NCBI RefSeq assembly: GCF_001677475.2
Contig: NZ_CP015229.1
Length of the DNA stretch: 64,000 bases
Direction: 5' to 3' (one strand)
Source: Escherichia coli
GTDB taxonomy: Bacteria > Pseudomonadota > Gammaproteobacteria > Enterobacterales > Enterobacteriaceae
In this document: positions 1 to 64,000 of the stretch, piece by piece
Position numbering within the stretch: the first letter of the stretch is position 1
How the letters are laid out: each line of letters begins with the position of its first letter
Notes under the pieces: generated by a model
The model's database searches: none
What the model was told of the DNA's origin: nothing
What the model saw: the letters and a program-made list of their open reading frames with translations, nothing else
Translations under genes and position numbers: made by a program

Positions 1-1536
1 TAAGATCTCTTCCATTGAGGAGATCATCGGGATCATGATTTTCAGGCTGCCGTGAGCGGAGGCGCGCAGGATCGAGCGTAGTTGTGTGGTAAATAACGAC
101 GCGTATTCTTCATAAATACGCACCGCGCGATAACCGAGGAACGGGTTAGCTTCTGCCGGAATGTTCAGATAATCAACGGGTTTGTCACCGCCAATGTCCA
201 TAGTGCGCACAATAATGCTGCGTCCGTTGGCGGACTCCAGCGCCTGACAAAAAATGTTGTACAGCTCGCTTTCGCCCGGTGCGCTGGTGCGATCCATATA
301 GAGCATTTCAGTGCGGAACAAACCAACGCCTTCCGCACCATTGCCGAATGCGGCCTGCGCTTCCACGGAGTGAGCGATGTTAGCGGCAATTTCAATGCGG
401 ATACCGTCAGCGGTACGGGCTTGTTGGGTCAGCCAGACACGCTGTTGCTCACGCAGGGCGTCCTGTACGCGGGCTTCCTGCTGATAATAACGAGCTACGG
501 CTTCCCCTGGCTCAACCACAATCGCCCCAGCGTTGCCGTCGATATAAATCGTTTGATGCTGCCACGGAGTGAGGGCATCAATATCCACACCAACCAGCGT
601 CGGAATGTTGAACGAACGGGCAAGGATCACCGTATGTGAGGTGGTGCCGCCGCTTTTGAGCAACAATCCTTTGAGGTGATTTTTATCCAATTCGAGGAAC
701 TGGCTGGGGGTCAGTTCATCAGCCATACAAATGGCGGGCTGCGTCAGTTTGCCCGGTGCCGGGAAGCGTTGCTCACCGTAGATTTGCTGGAGTAACTGGA
801 AGCAGACGTCGCGTACGTCCAGGGCGCGTTCTTGCAGGTAGCTGCTGCTGGAACGGGCGAACTCTTCGCAGAAGTGGTGTGCACTGGCGACAATCGCTTC
901 GGCACAGCTTAATCCCTCGCTGACGCCTGCCAGTAAGTGCTGACGTAAAGAAGTATCGCCAGCCAGGGATCGGTGAGCTTCCAGTATCGCGCTGGTAGCA
1001 CCGTCGCTATCCAGCAGACGAAATTCAATGTTTTTCATCACCAGTGTCAGGCCGTTTTCCAGCGCGGATTGCTCGGCGTCAACGTCTTTGGCTGCGGGAA
1101 GATTACCCAGCGCATTGAGATCTAAAGAAGAGATCGGCGTCAGAATGCCGCCTGCGCTACCGCTGCACACGGTGCGGGCGCGGATAATTTGCGGATTCAG
1201 ATTGGTCAGTGAAACCGGCAGTGGTTCCAGTTCGTCAGATTTTACTTCCGCCAGCGGTGCGTCGCAGTGGGGGAATTCATCGCGCAGCCATTGGCTTAAA
1301 CGCTGGTGCGCTTCCTGTTCGTCGGCCCCGGAAATCAGTAACTGGCAGTTATCGCCCACCAGCGTATCGGTGCCAATCAGCGCAAGGGCGCTTTTGGCGT
1401 TGCCCTTGCGGTCAGTGCGCAGGTTATGCCACTCAATTTGTGATGAAAAAGTATTACACAGCGTTTCAACGTGGCTTGCCGGACGCGCATGTACGCCGTT
1501 AGGTAGCTCACAAATAAATTCCACAATCAGGGCCAT
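1..1536 (-). CDS. ptsA: PTS multiphosphoryl transfer protein (HPr-like plus enzyme I-like domains), N-terminal ~512 codons; 3' end runs off the window start
   Basis: Reverse complement of 1501-1536 reads ATGGCCCTGATTGTGGAATTT (MALIVEF..), in frame down to base 1 where it reads ..SAHGSLKIMIPMISSMEEIL. Absent from ORF track because no stop lies inside the window. Divergent from frwC. Confidence 0.85.
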   Translation of the reverse strand, partial: MALIVEFICELPNGVHARPASHVETLCNTFSSQIEWHNLRTDRKGNAKSALALIGTDTLVGDNCQLLISGADEQEAHQRLSQWLRDEFPHCDAPLAEVKSDELEPLPVSLTNLNPQIIRARTVCSGSAGGILTPISSLDLNALGNLPAAKDVDAEQSALENGLTLVMKNIEFRLLDSDGATSAILEAHRSLAGDTSLRQHLLAGVSEGLSCAEAIVASAHHFCEEFARSSSSYLQERALDVRDVCFQLLQQIYGEQRFPAPGKLTQPAICMADELTPSQFLELDKNHLKGLLLKSGGTTSHTVILARSFNIPTLVGVDIDALTPWQHQTIYIDGNAGAIVVEPGEAVARYYQQEARVQDALREQQRVWLTQQARTADGIRIEIAANIAHSVEAQAAFGNGAEGVGLFRTEMLYMDRTSAPGESELYNIFCQALESANGRSIIVRTMDIGGDKPVDYLNIPAEANPFLGYRAVRIYEEYASLFTTQLRSILRASAHGSLKIMIPMISSMEEIL

Positions 1537-1844
1537 TGCCTCTCTCCCGGTACGGTTTTCTGTTTACAGGATAAGAGCGCATGGCAACGACCTGCCATGT
1601 GACAAATCTGCCAAAAGCTGGACAAATGTAATGTAACCGCCAATTTGCGACGCGTCTCACAAGACGCCGTTTTGCGGCATGCTTCCGGATTATCGCAAGT
1701 TATGAGGCGGATCGCATTTTTGTACTGATATTACAAAAGTCCAGTAAATGGCCTTTTTATCCACTGTTTGCTCCGCCTGCGATTGCCTATTGTTTCCTCC
1801 ATCAAAAATATGGACATGGGCTTTCGCAAGCCCGGGAGCAGCTT

Positions 1845-2924
1845 ATGAATGAGTTGGTGCAGATCCTGAAAAATACCCGTCAGCATTTAATGACGGGCGT
1901 TTCACACATGATTCCCTTCGTGGTATCGGGCGGTATTTTGCTGGCGGTTTCCGTCATGTTGTATGGCAAAGGCGCAGTGCCGGATGCCGTAGCCGATCCG
2001 AATCTGAAAAAACTGTTTGATATCGGCGTTGCGGGTTTGACGCTGATGGTGCCTTTCCTCGCCGCTTACATTGGTTACTCCATTGCAGAGCGTTCTGCGC
2101 TGGCTCCGTGCGCTATCGGTGCCTGGGTCGGCAACAGCTTTGGTGCGGGTTTCTTTGGTGCGCTGATCGCCGGGATTATCGGCGGCATCGTGGTGCATTA
2201 TCTGAAGAAAATTCCGGTGCATAAAGTTCTGCGCTCGGTGATGCCCATCTTCATCATTCCTATCGTCGGCACACTGATTACCGCAGGCATCATGATGTGG
2301 GGCTTGGGCGAGCCTGTAGGGGCGTTGACCAACAGCCTGACTCAGTGGCTACAGGGGATGCAGCAGGGCAGCATTGTTATGCTGGCGGTGATCATGGGGC
2401 TGATGCTGGCGTTCGATATGGGCGGTCCGGTTAACAAAGTGGCCTATGCCTTCATGCTGATTTGCGTTGCTCAGGGTGTTTATACCGTGGTGGCTATTGC
2501 CGCTGTTGGGATTTGTGTTCCACCGCTGGGCATGGGGCTGGCGACGCTGATTGGTCGTAGAAATTTCTCCGCAGAAGAGCGCGAAACCGGTAAAGCAGCG
2601 CTAGTGATGGGGTGCGTTGGGGTTACTGAAGGGGCGATTCCTTTCGCCGCTGCCGATCCGCTGCGTGTTATTCCTTCCATCATGGTCGGTTCAGTTTGTG
2701 GTGCAGTAACTGCGGCGCTGGTCGGTGCGCAGTGCTATGCAGGCTGGGGTGGTCTGATTGTGCTGCCGGTGGTTGAAGGTAAGTTGGGTTATATCGCGGC
2801 AGTGGCTGTCGGGGCGGTTGTGACGGCAGTCTGCGTGAACGTGCTGAAAAGTCTGGCGCGTAAAAATGGGTCTTCGACTGATGAAAAAGAAGACGACCTG
2901 GATTTGGATTTTGAAATTAATTAA
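1845..2924 (+). CDS. frwC: PTS fructose-like permease IIC component
   Basis: 359-aa ORF, polytopic membrane protein, ATG at 1845, position in frw operon. Confidence 0.92.
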   Translation: MNELVQILKNTRQHLMTGVSHMIPFVVSGGILLAVSVMLYGKGAVPDAVADPNLKKLFDIGVAGLTLMVPFLAAYIGYSIAERSALAPCAIGAWVGNSFGAGFFGALIAGIIGGIVVHYLKKIPVHKVLRSVMPIFIIPIVGTLITAGIMMWGLGEPVGALTNSLTQWLQGMQQGSIVMLAVIMGLMLAFDMGGPVNKVAYAFMLICVAQGVYTVVAIAAVGICVPPLGMGLATLIGRRNFSAEERETGKAALVMGCVGVTEGAIPFAAADPLRVIPSIMVGSVCGAVTAALVGAQCYAGWGGLIVLPVVEGKLGYIAAVAVGAVVTAVCVNVLKSLARKNGSSTDEKEDDLDLDFEIN

Positions 2925-2938
2925 TTGAGGAACGAGCC

Positions 2939-3259
2939 ATGACGAAAATTATTGCAGTAACCGCGTGTCCATCTGGTGTTGCCCATACCTATATGGCGGC
3001 AGAGGCGCTGGAAAGTGCCGCGAAAGCGAAAGGCTGGGAAGTGAAAGTAGAAACCCAGGGCTCGATTGGTCTGGAAAATGAACTGACTGCGGAAGACGTG
3101 GCGAGCGCCGATATGGTGATTCTGACCAAAGATATCGGCATCAAGTTTGAAGAGCGTTTTGCTGGCAAGACCATCGTGCGCGTCAACATCAGCGACGCGG
3201 TAAAACGCGCTGATGCCATTATGAGCAAAATTGAAGCTCACCTGGCACAAACCGCTTAA
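2939..3259 (+). CDS. frwB: PTS fructose-like IIB component
   Basis: 106-aa ORF with N-terminal Cys phosphorylation-site motif (VTACPSGVAHTYMAAE). Confidence 0.92.
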   Translation: MTKIIAVTACPSGVAHTYMAAEALESAAKAKGWEVKVETQGSIGLENELTAEDVASADMVILTKDIGIKFEERFAGKTIVRVNISDAVKRADAIMSKIEAHLAQTA

Positions 3260-3309
3260 GTTCTTATCCCGCCCGTAAGGGCGGGTTCGCTTTCCCACAG
3301 GAGTTCCTC

Positions 3310-5607
3310 ATGACGAATCGTATCTCTCGCCTCAAAACTGCACTGTTTGCCAATACCCGTGAAATCTCGCTGGAGCGGGCGCTGCTTTATACCGCCAGCC
3401 ATAAGCAAACCGAAGGCGAACCGGTGATTATTCGTCGGGCAAAAGCCACGGCGTATATCCTTGAACATGTTGAAATTTCGATTCGTGATGAAGAACTGAT
3501 TGCTGGTAACCGCACCGTAAAACCTCGCGCCGGGATTATGTCGCCGGAAATGGATCCTTACTGGTTGCTGAAAGAGCTGGAGCAATTCCCGACGCGACCG
3601 CAGGATCGCTTTGCTATCAGTGAAGAAGATAAACGTATCTACCGCGAAGAGTTGTTCCCGTACTGGGAAAAACGTTCGATGAAAGATTTCATCAACGGGC
3701 AGATGACGGATGAAGTAAAAGCCGCAACCAGCACGCAGATTTTCAGCATCAACCAGACGGATAAAGGCCAGGGGCACATTATTATTGATTACCCACGCCT
3801 GTTGAATCACGGGCTGGGGGAGCTGGTGGCACAGATGCAGCAACATTGTCAGCAACAGCCGGAGAATCACTTTTATCAGGCCGCGCTGTTACTGCTGGAA
3901 GCTTCACAAAAACACATTTTGCGTTACGCCGAACTGGCAGAAACGATGGCGGCAAACTGCACCGATGCCCAGCGTCGCGACGAATTGCTGACTATTGCGG
4001 AGATCTCCCGCCATAACGCGCAACATAAGCCGCAGACGTTCTGGCAGGCGTGCCAGTTATTCTGGTACATGAACATCATTCTGCAATACGAATCCAACGC
4101 CAGTTCGCTGTCGTTAGGGCGCTTCGACCAGTATATGTTGCCGTTCTATCAGACATCATTAACCCAGGGCGAAGACCCGGCGTTCCTGAAAGAACTGCTC
4201 GAATCTTTATGGGTGAAGTGCAACGACATCGTGCTGTTACGCTCCACCAGCAGCGCGCGCTATTTCGCAGGTTTCCCGACCGGCTATACCGCGCTGCTCG
4301 GCGGTTTAACGGAAAACGGACGTAGTGCGGTGAACGTGCTTTCGTTCCTCTGCCTCGACGCCTATCAAAGCGTGCAATTACCGCAACCGAACCTGGGCGT
4401 GCGCACTAACGCCTTGATCGACACGCCGTTCCTGATGAAAACCGCAGAAACCATTCGCCTCGGCACCGGTATTCCGCAAATCTTTAACGATGAAGTGGTG
4501 GTGCCAGCGTTCCTCAACCGTGGCGTTTCGCTGGAAGATGCGCGCGACTATTCAGTAGTGGGCTGTGTGGAATTATCTATTCCCGGCAGAACCTACGGCT
4601 TGCATGACATCGCGATGTTTAACCTGCTGAAAGTGATGGAAATCTGCCTGCATGAAAATGAAGGCAATGCTGCGCTGACTTATGAAGGTTTACTGGAGCA
4701 GATCCGCGCCAAGATCAGCCACTACATCACCCTGATGGTTGAGGGCAGCAATATTTGCGATATCGGTCACCGTGACTGGGCACCTGTACCGCTGCTCTCA
4801 TCGTTTATCAGCGATTGTCTGGAAAAAGGCCGCGATATTACCGATGGCGGTGCGCGTTATAACTTCTCCGGCGTACAGGGGATCGGTATCGCCAACCTGA
4901 GCGATTCTCTCCATGCGTTGAAAGGTATGGTTTTTGAGCAACAGCGTTTAAGTTTTGACGAATTGCTGTCGGTATTAAAAGCCAACTTTGCAACGCCAGA
5001 AGGCGAAAAAGTCCGCGCTCGCTTAATTAACCGCTTTGAGAAATACGGTAACGATATCGACGAGGTGGATAACATTAGCGCCGAACTGTTGCGCCACTAC
5101 TGCAAAGAAGTGGAAAAATACCAGAACCCGCGCGGCGGCTACTTCACGCCGGGATCGTATACCGTTTCTGCTCACGTCCCGTTGGGATCGGTGGTTGGCG
5201 CGACGCCAGACGGTCGTTTTGCCGGGGAACAACTGGCAGACGGCGGCTTGTCACCTATGCTGGGTCAGGACGCACAAGGGCCAACGGCGGTACTGAAGTC
5301 AGTCAGTAAGCTCGATAATACGCTGCTGTCTAACGGTACGTTGCTGAACGTGAAATTCACTCCGGCGACCCTGGAAGGTGAAGCGGGATTACGCAAACTG
5401 GCCGACTTCTTACGGGCGTTTACCCAGCTTAAGTTGCAGCATATTCAGTTTAACGTGGTGAACGCCGACACGTTGCGGGAAGCGCAACAGCGCCCACAAG
5501 ATTATGCCGGGCTGGTGGTGCGCGTTGCCGGATACAGCGCCTTCTTTGTCGAATTGTCGAAGGAGATCCAGGATGACATCATCCGCCGGACAGCGCATCA
5601 GCTGTAA
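3310..5607 (+). CDS. pflD: Glycyl radical enzyme (annotated formate acetyltransferase 2)
   Basis: 765-aa ORF; C-terminal glycyl radical motif RVAGYSAFF; catalytic-loop-like GCVE. Confidence 0.93.
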   Translation: MTNRISRLKTALFANTREISLERALLYTASHKQTEGEPVIIRRAKATAYILEHVEISIRDEELIAGNRTVKPRAGIMSPEMDPYWLLKELEQFPTRPQDRFAISEEDKRIYREELFPYWEKRSMKDFINGQMTDEVKAATSTQIFSINQTDKGQGHIIIDYPRLLNHGLGELVAQMQQHCQQQPENHFYQAALLLLEASQKHILRYAELAETMAANCTDAQRRDELLTIAEISRHNAQHKPQTFWQACQLFWYMNIILQYESNASSLSLGRFDQYMLPFYQTSLTQGEDPAFLKELLESLWVKCNDIVLLRSTSSARYFAGFPTGYTALLGGLTENGRSAVNVLSFLCLDAYQSVQLPQPNLGVRTNALIDTPFLMKTAETIRLGTGIPQIFNDEVVVPAFLNRGVSLEDARDYSVVGCVELSIPGRTYGLHDIAMFNLLKVMEICLHENEGNAALTYEGLLEQIRAKISHYITLMVEGSNICDIGHRDWAPVPLLSSFISDCLEKGRDITDGGARYNFSGVQGIGIANLSDSLHALKGMVFEQQRLSFDELLSVLKANFATPEGEKVRARLINRFEKYGNDIDEVDNISAELLRHYCKEVEKYQNPRGGYFTPGSYTVSAHVPLGSVVGATPDGRFAGEQLADGGLSPMLGQDAQGPTAVLKSVSKLDNTLLSNGTLLNVKFTPATLEGEAGLRKLADFLRAFTQLKLQHIQFNVVNADTLREAQQRPQDYAGLVVRVAGYSAFFVELSKEIQDDIIRRTAHQL

Positions 5608-6451
5608 CGTTGTGGAAACGCGCCGCAATGATGTGGCGCGCATTTTCAACATTCAGCGTTATTCACTGAATGACGGCGAGGGCATTCGTACGGTGGTCTT
5701 TTTTAAAGGCTGTCCGCATCTTTGCCCATGGTGTGCTAATCCGGAGTCGATCTCCGGCAAAATCCAGACGGTACGCAGAGAGGCGAAATGTCTGCACTGT
5801 GCGAAATGTTTGCGTGATGCGGATGAATGCCCGTCCGGGGCGTTTGAACGGATTGGTCGCGATATCAGCCTTGACGCGCTGGAGCGGGAAGTGATGAAAG
5901 ATGACATTTTCTTTCGCACGTCCGGCGGCGGCGTCACGCTTTCTGGCGGCGAAGTGTTAATGCAGGCGGAGTTTGCGACCCGTTTTTTACAGCGACTTCG
6001 GCTGTGGGGGGTGTCATGCGCCATTGAAACTGCCGGAGACGCGCCAACCAGCAAGTTGTTACCGCTGGCGAAATTGTGCGATGAAGTGTTGTTCGATTTA
6101 AAAATTATGGACGTAACTCAGGCGCGGGATGTGGTGAAGATGAACCTGCCACGCGTGCTGGAGAATTTGCGTTTGCTGGTGAGTGAGGGTGTCAACGTGA
6201 TCCCGCGTTTACCGCTGATCCCTGGTTTCACGCTCAGCCGGGAGAATATGCAGCAGGCGCTGGACGTGCTGATCCCGCTGAATATCAGGCAGATCCATCT
6301 GTTACCGTTTCATCAGTACGGCGAACCAAAATACCGCCTGCTGGGGAAAACATGGTCGATGAAAGAGGTTGCTGCGCCGTCGTCAGCCGATGTGGCAACG
6401 ATGCGCGAAATGGCAGAACGGGCCGGATTTCAGGTTACCGTGGGAGGTTAA
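5573..6451 (+). CDS. pflC: Glycyl radical enzyme activating enzyme (radical SAM)
   Basis: ORF-track 5504..6451 trimmed to internal ATG at 5573 (MTSSAGQRISCNVVE..), giving 292 aa; CPHLCPWC radical-SAM triad; overlaps pflD 3' end by 35 bp. Confidence 0.9.
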   Translation: MTSSAGQRISCNVVETRRNDVARIFNIQRYSLNDGEGIRTVVFFKGCPHLCPWCANPESISGKIQTVRREAKCLHCAKCLRDADECPSGAFERIGRDISLDALEREVMKDDIFFRTSGGGVTLSGGEVLMQAEFATRFLQRLRLWGVSCAIETAGDAPTSKLLPLAKLCDEVLFDLKIMDVTQARDVVKMNLPRVLENLRLLVSEGVNVIPRLPLIPGFTLSRENMQQALDVLIPLNIRQIHLLPFHQYGEPKYRLLGKTWSMKEVAAPSSADVATMREMAERAGFQVTVGG

Positions 6452-6452
6452 A

Positions 6453-6794
6453 ATGGCATATCTGGTGGCAGTAACCGCCTGCGTAAGCGGCGTGGCGCAT
6501 ACTTATATGGCGGCGGAACGGCTGGAAAAGTTGTGCCAGTTAGAGAAGTGGGGCGTCAGCATTGAAACTCAGGGCGCGCTGGGAACGGAGAATCGTTTAG
6601 CGGACGAGGATATCCGCCGGGCGGATGTTGCGCTGCTGATTACGGATATCGAGCTTGCCGGTGCCGAGCGATTTGAACATTGCCGCTACGTGCAATGCAG
6701 CATCTACGCTTTCCTGCGTGAGCCGCAGCGGGTGATGAGCGCGGTACGCAAAGTGCTTTCTGCGCCGCAGCAAACCCATCTTATTCTGGAGTAG
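6453..6794 (+). CDS. frwD: PTS fructose-like IIB component 2
   Basis: ORF-track 6369..6794 trimmed to ATG 6453 (MAYLVAVTACVSGVAHTYMAAE..), 113 aa; paralog of frwB. Confidence 0.9.
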   Translation: MAYLVAVTACVSGVAHTYMAAERLEKLCQLEKWGVSIETQGALGTENRLADEDIRRADVALLITDIELAGAERFEHCRYVQCSIYAFLREPQRVMSAVRKVLSAPQQTHLILE

Positions 6795-7632
6795 TCGGTT
6801 TTTCTGTCAGTTGGCTGTGGTACTGCCGACGATATTCCGACGGTGAGCGTTCGGTATTTTTACGAAACAGACGGCAGAAGTAGTTGCTGTCGACAAAGCC
6901 GCAGGCGTGCGCCACTTCTTTTACCTTCAGGTCATAGCCTTTCAATAACGTCTTAGCGTGCTCCAGTCGCGTGTGATTCAGGTATTCGTTAAAACCAATG
7001 GCCCCCGTTTTTTGAAACAGGTGCGAGAGGTAATTTGGCGAAATATAGAATGCCTGTGCGACAGATTCGCGGGTAAGCGCGGAGGCATAGCGTTCGTCGA
7101 TATAATCACGAATAGCTTCGAACAGTGCCTGGCTGCGTGAGGCGGTCTGGATTTGGCTGCCAAGCAAATCGCGGCAGTGGCTAAGCAGGCTGGCGACGAT
7201 AAGCCTTGCCGTTTGCTGCTCTTGCGACTGCATTTGCATTTCATTGAGCGTTTGTAGCAGAAAAGAACCAATGCGCGGGCCGCGTCGGGCGACGTGTTGC
7301 TTCGCCAGATTTTGATATTGTTTGCCATCCCATTGCACGACGCTGAAGCCGAGTTGCTGTTTGCCAAACAGCACGCTAAAGGTAGTGGCGGGGGCTTGCC
7401 ATTGTGGAAAATTCCAGCCACCAGCGGGAACGTACAGCACATCGCCGGGAACTAACGTTGCTCCAGCGCCGGTATCAACAAACTCACCTTCCAGCACAAT
7501 TTCCAGCCGTGGAAAATCGACCTGATACGCGAGATCGGGGACCGGACCGTTGCTGCTGGCAAAGTAAATCTGGCGCAGGGACAGCGGGCCGTTGATCAGG
7601 CGGGAGAGCAGATAGCTGACGTCGTGATACAT
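6781..7632 (-). CDS. yijO: AraC-family transcriptional regulator
   Basis: 283-aa ORF with C-terminal AraC-type HTH region; convergent with frwD, 14-bp overlap. Confidence 0.9.
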   Translation of the reverse strand: MYHDVSYLLSRLINGPLSLRQIYFASSNGPVPDLAYQVDFPRLEIVLEGEFVDTGAGATLVPGDVLYVPAGGWNFPQWQAPATTFSVLFGKQQLGFSVVQWDGKQYQNLAKQHVARRGPRIGSFLLQTLNEMQMQSQEQQTARLIVASLLSHCRDLLGSQIQTASRSQALFEAIRDYIDERYASALTRESVAQAFYISPNYLSHLFQKTGAIGFNEYLNHTRLEHAKTLLKGYDLKVKEVAHACGFVDSNYFCRLFRKNTERSPSEYRRQYHSQLTEKPTTPE

Positions 7633-7675
7633 GTTATTCCCTTAGGTATGTAGACGGGAAAACAGTAACTGGCAT

Positions 7676-7707
7676 TATTAAAAAAGGCCACCTGAAAAGT
7701 GTGGCCT
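7676..7707 (-). terminator. Intrinsic terminator downstream of eptC
   Basis: On minus strand, hairpin aggccacacttttcaggtggcct followed by a T-run. Confidence 0.6.
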
Positions 7708-7780
7708 GAGGGGAGTTCGATGTAAACATTGCGACAGTATCGCATCCGGCAAATAGCGCCAGACGCGATACAAAGGTCAT

Positions 7781-9514
7781 TTACTGATTACCTACCTGGT
7801 CGCCATACGGCAGCGTGTCGTAATCGATCAGCGCGTTTTTCTTGTACGGGTTACCAATCCAGCGGGTAGTTTCTTTGAACTGCGGATTCACCACTGAACG
7901 GGTTGGGTCGTAACCGTCGTAAGATAAGCCCGCCAAATCTGACCAGGTGTGGATCAGTTCCGCCAGGCTGTATTTACGATCAACATCCTGTGAGAAATCA
8001 CGCGGATGAGTCGCTTGCCATTTTTCCGACGTCCACAGCAGGAACGGAATGGTGTACATATGACGCGTCGGGTTGTCCTCATTACGCCCCTGAGTTTTGT
8101 GCGGCGGCGTGTCGTAAACCTCTTCACCGTGGTCAGAGAAGTAAACCAGGAAACCGTTCGGGTCTGCTGCTTTAAAGTCTTTAATCAGGCTGGCAACCAC
8201 ATGATCGTTATACAAGTTAGCGTTGTCATAATCGTTATATGACTCCAGTTCTTCTGCGCTTAATCCCGGCGGAACATGATCGGTATTGCCATCAAACTTG
8301 CCCTGATTTTCCGGGTAGCGGTATTTGTATTTGATATGCGTACCCAGCAGATGAACGATGATCAGTTTCTTCGGCGCAGGGTCATTCAGCACTTCCTGGA
8401 ACGGCTTCAGCACGTTGGTGTCGTATTCACGCGCACTCTGCGTACGTTGCTGGTTCATGTAGTACTGCTTGTCGGTCTGGCGCGAAAATACCGTCAGCAT
8501 GGTATTGCGGGCGGTCATCGTCTGCTGGTTGGTGATCCAGAAGGTTTTATAACCTGCCTGTTTCATCATGTTCATCAGCGACGGCTGTGTCAGATACAGG
8601 TCCGGGTTCTTTTCATTGGCAAAAGTCAGCGCCTGTTGCAGGATTTCAATGGTGTACGGACGAGACGTCACCACGTTATTAAACACGGTCAGATTCGGAT
8701 CGGTTTTATGCAGCGCATCCAGCTCCGGCGTGGTTTCACGCGGATAACCGTACAGACTCATGCGGCCACGCTGGGTCGACTCGCCAATCACCAGCACTAA
8801 AGTGCGCGGTTCGTTACCCGATTCATCTTTGAAATTCGCCAACGGCGGCAAGGCATTATTTTCATTCAGTAGCTTTGTTAGCGAGTTTAGTTGCTGACGA
8901 TACTGATAATAGCCGGTCAGGAATTGCCACGGTGCGGCAGGCTCCATACGCGATGCCAGGTTATCCAACGTTTTCTCAAACGGCTTGTTTTTGATAAACG
9001 TATTCATGGCGATCGGATGCAGAATCAAGCCATAAAGCAGGGCAAAAGAGACAACATAACGCCACGGCTTTGGAATATAGACCGGGCGCAGGCGTGTCCA
9101 CAGCAGAACTGCCACCGCCGTATAGGCCAGCGCGATAAGCACAATTTTCAGGCTGAAATACTGGCTTAAATACTCGCTGGCTTCGTTGGTGTTGGTTTCG
9201 AACATCACAAACAGAACGCTCTGCGAGAACTCCTGACCGTAGATGACGTAGTAGCACAGCGCCGCCAGAGAGGCCGCCCATAGCACCACGCCGATTACTG
9301 CGGCAATAATTTTAATCCGCTTCGGAAAGAGGAATACCGGGATCAACCACAGCGAACTGAATAACAGCGAGTCGCGAATGCCGTTAGTGCCACTATAACC
9401 ACTGATGTAAATAATGGCCTGTAGCAGAGTAGAGAAAAACCAAAAGTAGAGCAGTGCCCAACCCAGGGCTTTCCAGCTAAAAAGAGGTTTAGCCTGGACT
9501 TCTGTGGAATGCAT
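7781..9514 (-). CDS. eptC: Phosphoethanolamine transferase (LPS core modification)
   Basis: ORF-track 7781..9559 trimmed to Met at 9514 (MHSTEVQAKPLFSWKAL..), 577 aa; N-terminal TM helices plus sulfatase-like domain. Confidence 0.9.
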   Translation of the reverse strand: MHSTEVQAKPLFSWKALGWALLYFWFFSTLLQAIIYISGYSGTNGIRDSLLFSSLWLIPVFLFPKRIKIIAAVIGVVLWAASLAALCYYVIYGQEFSQSVLFVMFETNTNEASEYLSQYFSLKIVLIALAYTAVAVLLWTRLRPVYIPKPWRYVVSFALLYGLILHPIAMNTFIKNKPFEKTLDNLASRMEPAAPWQFLTGYYQYRQQLNSLTKLLNENNALPPLANFKDESGNEPRTLVLVIGESTQRGRMSLYGYPRETTPELDALHKTDPNLTVFNNVVTSRPYTIEILQQALTFANEKNPDLYLTQPSLMNMMKQAGYKTFWITNQQTMTARNTMLTVFSRQTDKQYYMNQQRTQSAREYDTNVLKPFQEVLNDPAPKKLIIVHLLGTHIKYKYRYPENQGKFDGNTDHVPPGLSAEELESYNDYDNANLYNDHVVASLIKDFKAADPNGFLVYFSDHGEEVYDTPPHKTQGRNEDNPTRHMYTIPFLLWTSEKWQATHPRDFSQDVDRKYSLAELIHTWSDLAGLSYDGYDPTRSVVNPQFKETTRWIGNPYKKNALIDYDTLPYGDQVGNQ

Positions 9515-9649
9515 AGTAAGAACCTGTCTTGAAAAAAATATCGCCGAATGTACCGACAATTCCTTAAGGATATCTGAAGGGATATCCAGAATTTGAATAA
9601 AATGCAGACAGAAATATATTGAAAACGAGGGTGTTAGAACAGAAGTATT

Positions 9650-9682
9650 TCAGAAAACCCTCGCGCAAAAGCGCGAGGGTTT
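9650..9682 (-). terminator. Intrinsic terminator of ppc
   Basis: GC-rich hairpin ccctcgcgc..gcgcgaggg followed by a T-run on minus strand, just 3' of the ppc stop. Confidence 0.7.
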
Positions 9683-9696
9683 GCAGGAGAGGAAGA

Positions 9697-12348
9697 TTAG
9701 CCGGTATTACGCATACCTGCCGCAATCCCGGCAATAGTGACCATTAACGCCTGCTCGACGCGAGGATCCGGCTCATGGCCTTCTTTTTCTGCCTGGCGGG
9801 AGCGGTGCAGCAACTCGGCCTGCAATACGTTCAGCGGGTCGGTGTAAATATTCCGTAGCTGAATAGACTCTGCAATCCACGGCAGATCGGCCATCAGATG
9901 GGAATCGTTGGCAATCGCCAGCACCACTTTGATGTCTTCTTCTTGCAGATTGCGTAACTCTTTACCTAACGGCCACAGTGCTTTGTCTACCAGACGTTGA
10001 TCATAGTATTCCGCCAGCCACAGGTCTGCTTTGGCGAATACCATTTCCAGCATACCCAGACGCGTCGAGAAGAACGGCCAATCGCGGCACATAGCCTCCA
10101 GCTCGCTCTGTTTGCCGTCTTCGACCACTTTTTGCAGCGCCGTACCTGCACCCAGCCAGGCGGGGAGCATCAGGCGGTTTTGCGTCCAGGCGAAAATCCA
10201 CGGAATGGCGCGTAGTGACTCGACGCCGCCGGTTGGGCGACGTTTCGCCGGACGTGAACCCAACGGCAGTTTGCCCAGTTCTTGTTCCGGCGTAGCGGAG
10301 CGGAAGTAAGGCACAAAATCTTTGTTTTCACGTACGTAGCCACGGTAGAGATCGCAGGAGATGACTGACAGTTCATCCATAATGCGACGCCAGCTCTCTT
10401 TCGGCTCAGGTGGTGGCAGCAGGTTGGCTTCCAGAATCGCCCCGGTGTACAGCGACAGGCTGCTGACGGTGATTTCTGGCAGACCATATTTAAAGCGGAT
10501 CATCTCGCCCTGTTCAGTCACGCGCAGGCCACCTTTCAGGCTTCCTGGCGGTTGTGACAGCAGCGCCGCATGAGCAGGTGCGCCGCCACGACCAATGGAA
10601 CCGCCGCGACCGTGGAACAACGTCAGCTCAATACCCGCTTTTTCGCAGGTTTTGATTAATGCATCCTGTGCCTGATATTGCGCCCAGGAAGCTGCCATCA
10701 CGCCCGCATCTTTTGCTGAGTCGGAATAGCCAATCATCACCATCTGTTTGCCCTGAATCAGGCCGCGATACCAGTCGATATTGAGCAGCTGGGTCATGAC
10801 ATCGTTGGCGTTGTTCAGGTCATCGAGAGTTTCAAACAGCGGAGCAACCGGCATTGCAAACCCGATACCCGCTTCTTTCAGCAGCAGGTGGACAGCCAGC
10901 ACGTCGGACGGCGTTTTCGCCATCGAGATCACGTAGGCGGCAATGGAGCCTTGCGGCGCTTCGGCAATCACCTGGCAGGTATCGAGCACTTCGCGCGTTT
11001 CGGCGCTTGGTTGCCAGTTGCGCGGCAGAAGCGGACGTTTGGAGTTCAGTTCGCGGATCAGGAACGCCTGTTTGTCGGCCTCTGACCAGCTTTCGTAGTC
11101 GCCGATACCGAGGTAGCGGGTCAGCTCGCCCAGCGCTTCGGTATGGCGGGTGCTCTCCTGACGGATATCAATACGGACCAGCGGTACGCCGAAACATTTC
11201 ACGCGGCGCAGGGTGTCGAGCAGATCGCCGTTGGCGATAATACCCATGCCACACGCCTGAAGTGACTGGTAGCAAGCGTAGAGCGGTTCCCACAGTTCTT
11301 CGTTTTGTGTCAGCAGGCCTTCTGGTTTTGGCAGTTCTTCGCCTTTCAGGCGCGCTTCCAGCCATGCCTGTGTCGCCATCAGGCGAGAACGCAGGTTTTT
11401 CATCAGATAGCGATACGGTTCTGCGGCACCTTCTTCGCCAACCAGCGCCAGCAGTTCAGGGGTCGCTTCAACCATCGACAGTTCAGAAACCAGCACCTGA
11501 ATATCTTTCAGGAACAGATCGGTGGCTTTCCAGCGACTGAGCAGCAGGACGTGGCGGGTGATATCGGCAGTGACGTTCGGGTTGCCGTCGCGGTCACCGC
11601 CCATCCACGAGGTAAAACGGACCGGAACAAATTCGACGGGCAGTTTGTAGCCGAGATTCTCTTCCAGTTGTTCGTTCAGTTCGCGCAGGTAATTTGGTAC
11701 GCCTTGCCACAGGCTGTTTTCTACTACGGCAAAGCCCCATTTGGCTTCATCTACCGGGCTTGGACGCAGCTTACGGATTTCATCGGTATGCCATGACTGG
11801 GCGATCAACTGGCGCAGGCGGCGCATCAGCTGGTTGTGTTCGTAGTCAGCGATATCTTTGTTATCGAGCTGTTTTAAACAGGCGTTCACTTCCACCATTT
11901 TGTGGATCAGCGTACGACGGGTAATTTCGGTTGGGTGAGCCGTGAGGACCAGTTCCAGCGACAGCGATTCCACTGCTTTTTTGATGGTGTCTTCGCTCAG
12001 TTCCGGCTGGTTTTTCAGTTTACGCAGGGTGCGGGCGATCACTTCCGGGTTGCTGGCAGCTTCGCCTTTCGGCGAAATGCTGTGGTATTGCTCGGCGGTG
12101 TTGGCCAGGTTCAGGAACTGACTAAACGCACGCGCAACGGGCAGCAGCTCGTCGTTCGACAAATTTTGTAAGGTGGTGAGCAACTCCTGGCGGTTAGCAT
12201 CATTGCCAGCGCGTGAAGATTTGGACAACTTACGGATAGTTTCTACGCGTTCAAGAATGTGTTCTCCCAACGCATCCTTGATGGTTTCTCCCAGCACTTT
12301 GCCGAGCATACTGACATTACTACGCAATGCGGAATATTGTTCGTTCAT
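9697..12348 (-). CDS. ppc: Phosphoenolpyruvate carboxylase
   Basis: 883-aa [32 protein letters not shown].. through C-terminal ..GMRNTG. Confidence 0.97.
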
Positions 12349-12675
12349 ATTACCCCAGACACCCCATCTTATCGTTTGATAGCCCTGTATCCTTCACGTC
12401 GCATTGGCGCGAATATGCTCGGGCTTTGCTTTTCGTCGTCTTTTATAAAGCCACGTAAAAGCGGTGACGTCAAATGCTGCGAAATCGCTTCAGCAAACGA
12501 ATAAATAGCAGGAATTTACGTCATTAAATTCACGACGCTTTAAATAAGCGTAACTTATGGGAATGTTAAAAAATCGCCTCAAGTAACACCAAAGAGTTAT
12601 GAGTTGTAGTTACCATTTGGGCAATCATCTGAGATTGCTGACAAACTCGTTTACGGGTCAGTATGGGCACGGTTT

Positions 12676-12720
12676 TCCCCTCACCCTAACCCTCTCCCCG
12701 AAGGGGCGAGGGGACTGTCC
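12676..12720. repeat. GC-rich palindromic (REP-like) element in the ppc-argE intergenic region
   Basis: Imperfect inverted repeat cccctcaccctaaccctctcccc / ggggcgagggg around a gaag loop. Confidence 0.4.
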
Positions 12721-12760
12721 GTGCGCTTGCATGGCTTTGTCATCAGCCTGATTTGCTTTT

Positions 12761-13912
12761 TTAATGCCAGCAAAAATGATGAATTACCTGGGTTATCAGT
12801 TCGCGGGTGGGCTTGATAAACCGTGTTTCCAGATATTCATCAGGCTGATGAGCCTGATTAATTGAGCCAGGGCCCAGAACCAGCGTCGGGCATAACGTTT
12901 GAATAAACGGCGCTTCGGTACAGTAATTCACCACTTCGGTCTTTGCTCCGAGCAATTTCTCAACTACTTCAACCAGTTGATGATTTGGCGGGCATTCATA
13001 GCCAGGGATCGGCGGATGCAGCTCGTCGACCGTCAGACGACCCGGCCAGCGTTCGCTCACCGGAGCCAGCGCATCGTTGAGTAGGCCATTAAGTTCATTG
13101 AGTGTCATGCCCGGCAGCGGACGAATATCCATATGCAACTCACAGCAAGCGCAGATACGGTTAGCCGCGTCGCCGCCGTGAATATGACCGAGGTTAAGCG
13201 TGGGGTAAGGCACGGTAAATGCCTCATAGTGATAGCGTTCTTTAAGATTGTCACGCAGTTGCAGGATATGACCGATGGCGTCGTGCATCAGTTCGATAGC
13301 GTTAACTCCGCGTGCTGGATCGCTGGAGTGGCCCGACTGGCCCTGAATACGGATGGCGTTAGAGATATGACCTTTATGTGCGCGTACCGGTTGTAGTGAC
13401 GTCGGTTCGCCAATGATGGCGCAATCCGGGCGCAGGGCGGTAGTTTCGGCAAAATAACGCGCTCCGGCCATACTGGTTTCTTCATCGGCAGTCGCCAGAA
13501 TGTAGAGCGGTTTTTTCAGTTTCGTGACGTCGACATCGCGTAGCGCATCAAGGATAAACGCAAAAAAGCCTTTCATGTCGGCGGTGCCTAAGCCGTAAAG
13601 CTTGCCGTCATGCTCCGTCAGTGTAAACGGATCGCGCGTCCAGCGTCCGTCATCAAATGGCACCGTATCGGTATGCCCCGCCAGCAACAAGCCGCCAGCC
13701 CCCTGTCCGGTACTTGCCAGCATATTAAATTTGTTGCGAGTTCCTGGCACAGGCTGCACTTCCACATTGAAGCCTAAATCTTTAAACCAGTCCGCCAGCA
13801 GAGTGATTAAATCTGCATTGCTTTGATCGAGTGCCTCTTCCGTGGCGCTTATTGAAGGTGTGGCAATCAGAGCACGGTAAATCTCGATAAATGGCGGTAA
13901 TTTGTTTTTCAT
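12761..13912 (-). CDS. argE: Acetylornithine deacetylase
   Basis: ORF-track 12761..13951 trimmed to Met at 13912 ([15 protein letters not shown]..), 383 aa. Confidence 0.93.
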
Positions 13913-13927
13913 TGTTGACACACCTCT

Positions 13928-13968
13928 GGTCATGATAGTATCAATATTCATGCAGTATTTATGAATAA
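13928..13968. promoter_or_regulatory. ARG boxes (ArgR operators) in the divergent argE / argCBH control region
   Basis: Tandem AT-rich 18-bp half-palindromes, e.g. ATGAATAAAAATACAC, between the divergent starts. Confidence 0.6.
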
Positions 13969-14065
13969 AAATACACTAACGTTGAGCGTAATAAAACCCA
14001 CCAGCCGTAAGGTGAATGTTTTACGTTTAACCTGGCAACCAGACATAAGAAGGTGAATAGCCCCG

Positions 14066-15070
14066 ATGTTGAATACGCTGATTGTGGGTGCCAGCGGCTA
14101 CGCTGGCGCAGAGCTAGTGACCTATGTAAATCGCCATCCGCATATGAACATAACCGCTTTGACTGTTTCAGCGCAAAGCAATGATGCGGGAAAGTTAATC
14201 TCCGATTTGCATCCGCAGCTAAAAGGCATCGTTGATCTGCCGTTGCAGCCGATGTCGGATATCAGCGAGTTTAGCCCAGGGGTGGACGTGGTGTTTCTCG
14301 CCACCGCCCATGACGTTAGCCACGATTTAGCGCCGCAATTTCTTGAAGCCGGCTGCGTGGTGTTCGACCTTTCCGGCGCGTTTCGTGTTAACGACGCCAC
14401 CTTCTATGAAAAATATTACGGCTTTACCCATCAGTATCCGGAACTGCTGGAACAGGCAGCCTACGGTCTGGCCGAGTGGTGCGGTAATAAATTAAAAGAA
14501 GCGAACTTGATTGCGGTGCCAGGCTGTTATCCGACGGCGGCACAGCTGGCGCTGAAACCGTTGATAGATGCCGATCTTCTTGACCTCAATCAGTGGCCGG
14601 TGATCAACGCCACCAGCGGCGTGAGCGGTGCAGGACGTAAGGCAGCGATTTCAAATAGTTTTTGTGAAGTTAGCCTGCAACCGTATGGCATCTTTACCCA
14701 TCGCCATCAACCAGAGATCGCCACACACCTCGGTGCTGACGTTATCTTCACCCCGCATCTGGGCAATTTCCCGCGCGGCATTCTCGAAACCATTACCTGC
14801 CGCCTGAAATCGGGTGTGACCCAGGCGCAAGTCGCGCAAGTGTTACAGCAGGCGTATGCCCATAAACCGCTGGTGCGGCTGTATGACAAAGGCGTTCCGG
14901 CGCTGAAAAATGTCGTTGGGCTGCCATTTTGCGATATCGGGTTTGCCGTTCAGGGCGAGCATCTGATTATTGTGGCGACCGAAGACAACTTACTGAAAGG
15001 CGCGGCGGCACAAGCGGTACAGTGCGCCAATATTCGTTTCGGCTATGCGGAAACGCAGTCTCTTATTTAA
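14066..15070 (+). CDS. argC: N-acetyl-gamma-glutamyl-phosphate reductase
   Basis: 334-aa [20 protein letters not shown].. Confidence 0.95.
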
Positions 15071-15077
15071 GGGTGCA

Positions 15078-15854
15078 ATGATGAATCCATTAATTATCAA
15101 ACTGGGCGGCGTACTGCTGGATAGTGAAGAGGCGCTGGAACGTCTGTTTAGCGCACTGGTGAATTATCGTGAGTCACATCAGCGTCCGCTGGTGATTGTG
15201 CACGGCGGCGGTTGCGTGGTGGATGAGCTGATGAAAGGGCTGAATCTGCCGGTGAAAAAGAAAAATGGCCTGCGGGTGACGCCTGCTGATCAGATAGACA
15301 TTATCACCGGAGCACTGGCGGGAACGGCAAATAAAACCCTGCTGGCATGGGCGAAGAAACATCAGATTGCGTCCGTAGGTTTGTTTCTCGGTGACGGCGA
15401 CAGCGTCAAAGTGATCCAGCTTGATGAAGAGTTAGGCCATGTTGGACTGGCGCAGCCAGGTTCGCCTAAGCTTATCAACTCCTTGCTGGAGAACGGCTAT
15501 CTGCCGGTGGTCAGCTCCATTGGCGTAACAGACGAAGGGCAACTGATGAACGTCAATGCTGACCAGGCAGCGACGGCGCTGGCGGCAACGCTGGGCGCGG
15601 ATCTGATTTTGCTCTCCGACGTCAGTGGCATTCTCGACGGCAAAGGGCAACGCATTGCCGAAATGACCGCCGCGAAAGCAGAACAACTGATTGAGCAGGG
15701 CATTATTACTGACGGCATGATAGTGAAAGTGAACGCGGCGCTGGATGCTGCGCGCACGTTGGGCCGTCCGGTAGATATCGCCTCCTGGCGTCATGCGGAA
15801 CAGCTTCCGGCACTGTTTAACGGTATGCCGATGGGTACGCGGATTTTAGCTTAA
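15078..15854 (+). CDS. argB: Acetylglutamate kinase
   Basis: ORF-track 15045..15854 trimmed to Met at 15078 ([14 protein letters not shown]..), 258 aa. Confidence 0.93.
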
Positions 15855-15914
15855 GTTTTGTTAGCCGGAGGCGCAGCTTTCCGGCATTGAATTTCAAAAT
15901 AAGGAAACAGAGTT

Positions 15915-17288
15915 ATGGCACTTTGGGGCGGGCGTTTTACCCAGGCAGCAGATCAACGGTTCAAACAATTCAACGACTCACTGCGTTTTGATTACCGTCT
16001 GGCGGAGCAGGATATTGTTGGCTCTGTGGCCTGGTCCAAAGCCCTGGTAACGGTCGGTGTGCTGACCGCAGAAGAACAGGCGCAACTGGAAGAGGCGCTG
16101 AACGTGCTGCTGGAAGATGTTCGCGCCAGGCCACAACAAATCCTTGAAAGCGACGCCGAAGATATCCATAGCTGGGTGGAAGGCAAACTGATCGACAAAG
16201 TGGGTCAGTTAGGCAAAAAACTGCACACCGGGCGTAGCCGTAATGATCAGGTAGCGACTGACCTGAAACTGTGGTGCAAAGATACCGTTAGCGAGTTGCT
16301 GACGGCTAACCGGCAGCTGCAATCGGCGCTGGTGGAAACCGCACAAAACAATCAGGACGCGGTAATGCCAGGTTACACTCACCTGCAACGCGCCCAGCCG
16401 GTGACGTTCGCTCACTGGTGTCTGGCGTATGTTGAGATGCTGGCGCGCGATGAAAGCCGTTTGCAGGATGCGCTTAAGCGTCTGGATGTCAGCCCGCTAG
16501 GCTGTGGCGCGCTGGCGGGAACAGCCTATGAAATCGACCGTGAACAGTTAGCAGGCTGGCTGGGCTTTGCTTCGGCGACCCGTAACAGTCTCGACAGCGT
16601 TTCTGACCGTGACCACGTGCTGGAACTGCTTTCTGCTGCCGCTATCGGCATGGTGCATCTGTCGCGTTTTGCTGAAGACCTGATCTTCTTTAACACCGGC
16701 GAGGCGGGGTTTGTGGAGCTTTCTGACCGCGTGACTTCCGGTTCATCATTAATGCCGCAGAAGAAAAATCCGGATGCGCTGGAGCTGATTCGCGGTAAAT
16801 GCGGTCGGGTGCAGGGTGCGTTAACCGGCATGATGATGACGCTGAAAGGTTTGCCGCTGGCTTACAACAAAGATATGCAGGAAGACAAAGAAGGTCTGTT
16901 CGACGCGCTCGATACCTGGCTGGACTGCCTGCATATGGCGGCGCTGGTGCTGGACGGCATTCAGGTGAAACGTCCGCGTTGCCAGGAAGCGGCTCAGCAG
17001 GGTTACGCCAACGCCACTGAACTGGCGGATTACCTGGTGGCGAAAGGCGTACCGTTCCGCGAGGCGCACCATATTGTTGGTGAAGCGGTGGTGGAAGCCA
17101 TTCGTCAGGGCAAACCGCTGGAAGATCTGCCACTCAGTGAGTTGCAGAAATTCAGTCAGGTGATTGACGAAGATGTCTATCCGATTCTGTCGCTGCAATC
17201 GTGCCTCGACAAGCGTGCGGCAAAAGGCGGCGTCTCACCGCAGCAGGTGGCGCAGGCGATTGCTTTTGCGCAGGCGCGGTTGGGGTAA
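15915..17288 (+). CDS. argH: Argininosuccinate lyase
   Basis: 457-aa [19 protein letters not shown].. Confidence 0.96.
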
Positions 17289-17311
17289 GAACATTTATAT
17301 GTACAAATTTG

Positions 17312-17340
17312 AGCCTGGCTTATCGCCGGGCTTTTTTATG
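17312..17340 (+). terminator. Intrinsic terminator of argCBH
   Basis: Hairpin gcctggcttatcgccgggc followed by TTTTTT. Confidence 0.6.
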
Positions 17341-17342
17341 GC

Positions 17343-17459
17343 AAAAAAAAGCGGATCCTGGAGATCCGCAAAAGTTCACGTTGGCTTTAGTTATTCGAGT
17401 TGAGAAACTCTCGAAACGGGCAGTGACTTCAAGGGTTAAAAGAGGTGCCGCTCCGTTTC
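17343..17459 (-). ncRNA. oxyS: OxyS small regulatory RNA (about 109 nt plus U-tail)
   Basis: Minus strand reads GAAACGGAGCGGCACCTCTTTTAACCCTTGAAGTCACTGCCCGTTTCGAG..GCGGATCTCCAGGATCCGC then a U-run; divergent from oxyR. Confidence 0.93.
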
Positions 17460-17554
17460 TGTGAGCAATTATCAGTCAGAATGCTTGATAGGGATAATCG
17501 TTCGTTGCTATGCTACCTATCGCCGCGAACTATCGTGGCAATGGAGGATGGATA
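17460..17554. promoter_or_regulatory. oxyS/oxyR divergent promoter region with OxyR binding site
   Basis: Position between the oxyS 5' end and the oxyR start; exact operator not delimited. Confidence 0.55.
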
Positions 17555-18472
17555 ATGAATATTCGTGATCTTGAGTACCTGGTGGCATTGGCCGAACACC
17601 GCCATTTTCGGCGTGCGGCAGATTCCTGCCACGTTAGCCAGCCGACGCTTAGCGGCCAAATTCGTAAGCTGGAAGATGAGCTGGGCGTGATGTTGCTGGA
17701 GCGGACCAGCCGTAAAGTGTTGTTCACCCAGGCGGGAATGCTGCTGGTGGATCAGGCGCGTACCGTGCTGCGTGAGGTGAAAGTCCTTAAAGAGATGGCA
17801 AGCCAGCAGGGCGAGACGATGTCCGGACCGCTGCATATTGGTTTGATTCCTACGGTTGGACCGTACCTGCTACCGCATATTATCCCGATGCTGCACCAGA
17901 CATTTCCAAAGCTGGAAATGTATCTGCATGAAGCACAGACCCACCAGTTACTGGCGCAACTGGACAGCGGCAAACTCGATTGCGTGATCCTCGCGCTGGT
18001 GAAAGAGAGCGAAGCATTCATTGAAGTGCCGTTGTTTGATGAGCCAATGTTGCTGGCTATCTATGAAGATCACCCGTGGGCGAACCGCGAATGCGTACCG
18101 ATGGCCGATCTGGCAGGGGAAAAACTGCTGATGCTGGAAGATGGTCACTGTTTGCGCGATCAGGCAATGGGTTTCTGTTTTGAAGCCGGGGCGGATGAAG
18201 ATACACACTTCCGCGCGACCAGCCTGGAGACGCTGCGCAACATGGTGGCGGCAGGTAGCGGGATCACTTTACTGCCAGCGCTGGCTGTGCCGCCGGAGCG
18301 CAAACGCGATGGGGTTGTTTATCTGCCGTGCATTAAGCCGGAACCACGCCGCACTATTGGCCTGGTTTATCGTCCTGGCTCACCGCTGCGCAGCCGCTAT
18401 GAGCAGCTGGCAGAGGCCATCCGCGCAAGAATGGATGGCCATTTCGATAAAGTGTTAAAACAGGCGGTTTAA
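17555..18472 (+). CDS. oxyR: LysR-family peroxide-sensing regulator OxyR
   Basis: ORF-track 17510..18472 trimmed to Met at 17555 ([23 protein letters not shown]..), 305 aa. Confidence 0.95.
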
Positions 18473-19855
18473 ACCGTTTAACGCAGCTACCCGATAGGCT
18501 TCCGCCATGGTCGGGTAGTTAAAGGTGGTGTTGACGAAGTACTCAATAGTGTTGCCGCCACCTTTCTGTTCCATAATCGCCTGACCGATATGAATAATTT
18601 CGGCAGCGCGCTCGCCAAAGCAGTGAATACCCAGAATCTCTTTTGTTTCCCGATGGAACAAAATTTTCAGCGTGCCCACGTTCATGCCGACGATTTGTGC
18701 ACGTGCCAGATGTTTAAACTGGGCGCGGCCCACTTCATATGGCACTTTCATCGCGGTCAGCTGCTGTTCGGTTTTGCCCACAGAGCTGATTTCCGGGATG
18801 GTGTAAATGCCGGTAGGGATATCTTCAATCAGATGCGCGGTGGCTTCGCCTTTTACCAGCGCCTGCGCGGCAATGCGCCCCTGGTCATAGGCCGCTGATG
18901 CCAGGCTCGGATAACCAATCACGTCGCCCACCGCGTAAACGTGCGGCTGTGCGGTCTGATACATGCTGTTGACCTTCAGCTGTCCGCGACTGTCAGTTTC
19001 CAGCCCAATGTTCTGTAACGCCAGCGAATCGGTATTACCGGTACGACCGTTGGCATAGAGCAGGCAGTCAGCTTTCAGTTTTTTACCCGACTTCAGATGC
19101 ATGATCACACCGTCGTCACAGCCTTCGATCTTCTCGTACTCTTCGTTGTGACGAATCACTACGCCACTGTTCCAGAAGTGATAGGAGAGAGAATCTGACA
19201 TCTCTTGATCGAGAAATGCCAGCAGGCGATCGCGGGTGTTGATCAGATCCACTTTTACATCCATACCGCGGAAGATCGACGCATATTCACAGCCGATCAC
19301 TCCAGCACCATAGATAAGTACATGGCGCGGTTCGTGGTGCATGCTGAGAATTGAGTCGCTGTCGTAAATGCGTGGATGGGTGAAATCAACATCTGTTGGA
19401 TGATATGGACGAGAGCCGCAGGCAATAACAAATTTTTCAGCGGTTAGCGTTTCAACGCTGCCGTCCGGGCAATCCAGCGCCAACGTATGCTCGTCAACAA
19501 AGCGAGCGTTCCCCTGCAATATTTCACAGTGATTACGTTCGTAAAATCCCTGACGCATGCGCGTTTGTTGATTAATCACGTTATCGGCATGGTTAAGGAT
19601 ATCGGCAAAAGAAGAGCGGAGCAGTCGGGAATGGTCGCTGTATAGTGGGTTTTGATTGAATTCTATAATGCGGCTGACGGCGTGACGGAGAGCTTTCGAC
19701 GGGATGGTGCCCCAGTGGGTGCAACCGCCGCCAACATTTTGATAACGCTCGATAACTGCGACGCGCGCACCTTGCTTAACCAGGCCCATTGCAGCGCCTT
19801 CGCCGCCGGGGCCGGAACCTATTACTATGGCATCGTAATCGTAGGAATGTGGCAT
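18455..19855 (-). CDS. sthA: Soluble pyridine nucleotide transhydrogenase
   Basis: 466-aa [26 protein letters not shown].. (FAD/NAD Rossmann GxGxxG); convergent 18-bp overlap with oxyR. Confidence 0.95.
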
Positions 19856-20184
19856 GGTAGGGCTTACCTGTTCTTATACATAAAAGCAACAGAATGGTAA
19901 CATTTTATCGCGGGTAAGCCAATTGATCCCCGTCATTAATCTGGCTATAGCGTGAGCGGCCTTTGCTTTGTCTGCCCCCTTCTTAACCCATTTATTTACT
20001 ATTAATCGCTTTTTCTTATGGCTGATAGTTTTATCTTGCCGAAGCGTGCTTTTTTGTTATTGTCTTTATGAAATATTCTTATAAAACAAACATATAAATA
20101 TTTTATATTGATGAGTTATTTGTATTTATACCATCAATAAAATCCGTTAATTAGCCTGTTTATAAGTGAATAAAGGAATAGCCG

Positions 20185-21351
20185 ATGATCGAACACTATA
20201 TTCGAGGGTTTGAGGAAGAACTGCGTGAGATCCGCCATCAGATCCACGAAAACCCGGAGCTGGGATTACAAGAATTTAAAACCAGTGCTTTGGTGGCGGA
20301 AAAGCTGCGTCAGTGGGGCTATGAAGTAGAGCAAGGACTGGCGACGACGGGGATAGTGGCCACGTTAAAAGTGGGCGACGGAGAGAAAAGTATTGGCCTG
20401 CGGGCGGATATGGATGCGCTGCCAATTTATGAAAATAGTGGCAAGCCCTGGGCCAGTAAACATCCTGGTTTAATGCACGCCTGCGGGCATGACGGGCATA
20501 CCACCATACTGCTGGGGGCCGCGCGTTATTTTGCCGAAACCCGCCGTTTTAACGGCACGTTACGTCTTATCTTCCAGCCTGCGGAAGAGATGATTAACGG
20601 CGGTGAGATCATGGTTAAAGAGGGGCTTTTTGATCATTTCCCCTGCGATGTCATTTTCGGCATGCATAACATGCCCGGTCTGCCGGTGGGTAAGTTTTAT
20701 TTCCAGCCAGGGGAACTGATGGCGTCAATGGATCAGTTCCATATTACAGTTCGTGGTTGTGGCGGACACGGTGCGATCCCGCACAAAGCCATCGATCCGG
20801 TGCTGGTTGCCGCACATATCACCACCGCATTACAAAGCATTGTGTCGCGCAATGTCGATCCGCTGGAAGCGGCGGTAATTACCGTCGGCAGCATTGTTGC
20901 GGGTGAGGCGGCTAACGTCATTCCTGACAGTGCTGAGATGAAAATCAGCGTCCGCTCTCTTAGCCGCGATACCCGACAACTTCTTCTGACCCGTATTCCT
21001 GCTCTGGCACAAACCCAGGCTGCCAGCTTTGGTGCTACGGCTGAGGTTACGCATGTTAACGGTACACCGGTATTAGTGAATGACGAGGAGATGGCGCGCT
21101 TCGCCTGGCAGGTGGCGTGTAAAACGTTTGGTGAAGATCGGGCCGAGTTTGGCATCAAGCCCCTGATGGGCAGTGAGGATTTCTCTTTCATGCTGGAAGC
21201 CCAGCCGAAAGGCGCTTTTTTGCTGTTCGGTAATGGCGATGTCGGGGAAGGTTCCTGCATGGTGCATAACCCGGGTTACGACTTCAACGATGCAAGTCTG
21301 GTCCCGGCATGCAGCTACTGGGGCGCACTGGTAGAAGCTTGGCTGCAATAA
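20185..21351 (+). CDS. M20D-family metal-dependent amidohydrolase (hippurate hydrolase / N-acyl-amino-acid deacylase-like)
   Basis: 388-aa ORF; HACGHDGH metal-binding signature; GGAGG-like RBS (aaaggaa) upstream; no signal peptide. Confidence 0.8.
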   Translation: MIEHYIRGFEEELREIRHQIHENPELGLQEFKTSALVAEKLRQWGYEVEQGLATTGIVATLKVGDGEKSIGLRADMDALPIYENSGKPWASKHPGLMHACGHDGHTTILLGAARYFAETRRFNGTLRLIFQPAEEMINGGEIMVKEGLFDHFPCDVIFGMHNMPGLPVGKFYFQPGELMASMDQFHITVRGCGGHGAIPHKAIDPVLVAAHITTALQSIVSRNVDPLEAAVITVGSIVAGEAANVIPDSAEMKISVRSLSRDTRQLLLTRIPALAQTQAASFGATAEVTHVNGTPVLVNDEEMARFAWQVACKTFGEDRAEFGIKPLMGSEDFSFMLEAQPKGAFLLFGNGDVGEGSCMVHNPGYDFNDASLVPACSYWGALVEAWLQ

Positions 21352-21393
21352 ATAAAACAACACACAACAACACTTTTTGGCAAGGAACATGGA

Positions 21394-22710
21394 ATGACGG
21401 CGATCGTAAATGAAACCGTGAGTGTGAAGAAAAAGCCCAGCGGTAAGCGGGTGATTTTTGCTTCGGCGTTTGGCAATGCGCTCGAATTTTTTGATTTTGG
21501 CGTTTACAACTTTTTTGTGGTCTATATCAGTACGCTTTTCTTCCCACCCAGCGCTGATCACAATGTCGCGCTGTTACTGGCATTTGCAACATTTGGCGTG
21601 AGTTTTTTTATGCGCCCGCTTGGTGGAATTATCGTCGGGGCCTGGGCCGATCGCTTCGGACGCAAACCCGCGATGGTGTTCACCATTGCCCTGATGAGCC
21701 TCGGTACACTGATGATCGGCATCGCACCGACGTATGAAACGGCGGGCTATTGGGGAACCGCGACGCTGGTGCTGGCGCGTCTAATTCAGGGCGTTGCGGC
21801 AGGAGGCGAAGTCGGTGCCTCAATGTCTTTGTTGGTTGAATCAGCTCCGGCAAATCGTCGCGGCTTTTACAGCAGTTGGTCACTGGCGACTCAAGGCCTG
21901 GCAACAACCTTTGGTGGTGTTGTCGCTTTAGGTTTAAGCGCATGGCTGCCCTTTGCGACAGGTTCAGAAACCGTAATGGCTGAATGGGGCTGGCGTGTGC
22001 CATTTTTTATTGGCGTGTTATTAGCACCTATCGGTTGCTGGTTGCGTCTGAGCCTGGAAAATGACGTACCTGAGCTAGTGCGCAATAAAAAAGCTGCTAC
22101 CAGCGAAAGCGCGTTCTCTCTGCTCCTGCAACATAAGGCGACTATCGTTAACGGCGTTTTACTCGCTATTGGTAGCACGGTCGCAACCTATATCTCCCTC
22201 TTTTATTACGGCACCTGGGCGGCGAAGTATCTGGCGATGCCTCAACATTATTCTCATGCAGCGATGTTACTGGCGGGCGTTATTACGTTTGTGGGTGCGC
22301 TGCTTGTGGGGATGTTGTGCGATTCGGTCGGGCGTAAAAAGCTGATTTTAATCTCCCGTGTGATGGTGCTGATCTGTAGCTGGCCGTCATTCTGGCTGTT
22401 GGTGAATTACCCAAGCCCTGGCATGTTGCTGACGGTGGTTTTCGTGATGGTCAGCTTTACCACGCTTGGCGGTGTGCCGGTAATGTTGCTGATCTCTGAA
22501 CTGTTGCCGAAACGGATTCGGGCATTGGGTTTTGCGCTGGTTTATAGCATTGGTGTGGCAATCTTTGGCGGTTTTGCTCAATATTTCGCTACGCAATCCA
22601 TCGTGTTGCTGGATAGTTTGACAGCTCCGGCGTGGTATTTGGGTGGAGGCACGTTGCTGTCGATGCTGGCGTTGTTGTACGTAAAAGAACCGGCCAAAGA
22701 ATTGCAGTAA
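21394..22710 (+). CDS. Major facilitator superfamily permease, metabolite:H+ symporter (MHS) type
   Basis: 438-aa hydrophobic ORF; [13 protein letters not shown] (GxxxDRxGRK) motif; 42 bp after the amidohydrolase, same strand. Confidence 0.8.
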
Positions 22711-22816
22711 ATATGTTTTATTGCGTTACCGTTCATTCACAATACTGGAGCAATCCAGTATGTTCATTCTCTGGTATAGTGCCAGCAGTACTTTTGGCAA
22801 GGATTCAGACATCGTG

Positions 22817-23464
22817 ATGGGCGTAAGAGCGCAACAAAAAGAAAAAACCCGCCGTTCGCTGGTGGAAGCCGCATTTAGCCAATTAAGTGCTGAACGCAGC
22901 TTCGCCAGCCTGAGTTTGCGTGAAGTGGCGCGTGAAGCGGGCATTGCTCCCACCTCTTTTTACCGGCATTTCCGCGACGTAGACGAACTTGGTCTGACCA
23001 TGGTTGATGAGAGCGGTTTGATGCTGCGCCAACTCATGCGCCAGGCGCGTCAGCGTATTGCCAAAGGCGGGAGTGTGATCCGTACCTCGGTCTCCACATT
23101 TATGGAGTTCATCGGTAATAATCCGAACGCCTTCCGGTTATTATTGCGGGAACGCTCCGGCACTTCCGCTGCGTTTCGTGCCGCCGTTGCGCGTGAAATT
23201 CAGCACTTCATTGCGGAACTTGCGGACTATCTGGAACTCGAAAACCACATGCCTCGTGCGTTTACTGAAGCGCAAGCCGAAGCCATGGTGACGATTGTCT
23301 TCAGTGCGGGTGCCGAGGCGTTGGACGTCGGCGTCGAACAACGTCGGCAATTAGAAGAGCGACTGGTACTGCAACTGCGAATGATTTCGAAAGGGGCTTA
23401 TTACTGGTATCGCCGTGAACAAGAGAAAACCGCAACTATTCCGGGAAATGTGAAGGACGAGTAA
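22817..23464 (+). CDS. fabR: TetR-family repressor of unsaturated fatty acid biosynthesis
   Basis: ORF-track 22721..23464; start placed at ATG 22817 ([15 protein letters not shown].., 215 aa); alternative in-frame starts at 22721 and 22760 cannot be excluded. Confidence 0.85.
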
Positions 23465-23823
23465 TGAAACAAGCAAATCAAGATAGAGGTACGCTGCTGC
23501 TGGCGTTGGTTGCTGGCTTATCGATTAATGGTACTTTCGCAGCTCTGTTTAGCTCCATAGTGCCATTTTCTGTATTCCCGATTATTTCCCTGGTGCTGAC
23601 GGTTTACTGCCTGCATCAACGTTATCTTAATCGCACTATGCCGGTAGGCTTGCCGGGTCTGGCAGCTGCCTGTTTTATTCTCGGCGTACTGCTGTACAGC
23701 ACGGTAGTTCGTGCGGAATATCCGGATATCGGCTCTAACTTCTTCCCGGCAGTACTCTCCGTCATTATGGTGTTCTGGATTGGCGCGAAGATGCGTAACC
23801 GTAAGCAGGAAGTTGCTGAGTAA
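23464..23823 (+). CDS. yijD: Small inner-membrane protein
   Basis: 119-aa hydrophobic ORF; start overlaps the fabR stop (TAATG). Confidence 0.85.
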
Positions 23824-23833
23824 TCGGTATCAT

Positions 23834-23860
23834 GCCGGATGCTGGCGCATCCGGCATGGG
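23834..23860. terminator. Palindrome between convergent yijD and trmA (likely bidirectional terminator / REP-like)
   Basis: tgccggatgctggcgcatccggca inverted repeat. Confidence 0.45.
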
Positions 23861-23862
23861 TT

Positions 23863-24963
23863 TTACTTCGCGGTCAGTAATACGCCGCACTCCATATGGT
23901 GCGTGTAGGGGAACTGATCAAACAGAGCCAGACGTTCGACCTTGTGCGTCTGGCTTAATGTTTCCAGATTCTTGCATAACGTTTCCGGATTGCAGGAGAT
24001 ATACAGAATACGTGGATACGCCTGCACCATTTTCTCGGTTTCACTGTCCAGACCGCTGCGCGGTGGGTCGACAAAAATGGTTTCGCACTGATAACTCTTT
24101 AAGTCGATCCCTTGCAGGCGGTTAAACTCGCGCACACCATTCATCGCCTGAGTAAATTCTTCTGCCGCCATACGAATAATTTGTACGTTATCAATATGGT
24201 TAGCGGCAATGTTGTATTGCGCAGCAGCAACCGACGGCTTAGCGATTTCGGTGGCTAATACCCGATCAAAATTGCGCGCCAGTGCTAATGAAAAGTTACC
24301 GTTGCCGCAGTACAGCTCCAGTAAATCGCCTTTTGAGCCTTTGGTTACGTCCAGCGCCCATTCCAGCATCTGAATATTCATCGCCGCGTTCGGCTGGGTA
24401 AAGCTGTTTTCTACCTGACGGTAGATCATCTCTTTCCCTGCGACCGGCAGACGTTCATCGATGTAATCTTGATCCAGCTCGATTTTGGTTTTCGTTGCCC
24501 GACCAATCAGATGCACATTCAGATTCTGCGCTCGCAGTGCATCGCGCAGGGCTTCCGCTTCCTGACGCCACTCATCATCCAGCTTTTTATGGTACAGCAG
24601 GGAAACCACCGCCTGATTACTCAACGTAGTGAGGTAATCAATCTGGAACAACTTGTGGCGCAGAACGGGATTATTACGCACACCCGCAATCATCGCCGTC
24701 ATCAACTGGTTGATGAGTTCACTGGCAGCGGGGAAGCTATCCACGCGGATGCGGCTTTTGGTTTGTTGATCGAAAATGATGTGGTACAGGTCATCGCCAT
24801 CGTGCCAGATGCGGAACTCCGCGCGCATCCGGTAATGACTGACCGGCGAGCGAAACACTTCCGGAACCAGGTCAGAAAACGGTGCCATCATACTTTGCAA
24901 ACGTACCACTTTTTCGGCTAACTGCGCTTCATACTGTTCTGTTGGAAGGTGTTCGGGGGTCAT
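23863..24963 (-). CDS. trmA: tRNA (uracil54-C5)-methyltransferase
   Basis: 366-aa [26 protein letters not shown].. Confidence 0.95.
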
Positions 24964-25091
24964 GATGTATCCTGAAAAATTAAAGTACGCGGCGATTGTA
25001 GGGATTGCTCATCAGATGTCCAGATCTTGATGAATTCCTATTTGTGAGCTACGTCTGGACAGTAACTTGTTACAACCTGTAGCATCCACTT

Positions 25092-25331
25092 GCCGGTCCT
25101 GTGAGTTAATAGGGAATCCAGTGCGAATCTGGAGCTGACGCGCAGCGGTAAGGAAAGGTGCGATGATCGCGTTATGCGGACACTGCCATTCGGTGGGAAG
25201 TCATCATCTCTTAGTATCTTAGATACCCCTCCAAGCCCGAAGACCTGCCGGCCAACGTCGCATCTGGTTCTCATCATCGCGTAATATTGATGAAACCTGC
25301 GGCATCCTTCTTCTATTGTGGATGCTTTACA
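25092..25331 (+). promoter_or_regulatory. Adenosylcobalamin riboswitch in the btuB 5' leader
   Basis: About 240-nt leader GCCGGTCCTGTGAGTTAATAGGGAATCCAGTGCGAATCTGGAGCTGAC.. with B12-box-like CCCGAAGACCTGCCGGCC. Confidence 0.88.
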
Positions 25332-27176
25332 ATGATTAAAAAAGCTTCGCTGCTGACGGCGTGTTCTGTCACAGCCTTTTCCGCTTGGGCACAGGATACC
25401 AGCCCGGATACTCTCGTTGTTACTGCTAACCGTTTTGAACAGCCGCGCAGCACTGTGCTTGCACCAACCACCGTTGTGACGCGTCAGGATATCGACCGCT
25501 GGCAGTCGACCTCGGTCAATGATGTGCTGCGCCGTCTCCCTGGTGTGGATATCACCCAAAACGGCGGTTCAGGTCAGCTCTCATCTATTTTTATTCGCGG
25601 TACAAATGCCAGTCATGTGTTGGTGTTAATTGATGGCGTCCGCCTGAATCTGGCGGGGGTGAGTGGTTCTGCTGACCTTAGTCAGTTCCCTATTGCGCTT
25701 GTCCAGCGTGTTGAATATATCCGTGGGCCGCGCTCCGCTGTTTATGGTTCAGATGCAATAGGCGGGGTCGTGAATATCATCACGACGCGCGATCACCCCG
25801 GAACGGAAATTTCAGCAGGGTGGGGAAGCAATAGCTATCAGAACTATGATGTCTCTACACAGCAACAACTGGGGGATAAGACACGGGTAACGCTGTTGGG
25901 CGATTATGCCCATACTCATGGTTATGATGTTGTCGCCTATGGTAATACCGGAACGCAAGCGCAGCCAGATAACGATGGTTTTTTAAGTAAAACGCTTTAT
26001 GGCGCGCTGGAGCATAATTTTACTGATGTCTGGAGCGGCTTTGTGCGCGGCTATGGCTATGATAATCGTACTAATTATGACGCATATTATTCTCCCGGCT
26101 CGCCGCTGGTCGATACACGTAAACTCTATAGCCAAAGTTGGGATGCCGGACTGCGCTATAACGGCGAACTGATTAAATCACAACTCATTACCAGCTACAG
26201 CCATAGCAAAGATTACAACTACGATCCGCATTATGGTCGTTATGATTCGTCCGCGACGCTCGATGAGATGAAACAGTACACCGTCCAGTGGGCAAACAAT
26301 GTCATCGTTGGTCACGGTAGTATTGGTGCGGGTGTCGACTGGCAGAAACAGACTACGACGCCGGGTACAGGTTATGTTGAGGATGGATATGATCAACGTA
26401 ATACCGGCATCTATCTGACCGGGCTGCAACAAGTCGGCGATTTTACCTTTGAAGGCGCAGCACGCAGCGACGATAACTCACAGTTTGGTCGTCATGGAAC
26501 CTGGCAAACCAGCGTCGGTTGGGAATTCATCGAAGGTTATCGGTTTATCGCTTCTTATGGTACGTCGTACAAGGCACCTAATCTTGGGCAACTCTACGGC
26601 TTCTACGGTAATCCGGATCTGAACCCTGAGAAAAGCAAACAGTGGGAAGGGGCGTTTGAAGGCTTAACCGCTGGAGTGAACTGGCGTATTTCCGGATACC
26701 GTAACGATGTTAGTGACTTGATCGATTACGATGATCACACCCTCAAATACTACAATGAAGGGAAAGCGCGAATTAAGGGCGTCGAGGCGACCGCCAATTT
26801 TGATACCGGACCGCTGACGCATACGGTGAGTTATGATTATGTCGATGCGCGTAACGCGATTACCGACACGCCGTTGCTACGTCGCGCTAAACAGCAGGTG
26901 AAATATCAGCTCGACTGGCAACTGTATGACTTCGACTGGGGTATTACTTATCAGTATTTAGGCACTCGCTATGATAAGGATTACTCATCTTATCCTTATC
27001 AAACCGTTAAAATGGGCGGTGTGAGCTTGTGGGATCTTGCGGTTGCGTATCCGGTCACCTCTCACCTGACAGTTCGTGGTAAAATAGCCAACCTGTTCGA
27101 CAAAGATTATGAGACAGTCTATGGCTACCAAACTGCAGGACGGGAATACACCTTGTCTGGCAGCTACACCTTCTGA
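25332..27176 (+). CDS. btuB: TonB-dependent outer-membrane vitamin B12 receptor
   Basis: ORF-track 25287..27176 trimmed to Met at 25332 ([35 protein letters not shown]..), 614 aa; TonB box; C-terminal aromatic residue. Confidence 0.95.
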
Positions 27177-27978
27177 ACCACGTCCCACCGTGCTGGTGTT
27201 TGACTCCGGCGTCGGTGGGTTGTCGGTCTATGACGAGATCCGGCATCTCTTACCGGATCTCCATTACATTTATGCTTTCGATAACGTCGCTTTCCCGTAT
27301 GGCGAAAAAAGCGAAGAGTTTATTGTTGAGCGAGTGGTGGCAATTGTCACCGCGGTGCAAGAACGTTATCCCCTTGCGCTGGCTGTGGTCGCTTGCAACA
27401 CTGCCAGTACCGTTTCACTTCCTGCATTACGCGAAAAGTTCGACTTCCCGGTTGTTGGTGTCGTGCCGGCGATTAAACCTGCTGCACGTCTGACGGCAAA
27501 TGGCATTGTCGGATTACTGGCAACCCGCGGAACAGTTAAACGTTCTTATACTCATGAGCTGATCGCGCGTTTCGCTAATGAATGCCAGATAGAAATGCTG
27601 GGCTCGGCAGAGATGGTTGAGTTGGCTGAAGCGAAGCTGCATGGCGAAGATGTTTCTCTGGATGCACTAAAACGTATCCTACGCCCGTGGTTAAGAATGA
27701 AAGAGCCGCCAGATACCGTTGTATTGGGTTGCACCCATTTCCCTCTACTACAAGAAGAACTGTTACAAGTGCTGCCAGAGGGAACCCGGCTGGTGGATTC
27801 TGGCGCAGCGATTGCTCGCCGAACGGCTTGGTTGTTAGAACATGAAGCCCCGGATGCAAAATCTGCCGATGCGAATATTGCCTTTTGTATGGCAATGACG
27901 CCAGAAGCTGAACAATTATTGCCCGTTTTACAGCGTTACGGCTTCGAAACGCTCGAAAAACTGGCAGTTTTAGGCTGA
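27121..27978 (+). CDS. murI: Glutamate racemase
   Basis: ORF-track 27109..27978 trimmed to ATG 27121 ([16 protein letters not shown]..), 285 aa; overlaps btuB 3' end by 56 bp. Confidence 0.93.
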
Positions 27979-28023
27979 TTTGGTTGAATGTTGCGCGGTC
28001 AGAAAATTATTTTAAATTTCCTC

Positions 28024-28060
28024 TTGTCAGGCCGGAATAACTCCCTATAATGCGCCACCA
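28024..28060 (+). promoter_or_regulatory. rrnB P1 promoter
   Basis: -35 TTGTCA (28024-28029), 16-bp spacer, -10 TATAAT (28046-28051), GC-rich discriminator; AT-rich UP element 27990-28020. Confidence 0.9.
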
Positions 28061-28142
28061 CTGACACGGAACAACGGCAAACACGCCGCCGGGTCAGCGG
28101 GGTTCTCCTGAGAATTCCGGCAGAGAAAGCAAAAATAAATGC

Positions 28143-28178
28143 TTGACTCTGTAGCGGGAAAGCGTATTATGCACACCC
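28143..28178 (+). promoter_or_regulatory. rrnB P2 promoter
   Basis: -35 TTGACT (28143-28148), 16-bp spacer, -10 TATTAT (28165-28170). Confidence 0.88.
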
Positions 28179-28209
28179 CGCGCCGCTGAGAAAAAGCGAA
28201 GCGGCACTG

Positions 28210-28221
28210 CTCTTTAACAAT
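28210..28221 (+). promoter_or_regulatory. boxA antitermination element of the rrn leader
   Basis: TGCTCTTTAACAA motif in the leader. Confidence 0.8.
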
Positions 28222-28351
28222 TTATCAGACAATCTGTGTGGGCACTCGAAGATACGGATTCTTAACGTCGCAAGACGAAAAATGAATACCAAGTCTCAAG
28301 AGTGAACACGTAATTCATTACGAAGTTTAATTCTTTGAGCATCAAACTTTT

Positions 28352-29893
<1,542 letters not shown>

Positions 29894-29978
29894 CCTTAAA
29901 GAACTGTGCTTTGCAGTGCTCACACAGATTGTCTGATAGAAAGTGAAAAGCAAGGCGTCTTGCGAAGCAGACTGATAC

Positions 29979-30054
29979 GTCCCCTTCGTCTAGAGGCCCA
30001 GGACACCGCCCTTTCACGGCGGTAACAGGGGTTCGAATCCCCTAGGGGACGCCA
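29979..30054 (+). tRNA. gltT: tRNA-Glu (UUC) in the 16S-23S spacer
   Basis: GTCCCCTTCGTCTAGAGGCCCAGGACACCGCCCTTTCACGGCGGTAACAGGGGTTCGAATCCCCTAGGGGACGCCA. Confidence 0.98.
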
Positions 30055-30247
30055 CTTGCTGGTTTGTGAGTGAAAGTCACCTGCCTTAATATCTCAAAAC
30101 TCATCTTCGGGTGACGTTTGAGATATTTGCTCTTTAAAAATCTGGATCAAGCTGAAAATTGAAACACTGAACAACGAAAGTTGTTCGTGAGTCTCTCAAA
30201 TTTTCGCAACACGATGATGAATCGAAAGAAACATCTTCGGGTTGTGA

Positions 30248-33150
<2,903 letters not shown>

Positions 33151-33243
33151 ACAACGCCGAAGCTGTTTTGGCGGATTGAGAGAAGATTTTCAGCCTGATA
33201 CAGATTAAATCAGAACGCAGAAGCGGTCTGATAAAACAGAATT

Positions 33244-33363
33244 TGCCTGGCGGCCGTAGCGCGGTGGTCCCACCTGACCCCATGCCGAACTCAGAAGTGA
33301 AACGCCGTAGCGCCGATGGTAGTGTGGGGTCTCCCCATGCGAGAGTAGGGAACTGCCAGGCAT
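33244..33363 (+). rRNA. rrfB: 5S ribosomal RNA
   Basis: TGCCTGGCGGCCGTAGCGCGGTGGTCCCACCTGACCCCATGCCGAACTCAG..GGAACTGCCAGGCAT; 120 nt. Confidence 0.99.
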
Positions 33364-33367
33364 CAAA

Positions 33368-33409
33368 TAAAACGAAAGGCTCAGTCGAAAGACTGGGCCT
33401 TTCGTTTTA
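33368..33409 (+). terminator. rrnB T1 terminator
   Basis: aaaacgaaaggctcagtcgaaagactgggcctttcgtttt hairpin plus T-run. Confidence 0.92.
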
Positions 33410-33544
33410 TCTGTTGTTTGTCGGTGAACGCTCTCCTGAGTAGGACAAATCCGCCGGGAGCGGATTTGAACGTTGCGAAGCAACGGCCCGGAGGGTGGCG
33501 GGCAGGACGCCCGCCATAAACTGCCAGGCATCAAATTAAGCAGA

Positions 33545-33575
33545 AGGCCCGGTCGGAAGACTGGGCCTTTTTGCG
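33545..33575 (+). terminator. rrnB T2 terminator (stem sequence differs from the K-12 version)
   Basis: aggcccggtcggaagactgggcct hairpin followed by TTTTT. Confidence 0.8.
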
Positions 33576-33665
33576 TTTCTACAAACTCTCCCTGTCGTCA
33601 TAACTACAAGCCATCCCCCCACAGATACGGTAAACTAGCCTCGTTTTTGCATCAGGAAAGCAGCT

Positions 33666-34694
33666 ATGAACCACTCCTTAAAACCCTGGAACACATTTGG
33701 CATTGATCATAATGCTCAGCACATTGTATGTGCCGAAGACGAACAACAACTACTCAATGCCTGGCAGCATGCAACCGCAGAAGGGCAACCCGTTCTTATT
33801 CTGGGTGAAGGAAGTAATGTACTTTTTCTGGAAGACTATCGCGGCACGGTGATCATCAACCGGATCAAAGGTATCGAAATTCATGATGAACCTGATGCGT
33901 GGTATTTACATGTAGGAGCCGGAGAAAACTGGCATCGCCTGGTAAAATACACTTTGCAGGAAGGTATGCCTGGTCTGGAAAATCTGGCATTAATTCCTGG
34001 TTGTGTCGGCTCATCACCTATCCAGAATATTGGTGCTTATGGCGTAGAATTACAGCGAGTTTGCGCTTATGTTGACTGTGTTGAACTGGCGACAGGCAAG
34101 CAAGTGCGCTTAACTGCCAAAGAGTGCCGTTTTGGCTATCGCGACAGTATTTTTAAACATGAATACCAGGACCGCTTCGCTATTGTAGCCGTAGGTCTGC
34201 GTCTGCCAAAAGAGTGGCAACCTGTACTAACGTATGGTGACTTAACTCGTCTGGATCCTACAACAGTAACGCCACAGCAAGTATTTAATGCGGTGTGTCA
34301 TATGCGCACCACCAAACTCCCTGATCCAAAAGTGAATGGCAATGCCGGTAGTTTCTTCAAAAACCCTGTTGTATCTGCCGAAATGGCTAAAGCATTACTG
34401 GCTCAATTTCCAACAGCACCAAATTACCCCCAGGTGGATGGTTCAGTAAAACTGGCAGCAGGTTGGCTTATCGATCAGTGCCAGCTAAAAGGGATGCAAA
34501 TGGGTGGGGCTGCGGTGCACCGTCAACAGGCGTTAGTTCTCATCAATGAAGGCAATGCAAAAAGCGAAGATGTGGTGCAACTGGCACACCATGTAAGACA
34601 AAAAGTGGGTGAAAAATTTAATGTCTGGCTTGAGCCTGAAGTTCGCTTTATTGGTGCATCAGGTGAAGTTAGCGCAGTGGAGACGATTTCATGA
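33666..34694 (+). CDS. murB: UDP-N-acetylenolpyruvoylglucosamine reductase
   Basis: 342-aa [24 protein letters not shown].. Confidence 0.95.
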
Positions 34695-35656
34695 AGGATA
34701 ATACCGTTCCGCTGAAATTAATCGCGCTGTTAGCGAATGGCGAATTTCACTCTGGTGAGCAGTTGGGTGAAACGTTAGGAATGAGCCGGGCGGCTATTAA
34801 TAAACACATTCAGACACTGCGTGACTGGGGCGTTGATGTCTTTACCGTTCCGGGTAAAGGATACAGCCTGCCTGAGCCTATCCAGTTACTTAATGCTGAA
34901 CAGATATTGGGTCAGCTGGATGGCGGTAGTGTAACTGTGCTGCCAGTGATTGACTCCACGAATCAGTACCTTCTTGATCGTATCGGAGAGCTTAAATCGG
35001 GCGATGCCTGCGTTGCAGAATACCAGCAGGCTGGCCGTGGTCGCCGGGGTCGGAAATGGTTTTCGCCTTTTGGCGCAAACTTATATTTGTCGATGTTCTG
35101 GCGTCTGGAACAAGGCCCGGCGGCGGCGATTGGTTTAAGTCTGGTTATCGGTATCGTGATGGCGGAAGTATTACGCAAGCTGGGTGCAGATAAAGTTCGT
35201 GTTAAATGGCCTAATGACCTCTATCTGCAGGATCGCAAGCTGGCAGGCATTCTTGTGGAGCTGACTGGCAAAACCGGCGATGCGGCGCAAATAGTCATTG
35301 GAGCCGGGATCAACATGGCAATGCGTCGTGTTGAAGAGAGTGTCGTTAATCAGGGGTGGATCACGCTGCAGGAAGCGGGGATCAATCTCGATCGTAATAC
35401 GTTGGCGGCCATGCTAATACGTGAATTACGCGCGGCGCTGGAACTCTTCGAACAAGAAGGATTGGTACCTTATCTTTCGCGCTGGGAAAAGCTGGATAAT
35501 TTTATTAATCGCCCAGTGAAACTTATCATTGGTGATAAAGAAATATTTGGCATTTCACGCGGAATAGACAAACAGGGCGCTTTATTGCTTGAGCAGGATG
35601 GAATAATAAAACCCTGGATGGGCGGTGAAATATCCCTGCGTAGTGCAGAAAAATAA
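34691..35656 (+). CDS. birA: Bifunctional biotin-[acetyl-CoA-carboxylase] ligase / biotin operon repressor
   Basis: 321-aa [30 protein letters not shown]..; ATGA overlap with murB. Confidence 0.95.
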
Positions 35657-35658
35657 GA

Positions 35659-35678
35659 AGGGGAGCATTAGCTCCCCT
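35659..35678. terminator. Shared hairpin between convergent birA and coaA
   Basis: aggggagcattagctcccct palindrome in the 27-bp intergenic gap. Confidence 0.55.
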
Positions 35679-35683
35679 GTAAA

Positions 35684-36634
35684 TTATTTGCGTAGTCTGA
35701 CCTCTTCTACCGCATGATTAGCACTTTTCGTCAGGATTAAACTGGCGCGCTCGCGAGTAGGTAGAATATTTTGCTTTAAGTTCAGCCAGTTGATCTCTTT
35801 CCACAATGTCATGGCTGTCTTAATCGCTTCTTCTTTAGTTAATTTCGCGTAGTTATGAAAATAGGAATCCGGGTCTGTAAAAGCCCCTTCGCGGAATTTC
35901 AGAAAACGGTTGATATACCACGTCTGAAGTAAGTCTTCCGGTGCATCAACATATATCGAAAAATCGACAAAATCAGAAACAAATACATGATGTGGATCGT
36001 GTGGATAATCCATCCCGCTCTGTAAGACATTTAACCCTTCAAGAATTAAAATATCAGGCTGAACAACAGTTTTATCTCCATCCGGGATCACATCATAAAT
36101 AAGATGCGAGTAAACAGGGGCTGTAACGTTTGGCACGCCGGATTTGAGATCGGAAACAAACTTCACCAGGCGATGCATATCATACGATTCCGGGAAGCCT
36201 TTCTTCTTCATCAGACCACGTTCTTTCAGAACCTGATTAGGGTGAAGGAAGCCATCTGTAGTGATCAGTTCAACACGACGATGTTCCGGCCAACGGCTTA
36301 ATAGCGCCTGCAATACACGGGCGGTTGTACTTTTCCCCACCGCGACACTACCAGCAATACTGATAATGTAAGGAATGCGTTGCCCGTTGGTACCAAGAAA
36401 CTGTTCCAGAACTGCCTGACGGCGCAGATTCGAGCTTATATAGAAGTTCAGCAAACGTGACAGAGGTAAATAGATCTCGGCAACTTCTTCTAACGAGAGA
36501 TCTTCATTAATACCTTTGAGACGGGCGATCTCATCTTCCGATAACGTCATAGGTACGGAATCACGCAGAGCTGCCCACTGGTTGCGGTCAAACTGTAGGT
36601 AAGGCGTCATTAACGTTTGCTCTTTTATACTCAT
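35684..36634 (-). CDS. coaA: Pantothenate kinase
   Basis: ORF-track 35684..36655 trimmed to Met at 36634 ([20 protein letters not shown]..), 316 aa; P-loop GSVAVGKST. Confidence 0.93.
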
Positions 36635-36951
36635 AAGCATGTTTCTGGCGGTCATAGCTCTATCGGCAAGCGATATTTGCCATGGCGCGTCACAGTTCTG
36701 TTGAATGGGTCAATGGGCAGGAGGGTAACACCAGATGGGGAGGAATAATAAGAAAAAATCTCTCCCAGGAAGCTATCGTTGAAAAGCAATGTGACAGATA
36801 TTCCATCCGATAAAAAGAATTATGGTTTAGCAGGAGCGCATTGTTGAGCACAATGATGTTGAAAAAGTGTGCTAATCTGCCCTCCATTCGGCTGTTTCTT
36901 CATCGTGTCGCATAAAATGTGACCAATAAAACAAATTATGCAATTTTTTAG

Positions 36952-36986
36952 TTGCATGAACTCGCATGTCTCCATAGAATGCGCGC
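36952..36986 (+). promoter_or_regulatory. Promoter of the thrU-tyrU-glyT-thrT-tufB operon
   Basis: -35 TTGCAT (36952-36957), 17-bp spacer, -10 TAGAAT (36975-36980), GCGC discriminator; AT-rich upstream tract. Confidence 0.75.
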
Positions 36987-36994
36987 TACTTGAT

Positions 36995-37070
<76 letters not shown>

Positions 37071-37078
37071 TCAAGTCC

Positions 37079-37163
<85 letters not shown>

Positions 37164-37279
37164 ATTTCGGCCACGCGATGGCGTAGCCCGAGACGATAAG
37201 TTCGCTTACCGGCTCGAATAAAGAGAGCTTCTCTCGATATTCAGTGCAGAATGAAAATCAGGTAGCCGAGTTCCAGGAT

Positions 37280-37354
<75 letters not shown>

Positions 37355-37360
37355 AGATGT

Positions 37361-37436
37361 GCTGATATAGCTCAGTTGGTAGAGCGCACCCTTGGTAAGG
37401 GTGAGGTCGGCAGTTCGAATCTGCCTATCAGCACCA
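37361..37436 (+). tRNA. thrT: tRNA-Thr
   Basis: GCTGATATAGCTCAGTTGGTAGAGCGCACCCTTGGTAAGGGTGAGGTCGGCAGTTCGAATCTGCCTATCAGCACCA. Confidence 0.98.
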
Positions 37437-37514
37437 CTTCTTTTCTCCTTCCTGTTTTTTCCTTCTGTTTATTGCATTCAACAAGTCGGGCATGTTGCCT
37501 GGTTGATGTGGTGA

Positions 37515-38735
<1,221 letters not shown>

Positions 38736-38766
38736 TTGCCGATAACATTTGACGCAATGCGCACTA

Positions 38767-38792
38767 AAAGGGCATCATTTGATGCCCTTTTT
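38767..38792 (+). terminator. tufB intrinsic terminator
   Basis: aaagggcatcatttgatgccctttttg. Confidence 0.8.
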
Positions 38793-38964
38793 GCACGCTT
38801 TCGTACCAGAACCTGGCTCATCAGTGATTTTCTTTGTCATAATCATTGCTGAGACAGGCTCTGTTGAGGGCGTATAATCCGAAAAGCTAATACGCGTTTC
38901 GATTTGGTTTGCCTCGCGATCGCGGGGTGAAAATGTTTGTAGAAAACTTCTGACAGGTTGGTTT

Positions 38965-39348
38965 ATGAGTGCGAATACCGAAGCTCAAGGAAGCGGGCGC
39001 GGCCTGGAAGCGATGAAGTGGGTCGTTGTGGTGGCATTGCTCCTGGTGGCGATTGTCGGCAACTATCTTTATCGCGACATTATGCTGCCGCTGCGTGCGC
39101 TGGCCGTAGTAATTCTGATTGCTGCAGCGGGTGGTGTCGCGCTGTTAACGACAAAAGGTAAAGCTACCGTTGCTTTTGCCCGTGAAGCGCGTACCGAAGT
39201 CCGTAAGGTCATTTGGCCGACTCGCCAGGAAACATTGCACACCACGCTGATTGTGGCTGCGGTTACCGCAGTAATGTCACTGATCCTGTGGGGACTGGAT
39301 GGTATTCTGGTTCGCCTGGTATCCTTTATCACTGGCCTGAGGTTCTGA
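38965..39348 (+). CDS. secE: Preprotein translocase subunit SecE
   Basis: 127-aa ORF with three hydrophobic segments. Confidence 0.95.
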
Positions 39349-39349
39349 G

Positions 39350-39895
39350 ATGTCTGAAGCTCCTAAAAAGCGCTGGTACGTCGTTCAGGCGTTTTCCGGT
39401 TTTGAAGGCCGCGTAGCAACGTCGCTGCGTGAGCATATCAAATTACACAACATGGAAGATTTGTTTGGTGAAGTCATGGTACCAACCGAAGAAGTGGTTG
39501 AAATCCGTGGCGGTCAGCGTCGCAAAAGCGAACGTAAATTCTTCCCTGGCTACGTCCTCGTTCAGATGGTGATGAACGACGCGAGCTGGCACCTGGTGCG
39601 CAGCGTACCGCGTGTGATGGGCTTCATCGGTGGTACTTCCGATCGTCCTGCGCCAATCAGCGATAAAGAAGTCGATGCGATTATGAACCGCCTGCAGCAG
39701 GTTGGTGATAAGCCGCGTCCGAAAACGCTGTTTGAACCGGGTGAAATGGTCCGTGTTAATGATGGTCCGTTCGCTGACTTCAACGGTGTTGTTGAAGAAG
39801 TGGATTACGAGAAATCTCGTCTGAAAGTGTCTGTTTCTATCTTCGGTCGTGCGACCCCGGTAGAGCTGGACTTCAGCCAGGTTGAAAAAGCCTAA
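39350..39895 (+). CDS. nusG: Transcription antitermination factor NusG
   Basis: 181-aa [26 protein letters not shown].. Confidence 0.96.
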
Positions 39896-39926
39896 CCCAG
39901 CGATCAAAAAAGCGGCGATTTAATCG

Positions 39927-39973
39927 TTGCACAAGGCGCGAGATTGGAATACAATTTCGCGCCTTTTGTTTTT
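39927..39973 (+). promoter_or_regulatory. rplKA (L11 operon) promoter superimposed on the nusG terminator hairpin
   Basis: -35 TTGCAC (39927-39932), 17-bp spacer, -10 TACAAT (39950-39955); embedded hairpin ggcgcgagatt..aatttcgcgcc followed by TTTTGTTTTT. Confidence 0.6.
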
Positions 39974-39990
39974 ATGGGCCTTGCCCGTAA

Positions 39991-41190
<1,200 letters not shown>

Positions 41191-41602
41191 TGCCTTTACG
41201 TGGGCGGTGATTTTGTCTACAATCTTACCCCCACGTATAATGCTTAATGCAGACGTATATCCGAGATATTCGGGTTGTGGCAAGGCGGCAACTGAGTGAG
41301 TCGCCAGGAGCATAGCTAACTATGTGACTGGTGCGAACGAAGGAAGCCAACGCCGCCACAAGCTGAATAGCGACGGATAGAAAAGATTTGTTCGTTGGAG
41401 CCTGGCCTATCCAGGCCTCCGTCGAAGACCGCAGGAGTTTCGCAAGAAACTTAATCCCCTGCGTAGACGGTGACAGAACGCTAAGATTATTCTTTTATAT
41501 TCTGGCTTGTTTCTGCTCACCGTAATTAAGACGCTCTCTCCGTTTGGAGGAGTGAAGTGAGTTCCAGAGATTTTCTCTGGCAAACATCCAGGAGCAAAGC
41601 TA
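41191..41602 (+). promoter_or_regulatory. rplJL leader (L10 promoter and L10-(L12)4 autoregulatory mRNA leader)
   Basis: About 410-nt untranslated, structured region between rplA and rplJ, as in the known L10 operon. Confidence 0.65.
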
Positions 41603-42100
41603 ATGGCTTTAAATCTTCAAGACAAACAAGCGATTGTTGCTGAAGTCAGCGAAGTAGCCAAAGGCGCGCTGTCTGCAGTAGTTGCGGATTCCCGTGGCGT
41701 AACTGTAGATAAAATGACTGAACTGCGTAAAGCAGGTCGCGAAGCTGGCGTATACATGCGTGTTGTTCGTAACACCCTGCTGCGCCGTGCTGTTGAAGGT
41801 ACTCCGTTCGAGTGCCTGAAAGACGCGTTTGTTGGTCCGACCCTGATTGCATACTCTATGGAACACCCGGGCGCTGCTGCTCGTCTGTTCAAAGAGTTCG
41901 CGAAAGCGAATGCAAAATTTGAGGTCAAAGCCGCTGCCTTTGAAGGTGAGCTGATCCCGGCGTCTCAGATCGACCGCCTGGCAACTCTGCCGACCTACGA
42001 AGAAGCAATTGCACGCCTGATGGCAACCATGAAAGAAGCTTCGGCTGGCAAACTGGTTCGTACTCTGGCTGCTGTACGCGATGCGAAAGAAGCTGCTTAA
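41603..42100 (+). CDS. rplJ: 50S ribosomal protein L10
   Basis: 165-aa [32 protein letters not shown].. Confidence 0.98.
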
Positions 42101-42166
42101 TCGCAGTTATCTTTTTAACGCATTCGCTTACGTATAAACTTATTCTGATATTCAGGAACAATTTAA

Positions 42167-42532
<366 letters not shown>

Positions 42533-42550
42533 GCCAACCCTTCCGGTTGC

Positions 42551-42606
42551 AGCCTGAGAAATCAGGCTGATGGCTGGTGACTTTTTAGTCACCAGCCTTT
42601 TTGCGC
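42551..42606 (+). terminator. rplL-rpoB intercistronic attenuator
   Basis: Two hairpins (cagcctgagaaatcaggctg; ggctggtgactttttagtcaccagcc) followed by TTTTTGCGC. Confidence 0.75.
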
Positions 42607-42851
42607 TGTAAGGCGCCAGTAGCGTTTCACACTGTTTGACTACTGCTGTGCCTTTCAATGCTTGTTTCTATCGACGACTTAATATACTGCGACAGGACGT
42701 CCGTTCTGTGTAAATCGCAATGAAATGGTTTAAGCGTGATAGCAACAGGCATTGCGGAAAGTGTTCCATTTTCCGGTCAACAAAATAGTGTTGCACAAAC
42801 TGTCCGCTCAATGGACAGATGGGTCGACTTGTCAGCGAGCTGAGGAACCCT

Positions 42852-45800
42852 ATGGTTTACTCCTATACCGAGAAAAAACGTATTCGTAAGGATTTTGGTA
42901 AACGTCCACAAGTTCTGGATGTACCTTATCTCCTTTCTATCCAGCTTGACTCGTTTCAGAAATTTATCGAGCAAGATCCTGAAGGGCAGTATGGTCTGGA
43001 AGCTGCTTTCCGTTCCGTATTCCCGATTCAGAGCTACAGCGGTAATTCCGAGCTGCAATACGTCAGCTACCGCCTTGGCGAACCGGTGTTTGACGTCCAG
43101 GAATGTCAAATCCGTGGCGTGACCTATTCCGCACCGCTGCGCGTTAAACTGCGTCTGGTGATCTATGAGCGCGAAGCGCCGGAAGGCACCGTAAAAGACA
43201 TTAAAGAACAAGAAGTCTACATGGGCGAAATTCCGCTCATGACAGACAACGGTACCTTTGTTATCAACGGTACTGAGCGTGTTATCGTTTCCCAGCTGCA
43301 CCGTAGTCCGGGCGTCTTCTTTGACTCCGACAAAGGTAAAACCCACTCTTCGGGTAAAGTGCTGTATAACGCGCGCATCATCCCTTACCGTGGTTCCTGG
43401 CTGGACTTCGAATTCGATCCGAAGGACAACCTGTTCGTACGTATCGACCGTCGCCGTAAACTGCCTGCGACCATCATTCTGCGCGCCCTGAACTACACCA
43501 CAGAGCAGATCCTCGACCTGTTCTTTGAAAAAGTTATCTTTGAAATCCGTGATAACAAGCTGCAGATGGAACTGGTGCCGGAACGCCTGCGTGGTGAAAC
43601 CGCATCTTTTGACATCGAAGCTAACGGTAAAGTGTACGTAGAAAAAGGCCGCCGTATCACTGCGCGCCACATTCGCCAGCTGGAAAAAGACGACGTCAAA
43701 CTGATCGAAGTCCCGGTTGAGTACATCGCAGGTAAAGTGGTTGCTAAAGACTATATTGATGAGTCTACCGGCGAGCTGATCTGCGCAGCGAACATGGAGC
43801 TGAGCCTGGATCTGCTGGCTAAGCTGAGCCAGTCTGGTCACAAGCGTATCGAAACGCTGTTCACCAACGACCTGGATCACGGCCCGTATATCTCTGAAAC
43901 CTTACGTGTCGACCCAACTAACGACCGTCTGAGCGCACTGGTAGAAATCTACCGCATGATGCGCCCTGGCGAGCCGCCGACTCGTGAAGCAGCTGAAAGC
44001 CTGTTCGAGAACCTGTTCTTCTCCGAAGACCGTTATGACCTGTCTGCGGTTGGTCGTATGAAGTTCAACCGTTCTCTGCTGCGCGAAGAAATCGAAGGTT
44101 CCGGTATCCTGAGCAAAGACGACATCATTGATGTTATGAAAAAACTCATCGATATCCGTAACGGTAAAGGCGAAGTCGATGATATCGACCACCTCGGCAA
44201 CCGTCGTATCCGTTCCGTTGGCGAAATGGCGGAAAACCAGTTCCGCGTTGGCCTGGTACGTGTAGAGCGTGCGGTGAAAGAGCGTCTGTCTCTGGGCGAT
44301 CTGGATACCCTGATGCCTCAGGATATGATCAACGCCAAGCCGATTTCCGCAGCAGTGAAAGAGTTCTTCGGTTCCAGCCAGTTGTCTCAGTTTATGGACC
44401 AGAACAACCCGCTGTCTGAGATTACGCACAAACGTCGTATCTCCGCACTCGGCCCAGGCGGTCTGACCCGTGAACGTGCAGGCTTCGAAGTTCGAGACGT
44501 ACACCCGACTCACTACGGTCGCGTATGTCCAATCGAAACCCCTGAAGGTCCGAACATCGGTCTGATCAACTCTCTGTCCGTGTACGCACAGACTAACGAA
44601 TACGGCTTCCTTGAGACTCCGTATCGTAAAGTGACTGACGGTGTTGTAACCGACGAAATTCACTACCTGTCTGCTATCGAAGAAGGCAACTACGTTATCG
44701 CTCAGGCGAACTCCAACCTGGATGAAGAAGGCCACTTCGTAGAAGACCTGGTAACTTGCCGTAGCAAAGGCGAATCCAGCTTGTTCAGCCGCGACCAGGT
44801 TGACTACATGGACGTATCCACTCAGCAGGTGGTATCCGTCGGTGCGTCCCTGATCCCGTTCCTGGAACACGATGACGCCAACCGTGCATTGATGGGTGCG
44901 AACATGCAACGTCAGGCCGTTCCGACTCTGCGCGCTGATAAGCCGCTGGTTGGTACGGGTATGGAACGTGCTGTTGCCGTTGACTCCGGTGTAACTGCGG
45001 TTGCTAAACGTGGCGGTGTCGTTCAGTACGTGGATGCTTCCCGTATCGTTATCAAAGTTAACGAAGACGAGATGTATCCGGGTGAAGCAGGTATCGACAT
45101 CTACAACCTGACCAAATACACCCGTTCTAACCAGAACACCTGTATCAACCAGATGCCGTGTGTGTCTCTGGGTGAACCGGTAGAACGTGGCGACGTGCTG
45201 GCAGACGGTCCGTCCACCGACCTCGGTGAACTGGCGCTTGGTCAGAACATGCGCGTAGCGTTCATGCCGTGGAATGGTTACAACTTCGAAGACTCCATCC
45301 TCGTATCCGAGCGTGTTGTTCAGGAAGACCGTTTCACCACCATCCACATTCAGGAACTGGCGTGTGTGTCCCGTGACACCAAGCTGGGGCCGGAAGAGAT
45401 CACCGCTGACATCCCGAACGTGGGTGAAGCTGCGCTCTCCAAACTGGATGAATCCGGTATCGTTTACATTGGTGCGGAAGTGACCGGTGGTGACATTCTG
45501 GTTGGTAAGGTAACGCCGAAAGGTGAAACTCAGCTGACCCCAGAAGAAAAACTGCTGCGTGCGATCTTCGGTGAGAAAGCGTCTGACGTTAAAGACTCTT
45601 CTCTGCGCGTACCAAACGGTGTATCCGGTACGGTTATCGACGTTCAGGTCTTTACTCGCGATGGCGTAGAAAAAGACAAACGTGCGCTGGAAATCGAAGA
45701 AATGCAGCTCAAACAGGCGAAGAAAGACCTGTCTGAAGAACTGCAGATCCTCGAAGCGGGTCTGTTCAGCCGTATCCGTGCTGTGCTGGTAGCCGGTGGC

Positions 45801-46880
45801 GTTGAAGCTGAGAAGCTCGACAAACTGCCGCGCGATCGCTGGCTGGAGCTGGGCCTGACCGACGAAGAGAAACAAAATCAGCTGGAACAGCTGGCTGAGC
45901 AGTATGACGAACTGAAACACGAGTTCGAGAAGAAACTCGAAGCGAAACGCCGCAAAATCACCCAGGGCGACGATCTGGCACCGGGCGTGCTGAAGATTGT
46001 TAAGGTATATCTGGCGGTTAAACGCCGTATCCAGCCTGGTGACAAGATGGCAGGTCGTCACGGTAACAAGGGTGTAATTTCTAAGATCAACCCGATCGAA
46101 GATATGCCTTACGATGAAAACGGTACGCCGGTAGACATCGTACTGAACCCGCTGGGCGTACCGTCTCGTATGAACATCGGTCAGATCCTCGAAACCCACC
46201 TGGGTATGGCTGCGAAAGGTATCGGCGACAAGATCAACGCCATGCTGAAACAGCAGCAAGAAGTCGCGAAACTGCGCGAATTCATCCAGCGTGCTTACGA
46301 TCTGGGCGCTGACGTTCGTCAGAAAGTTGACCTGAGTACCTTCAGCGATGAAGAAGTTATGCGTCTGGCTGAAAACCTGCGCAAAGGTATGCCAATCGCA
46401 ACGCCGGTCTTCGACGGTGCGAAAGAAGCAGAAATTAAAGAGCTGCTGAAACTTGGCGACCTGCCGACTTCTGGTCAGATCCGCCTGTACGACGGTCGCA
46501 CTGGTGAACAGTTCGAACGTCCGGTAACCGTTGGTTACATGTACATGCTGAAACTGAACCACCTGGTCGACGACAAGATGCACGCGCGTTCCACCGGTTC
46601 TTACAGCCTGGTTACTCAGCAGCCGCTGGGTGGTAAGGCACAGTTCGGTGGTCAGCGTTTCGGGGAGATGGAAGTGTGGGCGCTGGAAGCATACGGCGCA
46701 GCATACACCCTGCAGGAAATGCTCACCGTTAAGTCTGATGACGTGAACGGTCGTACCAAGATGTATAAAAACATCGTGGACGGCAACCATCAGATGGAGC
46801 CGGGCATGCCAGAATCCTTCAACGTATTGTTGAAAGAGATTCGTTCGCTGGGTATCAACATCGAACTGGAAGACGAGTAA
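42852..46880 (+). CDS. rpoB: DNA-directed RNA polymerase beta subunit
   Basis: ORF-track 42819..46880 trimmed to Met at 42852 ([31 protein letters not shown]..), 1342 aa; rifampicin cluster I reads the wild-type [32 protein letters not shown]. Confidence 0.98.
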
Positions 46881-46956
46881 TTCTCGCTCAAACAGGTCAC
46901 TGCTGTCGGGGTAAAACCCGGCAGCGGATTGTGCTAACTCCGACGGGAGCAAATCC

Positions 46957-49900
46957 GTGAAAGATTTATTAAAGTTTCTGAAAGCGCAGACTAAAACCGA
47001 AGAGTTTGATGCGATCAAAATTGCTCTGGCTTCGCCAGACATGATCCGTTCATGGTCTTTCGGTGAAGTTAAAAAGCCGGAAACCATCAACTACCGTACG
47101 TTCAAACCAGAACGTGACGGCCTTTTCTGCGCCCGTATCTTTGGGCCGGTAAAAGATTACGAGTGCCTGTGCGGTAAGTACAAGCGCCTGAAACACCGTG
47201 GCGTCATCTGTGAGAAGTGCGGCGTTGAAGTGACCCAGACTAAAGTACGCCGTGAGCGTATGGGCCACATCGAACTGGCTTCCCCGACTGCGCACATCTG
47301 GTTCCTGAAATCGCTGCCGTCCCGTATCGGCCTGCTGCTCGATATGCCGCTGCGCGATATCGAACGCGTACTGTACTTCGAATCCTATGTGGTTATCGAA
47401 GGCGGTATGACCAACCTGGAACGTCAGCAGATCCTGACTGAAGAGCAGTATCTGGACGCGCTGGAAGAGTTCGGTGACGAATTCGACGCGAAAATGGGTG
47501 CGGAAGCAATCCAGGCCCTGCTGAAGAGCATGGATCTGGAGCAAGAGTGCGAACAGCTGCGTGAAGAGCTGAACGAAACTAACTCCGAAACCAAGCGTAA
47601 AAAGCTGACCAAGCGTATCAAACTGCTGGAAGCGTTCGTTCAGTCTGGTAACAAACCAGAGTGGATGATCCTGACCGTTCTGCCGGTACTGCCGCCAGAT
47701 CTGCGTCCGCTGGTTCCGCTGGATGGTGGTCGTTTCGCGACTTCTGACCTGAACGATCTGTATCGTCGCGTCATTAACCGTAACAACCGTCTGAAACGTC
47801 TGCTGGATCTGGCTGCGCCGGACATCATCGTACGTAACGAAAAACGTATGCTGCAGGAAGCGGTTGACGCCCTGTTGGATAACGGTCGTCGCGGTCGTGC
47901 GATCACCGGTTCTAACAAGCGTCCTCTGAAATCTTTGGCCGACATGATCAAAGGTAAACAGGGTCGTTTCCGTCAGAACTTGCTCGGTAAGCGTGTTGAC
48001 TACTCCGGTCGTTCTGTAATCACCGTAGGTCCATACCTGCGTCTGCATCAGTGCGGTCTGCCGAAGAAAATGGCACTGGAGCTGTTCAAACCGTTCATCT
48101 ATGGCAAGCTGGAACTGCGTGGTCTTGCTACCACCATTAAAGCTGCGAAGAAAATGGTTGAGCGCGAAGAAGCTGTCGTTTGGGATATCCTGGACGAAGT
48201 TATCCGCGAACACCCGGTACTGCTGAACCGTGCACCGACTCTGCACCGTCTGGGTATCCAGGCATTTGAACCGGTACTGATCGAAGGTAAAGCTATCCAG
48301 CTGCACCCGCTGGTTTGTGCGGCATATAACGCCGACTTCGATGGTGACCAGATGGCTGTTCACGTACCGCTGACGCTGGAAGCCCAGCTGGAAGCGCGTG
48401 CGCTGATGATGTCTACCAACAACATCCTGTCCCCGGCGAACGGCGAACCAATCATCGTTCCGTCTCAGGACGTTGTTCTGGGTCTGTACTATATGACCCG
48501 TGACTGTGTTAACGCCAAAGGCGAAGGCATGGTGCTGACTGGCCCGAAAGAAGCAGAACGTCTGTATCGCTCTGGTCTGGCTTCTCTGCATGCGCGCGTT
48601 AAAGTGCGTATCACCGAGTATGAAAAAGATGCTAACGGTGAATTAGTAGCGAAAACCAGCCTGAAAGACACGACTGTTGGCCGTGCCATTCTGTGGATGA
48701 TTGTACCGAAAGGTCTGCCTTACTCCATCGTCAACCAGGCGCTGGGTAAAAAAGCAATCTCCAAAATGCTGAACACCTGCTACCGCATTCTCGGTCTGAA
48801 ACCGACCGTTATTTTTGCGGACCAGATCATGTACACCGGCTTCGCCTATGCAGCGCGTTCTGGTGCATCTGTTGGTATCGATGACATGGTCATCCCGGAG
48901 AAGAAACACGAAATCATCTCCGAGGCAGAAGCAGAAGTTGCTGAAATTCAGGAGCAGTTCCAGTCTGGTCTGGTAACTGCGGGCGAACGCTACAACAAAG
49001 TTATCGATATCTGGGCTGCGGCGAACGATCGTGTATCCAAAGCGATGATGGATAACCTGCAAACTGAAACCGTTATTAACCGTGACGGTCAGGAAGAGAA
49101 GCAGGTTTCCTTCAACAGCATCTACATGATGGCCGACTCCGGTGCGCGTGGTTCTGCGGCACAGATTCGTCAGCTTGCTGGTATGCGTGGTCTGATGGCG
49201 AAGCCGGATGGCTCCATCATCGAAACGCCAATCACCGCGAACTTCCGTGAAGGCCTGAACGTACTCCAGTACTTCATCTCCACCCACGGTGCTCGTAAGG
49301 GTCTGGCGGATACCGCACTGAAAACTGCGAACTCCGGTTACCTGACTCGTCGTCTGGTTGACGTGGCGCAGGACCTGGTGGTTACCGAAGACGATTGTGG
49401 TACCCATGAAGGTATCATGATGACTCCGGTTATCGAGGGTGGTGACGTTAAAGAGCCGCTGCGCGATCGCGTACTGGGTCGTGTAACTGCTGAAGACGTT
49501 CTGAAGCCGGGTACTGCTGATATACTCGTTCCGCGCAACACGCTGCTGCACGAACAGTGGTGTGACCTGCTGGAAGAGAACTCTGTCGACGCGGTTAAAG
49601 TACGTTCTGTTGTATCTTGTGACACCGACTTTGGTGTATGTGCGCACTGCTACGGTCGTGACCTGGCGCGTGGCCACATCATCAACAAAGGTGAGGCAAT
49701 CGGTGTTATCGCGGCACAGTCCATCGGTGAACCGGGTACACAGCTGACCATGCGTACGTTCCACATCGGTGGTGCGGCATCTCGTGCGGCTGCTGAATCC
49801 AGCATCCAGGTGAAAAACAAAGGTAGCATCAAGCTCAGCAACGTGAAGTCGGTTGTGAACTCCAGCGGTAAACTGGTTATCACTTCCCGTAACACCGAAC

Positions 49901-51180
49901 TGAAACTGATCGACGAATTCGGTCGTACCAAAGAAAGCTACAAAGTGCCTTACGGTGCGGTACTGGCGAAAGGCGATGGCGAACAGGTTGCTGGTGGCGA
50001 AACCGTTGCAAACTGGGACCCGCACACCATGCCGGTTATCACCGAAGTAAGCGGTTTTGTACGCTTTACTGACATGATCGACGGCCAGACCATTACGCGT
50101 CAGACCGACGAACTGACCGGTCTGTCTTCGCTGGTGGTTCTGGATTCCGCAGAACGTACCGCAGGTGGTAAAGATCTGCGTCCGGCACTGAAAATCGTTG
50201 ATGCTCAGGGTAACGACGTTCTGATCCCGGGTACCGATATGCCTGCGCAGTACTTCCTGCCGGGTAAAGCGATTGTTCAGCTGGAAGATGGCGTACAGAT
50301 CAGCTCTGGTGACACCCTGGCGCGTATTCCGCAGGAATCCGGCGGTACCAAGGACATCACCGGTGGTCTGCCGCGCGTTGCGGACCTGTTCGAAGCACGT
50401 CGTCCGAAAGAGCCGGCAATCCTGGCTGAAATCAGCGGTATCGTTTCCTTCGGTAAAGAAACCAAAGGTAAACGTCGTCTGGTTATCACCCCGGTAGATG
50501 GTAGCGATCCGTACGAAGAGATGATTCCGAAATGGCGTCAGCTCAACGTGTTTGAAGGTGAACGTGTAGAACGTGGTGACGTAATTTCCGACGGTCCGGA
50601 AGCGCCGCACGACATTCTGCGTCTGCGTGGTGTTCATGCTGTTACTCGTTACATCGTTAACGAAGTACAGGACGTATACCGTCTGCAGGGCGTTAAGATT
50701 AACGATAAACACATCGAAGTTATCGTTCGTCAGATGCTGCGTAAAGCTACCATCGTTAACGCGGGCAGCTCCGACTTCCTGGAAGGCGAACAGGTTGAAT
50801 ACTCTCGCGTCAAGATCGCAAACCGCGAACTGGAAGCGAACGGCAAAGTGGGTGCAACTTACTCCCGCGATCTGCTGGGTATCACCAAAGCGTCTCTGGC
50901 AACCGAGTCCTTCATCTCCGCGGCATCGTTCCAGGAGACCACTCGCGTGCTGACCGAAGCAGCCGTTGCGGGCAAACGCGACGAACTGCGCGGCCTGAAA
51001 GAGAACGTTATCGTGGGTCGTCTGATCCCGGCTGGTACCGGTTACGCGTATCACCAGGATCGTATGCGTCGCCGTGCTGCGGGTGAAGCTCCGGCTGCAC
51101 CGCAGGTGACTGCAGAAGACGCATCTGCCAGCCTGGCAGAACTGCTGAACGCAGGTCTGGGCGGTTCTGATAACGAGTAA
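46957..51180 (+). CDS. rpoC: DNA-directed RNA polymerase beta-prime subunit
   Basis: 1407-aa ORF from a GTG start (ORF track shows M); zinc-binding CxxC motifs; NADFDGD catalytic motif. Confidence 0.98.
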
Positions 51181-51202
51181 TCGTTAATCCGAAAATAACG
51201 TA

Positions 51203-51228
51203 AAAACCCGCTTCGGCGGGTTTTTTTA
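51203..51228 (+). terminator. rpoC intrinsic terminator
   Basis: aaaaacccgcttcggcgggttttttt. Confidence 0.9.
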
Positions 51229-51421
51229 TGGGAGTTATTCAGAGGGCAAAGTCTTCACGGGAAATATTAAGAAAGGCAGGGCGAAACGAGGAAGAAGCTT
51301 TTCGCCCTGGACAACATTCCTGCTGACGGCACTACCATAAAAAAACACAACGCTTTCAACAACCTTGCGTTTTTCATCTTCCGGAGCTGCTCGGAATAAA
51401 TTTACGTTCTTACATTCCGTC

Positions 51422-52555
51422 TCATGGCCTTTGCGAGGCGCGTCCCAGATAGCTGTCCCAGTCTTTCCATACCGGCTGCAAACCCTGAGCGGTTAACGCG
51501 GCAGCAACCGCTTCCGGTCTGCGATCGTCGTGTGGTGAGAACTGTTCCAGCTCGGGGTGATTGTCGGCATAACCCCCTGGCTGCGTTTTCGAGAAGGCGC
51601 TGACGTTATTGATCGCCAGCGGAATAACGCGATCGCGAAACCACGGTGATTCCCGCGTGGAGAGTGACAGTTCAATCTCCGGTGCAAGCAGTCGGAAGGC
51701 GCAGATGGTTTGCACTAACTGGCGTTCATCCATAATCGACGCAGGCTCAATGCCGCCAGTACACGGGCGCAGGCGCGGAAAGGAGACAGAGTAACGGCTT
51801 TGCCAGTAATGCTGTTGCAGCCATAGCAAATGTTCGGCAACCATATAGCAGTCAACGCGCCAGCTGTCGGAAAGGCCAATTAGCGCGCCGAGGCCTATCT
51901 TATCAATCCCCGCACACCCCAGCCGATCCGGCGTTTCCAGCCGCCAGAAGAAGTCCTGTTTTTTGCCTTTCAGATGATGACGGGCATATGTCGCCTCGTG
52001 ATACGTCTCCTGATAAACCATCACCCCATCGAGACCAAGCTGTTTTAGCTCGGCATATTCCGCCTCCGCCAGCGGTTGCACTTCCAGCTGTAGTGAAGAG
52101 AACTGTTCACGCAGGGCAGGAAGATGACGACGAAAGTAATCCATCCCCACTTTCGCCTGATGTTCACCAGTGACTAATAGCAGATGTTCAAAGCCCATCT
52201 CCCGTATAGCGGCGCTTTCCCTGGCAATATCCGCTTCATCCAGCGTTTTGCGCTTGATGCGGTTGCTCATGGAAAATCCGCAGTACGTGCAGTCGTTAGC
52301 GCAAAGATTGGAAAGATAAAGCGGGACGTAAAGACTGACAACGTTGCCAAATCGTTGACGGGTCAGACGCTGCGCCCGTTGGGCCAGTGGTTCCAGATAG
52401 CCACTGGCGGCTGGCGATAACAGCGCCATCATATCGTCGCGGGTGAGTTGCGAGGCATTTAGCGCCCGCTCTACGTCAGCAGCCGTTTTGCTGTTGATAT
52501 GCAGGCGGATGTCGTCCCAGTCCAGTTGTCGCCAGCGATCGCTGAAGGTTTTCAT
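51422..52555 (-). CDS. thiH: 2-iminoacetate synthase (tyrosine lyase, radical SAM)
   Basis: 377-aa ORF; CANDCTYC radical-SAM triad. Confidence 0.95.
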
Positions 52556-53322
52556 GCCGATGCCTCCAGAAATCCGGTCAGCGGGCTGGTGGCATGAGCA
52601 AAATGACTGCGGCTGCCCGGTCCGGCCTGACGTGCCAGCAGGCCTGCTTCTACCGCCAGGCGAAATGCCTTCGCCATGTTGACGGGATCGTCCGCGACGG
52701 CAATCGCCGTATTCACTAACACCGCGTCGGCCCCCATTTCCAGCGCCTGCGCGGCATGGCTGGGAACGCCGATGCCAGCGTCGACAACCACCGGAACCGT
52801 GGCTTGCTGGATAATAATCTCCAGCATGGCACGGGTTTCCAGTCCCTGATTCGAGCCAATCGGCGCGCCGAGCGGCATCACCGCTGCACAGCCGACTTCT
52901 TCCAGACGTTTACACAATACCGGATCGGCCCCGCAGTAAGGCAGCACGACAAATCCCTGTTGTACCAGCGTTTCGGCGGCTTTCAGGGTTTCGATGGGAT
53001 CGGGCAACAGCCAGCGGGCGTCAGGGTGAATCTCTAATTTTAGCCAGTTTGTGCCTAACGCTTCACGTGCCAGATGGGCGGCGAAAATGGCTTCTTCCGC
53101 TGTTTTCGCCCCGGATGTATTCGGTAGCAGGGTCACACCCGCCGCGATAAGCGGTTCGAGGATAGCGTCGTTGTGCTGGCGCAAGTCGACACGTTTCATC
53201 GCCAGCGTCACCAGTTGGCTGCCGGAAGCGCGAATAGACTCCACCATCAGTTGTGATGAGGCGAATTTCCCGGTGCCGGTAAACAGATGTGAATCAAACG
53301 TTTTGTCCGCAATACGTAACAT
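52552..53322 (-). CDS. thiG: Thiazole synthase
   Basis: ORF-track 52552..53580 trimmed to Met at 53322 ([20 protein letters not shown]..), 256 aa. Confidence 0.93.
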
Positions 53323-53323
53323 C

Positions 53324-53524
53324 TCAACCCCCTGCAATAACCTGAAAAAGCAGGATCTGGTCGCCATCCTGCACGATATGTTGCGCCCACTGCTCACGCG
53401 GGACGATTTGCTGATTAATCGCCAGAGCCGCGCCCGCTTGTCGTTGGTCGAGTTGCTCCAGTAGTTCGTGAACCGTTTGCCCGGCGGCGCACTGCATCGG
53501 TTGATCGTTAAACAGGATCTGCAT
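53324..53524 (-). CDS. thiS: Sulfur carrier protein ThiS (C-terminal Gly-Gly)
   Basis: ORF-track 53324..53551 trimmed to Met at 53524 ([15 protein letters not shown].. ..FQVIAGG), 66 aa. Confidence 0.9.
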
Positions 53525-54263
53525 TGCTTCCTCCGCATACTGGGCAACCACTGGCGCGGCGCAGCGCCAGGCTGCGCCACTGGCTAGACTTACCGTCGAA
53601 CAGTCGGAGTTCTCCCGCAGGCGTCTCTATACCGCTTAATAACTTAATGGCTTCCAGTGCCTGCAAAGTGCCCATAACCCCGACGACCGGGCCAACCACG
53701 CCCGCCGTGCGGCAGTTGCGTTCAGGCTCCTGGTTATCTGGCCACAGGCAGCGGTAACACCCCTGCTCCCAGGGCGGCGTCAGTACCATCAACTGACCGC
53801 CAAATCCGACCGCGCTGGCGGTGATAAGCGGCGTGTTGAGTGCCACGCAGGCGGCATTAATCTCCTGGCGAGTCGCCATATTGTCGGCACAGTCGAGCAC
53901 CACATCGGCTTGTGCAACCGCATCTTTTAACGCCTCACCCGTTAACCGTTGTTGTAGTGCTGTCAGTTGAATATCGGGATTCAACTGTGTCAGTCGCTGT
54001 TGGCTGACCTGCGATTTCGGGCGATCGATATCTTCAGTGGTAAAGAGGATTTGTCGTTGCAGATTGCTTAAATGCACATCGTCGTCATCTACCAGTACCA
54101 GCGTCCCGACGCCAGCGCCCGCCAGGTACAGCGCAGCAGGTGTCCCCAGCCCGCCAAGACCAATAATCAGCACCTGGCTATCGAGAAGTTTTTGCTGCCC
54201 GTCAAGAGCGATATCGTCGAGCAGGATTTGGCGGCTATAACGCATAAAATCACGGTCATTCAT
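53508..54263 (-). CDS. thiF: ThiS adenylyltransferase
   Basis: ORF-track 53508..54356 trimmed to Met at 54263 ([15 protein letters not shown]..), 251 aa; E1-like GLGGLG nucleotide-binding motif; C-terminal CPVCGG. Confidence 0.92.
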
Positions 54264-54890
54264 CGCCAACTCCTGCAATTTCCTGCAACTGTGCCGTTGC
54301 CAAACGCCAGTCTGCGGCTTGAGTAATGGCGCTGACAACGGCGATACTGCCGACACCCGTCGCCATTACCGCTGGCGCGCGCGCCAGACTGATACCGCCA
54401 ATCGCCACGGTGGGATAATCCGCCAGTCGCTCAACATGCCGTGCCAGCTGTTCCAGCCCCTGCGGTGCAGAAGGCATCTGTTTGGTTTGCGTCGGGAACA
54501 CATGTCCCAGCGCGATATAAGAAGGGCGTGCTGCCAGCGCGACGTCGATTTCCATATCATCATGGGTCGAAACGCCCAGCCGCAGACCAGCCGCGCGGAT
54601 GGCGCTGAGATCGGTGGCTTGCAAATCTTCCTGCCCCAAATGGACGCCATACGCCTGATGCTTGATCGCCAGCCGCCAGTAATCGTTGATAAACAATCGC
54701 GCGTTATAGCGGCGGCCCAGTGTAATTGCCGTCACGACATCGGCTTCCACCTCTTCATCGCGCCGATCTTTGATGCGTAGCTGGAGAGTACGTACACCTG
54801 CATCCAACAGACGTTCGATCCACTGTACGCTGTCCACCACCGGGTACAGTCCTAAACGAAAGGGTACAGGAGGAAAATCAGGCTGATACA

Positions 54891-54891
<1 letters not shown>
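54256..54891 (-). CDS. thiE: Thiamine-phosphate synthase
   Basis: ATG at 54891 ([20 protein letters not shown]..), 211 aa; start overlaps the thiC stop by 1 nt. Confidence 0.93.
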
Positions 54892-56965
<2,074 letters not shown>

Positions 56966-57018
56966 TTAGCCCCACACACGGGGCGTTGAATGTAAATTAC
57001 GCGTTAACAGCGTAGAAC

Positions 57019-57495
57019 TCAAGCGGGATGTTTGACGCGGGCGGCGTCAAGTACCAGCAGAATCAACTTATCTTCCAGCACAAAGCGTGCTTCCAGCGCC
57101 TCGCCGATGTCAGATAAAACCTGTTGAAACTCAAGGTAATTATCATGATCGATGGCGGTTTCCAGGCTGGAATCGTAGTAATCCATAATCTGTTGGGTAT
57201 TGGCTTCGAGTTGCGGCCAAATCTTCGCGGCGCGCGCGAGTTGCCCGTTGCCTTCCAGCTTATGAAGAATGCGCTCATAAATACTGAAATGTCCGGCAGA
57301 CAAGTAATCGACCAGGCTCTGACAAAAATCATCAAGGGCTTTTTCGTTTAGCCTCATGTACGATTCTTTGCCAGGCTTAATGCCAACCAGATTGTAGTAA
57401 GCCACGAGCAGATGCTTACGTACATGTAGCCAGCGATCAACCAGTTTGTTACTTCCTCTGACGCGCTCCGTCAGGTTATCGAGCTGGTTAAGCAT
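57019..57495 (-). CDS. rsd: Anti-sigma-70 factor Rsd
   Basis: 158-aa ORF, MLNQLDNLTERVRGSNKLVDRWLHVRKHLLVAYYNL.. Confidence 0.95.
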   Translation of the reverse strand: MLNQLDNLTERVRGSNKLVDRWLHVRKHLLVAYYNLVGIKPGKESYMRLNEKALDDFCQSLVDYLSAGHFSIYERILHKLEGNGQLARAAKIWPQLEANTQQIMDYYDSSLETAIDHDNYLEFQQVLSDIGEALEARFVLEDKLILLVLDAARVKHPA

Positions 57496-57589
57496 GATTG
57501 ACTCCGCAAGTTTGTATTCAAAAACTGCTCTGTGAGAAATGTAAAAACCATGTTAAACATGCCAGTGATGCAAAGGTAGTGCAAGAGCT

Positions 57590-58363
57590 ATGGATCGTAT
57601 AATTGAAAAATTAGATCACGGCTGGTGGGTCGTCAGCCATGAACAAAAATTATGGTTGCCGAAGGGAGAATTGCCATATGGCGAAGCGGCAAATTTCGAT
57701 CTTGTGGGTCAGCGCGCACTACAAATCGGCGAATGGCAGGGGGAACCTGTTTGGTTAGTACAACAGCAGCGGCGTCACGATATGGGGTCGGTACGTCAGG
57801 TCATTGATCTCGATGTTGGGCTGTTTCAACTGGCCGGACGTGGCGTGCAACTGGCGGAGTTTTACCGATCGCATAAATACTGTGGTTACTGCGGGCATGA
57901 AATGTATCCAAGCAAAACCGAATGGGCGATGCTGTGCAGCCATTGCCGTGAGCGTTACTACCCGCAAATCGCCCCCTGCATTATTGTTGCCATCCGTCGC
58001 GATGATTCGATCCTCCTCGCCCAGCATACCCGCCATCGTAACGGTGTCCATACAGTACTTGCCGGATTCGTCGAAGTGGGTGAAACCCTCGAGCAGGCAG
58101 TCGCGCGGGAAGTGATGGAAGAGAGCGGCATCAAAGTCAAAAATCTGCGTTATGTGACCTCCCAACCGTGGCCGTTTCCCCAGTCTTTAATGACCGCGTT
58201 TATGGCGGAATATGACAGCGGCGAGATCGTGATCGACCCGAAAGAATTGCTCGAGGCGAACTGGTATCGCTATGACGATTTGCCATTACTCCCGCCGCCC
58301 GGCACTGTAGCGCGCCGTCTGATAGAAGATACGGTGGCGATGTGTCGGGCAGAGTATGAGTGA
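57590..58363 (+). CDS. nudC: NADH pyrophosphatase / RNA decapping Nudix hydrolase
   Basis: 257-aa ORF; zinc-binding [12 protein letters not shown]; Nudix box [22 protein letters not shown]. Confidence 0.95.
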
Positions 58364-58402
58364 TGATACACTGACCGCCTGACGCACTAAGGAACAGCCA
58401 AA

Positions 58403-59467
58403 ATGACCGAACTTAAAAACGATCGTTATCTGCGGGCGCTGCTGCGCCAGCCCGTTGATGTCACTCCAGTATGGATGATGCGCCAGGCGGGTCGCTATCT
58501 ACCAGAATATAAAGCCACGCGTGCTCAGGCGGGCGATTTTATGTCGCTGTGCAAAAACGCCGAACTGGCGTGCGAAGTGACTTTGCAGCCGCTGCGTCGC
58601 TATCCGTTGGACGCGGCGATCCTCTTTTCCGATATCCTCACCGTGCCGGACGCGATGGGGTTAGGGCTCTATTTTGAAGCCGGAGAAGGTCCTCGTTTTA
58701 CCTCGCCAGTCACCTGCAAAGCTGACGTTGATAAACTGCCAATTCCGGATCCGGAAGATGAACTGGGTTACGTGATGAACGCGGTGCGTACCATTCGCCG
58801 CGAACTGAAAGGCGAAGTGCCGCTGATTGGTTTTTCCGGCAGTCCGTGGACGCTGGCGACCTACATGGTGGAAGGCGGCAGCAGCAAAGCGTTCACCGTG
58901 ATCAAAAAAATGATGTATGCCGATCCGCAGGCGCTGCATGCTCTGCTCGATAAACTGGCGAAAAGCGTCACTTTGTATCTGAATGCGCAGATTAAAGCCG
59001 GTGCTCAGGCTGTGATGATTTTCGACACCTGGGGCGGCGTGCTTACCGGGCGCGATTATCAACAGTTCTCGCTTTATTACATGCATAAAATTGTTGATGG
59101 TTTACTGCGTGAAAACGACGGTCGCCGCGTACCGGTCACGCTGTTTACCAAAGGCGGCGGACAGTGGCTGGAAGCCATGGCAGAAACCGGTTGCGATGCG
59201 CTGGGCCTCGACTGGACAACGGATATCGCCGATGCGCGCCGCCGCGTGGGCAATAAAGTCGCGTTGCAGGGTAATATGGATCCGTCGATGCTGTACGCGC
59301 CGCCAGCCCGCATTGAAGAAGAAGTAGCGACTATACTTGCAGGTTTCGGTCACGGCGAAGGTCATGTCTTTAACCTTGGTCACGGCATTCATCAGGATGT
59401 GCCGCCAGAACATGCTGGCGTGTTTGTGGAGGCAGTGCATCGCTTATCTGAACAGTATCACCGCTAA
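58403..59467 (+). CDS. hemE: Uroporphyrinogen decarboxylase
   Basis: 354-aa [39 protein letters not shown].. Confidence 0.96.
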
Positions 59468-59476
59468 GGAGTGATT

Positions 59477-60148
59477 ATGGATCTCGCGTCATTACGCGCT
59501 CAACAAATCGAACTGGCTTCTTCTGTGATCCGCGAGGATCGACTCGATAAAGATCCGCCGGATCTGATCGCCGGAGCCGATGTCGGGTTTGAGCAGGGCG
59601 GAGAAGTGACGCGAGCGGCGATGGTGCTGCTGAAATACCCCTCGCTTGAGCTGGTGGAGTATAAAGTGGCCCGCATCGCCACCACCATGCCTTACATTCC
59701 AGGTTTTCTTTCCTTCCGCGAATATCCTGCGCTGCTGGCAGCGTGGGAGATGCTGTCGCAAAAGCCGGATTTAGTGTTTGTCGATGGTCACGGGATCTCG
59801 CATCCTCGCCGTCTTGGCGTCGCCAGCCACTTTGGTTTGCTGGTGGATGTGCCGACCATTGGCGTGGCGAAAAAACGGCTCTGCGGTAAATTCGAACCGC
59901 TCTCCAGCGAACCGGGCGCGCTGGCCCCACTGATGGATAAAGGCGAGCAGCTGGCCTGGGTCTGGCGCAGCAAAGCGCGCTGTAACCCGTTGTTTATCGC
60001 TACCGGTCATCGGGTCAGCGTGGACAGCGCGCTGGCGTGGGTACAACGCTGCATGAAAGGCTATCGTCTGCCGGAGCCAACGCGCTGGGCGGACGCGGTG
60101 GCCTCGGAACGTCCGGCGTTCGTGCGCTATACAGCAAATCAGCCCTAA
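59477..60148 (+). CDS. nfi: Endonuclease V
   Basis: ORF-track 59471..60148 (GTG) trimmed to ATG 59477 ([17 protein letters not shown]..), 223 aa. Confidence 0.92.
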
Positions 60149-60190
60149 TTCAGGTAAACTGCGGATAATTTCCGTATTTGAGAACTCAAC

Positions 60191-60781
60191 ATGTTACAAA
60201 ACCCAATTCATCTGCGTCTGGAGCGCCTGGAAAGCTGGCAGCATGTCACTTTCATGGCTTGCTTATGCGAACGCATGTACCCCAATTACGCCATGTTTTG
60301 CCAGCAAACCGGTTTTGGCGATGGGCAAATTTACCGCCGTATTCTCGATCTCATCTGGGAAACGCTGACCGTCAAAGACGCAAAAGTAAATTTCGACAGC
60401 CAACTGGAGAAATTTGAAGAAGCGATTCCTTCAGCCGACGATTTCGATCTGTACGGCGTTTATCCGGCAATCGATGCATGCGTGGCGTTAAGTGAACTGG
60501 TCCATTCGCGTTTGAGTGGTGAAACGCTCGAACACGCGGTAGAAGTGAGTAAGACCTCCATCACAACCGTTGCGATGCTGGAAATGACTCAGGCTGGTCG
60601 CGAAATGAGCGATGAAGAGCTCAAAGAAAACCCAGCTGTAGAGCAAGAATGGGATATTCAGTGGGAAATATTCCGACTTTTAGCTGAGTGCGAAGAACGC
60701 GACATCGAGCTGATAAAAGGCCTTAGGGCAGACCTGCGTGAGGCGGGTGAGAGCAATATTGGTATAATTTTTCAGCAATAA
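60191..60781 (+). CDS. yjaG: DUF416-family protein
   Basis: 196-aa ORF, MLQNPIHLRLERLESWQHVTFMACLCERMYPNY.. Confidence 0.88.
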   Translation: MLQNPIHLRLERLESWQHVTFMACLCERMYPNYAMFCQQTGFGDGQIYRRILDLIWETLTVKDAKVNFDSQLEKFEEAIPSADDFDLYGVYPAIDACVALSELVHSRLSGETLEHAVEVSKTSITTVAMLEMTQAGREMSDEELKENPAVEQEWDIQWEIFRLLAECEERDIELIKGLRADLREAGESNIGIIFQQ

Positions 60782-60967
60782 GACCAGAAAACGTGATTTA
60801 ACGCCTGATTTGTCGTACCTGGAGTCTTCCCTTTCGCCCCCCGTCTGGTCTACATTTGGGGGGCGAAAAAAAGTGGCTATCGGTGCGTGTATGCAGGAGA
60901 GTGCTATTCTGGCATTTCCGTCGCACTCGATGCTTAGCAAGCGATAAACACATTGTAAGGATAACTT

Positions 60968-61240
60968 ATGAACAAGACTCAACTGATTGATGTAATTGCA
61001 GAGAAAGCAGAACTGTCCAAAACCCAGGCTAAAGCTGCTCTGGAGTCCACTCTGGCTGCAATTACTGAGTCTCTGAAAGAAGGCGATGCTGTACAACTGG
61101 TTGGTTTCGGTACCTTCAAAGTGAACCACCGCGCTGAGCGTACTGGCCGCAACCCGCAGACCGGTAAAGAAATCAAAATTGCCGCAGCTAACGTACCGGC
61201 ATTTGTTTCTGGCAAGGCACTGAAAGACGCAGTTAAGTAA
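60968..61240 (+). CDS. hupA: DNA-binding protein HU-alpha
   Basis: 90-aa [93 protein letters not shown]. Confidence 0.98.
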
Positions 61241-61252
61241 GATTGCGTGGCA

Positions 61253-61948
61253 GTGAACAGTTTTAACGAAGGGGTGGTTTCACCCCTTTTGTCTTTCTGG
61301 CGTCGATCATTGATGCTGGCTGGTGCTCTGTTTCTCACTGCCTGTAGCCACAACTCTTCACTTCCTCCCTTTACCGCCAGTGGATTTGCTGAAGACCAGG
61401 GCGCGGTACGTATCTGGCGAAAAGACAGCGGCGATAATGTGCATCTGCTTGCCGTGTTTAGCCCGTGGCGCAGTGGCGATACCACGACGCGAGAGTATCG
61501 CTGGCAGGGCGATAACCTCACGCTCATCAATATCAATGTTTACAGCAAACCGCCGGTGAACATTCGTGCGCGTTTTGACGATCGCGGCGATCTGAGCTTT
61601 ATGCAACGTGAATCCGATGGGGAAAAGCAGCAGCTTTCTAACGACCAAATCGATTTATACCGTTATCGTGCTGATCAGATCCGCCAGATTAGCGATGCCT
61701 TACGTCAGGGGAGAGTCGTGCTGCGCCAGGGGCGCTGGCATGCGATGGAACAGACCGTGACCACCTGCGAAGGGCAAACCATTAAACCTGATTTAGATTC
61801 GCAGGCGATAGCGCATATCGAGCGCCGCCAGAGCCGCTCTTCTGTTGATGTCAGCGTGGCATGGCTGGAAGCGCCCGAAGGTTCGCAATTACTGTTAGTG
61901 GCAAACTCTGATTTCTGTCGCTGGCAACCCAACGAGAAAACGTTCTGA
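61253..61948 (+). CDS. yjaH: Putative lipoprotein (DUF1481)
   Basis: ORF-track 61247..61948 from GTG; start tentatively placed at the second GTG (61253, 231 aa); lipobox-like LTAC; exact start uncertain. Confidence 0.8.
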   Translation: MNSFNEGVVSPLLSFWRRSLMLAGALFLTACSHNSSLPPFTASGFAEDQGAVRIWRKDSGDNVHLLAVFSPWRSGDTTTREYRWQGDNLTLININVYSKPPVNIRARFDDRGDLSFMQRESDGEKQQLSNDQIDLYRYRADQIRQISDALRQGRVVLRQGRWHAMEQTVTTCEGQTIKPDLDSQAIAHIERRQSRSSVDVSVAWLEAPEGSQLLLVANSDFCRWQPNEKTF

Positions 61949-61949
61949 T

Positions 61950-62375
61950 TTACCAGTGGCCCATACCCATATGACCGCCACCACCGCAGCCGCCGTAGCC
62001 CATGCCCATTCCGGCTCCGCGCGGAATACCCGCTTCAGCCATCGCAATATCCCGTTTCACCCGTAACTCATCTAACGACTGACGCAAATTCTCCATCTCT
62101 TTGGCGACCGCGTTAATTTTGCTGCTATCCGGTGGGTTCGCGGCTAACAGGGCATTGTATTCATAACGCTTCGTCACCAGTTGCTGTTGCAGTGCGCTGC
62201 TTTGAGCGTAAAAGTCATTATGGATTTTCTGCCACGCTGTCTGTTGTTCGCTGGTCAAAGGCGCGGCATTTTGCTGCCACATACCGTGTCCGCCGTGAGC
62301 AAATGCAGATGTCGATCCCATCGCCATTGCTGAAAGCGCCATCATTACCAGGGCAATTTTCGTGTTCCGTTTCAT
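61950..62375 (-). CDS. zraP: Periplasmic zinc-responsive envelope-stress protein ZraP
   Basis: ORF-track 61950..62516 trimmed to Met at 62375 (MKRNTKIALVMMALSAMAMGSTSAFA..), 141 aa; signal peptide; Gly/His/Met-rich C-terminus. Confidence 0.92.
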   Translation of the reverse strand: MKRNTKIALVMMALSAMAMGSTSAFAHGGHGMWQQNAAPLTSEQQTAWQKIHNDFYAQSSALQQQLVTKRYEYNALLAANPPDSSKINAVAKEMENLRQSLDELRVKRDIAMAEAGIPRGAGMGMGYGGCGGGGHMGMGHW

Positions 62376-62409
62376 GGTTAATCCTCCAGTGGTTGTCTTA
62401 CTTCGGGTA

Positions 62410-62427
62410 TTGCATCTTCCGTGCCAA
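62410..62427 (-). promoter_or_regulatory. Sigma-54 (-24/-12) promoter of zraP
   Basis: Minus strand reads TTGGCACGGAAGATGCAA (GG..N10..GC), about 35 bp upstream of the zraP ATG. Confidence 0.8.
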
Positions 62428-62468
62428 CGATGAAACGCTGATATGACGGGTAATCTGGCATGATAAAC

Positions 62469-62515
62469 GAGTAAAAATGACTCGCCTGCTGCGGGTAGCG
62501 AGTCATTTTTACTCA
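62469..62515. promoter_or_regulatory. ZraR enhancer-binding palindrome
   Basis: Perfect 17-bp inverted repeat GAGTAAAAATGACTCGC .. GCGAGTCATTTTTACTC between the divergent sigma-54 promoters. Confidence 0.8.
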
Positions 62516-62565
62516 TTGAAACTTAAGCCTTTGTGTTACAGCGCAGGGTAAGCGCTGATAAAAGA

Positions 62566-62581
62566 TGGCATGATTTCTGCT
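62566..62581 (+). promoter_or_regulatory. Sigma-54 (-24/-12) promoter of zraSR
   Basis: TGGCATGATTTCTGCT about 30 bp upstream of the zraS start. Confidence 0.75.
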
Positions 62582-62612
62582 GTCAGAAAGGGATGAGCAG
62601 GCAAAGAAGAAG

Positions 62613-63989
62613 ATGCGTTTTATGCAACGTTCTAAAGACTCCTTAGCTAAATGGTTAAGCGCGATCCTCCCCGTGGTCATTGTTGGGCTGGTGGGGCTGT
62701 TTGCGGTGACTGTGATTCGCGATTATGGGCGCGAGACTGCCGCCGCCAGACAAACGCTGCTGGAAAAAGGCAGTGTACTTATCCGTGCTCTCGAATCCGG
62801 CTCGCGCGTCGGCATGGGGATGCGCATGCATCATGCGCAGCAGCAGGCATTACTGGAAGAAATGGCCGGGCAGCCTGGTGTACGTTGGTTTGCGGTCACG
62901 GATGAACAAGGAACAATCGTGATGCATAGCAACTCCGGCATGGTGGGAAAACAGCTTTATTCCCCGCAGGAAATGCAGCAGTTACATCCGGGAGATGAAG
63001 AAGCGTGGCGGCGGATCGATAGCGCAGACGGCGAGCCTGTTCTGGAAATTTATCGCCAGTTTCAACCGATGTTTGCTGCTGGAATGCACCGGATGCGCCA
63101 TATGCAGCAGTATGCCGCGACACCACAAGCAATTTTCATCGCTTTCGACGCCAGTAATATTGTGAGTGCCGAAGATCGTGAGCAGAGAAACACCCTGATT
63201 ATCCTTTTCGCCCTGGCGACGGTCTTGCTGGCAAGCGTATTGTCATTCTTCTGGTATCGCCGCTATCTGCGCTCGCGCCAGCTTCTACAAGATGAAATGA
63301 AGCGCAAAGAGAAGCTGGTGGCGCTGGGGCATCTTGCGGCAGGCGTTGCCCACGAAATCCGTAACCCACTTTCCTCGATTAAAGGACTGGCGAAATACTT
63401 TGCCGAGCGCGCGCCTGCAGGGGGAGAAGCGCATCAACTGGCGCAGGTGATGGCGAAAGAGGCCGACCGTTTAAACCGCGTGGTAAGCGAGTTGCTGGAA
63501 CTGGTTAAGCCAACGCATCTGGCTTTGCAGGCGGTGGATCTCAACACGCTGATTAACCACTCATTACAGCTGGTAAGCCAGGATGCAAACAGCCGGGAGA
63601 TCCAGTTACGCTTTACCGCCAACGACACATTACCGGAAATTCAGGCCGATCCGGACAGGCTGACTCAGGTCCTGTTGAATCTCTATCTCAATGCTATTCA
63701 GGCGATTGGTCAGCATGGCGTGATTAGCGTGACGGCCAGCGAAAGCGGCGCGGGCGTGAAAATTAGCGTTACCGACAGCGGTAAGGGAATTGCGGCAGAT
63801 CAGCTTGAAGCCATCTTCACCCCGTACTTCACCACCAAAGCCGAAGGCACCGGACTGGGGCTGGCGGTCGTGCATAATATTGTTGAACAACACGGTGGTA
63901 CAATTCAGGTCGCAAGCCAGGAGGGAAAAGGCGCAACGTTCACCCTCTGGCTTCCGGTCAATATTACGCGTAAGGACCCACAAGGATGA
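62613..63989 (+). CDS. zraS: Sensor histidine kinase ZraS
   Basis: 458-aa ORF; two TM segments flanking a periplasmic domain; H-box HLAAGVAHEIRNPL; G-boxes in the ATPase domain. Confidence 0.93.
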   Translation: MRFMQRSKDSLAKWLSAILPVVIVGLVGLFAVTVIRDYGRETAAARQTLLEKGSVLIRALESGSRVGMGMRMHHAQQQALLEEMAGQPGVRWFAVTDEQGTIVMHSNSGMVGKQLYSPQEMQQLHPGDEEAWRRIDSADGEPVLEIYRQFQPMFAAGMHRMRHMQQYAATPQAIFIAFDASNIVSAEDREQRNTLIILFALATVLLASVLSFFWYRRYLRSRQLLQDEMKRKEKLVALGHLAAGVAHEIRNPLSSIKGLAKYFAERAPAGGEAHQLAQVMAKEADRLNRVVSELLELVKPTHLALQAVDLNTLINHSLQLVSQDANSREIQLRFTANDTLPEIQADPDRLTQVLLNLYLNAIQAIGQHGVISVTASESGAGVKISVTDSGKGIAADQLEAIFTPYFTTKAEGTGLGLAVVHNIVEQHGGTIQVASQEGKGATFTLWLPVNITRKDPQG

Positions 63990-64000
63990 CGCACGATAAT
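63986..64000 (+). CDS. zraR: Sigma-54-dependent response regulator ZraR, first 5 codons only (runs off window end)
   Basis: ATGACGCACGATAAT (MTHDN) overlapping the zraS stop as ATGA; identity from context. Confidence 0.6.

What the first reader, a model, noticed from the sequence alone, without database searches (positions are those of the whole stretch)
51181..51421. Short rpoC-thiH spacer with no htrC/yjaZ-like ORF
Only 241 bp separate the rpoC stop (51180) from the convergent thiH stop (51422). The spacer holds the rpoC terminator but no ORF of 60 codons or more on either strand. My recollection is that K-12 has an approximately 180-codon gene (htrC/yjaZ) immediately downstream of rpoC in an AT-rich segment. 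If so, this genome carries the empty-site version, a second K-12-versus-this-strain indel in the window.
Basis: partly seen in the sequence, partly recalled or inferred. Interest (0 to 1): 0.3.

Follow-up and report, generated by a model that had tools for sequence, protein, structure and literature searches.

The report
Unoccupied rpoC–thiH gap lacking yjaZ–sroH
This E. coli strain has the short, original form of the gap between the RNA polymerase gene rpoC and the thiamine gene thiH. K-12 and about two thirds of E. coli carry an extra, horizontally acquired gene-plus-small-RNA cassette (yjaZ–sroH) there, so this is an ordinary, already documented strain difference.

Summary
The rpoC stop is at 51178-51180 and the convergent thiH stop at 51422-51424. 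The 241-bp spacer has no ORF of 60 codons or more.

MG1655 has a 1,161-bp spacer at 42% GC. K-12 has 954 bp where the window has 34 bp (51233-51266).

The short form is common. It occurs in 1,635 of 5,420 complete E. coli genomes, including ST131, UPEC 536 and the type strain. The yjaZ form occurs in 3,717.

The short form is the ancestral, never-occupied state. E. fergusonii and contigs labelled E. albertii have the same 241-bp architecture, diverged in proportion to the species distance. The nearest yjaZ–sroH relatives are on P1-like phage-plasmids and on tiny ColE1-type plasmids. Neither yjaZ nor sroH occurs anywhere in the 64-kb window.

The spacer itself holds only the rpoBC terminator and the thi operon's 3' end with two terminator-like hairpins.

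The sroH presence/absence pattern was published in 2012, where its absence from B2+D was scored as a loss. The outgroups found here argue for ancestral absence instead.

Interest is low. The only mildly new point is that yjaZ–sroH behaves as a mobile two-gene module, and that module lies outside the window.

The parts
51178..51180 (+). rpoC stop codon (TAA); end of the rplKAJL-rpoBC transcription unit's last gene
   Evidence: ORF 46957-51180, 1407 aa. The protein is the exact sequence found on E. coli contigs in 73,685 index blocks.
51202..51227 (+). rpoC intrinsic terminator: hairpin AAAAACCCGC-TTCG-GCGGGTTTTT plus a T-run. It is symmetric, so it also reads as a terminator on the - strand.
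   Evidence: The RNA fold is -15.5 kcal/mol with z = -3.5, and 0 of 200 shuffles fold as well. The terminator scan reports the - strand reading at 51225-51202. The sequence is identical in K-12, O157, B2 strains and E. fergusonii.
51233..51266 (.). 34-bp allele-specific segment. This is the position where K-12-type genomes carry the 954-bp yjaZ-sroH segment.
   Evidence: blastn-short leaves window 51233-51266 and K-12 spacer positions 53-1006 unaligned. The segment is polymorphic among short alleles. It is present, further diverged, in E. fergusonii and E. albertii. It has no significant similarity to the ends of the K-12 insert.
51267..51421 (-). 3' untranslated end of the thiCEFSGH operon, shared with K-12 at 98.7% over 155 bp
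   Evidence: blastn; alignments.
51340..51375 (-). First terminator-like hairpin after thiH (AAAAACGCAAGG...CGUUGUGUUUUUUU, with a U7 tail)
   Evidence: Fold of 51275-51421 on the - strand: -46.3 kcal/mol, z = -2.9. The element is conserved in all alleles and in the outgroups. A terminator function is inferred, not shown.
51277..51309 (-). Second hairpin, CAGGGCGAAA(13 nt)TTTCGCCCTG, followed on the - strand by CCTTTCTTAAT
   Evidence: Fold at -18.7 kcal/mol, z = -2.9. The same inverted repeat is I17 in the K-12 spacer. It is invariant in all alleles examined.
51422..51424 (-). thiH stop codon (TGA on the - strand)
   Evidence: ORF 51422-52555 (-), 377 aa. The exact protein is ANO91941.1, named ThiH of E. 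coli.

Best explanation
The 241-bp interval is the ancestral, unoccupied form of the rpoC-thiH intergenic region of the genus Escherichia. It works only as a convergent termination zone. It holds the symmetric intrinsic terminator of the rpoBC operon (51202-51227), a 34-bp filler (51233-51266), and the 155-bp 3' end of the thi operon with two terminator-like hairpins on the minus strand. K-12 and about 69% of sequenced E. coli differ because an AT-rich 954-bp segment replaced the 34-bp filler in one E. coli sub-lineage. That segment carries yjaZ (179 aa, function unknown) and the convergent sRNA gene sroH, which share a bidirectional terminator. It was acquired horizontally from the plasmid/phage-plasmid gene pool. 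The two alleles have since been reshuffled among lineages by homologous recombination in the flanks. The strain in the window never had the cassette at this site, and it lacks both yjaZ and sroH within the 64 kb. What is shown: the coordinates, the allele frequencies, the outgroup state, and the plasmid homologs. What is inferred: the direction of the event, the recombinational spread, and the terminator function of the thi hairpins. The insertion mechanism is unknown, because no target duplication, terminal repeat or recombinase gene was found.
For: Anatomy of the spacer.

K-12 state: a 1,161-bp spacer with yjaZ, sroH at 201 bits, and GC of 41-42% against 55% in the flanks.

Exact boundaries.

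Frequency: 1,635 of 5,420 complete E. coli genomes are contiguous with the window across the gap, and 3,717 carry at least 80% of the K-12 segment.

Outgroups:
- L157/L166 is the AP027926.1 chromosome. Its ThiH, BED93774.1, is named E. fergusonii, and the neighbouring accession NZ_AP027927.1 is E. fergusonii strain 30038 plasmid p30038n1 (PMC13062560). Its thiHG is 93.4% identical to K-12 and its murB-birA-coaA region about 95% identical to a K-12-type E. coli locus (L152). It has a 241-bp spacer with the same junction.
- All 8 places shown, out of 24 contigs read, that carry that RpoC variant have the 241-bp gap.
- Contigs whose ThiH is named E. albertii are 94.7% identical to E. coli over thiE-H. 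They have a 241-bp gap with the same layout and a more diverged 34-bp filler.

Age of the alleles: short alleles show five or more variants within the 34-bp filler, while the long alleles examined are uniform at both ends.

Mobility of the cassette:
- YjaZ homologs (PF27200) are patchy, reaching Aeromonas, Thiolinea and cyanobacteria.
- 104 plasmid records match. The nearest, at 77-79% DNA identity, also cover about 140 bp downstream of the CDS.
- Those nearest matches lie among baseplate, tail, Ref and Icd genes of roughly 90-kb P1-like elements.
- sroH sits directly after the yjaZ homolog in each of them.
- The same pair occurs in a 2,462-bp ColE1-type plasmid, where the yjaZ homolog is the only annotated CDS and Rfam finds only sroH and RNAI.

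Recombination: L147 has a short allele next to a thiHG region only 0.1% different from K-12.
Against: 1. Skippington & Ragan 2012 (PMC3318445) scored the absence of sroH in B2+D, ATCC 8739, S. flexneri and S. sonnei 046 as secondary loss. That inference used a tree of 27 E. coli and Shigella genomes.

2. The 34-bp filler contains TCAGAGGGCAAAG, a 13/14 match to yjaZ codons 42-46. 21 of 500 shuffles score as well.

3. One genome, HH45, has a hybrid spacer in which 45 bp identical to yjaZ (counting the shared GAGGGCAAAG) run straight into the short-allele sequence at that motif. This could be read as a deletion intermediate.

4. The outgroup species labels rest on the names NCBI gives the protein records and on percent identity, not on a whole-genome phylogeny.

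5. E. marmotae, E. ruysiae, E. whittamii and clade I were not examined.

Confidence: 0.88

Rival explanations
1. Deletion scar. The common ancestor of E. coli carried yjaZ-sroH between rpoC and thiH, and the window's lineage, like B2, lost it by a roughly 920-bp deletion. The 34-bp filler would then be what remains.
For: There is a 13/14 match between window 51238-51250 and yjaZ codons 42-46. The HH45 hybrid allele retains 45 bp of yjaZ fused at that motif. A published parsimony inference scored B2+D absence as loss (PMC3318445). O157:H7 shows that the gene does decay in place, through a 71-bp internal deletion.
Against: E. fergusonii and E. albertii have the same 241-bp spacer, and E. albertii reads GAGAGTCGAAA where E. 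coli reads GAGGGCAAAG. The motif is therefore ordinary spacer sequence, not yjaZ. The sequence match is only marginal, with 21 of 500 shuffles scoring as well. HH45 is 1 genome of 5,426, and its yjaZ fragment is identical to the modern A/B1 allele although O157 differs at 4 positions in that stretch, so it is recent. Short alleles are more polymorphic than long ones. The cassette has foreign GC content and plasmid relatives.
Confidence: 0.07
2. Relocation. The strain does carry yjaZ-sroH, but elsewhere, for example on a plasmid or a P1-like phage-plasmid. The local absence would then not mean the functions are missing.
For: yjaZ-sroH pairs occur on E. coli plasmids, both roughly 90-kb phage-plasmids and 2.4-kb ColE1-type plasmids.
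Against: Nothing in the 64-kb window supports it. Only 16 of the 104 matching plasmid records are from Escherichia, and four of those are mislabelled chromosomes, so such plasmids are rare compared with the thousands of E. coli genomes. This reading does not change what the 241-bp spacer is.
Confidence: 0.05
3. Artefact. The short spacer results from an assembly collapse or a sequencing error in this record.
For: None found.
Against: A total of 1,635 complete genomes are contiguous across the gap. An independent NCBI contig (GCA_033729275.1) is identical to window 48422-55555 over 7,134 bp with 0 mismatches. Seventeen contigs encode the identical ThiH.
Confidence: 0.01

Closest known systems
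Short rpoC-thiH spacer of phylogroup B2 and related E. coli (e.g. ATCC 11775T, ST131 strains, UPEC 536)
   Same: The spacer is 239-241 bp with the same order of elements: rpoC terminator, about 34-bp filler, then the thi 3' end with two hairpins. No yjaZ and no sroH.
   Different: There are a few SNPs and 1-2-bp indels in the filler. The window reads GGGAGTT...AAAGTCTTCACGGGAAATATT, and ATCC 11775 reads GGGTGTT...AATTCTTCACGGAATTTTT. The window also has a private C-to-A change at 51192, which reads A in the window but C in every other sequence aligned, including the E. fergusonii and E. albertii loci. The window's thiHG is about 3% from every E. coli compared.
K-12-type rpoC-yjaZ-sroH-thiH interval (MG1655 b3989 region)
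   Same: The left 52 bp and right 155 bp of the spacer are 98-99% identical, with the same rpoC terminator and thi hairpins.
   Different: K-12 has 954 bp at 41% GC in place of the 34-bp filler. That segment holds yjaZ (179 aa; NCBIfam NF007263, PF27200) and sroH (RF00372), which share a bidirectional terminator.
Published sroH phyletic pattern (Skippington & Ragan 2012, Genome Biol Evol, PMC3318445)
   Same: That paper lists sroH as absent from B2+D, ATCC 8739, S. flexneri and S. sonnei 046. This is the same polymorphism seen from the sRNA side.
   Different: That study scored the absences as losses on a tree of 27 E. coli and Shigella genomes. The outgroup spacers found here point to ancestral absence for the B2+D-type allele.
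Salmonella enterica and Lelliottia rpoC-thiH intervals
   Same: The same convergent gene pair is separated by low-GC accessory DNA, so the gap is a recurrent landing site.
   Different: The content differs. Salmonella has 1,459 bp at 38% GC with three small ORFs and no yjaZ or sroH. Lelliottia has about 2.7 kb with no yjaZ.

Membership tests
YjaZ/HtrC protein family (Pfam PF27200; NCBIfam NF007263) | An ORF of about 180 codons with sequence similarity to YjaZ, including the conserved DLSFLDAH motif, located between rpoC and thiH | tested here: not met
   No ORF longer than 43 aa touches the spacer. TBLASTN with K-12 YjaZ against the whole window gave a best E-value of 0.48, which is noise.
sroH sRNA (Rfam RF00372) | A match to the covariance model at or above the 80-bit gathering score | tested here: not met
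   No sroH was found in window 50000-58000 at E<=0.01 or in the whole window at gathering thresholds. K-12 scores 201 bits.
Short ('empty') rpoC-thiH allele of Escherichia | Uninterrupted collinearity from the rpoC 3' end to the thiH 3' end over about 240 bp, with the junction TATGGG(A/T)GTTATTCAGAG...AAGAAAGG | tested here: met
   1,635 genomes align in one place covering at least 80% of window 51000-51600. The alignments show the same junction.
Short ('empty') rpoC-thiH allele of Escherichia | The same architecture is present in sister species, showing the state is ancestral | tested here: met
   E. fergusonii has it, and so do the E. albertii-labelled contigs. Other Escherichia species were not sampled.
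Rho-independent (intrinsic) terminator of the rpoBC operon | A GC-rich hairpin followed by a U-run directly downstream of the rpoC stop | tested here: met
   The hairpin is at 51202-51225 with a T7 run, and folds at -15.5 kcal/mol with z = -3.5. Termination activity was not measured.
Mobile-element insertion site (attachment site or transposon target) | Target-site duplication, terminal inverted repeats or a recombinase gene at the borders of the K-12-specific segment | tested here: not met
   No repeat pair brackets the insert convincingly. The filler's similarity to the insert ends is no better than that of shuffled sequence: 670 of 1000 and 346 of 1000 shuffles score as well. The 954 bp contain no recombinase ORF.

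The most novel reading that the evidence does not exclude
The segment missing from this window may be more than a stray orphan gene. yjaZ-sroH could be a self-contained mobile two-gene module: an uncharacterised 180-aa protein gene plus a convergent 160-nt sRNA whose 3' end abuts the stop codon through a shared bidirectional terminator. The pair travels together on P1-like phage-plasmids, on large plasmids (sroH was checked only on two roughly 90-kb elements, one short metagenomic contig and one 2.4-kb ColE1-type plasmid) and as the only cargo of that 2.4-kb ColE1-type plasmid. It has landed in the rpoC-thiH terminator gap of part of E. coli. Such a stable pairing would fit an RNA-controlled toxin, exclusion or maintenance function that has not been described. 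The rpoC-thiH gap would then be a recurrent landing pad for accessory DNA in Enterobacteriaceae.
Probability: 0.2. Interest if true: 0.45.

Novelty: already known. Interest (0 to 1): 0.1.

Why it matters
For the window itself it matters little. The spacer is an ordinary terminator region, and the difference from K-12 is a common accessory-gene polymorphism that pangenome and sRNA surveys already capture. There are two small practical consequences. First, annotation transferred from K-12 should not expect yjaZ or sroH in this strain or in B2-type strains. Second, the published inference that sroH was lost in B2+D probably has the direction reversed, because E. fergusonii and E. albertii share the short spacer. 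The side observation may be worth a separate look, because yjaZ's original heat-shock assignment has been retracted (PMC11551758) and no function for sroH turned up in the limited literature search. That observation is that yjaZ and sroH are inherited as a pair on phage-plasmids and a tiny plasmid.

Tried and rejected
1. The genome-contig scan used the rpoC terminator core (AAAAACCCGCTTCGGCGGGTTTTTTT) to collect outgroup loci. Outgroups were recovered another way, by exact-protein look-ups with RplL, the E. fergusonii RpoC variant and named ThiH cluster members.

2. The deletion-scar idea was raised by the first MAFFT alignment and by HH45. It was rejected after the outgroup spacers and the shuffle test.

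3. A search for target-site duplications or terminal inverted repeats around the K-12 insert found nothing convincing.

4. A local thiHG NJ tree was built to see whether short alleles form one clade. They do not. Short and long alleles are interspersed, which fits recombination and makes the local tree uninformative about polarity.

5. A conserved small ORF starting at the ATG just after the terminator was considered (32 aa in the window at 51228-51326, 53 aa in HH45, 4 aa in K-12). It is not conserved and was rejected.

6. A function for YjaZ was sought. The local Pfam copy, PADLOC, PHROGs, PDB sequences and the phage collection all returned nothing. Literature searches for yjaZ, htrC and sroH returned little.

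7. The below-threshold rsmX-like Rfam hit over the rpoC 3' end and terminator in K-12 and HH45 (31 bits against a 56-bit gathering score) was treated as a chance hairpin match.

Full report
**The observation**

The rpoC ORF runs from 46957 to 51180 on the + strand, with its TAA stop at 51178-51180. The thiH ORF runs from 52555 to 51422 on the - strand, with its TGA stop at 51422-51424. The spacer 51181-51421 is 241 bp. The longest ORFs touching it are 43, 37, 36 and 32 aa. The absence of a 60-codon ORF in 241 bp is unremarkable in itself.

**The K-12 comparison**

In MG1655 (NZ_CP010438.1) rpoC ends at 305754, yjaZ occupies 305967-306506 (179 aa), and the thiH stop is at 306916. The K-12 derivative NEB10-beta gives the same picture (L001). 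The K-12 spacer is 1,161 bp at 42% GC, between genes of 55% GC.

K-12 spacer positions 1-52 align to window 51181-51232, and positions 1007-1161 align to window 51267-51421, both at 98-99% identity. K-12 therefore has 954 bp where the window has 34 bp (51233-51266), a net difference of 920 bp.

It lies on the - strand directly after the yjaZ stop and shares a bidirectional terminator hairpin with yjaZ.

The window has no YjaZ-like coding potential; the best TBLASTN E-value is 0.48. It also has no sroH.

**What the 241 bp contain**

- The rpoBC terminator hairpin AAAAACCCGC-TTCG-GCGGGTTTTT lies at 51202-51225, with a T-run to 51227. It folds at -15.5 kcal/mol with z = -3.5, and because it is symmetric it also reads as a terminator on the other strand.
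- The 34-bp filler lies at 51233-51266.
- The 155-bp 3' end of the thi operon follows. On the - strand it has a hairpin with a U7 tail at 51375-51340 and a second hairpin, CAGGGCGAAA...TTTCGCCCTG, at 51309-51277.
- No promoter-like site was found.

The region is a convergent termination zone and nothing more. The terminator role of the two thi hairpins is inferred from structure and conservation.

**How common the short form is**

Among 5,426 complete RefSeq E. coli genomes, 1,635 align to window 51000-51600 in one uninterrupted place. A further 3,717 carry at least 80% of the K-12-specific segment. About 68 have other states, such as an IS1 insertion.

Short-allele strains include ST131, UPEC 536 and the type strain ATCC 11775. 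Long-allele strains include K-12, IAI1, and O111, O121 and O145 strains. O157:H7 has a 71-bp internal deletion that truncates the protein to 147 aa.

The polymorphism is already in the literature from the sRNA side. Skippington & Ragan 2012 list sroH as absent from B2+D, ATCC 8739, S. flexneri and S. sonnei 046 (PMC3318445).

**Empty site or deletion scar?**

The first alignment raised a doubt. The filler contains TCAGAGGGCAAAG, a 13/14 match to yjaZ codons 42-46. One genome, HH45, has a 304-bp spacer in which 45 bp identical to yjaZ run straight into short-allele sequence at that motif. Five lines of evidence reject the scar reading.

1. *Outgroups.* An exact-protein look-up with RplL returned a chromosome, AP027926.1 (L157/L166). 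Its thiHG is 93.4% identical to K-12 and its murB-birA-coaA region about 95% identical to a K-12-type E. coli locus (L152).
   - Its ThiH is BED93774.1, named E. fergusonii.
   - The adjacent accession is E. fergusonii strain 30038 plasmid p30038n1 (PMC13062560).
   - It has a 241-bp spacer with the same junction.
   - All 8 places shown, out of 24 contigs read, that carry its RpoC variant also have the 241-bp gap.
   - Contigs whose ThiH is named E. albertii are 94.7% identical to E. coli over thiE-H. They also have a 241-bp gap with the same layout, and they read GAGAGTCGAAA where E. coli has GAGGGCAAAG. The motif is therefore ordinary spacer sequence.
2. *Statistics.* The match to yjaZ is marginal, with 21 of 500 shuffles scoring as well. 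The filler resembles the ends of the K-12 insert no better than shuffled sequence does.
3. *HH45 is recent.* The HH45 allele occurs in 1 of 5,426 genomes. Its yjaZ fragment is identical to the modern A/B1 allele, although O157 differs at four positions in that stretch, so the event is recent.
4. *Allele diversity.* Short alleles show at least five variants within the filler, whereas the long alleles examined are uniform at both borders.
5. *Origin of the cassette.* The cassette looks foreign and has mobile relatives (next section).

Short and long alleles are interspersed on the local thiHG tree. For example, L147 is short but only 0.1% from K-12 in thiHG. This is best explained by recombination in the flanks. 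The published inference of 'loss in B2+D' probably has the direction reversed, although secondary replacement in some A/B1 and Shigella lineages remains plausible.

**Where the cassette comes from**

YjaZ matches only its own families, NCBIfam NF007263 and precomputed Pfam PF27200. The local Pfam copy, PADLOC, PHROGs, PDB sequences and the phage collection returned nothing. Its original heat-shock (htrC) assignment has been retracted (PMC11551758).

Homologs are patchily distributed across Enterobacterales, Aeromonas, Oceanimonas, Thiolinea and cyanobacteria. They occur on 104 plasmid records.

The nearest relatives have 77-79% DNA identity, extending about 140 bp beyond the CDS. They lie on roughly 90-kb elements of E. 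fergusonii, E. marmotae and E. coli, among baseplate, tail, Ref, Icd and HigBA genes. These are P1-like phage-plasmids.

Rfam finds sroH directly after the yjaZ homolog in these elements. It also finds sroH in a 2,462-bp ColE1-type plasmid where the yjaZ homolog is the only annotated CDS and Rfam detects only sroH and RNAI besides. The pair therefore behaves as a unit.

No target duplication, terminal repeat or recombinase marks the chromosomal insertion, so the insertion mechanism is unknown. Salmonella (1,459 bp, 38% GC, three small ORFs) and Lelliottia (about 2.7 kb) carry unrelated accessory DNA in the same gap.

**The strain**

The window's ThiH is ANO91941.1 (E. coli), encoded on a 5,498,453-bp contig. 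An independent NCBI contig is identical to window 48422-55555, so the sequence is genuine. No complete RefSeq E. coli genome is more than 98.7% identical over 24.5 kb. The thiHG region is about 3% from every E. coli compared. The lineage is therefore poorly represented among complete genomes.

**Verdict**

The window carries the ancestral, unoccupied rpoC-thiH spacer, and K-12 carries a horizontally acquired yjaZ-sroH cassette. This is a common and already documented polymorphism with no unusual feature at the given coordinates. Interest is low. The most novel reading the evidence leaves open concerns the cassette, not the window: yjaZ-sroH may be an undescribed mobile protein-plus-sRNA module.

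Noticed in passing
window 19975-22675: About 2.7 kb is present here where K-12 has 73 bp, between sthA and fabR. It carries two ORFs: 20185-21351 (+, 388 aa, which by eye looks like an M20-type amidohydrolase) and 21394-22710 (+, 438 aa, which by eye looks like an MFS transporter). Neither assignment was tested.
   Followed up: partly
window 7739-7780; 12595-12758; 62905-63188: There are smaller differences from K-12. The yijO-eptC gap is 42 bp against 108 bp. The ppc-argE gap is 164 bp against 349 bp. A roughly 280-bp stretch inside zraS is too diverged for megablast, and ZraS is 458 aa here against a 1,398-bp (about 465-aa) gene in K-12.
   Followed up: no
window 39500-64000 (whole window by implication): No genome among 5,426 complete RefSeq E. 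coli is more than 98.7% identical over 24.5 kb of core genes. thiHG is about 3% from every E. coli compared. Even so, an NCBI E. coli contig (GCA_033729275.1) is 100% identical over 7,134 bp. The strain belongs to a lineage that is rare among complete genomes.
   Followed up: partly
L125 5001-5693; L128 5001-5732; L129 632-1326; L173 541-1240; L174 9015-9554: yjaZ homologs and sroH always occur as a tail-to-tail pair outside the chromosome. They are found in roughly 90-kb P1-like phage-plasmids of E. fergusonii, E. marmotae and E. coli, among baseplate, tail, Ref and Icd genes. They are also found in a 2,462-bp ColE1-type plasmid where the yjaZ homolog is the only annotated CDS and Rfam detects only sroH and RNAI besides. 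This suggests a functional protein-sRNA module of unknown role.
   Followed up: partly
L004 2028-2127 (E. coli HH45, NZ_CP116411.1): This genome has a unique 304-bp hybrid spacer, seen in 1 of 5,426 genomes. It has the short-allele frame, with 32 bp of unknown origin plus 35 bp identical to yjaZ inserted exactly at the 10-bp motif GAGGGCAAAG that yjaZ and the short allele share. It may be a microhomology-mediated recombinant. It remains unexplained.
   Followed up: partly
L003 2194-2637 (E. coli O157:H7): O157:H7 genomes carry yjaZ with a 71-bp internal deletion, giving a truncated 147-aa 'protein HtrC'. The cassette is decaying in place in that lineage.
   Followed up: no
L172 7135-8593 (Salmonella enterica); L078 about 9562-12308 (Lelliottia nimipressuralis): The rpoC-thiH gap holds unrelated accessory DNA in other genera. 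Salmonella has 1,459 bp at 38% GC with three small ORFs (71, 62 and 114 aa). Lelliottia has about 2.7 kb. Neither has yjaZ, and sroH was checked and not found only in Salmonella. The gap looks like a recurrent landing site.
   Followed up: partly
L154 1-7000: In one E. coli assembly (GCA_002028945.1) secE-nusG is preceded by rpsL-rpsG-fusA-tuf instead of murB-birA-coaA-tRNAs-tufB. This is the arrangement expected from recombination between the tufA and tufB genes.
   Followed up: no
L148-L157, about 9024-9437 (rplA-rplJ gap): The rplA-rplJ intergenic region comes in two lengths among E. coli, 291 bp and 412 bp. In this small sample the length partly tracks the yjaZ allele. The window has the 412-bp K-12-like form.
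   Followed up: no
PMC3318445, table of sRNA gains and losses: The published inference that sroH was lost in B2+D was made on a tree of 27 E. coli and Shigella genomes. The short spacers of E. fergusonii and E. albertii found here suggest ancestral absence instead.
   Followed up: partly

What the first reader, a model, noticed from the sequence alone, without database searches (positions are those of the whole stretch)
60830..60875. GC-rich hairpin followed by an A-run between yjaG and hupA
tcgcccccc..ggggggcga forms a 9-bp G/C stem followed by AAAAAAA on the plus strand (T-run before the stem on the minus strand). It is oriented as a terminator for neither strand in the canonical sense, yet sits where yjaG should terminate and just upstream of the hupA promoter. 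It may be a protein-binding or RNA-stability element.
Basis: seen in the sequence. Interest (0 to 1): 0.2.

Follow-up and report, generated by a model that had tools for sequence, protein, structure and literature searches.

The report
Palindrome inside the hupA core promoter
The GC-rich "hairpin plus A-run" between yjaG and hupA is not a terminator: it is the core promoter and transcription start of the E. coli HU-alpha gene, and its inverted repeat was described in the 1990s, so the finding is real but ordinary.

Summary
The palindrome exists and is longer than reported. It is an 11-bp perfect inverted repeat, TTTCGCCCCCC (60832-60842) / GGGGGGCGAAA (60858-60868), with a 15-nt loop. The A7 run is 60866-60872.

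It does not lie "just upstream of the hupA promoter". It is the promoter. The mapped hupA start site is 105 nt before the ATG, which is G60863, inside the right arm. The "loop" therefore holds the -10 hexamer TACATT. The G-run is the discriminator and +1. The A-run is +4..+10 of the hupA mRNA. The C-run is the promoter spacer.

Published Term-seq tables list no RNA 3' end there, and neither strand has a U-tract after the stem.

Across about 60 distinct Enterobacterales sequences the "loop" is the most conserved part. The stem varies mostly by uncompensated changes, and its stability runs from -14 kcal/mol (E. coli, the maximum) to -2 kcal/mol. A few compensatory pairs occur in Pantoea and a Rahnella-type group, but overall covariation is marginal.

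An inverted repeat overlapping the hupA promoter was proposed by Kohno et al. (1994) to form an HU-promoted cruciform that autorepresses hupA.

Verdict: already known, low interest.

The parts
60191..60781 (+). yjaG (DUF416) coding sequence, stop TAA at 60779-60781
   Evidence: ORF list. RefSeq annotation of MG1655 b3999, where MG1655 coordinate = window + 4139313.
60827..60832 (+). Inferred -35 hexamer of the hupA promoter: TTCCCT in E. coli (3/6 match to TTGACA), 18-bp spacer. Its last base is the first base of the left arm.
   Evidence: The position follows from the mapped start site. In most other genera the same columns read TTCACA, a 5/6 match. CTTC at 60826-60829 is invariant. Inference only; not mapped here.
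60832..60842 (.). Left arm of the inverted repeat, TTTCGCCCCCC, promoter positions -31 to -21 (end of the -35 hexamer plus the upstream half of the spacer)
   Evidence: It is the least conserved part of the palindrome: mean majority frequency 0.854.
60843..60857 (.). 'Loop', GTCTGGTCTACATTT, promoter positions -20 to -6 (downstream half of the spacer, the -10 hexamer, and the first discriminator base)
   Evidence: 14 of 15 columns are invariant in 59 distinct Enterobacteriaceae sequences, majority frequency 0.999. It is also conserved in Erwinia, Pantoea, Dickeya and the Rahnella-type loci.
60851..60856 (+). -10 hexamer TACATT (positions -12 to -7)
   Evidence: Its distance to the mapped start site G60863 is exact. 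It is invariant in every relative that keeps the promoter, including the AT-rich genome L085.
60858..60868 (.). Right arm, GGGGGGCGAAA, positions -5 to +6: G-rich discriminator, the transcription start, and the first transcribed bases
   Evidence: Majority frequency 0.951.
60863..60863 (+). hupA transcription start site (+1, G)
   Evidence: Mendoza-Vargas et al. 2009 (PMC2760140) list hupA p1 at -105, both as the known start site (Kohno 1990; Claret 1996) and in their own mapping. The Salmonella 5'UTR primers JVO-08607 and JVO-10450 start at GCGAAAAAAGTGGCTATCG. The 110-nt E. coli hupA-5' RNA of Stein et al. 2020, which includes the AUG, is consistent with a 5' UTR of about this length.
60866..60872 (+). 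A7 run, +4 to +10 of the hupA mRNA. Predicted single-stranded at the 5' end of the transcript.
   Evidence: Nearly invariant in Enterobacteriaceae; in Erwiniaceae the stretch from C60864 on reads CTGAAAA(A/T)(A/T)GTGG.
60863..60967 (+). hupA 5' UTR (105 nt)
   Evidence: Start site as above. 84 of 105 columns are invariant across Enterobacteriaceae. The roughly 30 nt next to the AUG are the RaiZ/ProQ target (PMC5391140).
60968..61240 (+). hupA (HU-alpha) coding sequence
61268..61289 (+). hupA intrinsic terminator, the real terminator of this neighbourhood
   Evidence: Terminator scan. Strong Term-seq 3' end at MG1655 4200605, which is window 61292.

Best explanation
The palindrome is the core of the sigma-70 promoter of hupA (HU-alpha) and works at the DNA level in transcription initiation. 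It is not an RNA hairpin.

**Anatomy, numbered from the mapped start G60863.**
- -35 hexamer TTCCCT at 60827-60832 (weak in E. coli; TTCACA in most relatives).
- 18-bp spacer. Its upstream half is the C-run arm.
- -10 hexamer TACATT at 60851-60856, inside the 'loop'.
- G-rich discriminator TGGGGG and the +1 G. These are the G-run arm.
- The first transcribed bases GCGAAAAAAA. These are the 'A-run after the stem'.

**Why it looks like a hairpin.** Two separately conserved homopolymer blocks flank the -10 element: C6 in the spacer and G6 at the discriminator and start. The Escherichia lineage, and a few Enterobacter/Lelliottia-type loci with the same TTTCG, extended the complementarity outward to 11 bp.

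**Shown.** The sequence, the start-site position from the literature, the conservation pattern, and the absence of mapped 3' ends.

**Inferred.**
- The -35 assignment.
- That the G-rich discriminator makes the promoter sensitive to supercoiling or growth rate. This rests on general knowledge of GC-rich discriminators and was not tested for hupA.
- That this repeat is the one Kohno et al. (1994) proposed to extrude as an HU-promoted cruciform that blocks the promoter.
For: - **Start site.** It is -105 from the ATG and matches the 5' end of the cloned Salmonella 5'UTR. This puts +1 inside the right arm and TACATT at exactly -12..-7.
- **Conservation pattern.** It is the reverse of what a structural hairpin shows. 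Majority frequencies are loop 0.999, right arm 0.951 and left arm 0.854, against 0.708 at yjaG third codon positions.
- **Pairing within Enterobacteriaceae.** There are 0 compensatory pairs, and 80.1% of cells are paired versus 80.4% in shuffles.
- **Stem stability is not conserved.** DNA hairpin energy runs from -14.0 kcal/mol in E. coli down to about -2 kcal/mol in other genera that carry the same promoter.
- **No terminator signals.** There is no terminator-like site here and no Term-seq 3' end in 4200100-4200199.
- **Not a repeat or known RNA family.** It is a single-copy locus present in 5388-5420 of 5426 E. coli genomes. There is no Rfam match.
- **Prior description.** Secondary literature states that the hupA promoter overlaps an inverted repeat with cruciform potential (PMC3969353, citing Kohno 1994). 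I1 is the only substantial inverted repeat in the region.
Against: - The generic promoter scan does not call this promoter, because the E. coli -35 matches only 3/6. The -35 assignment is therefore inference.
- The primary papers (Kohno 1990 and 1994; Claret 1996) could not be read. The start site and the inverted-repeat statement come from papers that cite them.
- A promoter reading alone does not explain why the C6 spacer block is so well conserved.
- A few compensatory substitutions outside Enterobacteriaceae hint that the pairing may matter.
Confidence: 0.9

Rival explanations
1. The pairing itself is functional at the DNA level. Under negative supercoiling constrained or increased by HU, the repeat extrudes as a cruciform that holds the -10 and start region in hairpin loops and stems. 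RNA polymerase cannot bind, and this gives HU autorepression of hupA (the model of Kohno et al. 1994). This rival is compatible with the promoter identity. It adds a structural switch to it.
For: - The model is published, as summarised in PMC3969353.
- Both DNA strands fold well: -14.0 and -13.3 kcal/mol, z about -4 to -5.
- In the wider alignment, 4 of 11 pairs show changes on both sides. Pair 38-62 goes from C-G to A-T in the Rahnella-type loci, while Dickeya and two Rahnella-type loci carry the A.G intermediate. In Pantoea, pair 35-65 goes from C-G to A-T and pair 34-66 becomes C-G.
- In Escherichia, two changes in and next to the -35 region (60832 and 60834) lengthen the stem from 8 to 11 bp.
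Against: - The covariation is marginal. 28 of 500 shuffles reach the observed number of double-changed pairs, and 20 of 500 reach the covariation score. The tool's own caveat says related sequences can give such values without any structure. Cells paired are 80.1% versus 79.5% in shuffles.
- Pair 40-60 is broken without compensation in 16 of 56 distinct sequences, including Klebsiella pneumoniae, Raoultella and Kluyvera.
- Hairpin stability falls to about -2 kcal/mol in genera with an otherwise identical promoter.
- From general knowledge, a 15-nt unpaired centre and GC-rich arms disfavour extrusion.
- The primary paper was not available, so the strength of its evidence is unknown.
Confidence: 0.3
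2. An RNA stem-loop at the 3' end of yjaG transcripts. It would act as a non-canonical terminator, or as a barrier to 3' exonucleases after Rho-dependent termination.
For: - A read-through yjaG transcript would contain both arms, and the RNA fold is strong: -24.4 kcal/mol, z -3.4.
- No other terminator-like site lies between the yjaG stop and hupA.
- G.T (G.U) combinations occur at some pairs in relatives.
Against: - There is no U-tract, and the loop is 15 nt.
- No 3' end appears in MG1655 4200100-4200199 in the Term-seq tables, although nearby ends at 4200253, 4200389 and 4200605 are listed.
- The loop is more conserved than the stem.
- The stem is weak in many genera.
- The element coincides exactly with the -10, discriminator and +1 of a mapped promoter.
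Confidence: 0.05
3. A palindromic operator for a dimeric transcription factor (for example a repressor, or the CRP or Fis inputs reported for hupA) that overlaps the core promoter.
For: - The arms are perfectly symmetric and overlap the promoter.
- The spacer is unusually conserved.
- hupA is reported to respond to CRP, Fis and RstA (reference titles and text).
Against: - The half-sites are 26 bp apart centre to centre, about 2.5 helical turns, so they lie on opposite faces. C6/G6 runs resemble no CRP or Fis consensus that I know of (general knowledge).
- The outer half of the left arm is not conserved.
- No factor is known to bind here.
Confidence: 0.03

Closest known systems
hupA promoter (hupAp, start site -105) of E. 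coli, with the inverted repeat of Kohno et al. [quoted passage not shown]
   Same: Same locus. The mapped start site falls inside the right arm. The palindrome found here is the only substantial inverted repeat overlapping that promoter.
   Different: Nothing differs in identity. My comparative data add two points. The pairing is maximal in Escherichia and a few Enterobacter/Lelliottia-type loci with the same arms, and degenerate in many other genera. The 'loop' is the best-conserved part.
Sigma-70 promoters with a GC-rich discriminator (rrn P1, fis, tyrT type; stringent and supercoiling-sensitive promoters)
   Same: A G/C-only stretch lies between the -10 hexamer and +1 (TGGGGG then G+1). The -35 is weak. 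The gene encodes an abundant, growth-phase-regulated nucleoid protein.
   Different: ppGpp/DksA or supercoiling sensitivity of hupAp was not shown here, and I found nothing on it in the papers searched. The spacer is 18 bp, against the 16 bp typical of rrn P1.
Rho-independent (intrinsic) terminators
   Same: A GC-rich stem downstream of a stop codon.
   Different: The loop is 15 nt. There is no U-tract on either strand; instead an A-tract follows the stem on the + strand and a T-tract precedes it on the - strand. No 3' end is mapped there.
REP/BIME and ERIC intergenic palindromes
   Same: An intergenic GC-rich palindrome in an enterobacterial genome.
   Different: It is single-copy, with a median of one place per E. 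coli genome. It matches no repeat family. A true ERIC-like element is inserted in the Dickeya hupA leader, not here.

Membership tests
Sigma-70 core promoter (hupAp) | Experimentally mapped transcription start site within the element | tested here: met
   Start site -105 from the ATG = G60863 (PMC2760140). The Salmonella 5'UTR primers start at the homologous G. This is literature evidence, not new data.
Sigma-70 core promoter (hupAp) | -10 hexamer resembling TATAAT at -12..-7 | tested here: met
   TACATT at 60851-60856 (4/6 match, with A2 and T6 present). Invariant in all 62 aligned sequences.
Sigma-70 core promoter (hupAp) | -35 hexamer resembling TTGACA, 16-19 bp upstream of the -10 | tested here: inconclusive
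   E. coli has TTCCCT (3/6) with an 18-bp spacer and fails the generic scan. Most other genera have TTCACA (5/6) in the same columns.
Intrinsic terminator | Short loop (3-8 nt) and a U-rich tract immediately 3' of a GC-rich stem | tested here: not met
   The loop is 15 nt. AAAAAAA follows the stem on the + strand and AAAGGGAAG follows it on the - strand. The site is not reported by the terminator scan.
Intrinsic terminator | RNA 3' ends mapped at the foot of the stem | tested here: not met
   No entry in 4200100-4200199 in the Term-seq tables of Adams et al. 2021, while 4200253, 4200389 and 4200605 are listed.
Cruciform-type autoregulatory inverted repeat (Kohno 1994 model) | Perfect or near-perfect inverted repeat overlapping the functional promoter elements | tested here: met
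   An 11-bp perfect repeat spans -31..+6.
Cruciform-type autoregulatory inverted repeat (Kohno 1994 model) | Pairing maintained in evolution (compensatory changes, conserved stability) | tested here: inconclusive
   0 compensatory pairs within Enterobacteriaceae. 4 pairs in the wider set, but shuffles reach the observed values 14-28 times in 500. Stability ranges from -14 to -2 kcal/mol.
Cruciform-type autoregulatory inverted repeat (Kohno 1994 model) | Extrusion in supercoiled DNA and HU-dependent repression that requires the repeat | not testable with these tools
   This needs probing of supercoiled DNA and promoter mutants. The primary paper (PMID 7982891) is not held.
Structured RNA family (Rfam) | Match to a curated covariance model | tested here: not met
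   No match overlaps 60780-60970 even at E-value up to 10.
Dispersed repeat (REP/BIME/ERIC) | Many copies per genome | tested here: not met
   One place per genome (median 1, maximum 2) in 5388-5420 E. coli genomes.

The most novel reading that the evidence does not exclude
The complementarity of the C-run and G-run is itself under selection. It would form a DNA-topology switch (an HU- or supercoiling-driven cruciform) built into the hupA core promoter. Three observations leave this open. Pair 38-62 changes from C-G to A-T in Rahnella-type genomes, through an A.G intermediate still seen in Dickeya. Pairs 35-65 and 34-66 change in Pantoea. The Escherichia lineage lengthened the stem to 11 bp with two substitutions in and next to the -35 hexamer, one of them inside it. 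The idea dates from 1994, so only the evolutionary support and an in-vivo demonstration would be new.
Probability: 0.2. Interest if true: 0.4.

Novelty: already known. Interest (0 to 1): 0.1.

Why it matters
HU is one of the most abundant nucleoid proteins, and its alpha/beta ratio changes with growth phase, so the way hupA transcription is set is of real interest. However, the promoter, its start site and the overlapping inverted repeat are already in the literature.

This re-examination does two things. It also adds a modest comparative result: across Enterobacterales the -10/spacer 'loop' is almost invariant, while the stem is often broken. That weakens the old cruciform autoregulation model without excluding it.

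Tried and rejected
- **Rfam scan** of 59000-63000 at E-value up to 10: only chance-level hits elsewhere.
- **Generic promoter scan:** 0 sites, because the E. coli -35 is too weak. It could not confirm the promoter.
- **Conservation within E. coli:** uninformative. At least 99% identity in 5357 of 5388 genomes, like the flanks.
- **Start-site and 3'-end datasets:**
  - The Cappable-seq supplement has no entry for 4200174-4200178 or for hupA in the text held, and the files are probably truncated.
  - Thomason 2015 is not held.
  - Kohno 1994 is not held.
  - The Stein 2020 supplement is not held.
- **Literature searches that returned nothing useful:** yjaG with hupA, Term-seq terms, a CRP/Fis query swamped by clinical papers, and hupA with ppGpp and discriminator, which gave no direct evidence.
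- **Metagenome scan for CTGGTCTACATTTG:** 120 stretches, but only 7 lie next to a hupA gene. The rest are chance 14-mer matches.
- **Distant DUF416 neighbours:**
  - L087 (AT-rich) is too diverged to align.
  - L086 ends at the contig edge before any hupA gene was called.
  - L088 has no hupA next to the DUF416 gene.
  - L085 keeps TCTACATTT but has no C or G runs.
- **Rejected readings:** intrinsic or bidirectional terminator, REP-like element, palindromic operator, small ORFs on either strand (the ORFs at 60798-60953 and 60810-60947 are mechanical), and the second 8-nt repeat AGACCAGA/TCTGGTCT, whose left arm is not conserved.

Full report
**1. What is in the sequence.**

The window is Escherichia coli, in the hemE-nfi-yjaG-hupA-yjaH-zraP region. 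It is 100% identical to O121 and O157 strains and has one mismatch to K-12 over 301 bp. MG1655 coordinate = window + 4139313. yjaG ends with TAA at 60779-60781, and hupA starts at 60968.

Between them lies cctTTTCGCCCCCCgtctggtctacatttGGGGGGCGAAAaaaag. The inverted repeat is 11 bp and perfect, with arms 60832-60842 and 60858-60868 and a 15-nt centre. The A7 run is 60866-60872.

Predicted stability is high:
- As RNA: -24.4 and -25.6 kcal/mol (z -3.4 and -4.5).
- As DNA: -14.0 and -13.3 kcal/mol (z -4.8 and -4.1).

Perfect repeats of this size are rare by chance in the window. There are 8 distinct loci, against about 0.8 hits (start-and-loop combinations, overlaps counted) in first-order Markov random sequences built from the window.

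**2. What it is.**

Two independent literature sources place the hupA transcription start inside the right arm.

- Mendoza-Vargas et al. 2009 list hupA p1 at -105 from the start codon. They give this both as the previously known start site (Kohno 1990; Claret 1996) and as the result of their own mapping. 60968 - 105 = 60863.
- Smirnov et al. 2017 cloned the Salmonella hupA 5' UTR, described as the 5'-UTR plus the first 25 codons, with primers that begin GCGAAAAAAGTGGCTATCG. This is the homologous G.
- The 110-nt E. coli hupA-5' RNA of Stein et al. 2020, which includes the AUG, is consistent with a 5' UTR of about this length.

With +1 at G60863 the anatomy is as follows:

| Feature | Window coordinates | Promoter positions |
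|---|---|---|
| Inferred -35, TTCCCT | 60827-60832 | -36 to -31 (18-bp spacer) |
| Left arm, TTTCGCCCCCC | 60832-60842 | -31 to -21 |
| 'Loop', GTCTGGTCTACATTT | 60843-60857 | -20 to -6 |
| -10 hexamer, TACATT | 60851-60856 | -12 to -7 |
| Right arm, GGGGGGCGAAA (discriminator TGGGGG, +1 G, first transcribed bases) | 60858-60868 | -5 to +6 |
| A-run | 60866-60872 | +4 to +10 |

The hairpin therefore cannot form in the hupA mRNA. Its first 10 nt, GCGAAAAAAA, are predicted unpaired.

In most other genera the -35 columns read TTCACA, a 5/6 match. The weak E. coli -35 explains why the generic promoter scan reports nothing here.

**3.

*Terminator or RNA-stability element.* The Term-seq tables of Adams et al. 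2021 contain no 3' end anywhere in MG1655 4200100-4200199. They do list 4200253 (a weak end in the hupA leader), 4200389, and the strong hupA terminator end at 4200605. The only terminator-like site nearby is 61268-61289, downstream of hupA. No Rfam family matches. The element is single-copy in E. coli genomes, so it is not a REP-type repeat.

**4. Conservation.**

I collected 80 Enterobacteriaceae loci with yjaG-hupA synteny. I then added Dickeya, Erwinia, Pantoea and a Rahnella-type group, using exact YjaG and HupA look-ups.

The yjaG-hupA spacer keeps its length (188-190 nt) throughout Enterobacteriaceae. Majority-base frequencies in 59 distinct sequences are:

| Segment | Majority-base frequency |
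|---|---|
| yjaG third codon positions (baseline) | 0.708 |
| yjaG-proximal spacer | 0.864 |
| Core promoter | 0.928 |
| 5' UTR | 0.983 |
| Left arm | 0.854 |
| 'Loop' | 0.999 (14 of 15 columns invariant) |
| Right arm | 0.951 |

A hairpin selected for its stem normally shows the opposite pattern, with a variable loop and a covarying stem.

*Pairing within Enterobacteriaceae.* There are 0 pairs with changes on both sides. 80.1% of cells are paired, against 80.4% in shuffles. Many one-sided disruptions occur, such as GGAGGG, GGAAGG, GTGGGG, ACCCTT and CCCCCG. The outer TTTCG/CGAAA part pairs fully only in Escherichia and a few others.

*Stem stability.* DNA hairpin energy ranges from -14.0 kcal/mol in E. 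coli, the maximum, to about -2 kcal/mol in genera whose promoter is otherwise identical.

*The wider alignment (62 sequences).* It contains some changes that look genuinely compensatory.
- Pair 38-62 is A-T in the Rahnella-type loci. Dickeya and two Rahnella-type loci carry the A.G intermediate.
- In Pantoea, pair 35-65 is A-T and pair 34-66 is C-G.

Overall 4 of 11 pairs show double changes, and the covariation score is 0.095 against 0.079 +/- 0.008. Shuffles reach these values 28 and 20 times in 500. Pair 40-60 is broken in 16 of 56 distinct sequences. By the tool's own caveats this is marginal.

*A distant relative.* An AT-rich genome (L085) keeps TCTACATTT but has neither C nor G runs.

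**5. How it most likely works.**

The best-supported reading is that this is the hupA core promoter. The two arms are conserved mainly as primary sequence: the C-tract in the spacer, and the G-tract at the discriminator and start.

From established knowledge of GC-rich discriminators, I infer that the G-tract shortens open-complex lifetime and makes the promoter responsive to supercoiling and growth conditions. This was not tested, and I found no direct data.

The literature already holds a structural model. According to PMC3969353, which cites Kohno et al. 1994, the hupA promoter overlaps an inverted repeat that HU helps extrude as a cruciform, sterically blocking the promoter and giving autorepression. 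The 11-bp repeat is the only substantial inverted repeat in this region. I therefore identify it with theirs, by inference, since the primary paper is not held.

My comparative data neither confirm nor exclude that model. I give it about 0.3.

**6. Comparison with known systems, and verdict.**

The element is a member of the class 'sigma-70 promoter': the start site and the -10 are met, and the -35 is weak in E. coli. It is not an intrinsic terminator, because the loop, the U-tract and the 3'-end criteria are all failed. It is not an Rfam RNA and not a dispersed repeat.

The finding is real but already explained in the literature.

Interest is low (0.1). The most novel reading still open is selection on the pairing, as a topology-sensing switch. 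I give it a probability of about 0.2, and it would be of moderate interest if true.

Noticed in passing
window 60863-60967: The whole 105-nt hupA 5' UTR is almost invariant across Enterobacteriaceae. 84 of 105 columns are invariant and the majority frequency is 0.983, against 0.708 at yjaG third codon positions. Only about 30 nt next to the AUG are explained by the known RaiZ/ProQ pairing. The constraint on the upstream 70 nt or so is unexplained. The predicted fold is not unusually stable (z -0.83). A weak Term-seq 3' end lies at window 60940 (MG1655 4200253).
   Followed up: partly
L082 about 1917-2040 (Dickeya fangzhongdai): The Dickeya hupA leader carries an insertion of about 120 nt after ...GGAGAGTGCTA. 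It contains GAATCCCCGTGAGCTTACTTGAGTAAGTGAATGGGGTGAGCG. From memory of the ERIC1R and ERIC2 primer sequences, this looks like an ERIC/IRU element. It sits inside an otherwise invariant 5' UTR.
   Followed up: no
window 61247-61292: The hupA intrinsic terminator (61268-61289, Term-seq 3' end at 61292) lies inside the annotated 5' end of the yjaH coding sequence. The RefSeq start is at 61253. Either yjaH is read through this terminator or its start codon is mis-assigned.
   Followed up: no
window 60789-60812: A conserved block AACGTGATTTAACGCCTGATTTG lies at about -74 to -51 of hupAp, inside the otherwise variable yjaG-proximal spacer. It contains a CRP-like half-site CGTGA and is a candidate for the CRP or Fis inputs reported by Claret and Rouviere-Yaniv 1996. 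I did not test it.
   Followed up: no
window 60827-60834 compared with L035, L036, L209 and others: E. coli and a few Enterobacter/Lelliottia-type loci have TTCCCTTT where most genera have TTCACATC. These substitutions weaken the -35 from 5/6 to 3/6. Two of them (60832 and 60834) also lengthen the palindrome from 8 to 11 bp.
   Followed up: partly
window 60781-60788 and 60844-60851: A second 8-nt inverted repeat, AGACCAGA / TCTGGTCT, links the base after the yjaG stop codon to the promoter spacer. Its left arm is not conserved in other genera, so it is probably chance.
   Followed up: yes

What the first reader, a model, noticed from the sequence alone, without database searches (positions are those of the whole stretch)
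62376..62612. Divergent sigma-54 promoters flanking a perfect 17-bp ZraR palindrome
The zraP-zraS spacer contains back-to-back -24/-12 elements (TTGGCACGGAAGATGCAA on the minus strand for zraP; TGGCATGATTTCTGCT on the plus strand for zraSR). Between them lies a perfect inverted repeat GAGTAAAAATGACTCGC / GCGAGTCATTTTTACTC. This is a textbook enhancer-dependent architecture that is fully legible in raw sequence.
Basis: partly seen in the sequence, partly recalled or inferred. Interest (0 to 1): 0.3.

Follow-up and report, generated by a model that had tools for sequence, protein, structure and literature searches.

The report
Known zraP/zraSR divergent sigma-54 control region
This is the well-studied E. 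coli control region between zraP and zraSR, where two outward-facing sigma-54 promoters share one central ZraR enhancer made of two mirror-image binding boxes; it is real but ordinary.

Summary
Window 62376-62612 is the 237-bp zraP/zraS spacer and is 100% identical to E. coli K-12 MG1655.

- **Promoters:** both quoted -24/-12 elements are present on the stated strands. They are the exact sequences under the published sigma-54 ChIP-seq peaks OS38 and OS39.
- **Inverted repeat:** it is perfect and is the longest in the 64-kb window. No arm longer than 12 nt appeared in 2000 shuffles. It is not a "17-bp palindrome". It has two 17-nt arms (62469-62485 and 62498-62514) separated by 12 bp.
- **Box structure:** each arm is itself a dyad, GRGT-N7-ACYC. 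The enhancer is best read as two ZraR dimer boxes with centres 31 bp apart.
- **ZraR binding:** the strongest published ZraR ChIP-exo peak maps to window 62473-62505, inside the repeat. In a zraR knockout under zinc, zraP falls by log2 12.7 and zraS by log2 3.2.
- **Conservation:** both promoters, both boxes, their mirror orientation and their spacing are kept in six enterobacterial genera. The linker sequence is free. The arms show no covariation, which argues against an RNA hairpin.

Small additions from this work: promoter distances are nearly fixed at 72-77 bp, Escherichia has lost about one helical turn (11 bp) on the zraP side, and no IHF consensus is present.

Verdict: already known, low interest. 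Transcription start sites remain predicted, not checked here.

The parts
61950..62375 (-). zraP coding sequence (141 aa periplasmic ZraP). The true start is the ATG at 62375. The 188-aa ORF that runs to 62516 is an over-extension.
   Evidence: ORFs. (NF008584 equivalog, 274 bits, full length). (K-12 b4002 has the same boundaries).
62383..62387 (-). zraP ribosome-binding site, GGAGG on the minus strand, 7 nt upstream of the ATG.
   Evidence: Read directly. The CTCC core of the block (CCTCC in E. coli, TCTCC or CCTCA in some genomes) is kept in all aligned genomes.
62410..62427 (-). zraP sigma-54 promoter TTGGCACGGAAGATGCAA, with -24 GG at 62425-62424 and -12 GC at 62413-62412. Predicted start site about 62400, giving a 25-nt leader.
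   Evidence: Identical to the motif of sigma-54 ChIP-seq peak OS38 (FAT 39, PSSM 12.3, predicted start 25 nt from zraP). Salmonella ChIP-chip site TGGCACGGAAGATGCAAG. Nearly invariant in 11 genomes and about 30 metagenome loci.
62456..62464 (+). Second copy of TGGCATGAT, the -24 half of the zraS promoter, without a -12 GC. Probably not functional.
   Evidence: direct repeat D3. GA at the -12 position. Not conserved outside E. coli.
62468..62484 (.). ZraR box 1, CGAGTAAAAATGACTCG, a perfect 5+7+5 dyad centred at 62476.
   Evidence: GAGTAAAAATGAC and the following C-G are invariant in 11 genomes from 6 genera. It lies under ZraR ChIP-exo peak_9.
62485..62498 (.). Its length is constrained but its sequence is free.
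   Evidence: 12 nt in all 11 genomes, sequence unconserved. (gap between 11-nt cores is 20, 21 or 22 nt in all but one of the zra-linked metagenome loci; L102 has an 11-nt gap from a 9-bp linker deletion).
62499..62515 (.). ZraR box 2, CGAGTCATTTTTACTCA, centred at 62507.
   Evidence: GTC.TTTTTAC is invariant apart from one A-to-G change in E. albertii. It is partly under ChIP-exo peak_9.
62530..62549 (.). Conserved block of unknown role, TTTGTGT (62530-62536) and CAGGGT (62544-62549), between box 2 and the zraS promoter.
   Evidence: Invariant in Escherichia and most Citrobacter. It decays in Salmonella and Kosakonia. No factor is assigned.
62565..62581 (+). zraSR sigma-54 promoter ATGGCATGATTTCTGCT, with -24 GG at 62567-62568 and -12 GC at 62579-62580. 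Predicted start site about 62592, giving a 21-nt leader.
   Evidence: Top PWM score in the window. Identical to the motif of sigma-54 ChIP-seq peak OS39 (FAT 9, PSSM 11.4, predicted start 21 nt from zraS). Salmonella site TGGCATGATCTCTGCTTA. Essentially invariant across taxa.
62613..63989 (+). zraS coding sequence (458-aa sensor histidine kinase).
   Evidence: (NF007688, 888 bits)..
63986..64000 (+). First 15 nt of zraR (ATGACGCACGATAAT). Its ATG overlaps the zraS stop codon (ATGA). The gene runs off the window.
   Evidence: (K-12 zraR starts 4 nt before the zraS end). (ZraR has Response_reg, Sigma54_activat and HTH_8 domains).

Best explanation
The spacer is the shared control region of the E. 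coli ZraPSR envelope-stress and zinc-responsive system.

**Layout.** Two sigma-54 (-24/-12) promoters face outwards, one for zraP on the minus strand and one for zraSR on the plus strand. RNA polymerase with sigma-54 sits on both as a closed complex that cannot fire unaided. Midway between them is one enhancer, about 92 bp from the predicted zraP start and about 100 bp from the predicted zraS start. It has two ZraR boxes, G-R-G-T-AAAAATG-A-C-Y-C, in mirror-image orientation, with centres 31 bp (about three helical turns) apart.

**Shown.**
- Sigma-54 occupies both promoters in vivo.
- ZraR occupies the repeat.
- Both units depend on ZraR under zinc.
- The elements and their geometry are conserved.

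**Inferred by analogy with NtrC at glnAp2 and NorR at norV.**
- Each box binds one ZraR dimer through its Fis-type HTH.
- Phosphorylation by ZraS drives assembly of a hexameric AAA+ ring on the two boxes.
- The intervening DNA loops so that the ring contacts sigma-54 at either promoter.
- ATP hydrolysis then opens the promoter.

Because the enhancer has two-fold symmetry, it presents the same face to both promoters. The result is zinc- and envelope-stress-induced ZraP, together with positive autoregulation of zraSR.
For: **Identity.** The flanking genes are ZraP and ZraS equivalogs. The spacer is 100% identical to K-12. The locus is present in 5419 of 5426 complete E. coli genomes.

**Promoters.**
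- GG-N10-GC is present on the correct strands.
- PWM ranks are first and third of about 128,000 positions.
- A divergent pair of this strength occurred in 0 of 1000 shuffles.
- The motifs are identical to sigma-54 ChIP-seq sites OS38 and OS39.
- RpoN holoenzyme gSELEX gives a peak in this spacer.
- Salmonella ChIP-chip sites and sigma-54-dependent expression have been reported.
- No sigma-70-like promoter is found in 62300-62700.

**Enhancer.**
- The perfect 17-nt arms are far beyond chance.
- ZraR ChIP-exo peak_9 (signal/noise 73) maps to window 62473-62505. Its centre, 62489, is 2.5 bp from the repeat centre.
- ZraR gSELEX: 81 of 86 clones carry this spacer.
- In a zraR knockout under ZnCl2, zraP falls by log2 12.7 and zraS by log2 3.2.
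- A review citing the original 2001 study reports that HydG (ZraR) binds this intergenic region when a phosphoryl donor is present.

**Anatomy and conservation.**
- Both boxes, their mirror orientation and the 12-nt linker length are kept in 11 genomes of 6 genera, while the linker sequence is free.
- Box variation is confined to the mirror-related positions 2 (A/G) and 14 (T/C), apart from one A-to-G change at position 6 of box 2 in E. albertii.
- Box-to-promoter distances are nearly fixed.

**Activator.** zraR follows zraS and has receiver, sigma-54-interaction and HTH_8 domains. The ZraR AAA+/DNA-binding fragment has a solved structure, PDB 1OJL, with six chains.
Against: - Transcription start sites were not available here. 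Those used are predictions (19 bp downstream of the motif centre). At the time of that paper EcoCyc listed both promoters as predicted rather than confirmed.
- The original footprint study (Leonhartsberger et al. 2001, J Mol Biol 307:93) is not held. Base-level assignment of ZraR contacts therefore rests on ChIP-exo resolution and conservation.
- A 2016 review lists the ZraR enhancer consensus as not known.
- The stoichiometry (one dimer per box, hexamer on DNA) and the looping step are inferred by analogy only.
- The invariant centre AAAAATG is asymmetric, which a simple symmetric-dimer model does not explain.
- A second ZraR ChIP-exo peak over the zraP start codon (window 62360-62385) is unexplained.
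Confidence: 0.93

Rival explanations
1. The 46-bp repeat is one large palindrome. Each 17-nt arm is a half-site read asymmetrically by a single ZraR oligomer, and the internal GRGT/ACYC symmetry of each arm is incidental.
For: The 7-bp centre of each box (AAAAATG) is asymmetric yet invariant. The two boxes are always in mirror orientation in all 11 genomes and in every zra-linked metagenome locus. The inner flank CG is invariant while its outer dyad partner varies (C/T).
Against: Each box has perfect terminal self-complementarity (CGAGT/ACTCG in box 1). The variable positions are, with one exception, the mirror-related positions 2 and 14. The linker length varies between 20 and 22 nt across clades, which is easier to reconcile with two separate sites. 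The related activator NorR uses GT-N7-AC dyads, the same core as these boxes. From general knowledge, NtrC uses 17-bp dyads. The two HTH motifs of one dimer cannot span 31 bp.
Confidence: 0.12
2. The repeat acts at the RNA level as a transcribed hairpin, such as a terminator, attenuator or small RNA, rather than as a protein-binding DNA site.
For: If transcribed it would fold very stably: -29.2 kcal/mol, z = -7.9 against shuffles.
Against: It lies upstream of both predicted start sites, so neither sigma-54 promoter transcribes it. No T-run or terminator-like site is found. There is no Rfam match above noise. Twelve of 17 arm pairs never vary, and the variable ones break pairing in 3-4 of 11 genomes. 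Covariation is no better than shuffles, with 415-454 of 500 shuffles at least as high. The conservation is of primary sequence, and ZraR ChIP-exo maps to the DNA here.
Confidence: 0.02
3. The -24/-12 matches are incidental, and zraP and zraSR are really driven by sigma-70-type promoters, with the repeat acting as a classical activator or repressor operator.
For: The loose sigma-54 consensus is common by chance (44 matches against 41 expected). Single PWM scores of 15-18 bits also occur in some shuffled 64-kb windows.
Against: No sigma-70-like promoter is found in the region. Sigma-54 is bound at both sites in vivo, at exactly these motifs. Expression is sigma-54 dependent in Salmonella. The 16-17-nt elements are invariant across genera, including their non-consensus spacer bases. 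The cognate regulator is a sigma-54 activator.
Confidence: 0.02

Closest known systems
E. coli zraP-zraSR (hydHG) regulatory region, as described by Leonhartsberger et al. 2001 (J Mol Biol 307:93) and later genome-wide studies
   Same: It is this very locus, 100% identical to K-12. It has divergent sigma-54 promoters, ZraR binding in the spacer and zinc- and ZraR-dependent expression. From memory, unverified because the paper is not held, the 2001 abstract describes the HydG site as two inverted repeats separated by a 14-bp spacer. That matches the two 17-bp dyads 62468-62484 and 62499-62515, which are 14 bp apart.
   Different: Nothing of substance.
NtrC enhancer at glnAp2 (two strong dyad sites upstream of a sigma-54 promoter)
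   Same: A response-regulator activator of the same family. It has two dyad-symmetric sites about three helical turns apart, roughly 100 bp upstream of a -24/-12 promoter. The details of NtrC site spacing come from general knowledge and were not tested here.
   Different: The box sequence differs. At zra one enhancer serves two divergent promoters and is itself two-fold symmetric.
NorR enhancer at norR-norVW
   Same: A divergent arrangement in which the regulator's own gene is on one side. The boxes have a GT-N7-AC core, and the ZraR box G-R-GT-AAAAATG-AC-Y-C contains that same core. NorR, like ZraR, is a single-target regulator in gSELEX.
   Different: NorR needs three sites and IHF. The zra spacer has only two boxes, and no IHF consensus at one mismatch or fewer. 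NorR is not a two-component response regulator.

Membership tests
Sigma-54 (-24/-12) promoter | GG and GC dinucleotides exactly 10 nt apart within a TGGCAY-N5-(T)TGCW context | tested here: met
   Both sites match TGGCAYN6TGCW. With a leave-out PWM they score 17.8 and 15.4 bits, ranks 1 and 3 in the window.
Sigma-54 (-24/-12) promoter | Correct orientation and a short distance upstream of the gene it serves | tested here: met
   The predicted starts lie 25 nt (zraP) and 21 nt (zraS) upstream of the start codons. A divergent pair of this kind occurred in 0 of 1000 shuffles.
Sigma-54 (-24/-12) promoter | Occupied by sigma-54 holoenzyme | tested here: met
   Published data were mapped onto the window, which is identical to K-12. 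ChIP-seq peaks OS38 and OS39 carry exactly these motifs. RpoN gSELEX gives a peak in the spacer. No new experiment was done.
Sigma-54 (-24/-12) promoter | Transcription starts about 12 nt downstream of the GC element and requires rpoN | not testable with these tools
   No start-site data could be retrieved. Sigma-54-dependent expression is reported only for Salmonella.
Bacterial enhancer (UAS) for an NtrC-family activator | Dyad-symmetric binding sites roughly 70-150 bp upstream of the promoter | tested here: met
   There are two GRGT-N7-ACYC dyads. Their centres lie 64 bp (zraP) and 73 bp (zraS) from the nearest -12 C, and the enhancer centre lies about 92 and about 100 bp from the predicted starts.
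Bacterial enhancer (UAS) for an NtrC-family activator | Cognate activator with a sigma-54 interaction domain and an HTH, encoded in the system | tested here: met
   zraR lies immediately downstream of zraS. It has Response_reg, Sigma54_activat and HTH_8 domains. The same gene order is found in five other genera.
Bacterial enhancer (UAS) for an NtrC-family activator | The activator occupies the site | tested here: met
   The published ZraR ChIP-exo peak_9 maps to window 62473-62505, inside the repeat. gSELEX selects the spacer. The resolution is about 30 bp, and no base-level footprint was available.
Bacterial enhancer (UAS) for an NtrC-family activator | Transcription of the flanking units depends on the activator | tested here: met
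   Published RNA-seq of a zraR knockout against wild type in ZnCl2 gives zraP log2 -12.7 and zraS log2 -3.2.
Bacterial enhancer (UAS) for an NtrC-family activator | Purifying selection on the sites and on their spacing | tested here: met
   The boxes are near-invariant and the linker sequence is free. Box spacing is 31 bp in 11 genomes and 31-33 bp in the metagenome loci. Promoter distances are 72-77 bp.
IHF-assisted sigma-54 promoter | An IHF consensus (WATCAANNNNTTR) between the enhancer and the promoter | tested here: not met
   No match with one mismatch or fewer inside 62376-62612. This does not exclude a degenerate site or intrinsic bending.
Intrinsic terminator or structured RNA | A hairpin followed by a T-run, or pairing supported by covariation, or an Rfam family match | tested here: not met
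   No terminator-like site, no Rfam match above noise and no covariation above shuffles.

The most novel reading that the evidence does not exclude
The zra enhancer may be a rigid, helically phased module that works without IHF.

- Two ZraR boxes are kept in mirror orientation, each with an invariant, asymmetric A5-tract centre, about three helical turns apart.
- Each box sits at a near-fixed 72-77 bp from its promoter's -12 element across enterobacteria.
- The length changes tolerated between boxes and promoters are roughly whole turns: about 11 bp lost on the zraP side in Escherichia and about 9 bp lost on the zraS side in one metagenome locus.

This would mean that face-of-helix alignment and intrinsic A-tract bending replace an architectural protein. 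It would also mean that the same symmetric ring serves both promoters.

A related lead: a box pair closely matching the zra consensus (one core position differs) sits next to a different kinase/activator pair, only 37% identical to ZraR, in locus L045. The box specificity may therefore predate the zra locus.
Probability: 0.35. Interest if true: 0.3.

Novelty: already known. Interest (0 to 1): 0.1.

Why it matters
It matters little as a discovery. Its value is as a positive control. A divergent sigma-54 promoter pair with a central enhancer can be recognised by eye and confirmed with a PWM, shuffles, phylogenetic footprinting and published ChIP data.

The comparative work adds modest detail that specialists could use.
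- A box consensus, GRGTAAAAATGACYC, where at least one review lists the ZraR site as not known.
- Strictly conserved mirror orientation of the two boxes.
- Near-fixed enhancer-to-promoter distances, with changes in roughly whole helical turns.
- No IHF consensus in the spacer.

These points are relevant to people who build zraP-based zinc or lead biosensors, or who study how one enhancer serves two promoters.

Tried and rejected
- **Loose sigma-54 consensus.** With up to 2 mismatches it gave 44 matches against 41 expected, so it does not discriminate. It was replaced by a stricter pattern, a leave-out PWM and a pair test.
- **Other strong sigma-54-like matches in the window.** Examples are 6523-6539 (minus strand) and 45976-45991 (plus strand, inside rpoB-like coding sequence). 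None appears in the published ChIP-seq tables. They were treated as chance.
- **IHF site.** None at one mismatch or fewer in the spacer.
- **Sigma-70 promoter or intrinsic terminator.** None found.
- **RNA family or hairpin reading.** Only noise-level Rfam hits (a plant miRNA and a snoRNA), and no covariation.
- **A third ZraR box.** I looked 31 bp either side of the pair by inspection and found nothing resembling GRGT-N7-ACYC. Searching the box at up to 3 mismatches in the window gives only chance-level extras.
- **The original 2001 paper and any quotation of its footprint.** Not held. Transcription start site literature was also not found.
- **The search for related loci with ZraP.** It reached only Escherichia and Citrobacter. 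Salmonella, Kosakonia, [Enterobacter] lignolyticus, C. rodentium and C. freundii were added through homologue look-ups.
- **The metagenome pattern scan.** It also pulled in unrelated palindromes, especially a gap-24 family from human-gut samples with no zra genes. These were discarded.

Full report
**What is at the coordinates**

Window 62376-62612 is the 237-bp spacer between two divergent genes. On the minus strand, 61950-62375 encodes a 141-aa protein that matches the ZraP equivalog NF008584 over its full length (274 bits). On the plus strand, 62613-63989 encodes a 458-aa protein that matches the ZraS equivalog NF007688 (888 bits). The last 15 nt of the window are the start of zraR, whose ATG overlaps the zraS stop codon.

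The locus is found in 5420 of 5426 complete E. coli genomes. The spacer is 100% identical to K-12 MG1655 NC_000913.3 4201689-4201925. Published K-12 data can therefore be mapped by adding 4,139,313 to window coordinates.

**Checking the observation**

- TTGGCACGGAAGATGCAA lies on the minus strand at 62427->62410.
- TGGCATGATTTCTGCT lies on the plus strand at 62566-62581.
- GAGTAAAAATGACTCGC lies at 62469-62485.
- Its exact reverse complement lies at 62498-62514.

The inverted repeat is far beyond chance. It is the longest perfect repeat with a loop of 40 nt or less in the 64-kb window. No arm longer than 12 nt appeared in 2000 dinucleotide-preserving shuffles of the spacer.

The promoter matches needed more care. 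A loose consensus is uninformative (44 matches against 41 expected). With TGGCAYN6TGCW, two of only three matches in the window are these sites. A PWM built from 40 other published sigma-54 sites ranks them first and third. A divergent pair of at least 15 bits, 80-300 bp apart, occurred in 0 of 1000 shuffles.

Two points of wording need correction. The repeat is not a 17-bp palindrome but two 17-nt arms separated by 12 bp. The promoters are not back-to-back, since their -24 elements are 141 bp apart with the repeat between them.

**Published evidence mapped onto the window**

Sigma-54 binding:
- Sigma-54 ChIP-seq in E. coli lists peak OS38 (motif TTGGCACGGAAGATGCA, minus strand, zraP, predicted start 25 nt from the gene).
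- It also lists peak OS39 (ATGGCATGATTTCTGCT, plus strand, zraS, predicted start 21 nt from the gene). Both come from PMC4591121.
- These predictions correspond to window positions of about 62400 and 62592.
- RpoN holoenzyme gSELEX also selects this spacer (PMC8743547).
- In Salmonella the orthologous sites are bound in ChIP-chip, and the genes are sigma-54 dependent (PMC3844500).

ZraR binding and dependence:
- gSELEX gives this spacer as the single strong target, with 81 of 86 clones (PMC8249747).
- ChIP-exo peak_9 (signal/noise 73) spans K-12 4201786-4201818, which is window 62473-62505. That lies inside the repeat, and its centre is 2.5 bp from the repeat centre (PMC7657598 Data Set S2).
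- In the same study, deleting zraR under 1 mM ZnCl2 lowers zraP by log2 12.7 and zraS by log2 3.2.
- A review citing the original 2001 work states that HydG (ZraR) binds this intergenic region when a phosphoryl donor is present.

The 2001 paper itself is not held. My recollection that its abstract describes two inverted repeats separated by a 14-bp spacer is unverified.

**Anatomy of the enhancer**

Each arm has its own dyad symmetry. Box 1 is CGAGT-AAAAATG-ACTCG (62468-62484). Box 2 is CGAGT-CATTTTT-ACTCA (62499-62515). The boxes are 14 bp apart and their centres are 31 bp apart. This fits the recalled 2001 description.

I aligned the spacers of 11 genomes from 6 genera: Escherichia (3 species), Citrobacter (5), Salmonella, Kosakonia and [Enterobacter] lignolyticus. 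The phylogenetic footprint is clean.
- Both promoters are near-invariant.
- GAGTAAAAATGAC(T/C)CG and G(A/G)GTCATTTTTAC(T/C)C are near-invariant.
- The linker is always 12 nt long, but its sequence is unconserved.

With one exception (an A-to-G change at position 6 of box 2 in E. albertii), box variation is confined to positions 2 (A/G) and 14 (T/C). These are mirror-related positions, as expected for a dyad read by a dimer. The consensus is GRGTAAAAATGACYC. Its GT-N7-AC core is the same as the published NorR box.

The asymmetric A-tract centre is invariant, and the two boxes are always in mirror orientation. The enhancer as a whole is therefore two-fold symmetric and presents the same face to both promoters.

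**Geometry**

In the 11 genomes the box centres are always 31 bp apart. Box 2 lies 72-73 bp from the zraS -12 C. Box 1 lies 75 bp from the zraP -12 C, except in Escherichia, where it is 63-64 bp. That is a loss of about 11 bp, or one helical turn.

I ran a metagenome scan for the two 11-nt cores with any gap of 10-30 nt. The zra-linked loci it returned have gaps of 20, 21 or 22 nt, which correspond to centre-to-centre spacings of 31-33 bp. Their zraS-side distance is 72-73 bp and their zraP-side distance is 73-77 bp.

Two metagenome loci are exceptions. One is about 9 bp shorter on the zraS side. The other has a 9-bp deletion in the linker.

No IHF consensus with one mismatch or fewer lies in the spacer.

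**Rivals**

- **RNA hairpin.** This is unlikely. The repeat lies upstream of both predicted starts. There is no T-run and no Rfam match above noise. Twelve of 17 arm pairs never vary, and the variable ones break pairing in 3-4 of 11 genomes. Covariation is no better than shuffles. The high folding stability is a trivial consequence of a perfect repeat.
- **Sigma-70 control.** There is no sigma-70-like promoter, and sigma-54 is bound in vivo.
- **One large palindrome read asymmetrically.** This is the only live alternative and is a matter of detail. The invariant asymmetric centres favour it. The internal dyads, the mirrored variable positions, the variable linker length and the NorR/NtrC precedents argue against it.

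**Mechanism**

Shown:
- sigma-54 occupies both promoters;
- ZraR occupies the repeat;
- both units depend on ZraR under zinc;
- the elements and their geometry are under purifying selection;
- ZraR has receiver, AAA+ sigma-54-interaction and Fis-type HTH domains, and its AAA+/DNA-binding fragment has a solved structure, PDB 1OJL, with six chains.

Inferred from established knowledge of NtrC-family activators:
- one dimer binds per box;
- ZraS-dependent phosphorylation drives hexamer assembly on the two boxes;
- DNA looping brings the ring to either closed complex;
- ATP hydrolysis opens the promoter.

The result is induced ZraP and positive autoregulation of zraSR.

**Limits**

Transcription start sites are predicted, not measured. 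At the time of PMC4591121, EcoCyc still classed both promoters as predicted. No base-level footprint was accessible. A 2016 review lists the ZraR enhancer consensus as not known.

**Verdict**

It is already known. The comparative details are incremental: the box consensus, the mirror orientation, the near-fixed distances with whole-turn changes, and the lack of an IHF consensus. Interest is low.

Noticed in passing
window 62456-62464 (+): A second exact copy of TGGCATGAT, the -24 half of the zraS promoter, sits 4 nt upstream of ZraR box 1. It has GA instead of GC at the -12 position. It is not conserved outside E. coli (E. whittamii and E. albertii differ), so it is probably a chance or decaying element rather than a third sigma-54 site.
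   Followed up: partly
window 62530-62549: A conserved block, TTTGTGT and CAGGGT(TA), lies between ZraR box 2 and the zraS promoter, at about -62 to -43 from the predicted zraS start. It is invariant in Escherichia and most Citrobacter and decays in Salmonella and Kosakonia. There is no counterpart on the zraP side and no factor is assigned.
   Followed up: partly
window 62428-62467 (zraP promoter to box 1), compared with L007-L016: Escherichia species have 63-64 bp between the box 1 centre and the zraP -12 C. Citrobacter, Salmonella, Kosakonia and [Enterobacter] lignolyticus have 75 bp. This is a lineage-specific loss of about 11 bp (one helical turn) in otherwise unconserved DNA. Metagenome locus L128 shows a similar loss of about 9 bp on the zraS side.
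   Followed up: yes
window 62360-62385: The published ZraR ChIP-exo data contain a second peak (peak_8, signal/noise 34, K-12 4201673-4201698) over the zraP start codon and ribosome-binding site, at about +15 to +40 from the predicted start, where there is no ZraR box. It may reflect looped contact with the promoter complex or a high-transcription artefact.
   Followed up: no
L045 291-332 (contig Ga0207913_1000646): A near-identical box pair, GAGTAAAAATGACTC then GTGTCATTTTTACTC (one core position differs from GRGT), with the same 20-nt core gap, lies immediately after the stop codon of an activator only 37% identical to ZraR. That activator follows a histidine kinase 27% identical to ZraS. 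The pair is about 111 bp upstream of a weak sigma-54-like element (TGGCTCGGGTTTTGTA, with -12 GT as in pspA) and a small membrane-protein gene. No zraP is present. The ZraR-type box may be used by another two-component system.
   Followed up: partly
L018, L019, L022 and about 40 other human-gut metagenome loci: A different, very abundant perfect palindrome shares the same 11-nt cores with a 24-nt gap (GTGGATGTAAAAATGACGAAAAAAAACGATCGTTTCTTTTCGTCATTTTTACACCACA). It has no zra genes nearby, is unrelated to this finding and was not identified.
   Followed up: no
window 61950-62516 (-); L012 350-1936 (-): Over-extended gene calls swallow the regulatory region. The mechanical zraP ORF runs 188 aa, through the promoter and both boxes. 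Public ZraP clusters of 174-186 aa exist. In one Salmonella genome zraS is called at 528 aa, reaching to within 64 bp of zraP. One O157:H7 record annotates a hypothetical protein over the enhancer.
   Followed up: partly
window 6523-6539 (-) and 45976-45991 (+): These are other strong sigma-54-like matches. CTGGCACAACTTTTCCA (15.7 bits, second best in the window) lies in an intergenic gap and points into the 3' end of a convergent ORF. TGGCACCGGGCGTGCT lies inside rpoB-like coding sequence. Neither appears in the published sigma-54 ChIP-seq tables.
   Followed up: partly
L102 1459-1491: A Salmonella-like zra locus from a metagenome has only 11 nt between the box cores instead of 20. This is a 9-bp deletion between short direct repeats (ATGACYCGC) that would put the boxes on different helical faces. 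It could be a natural enhancer mutant or an assembly error.
   Followed up: no
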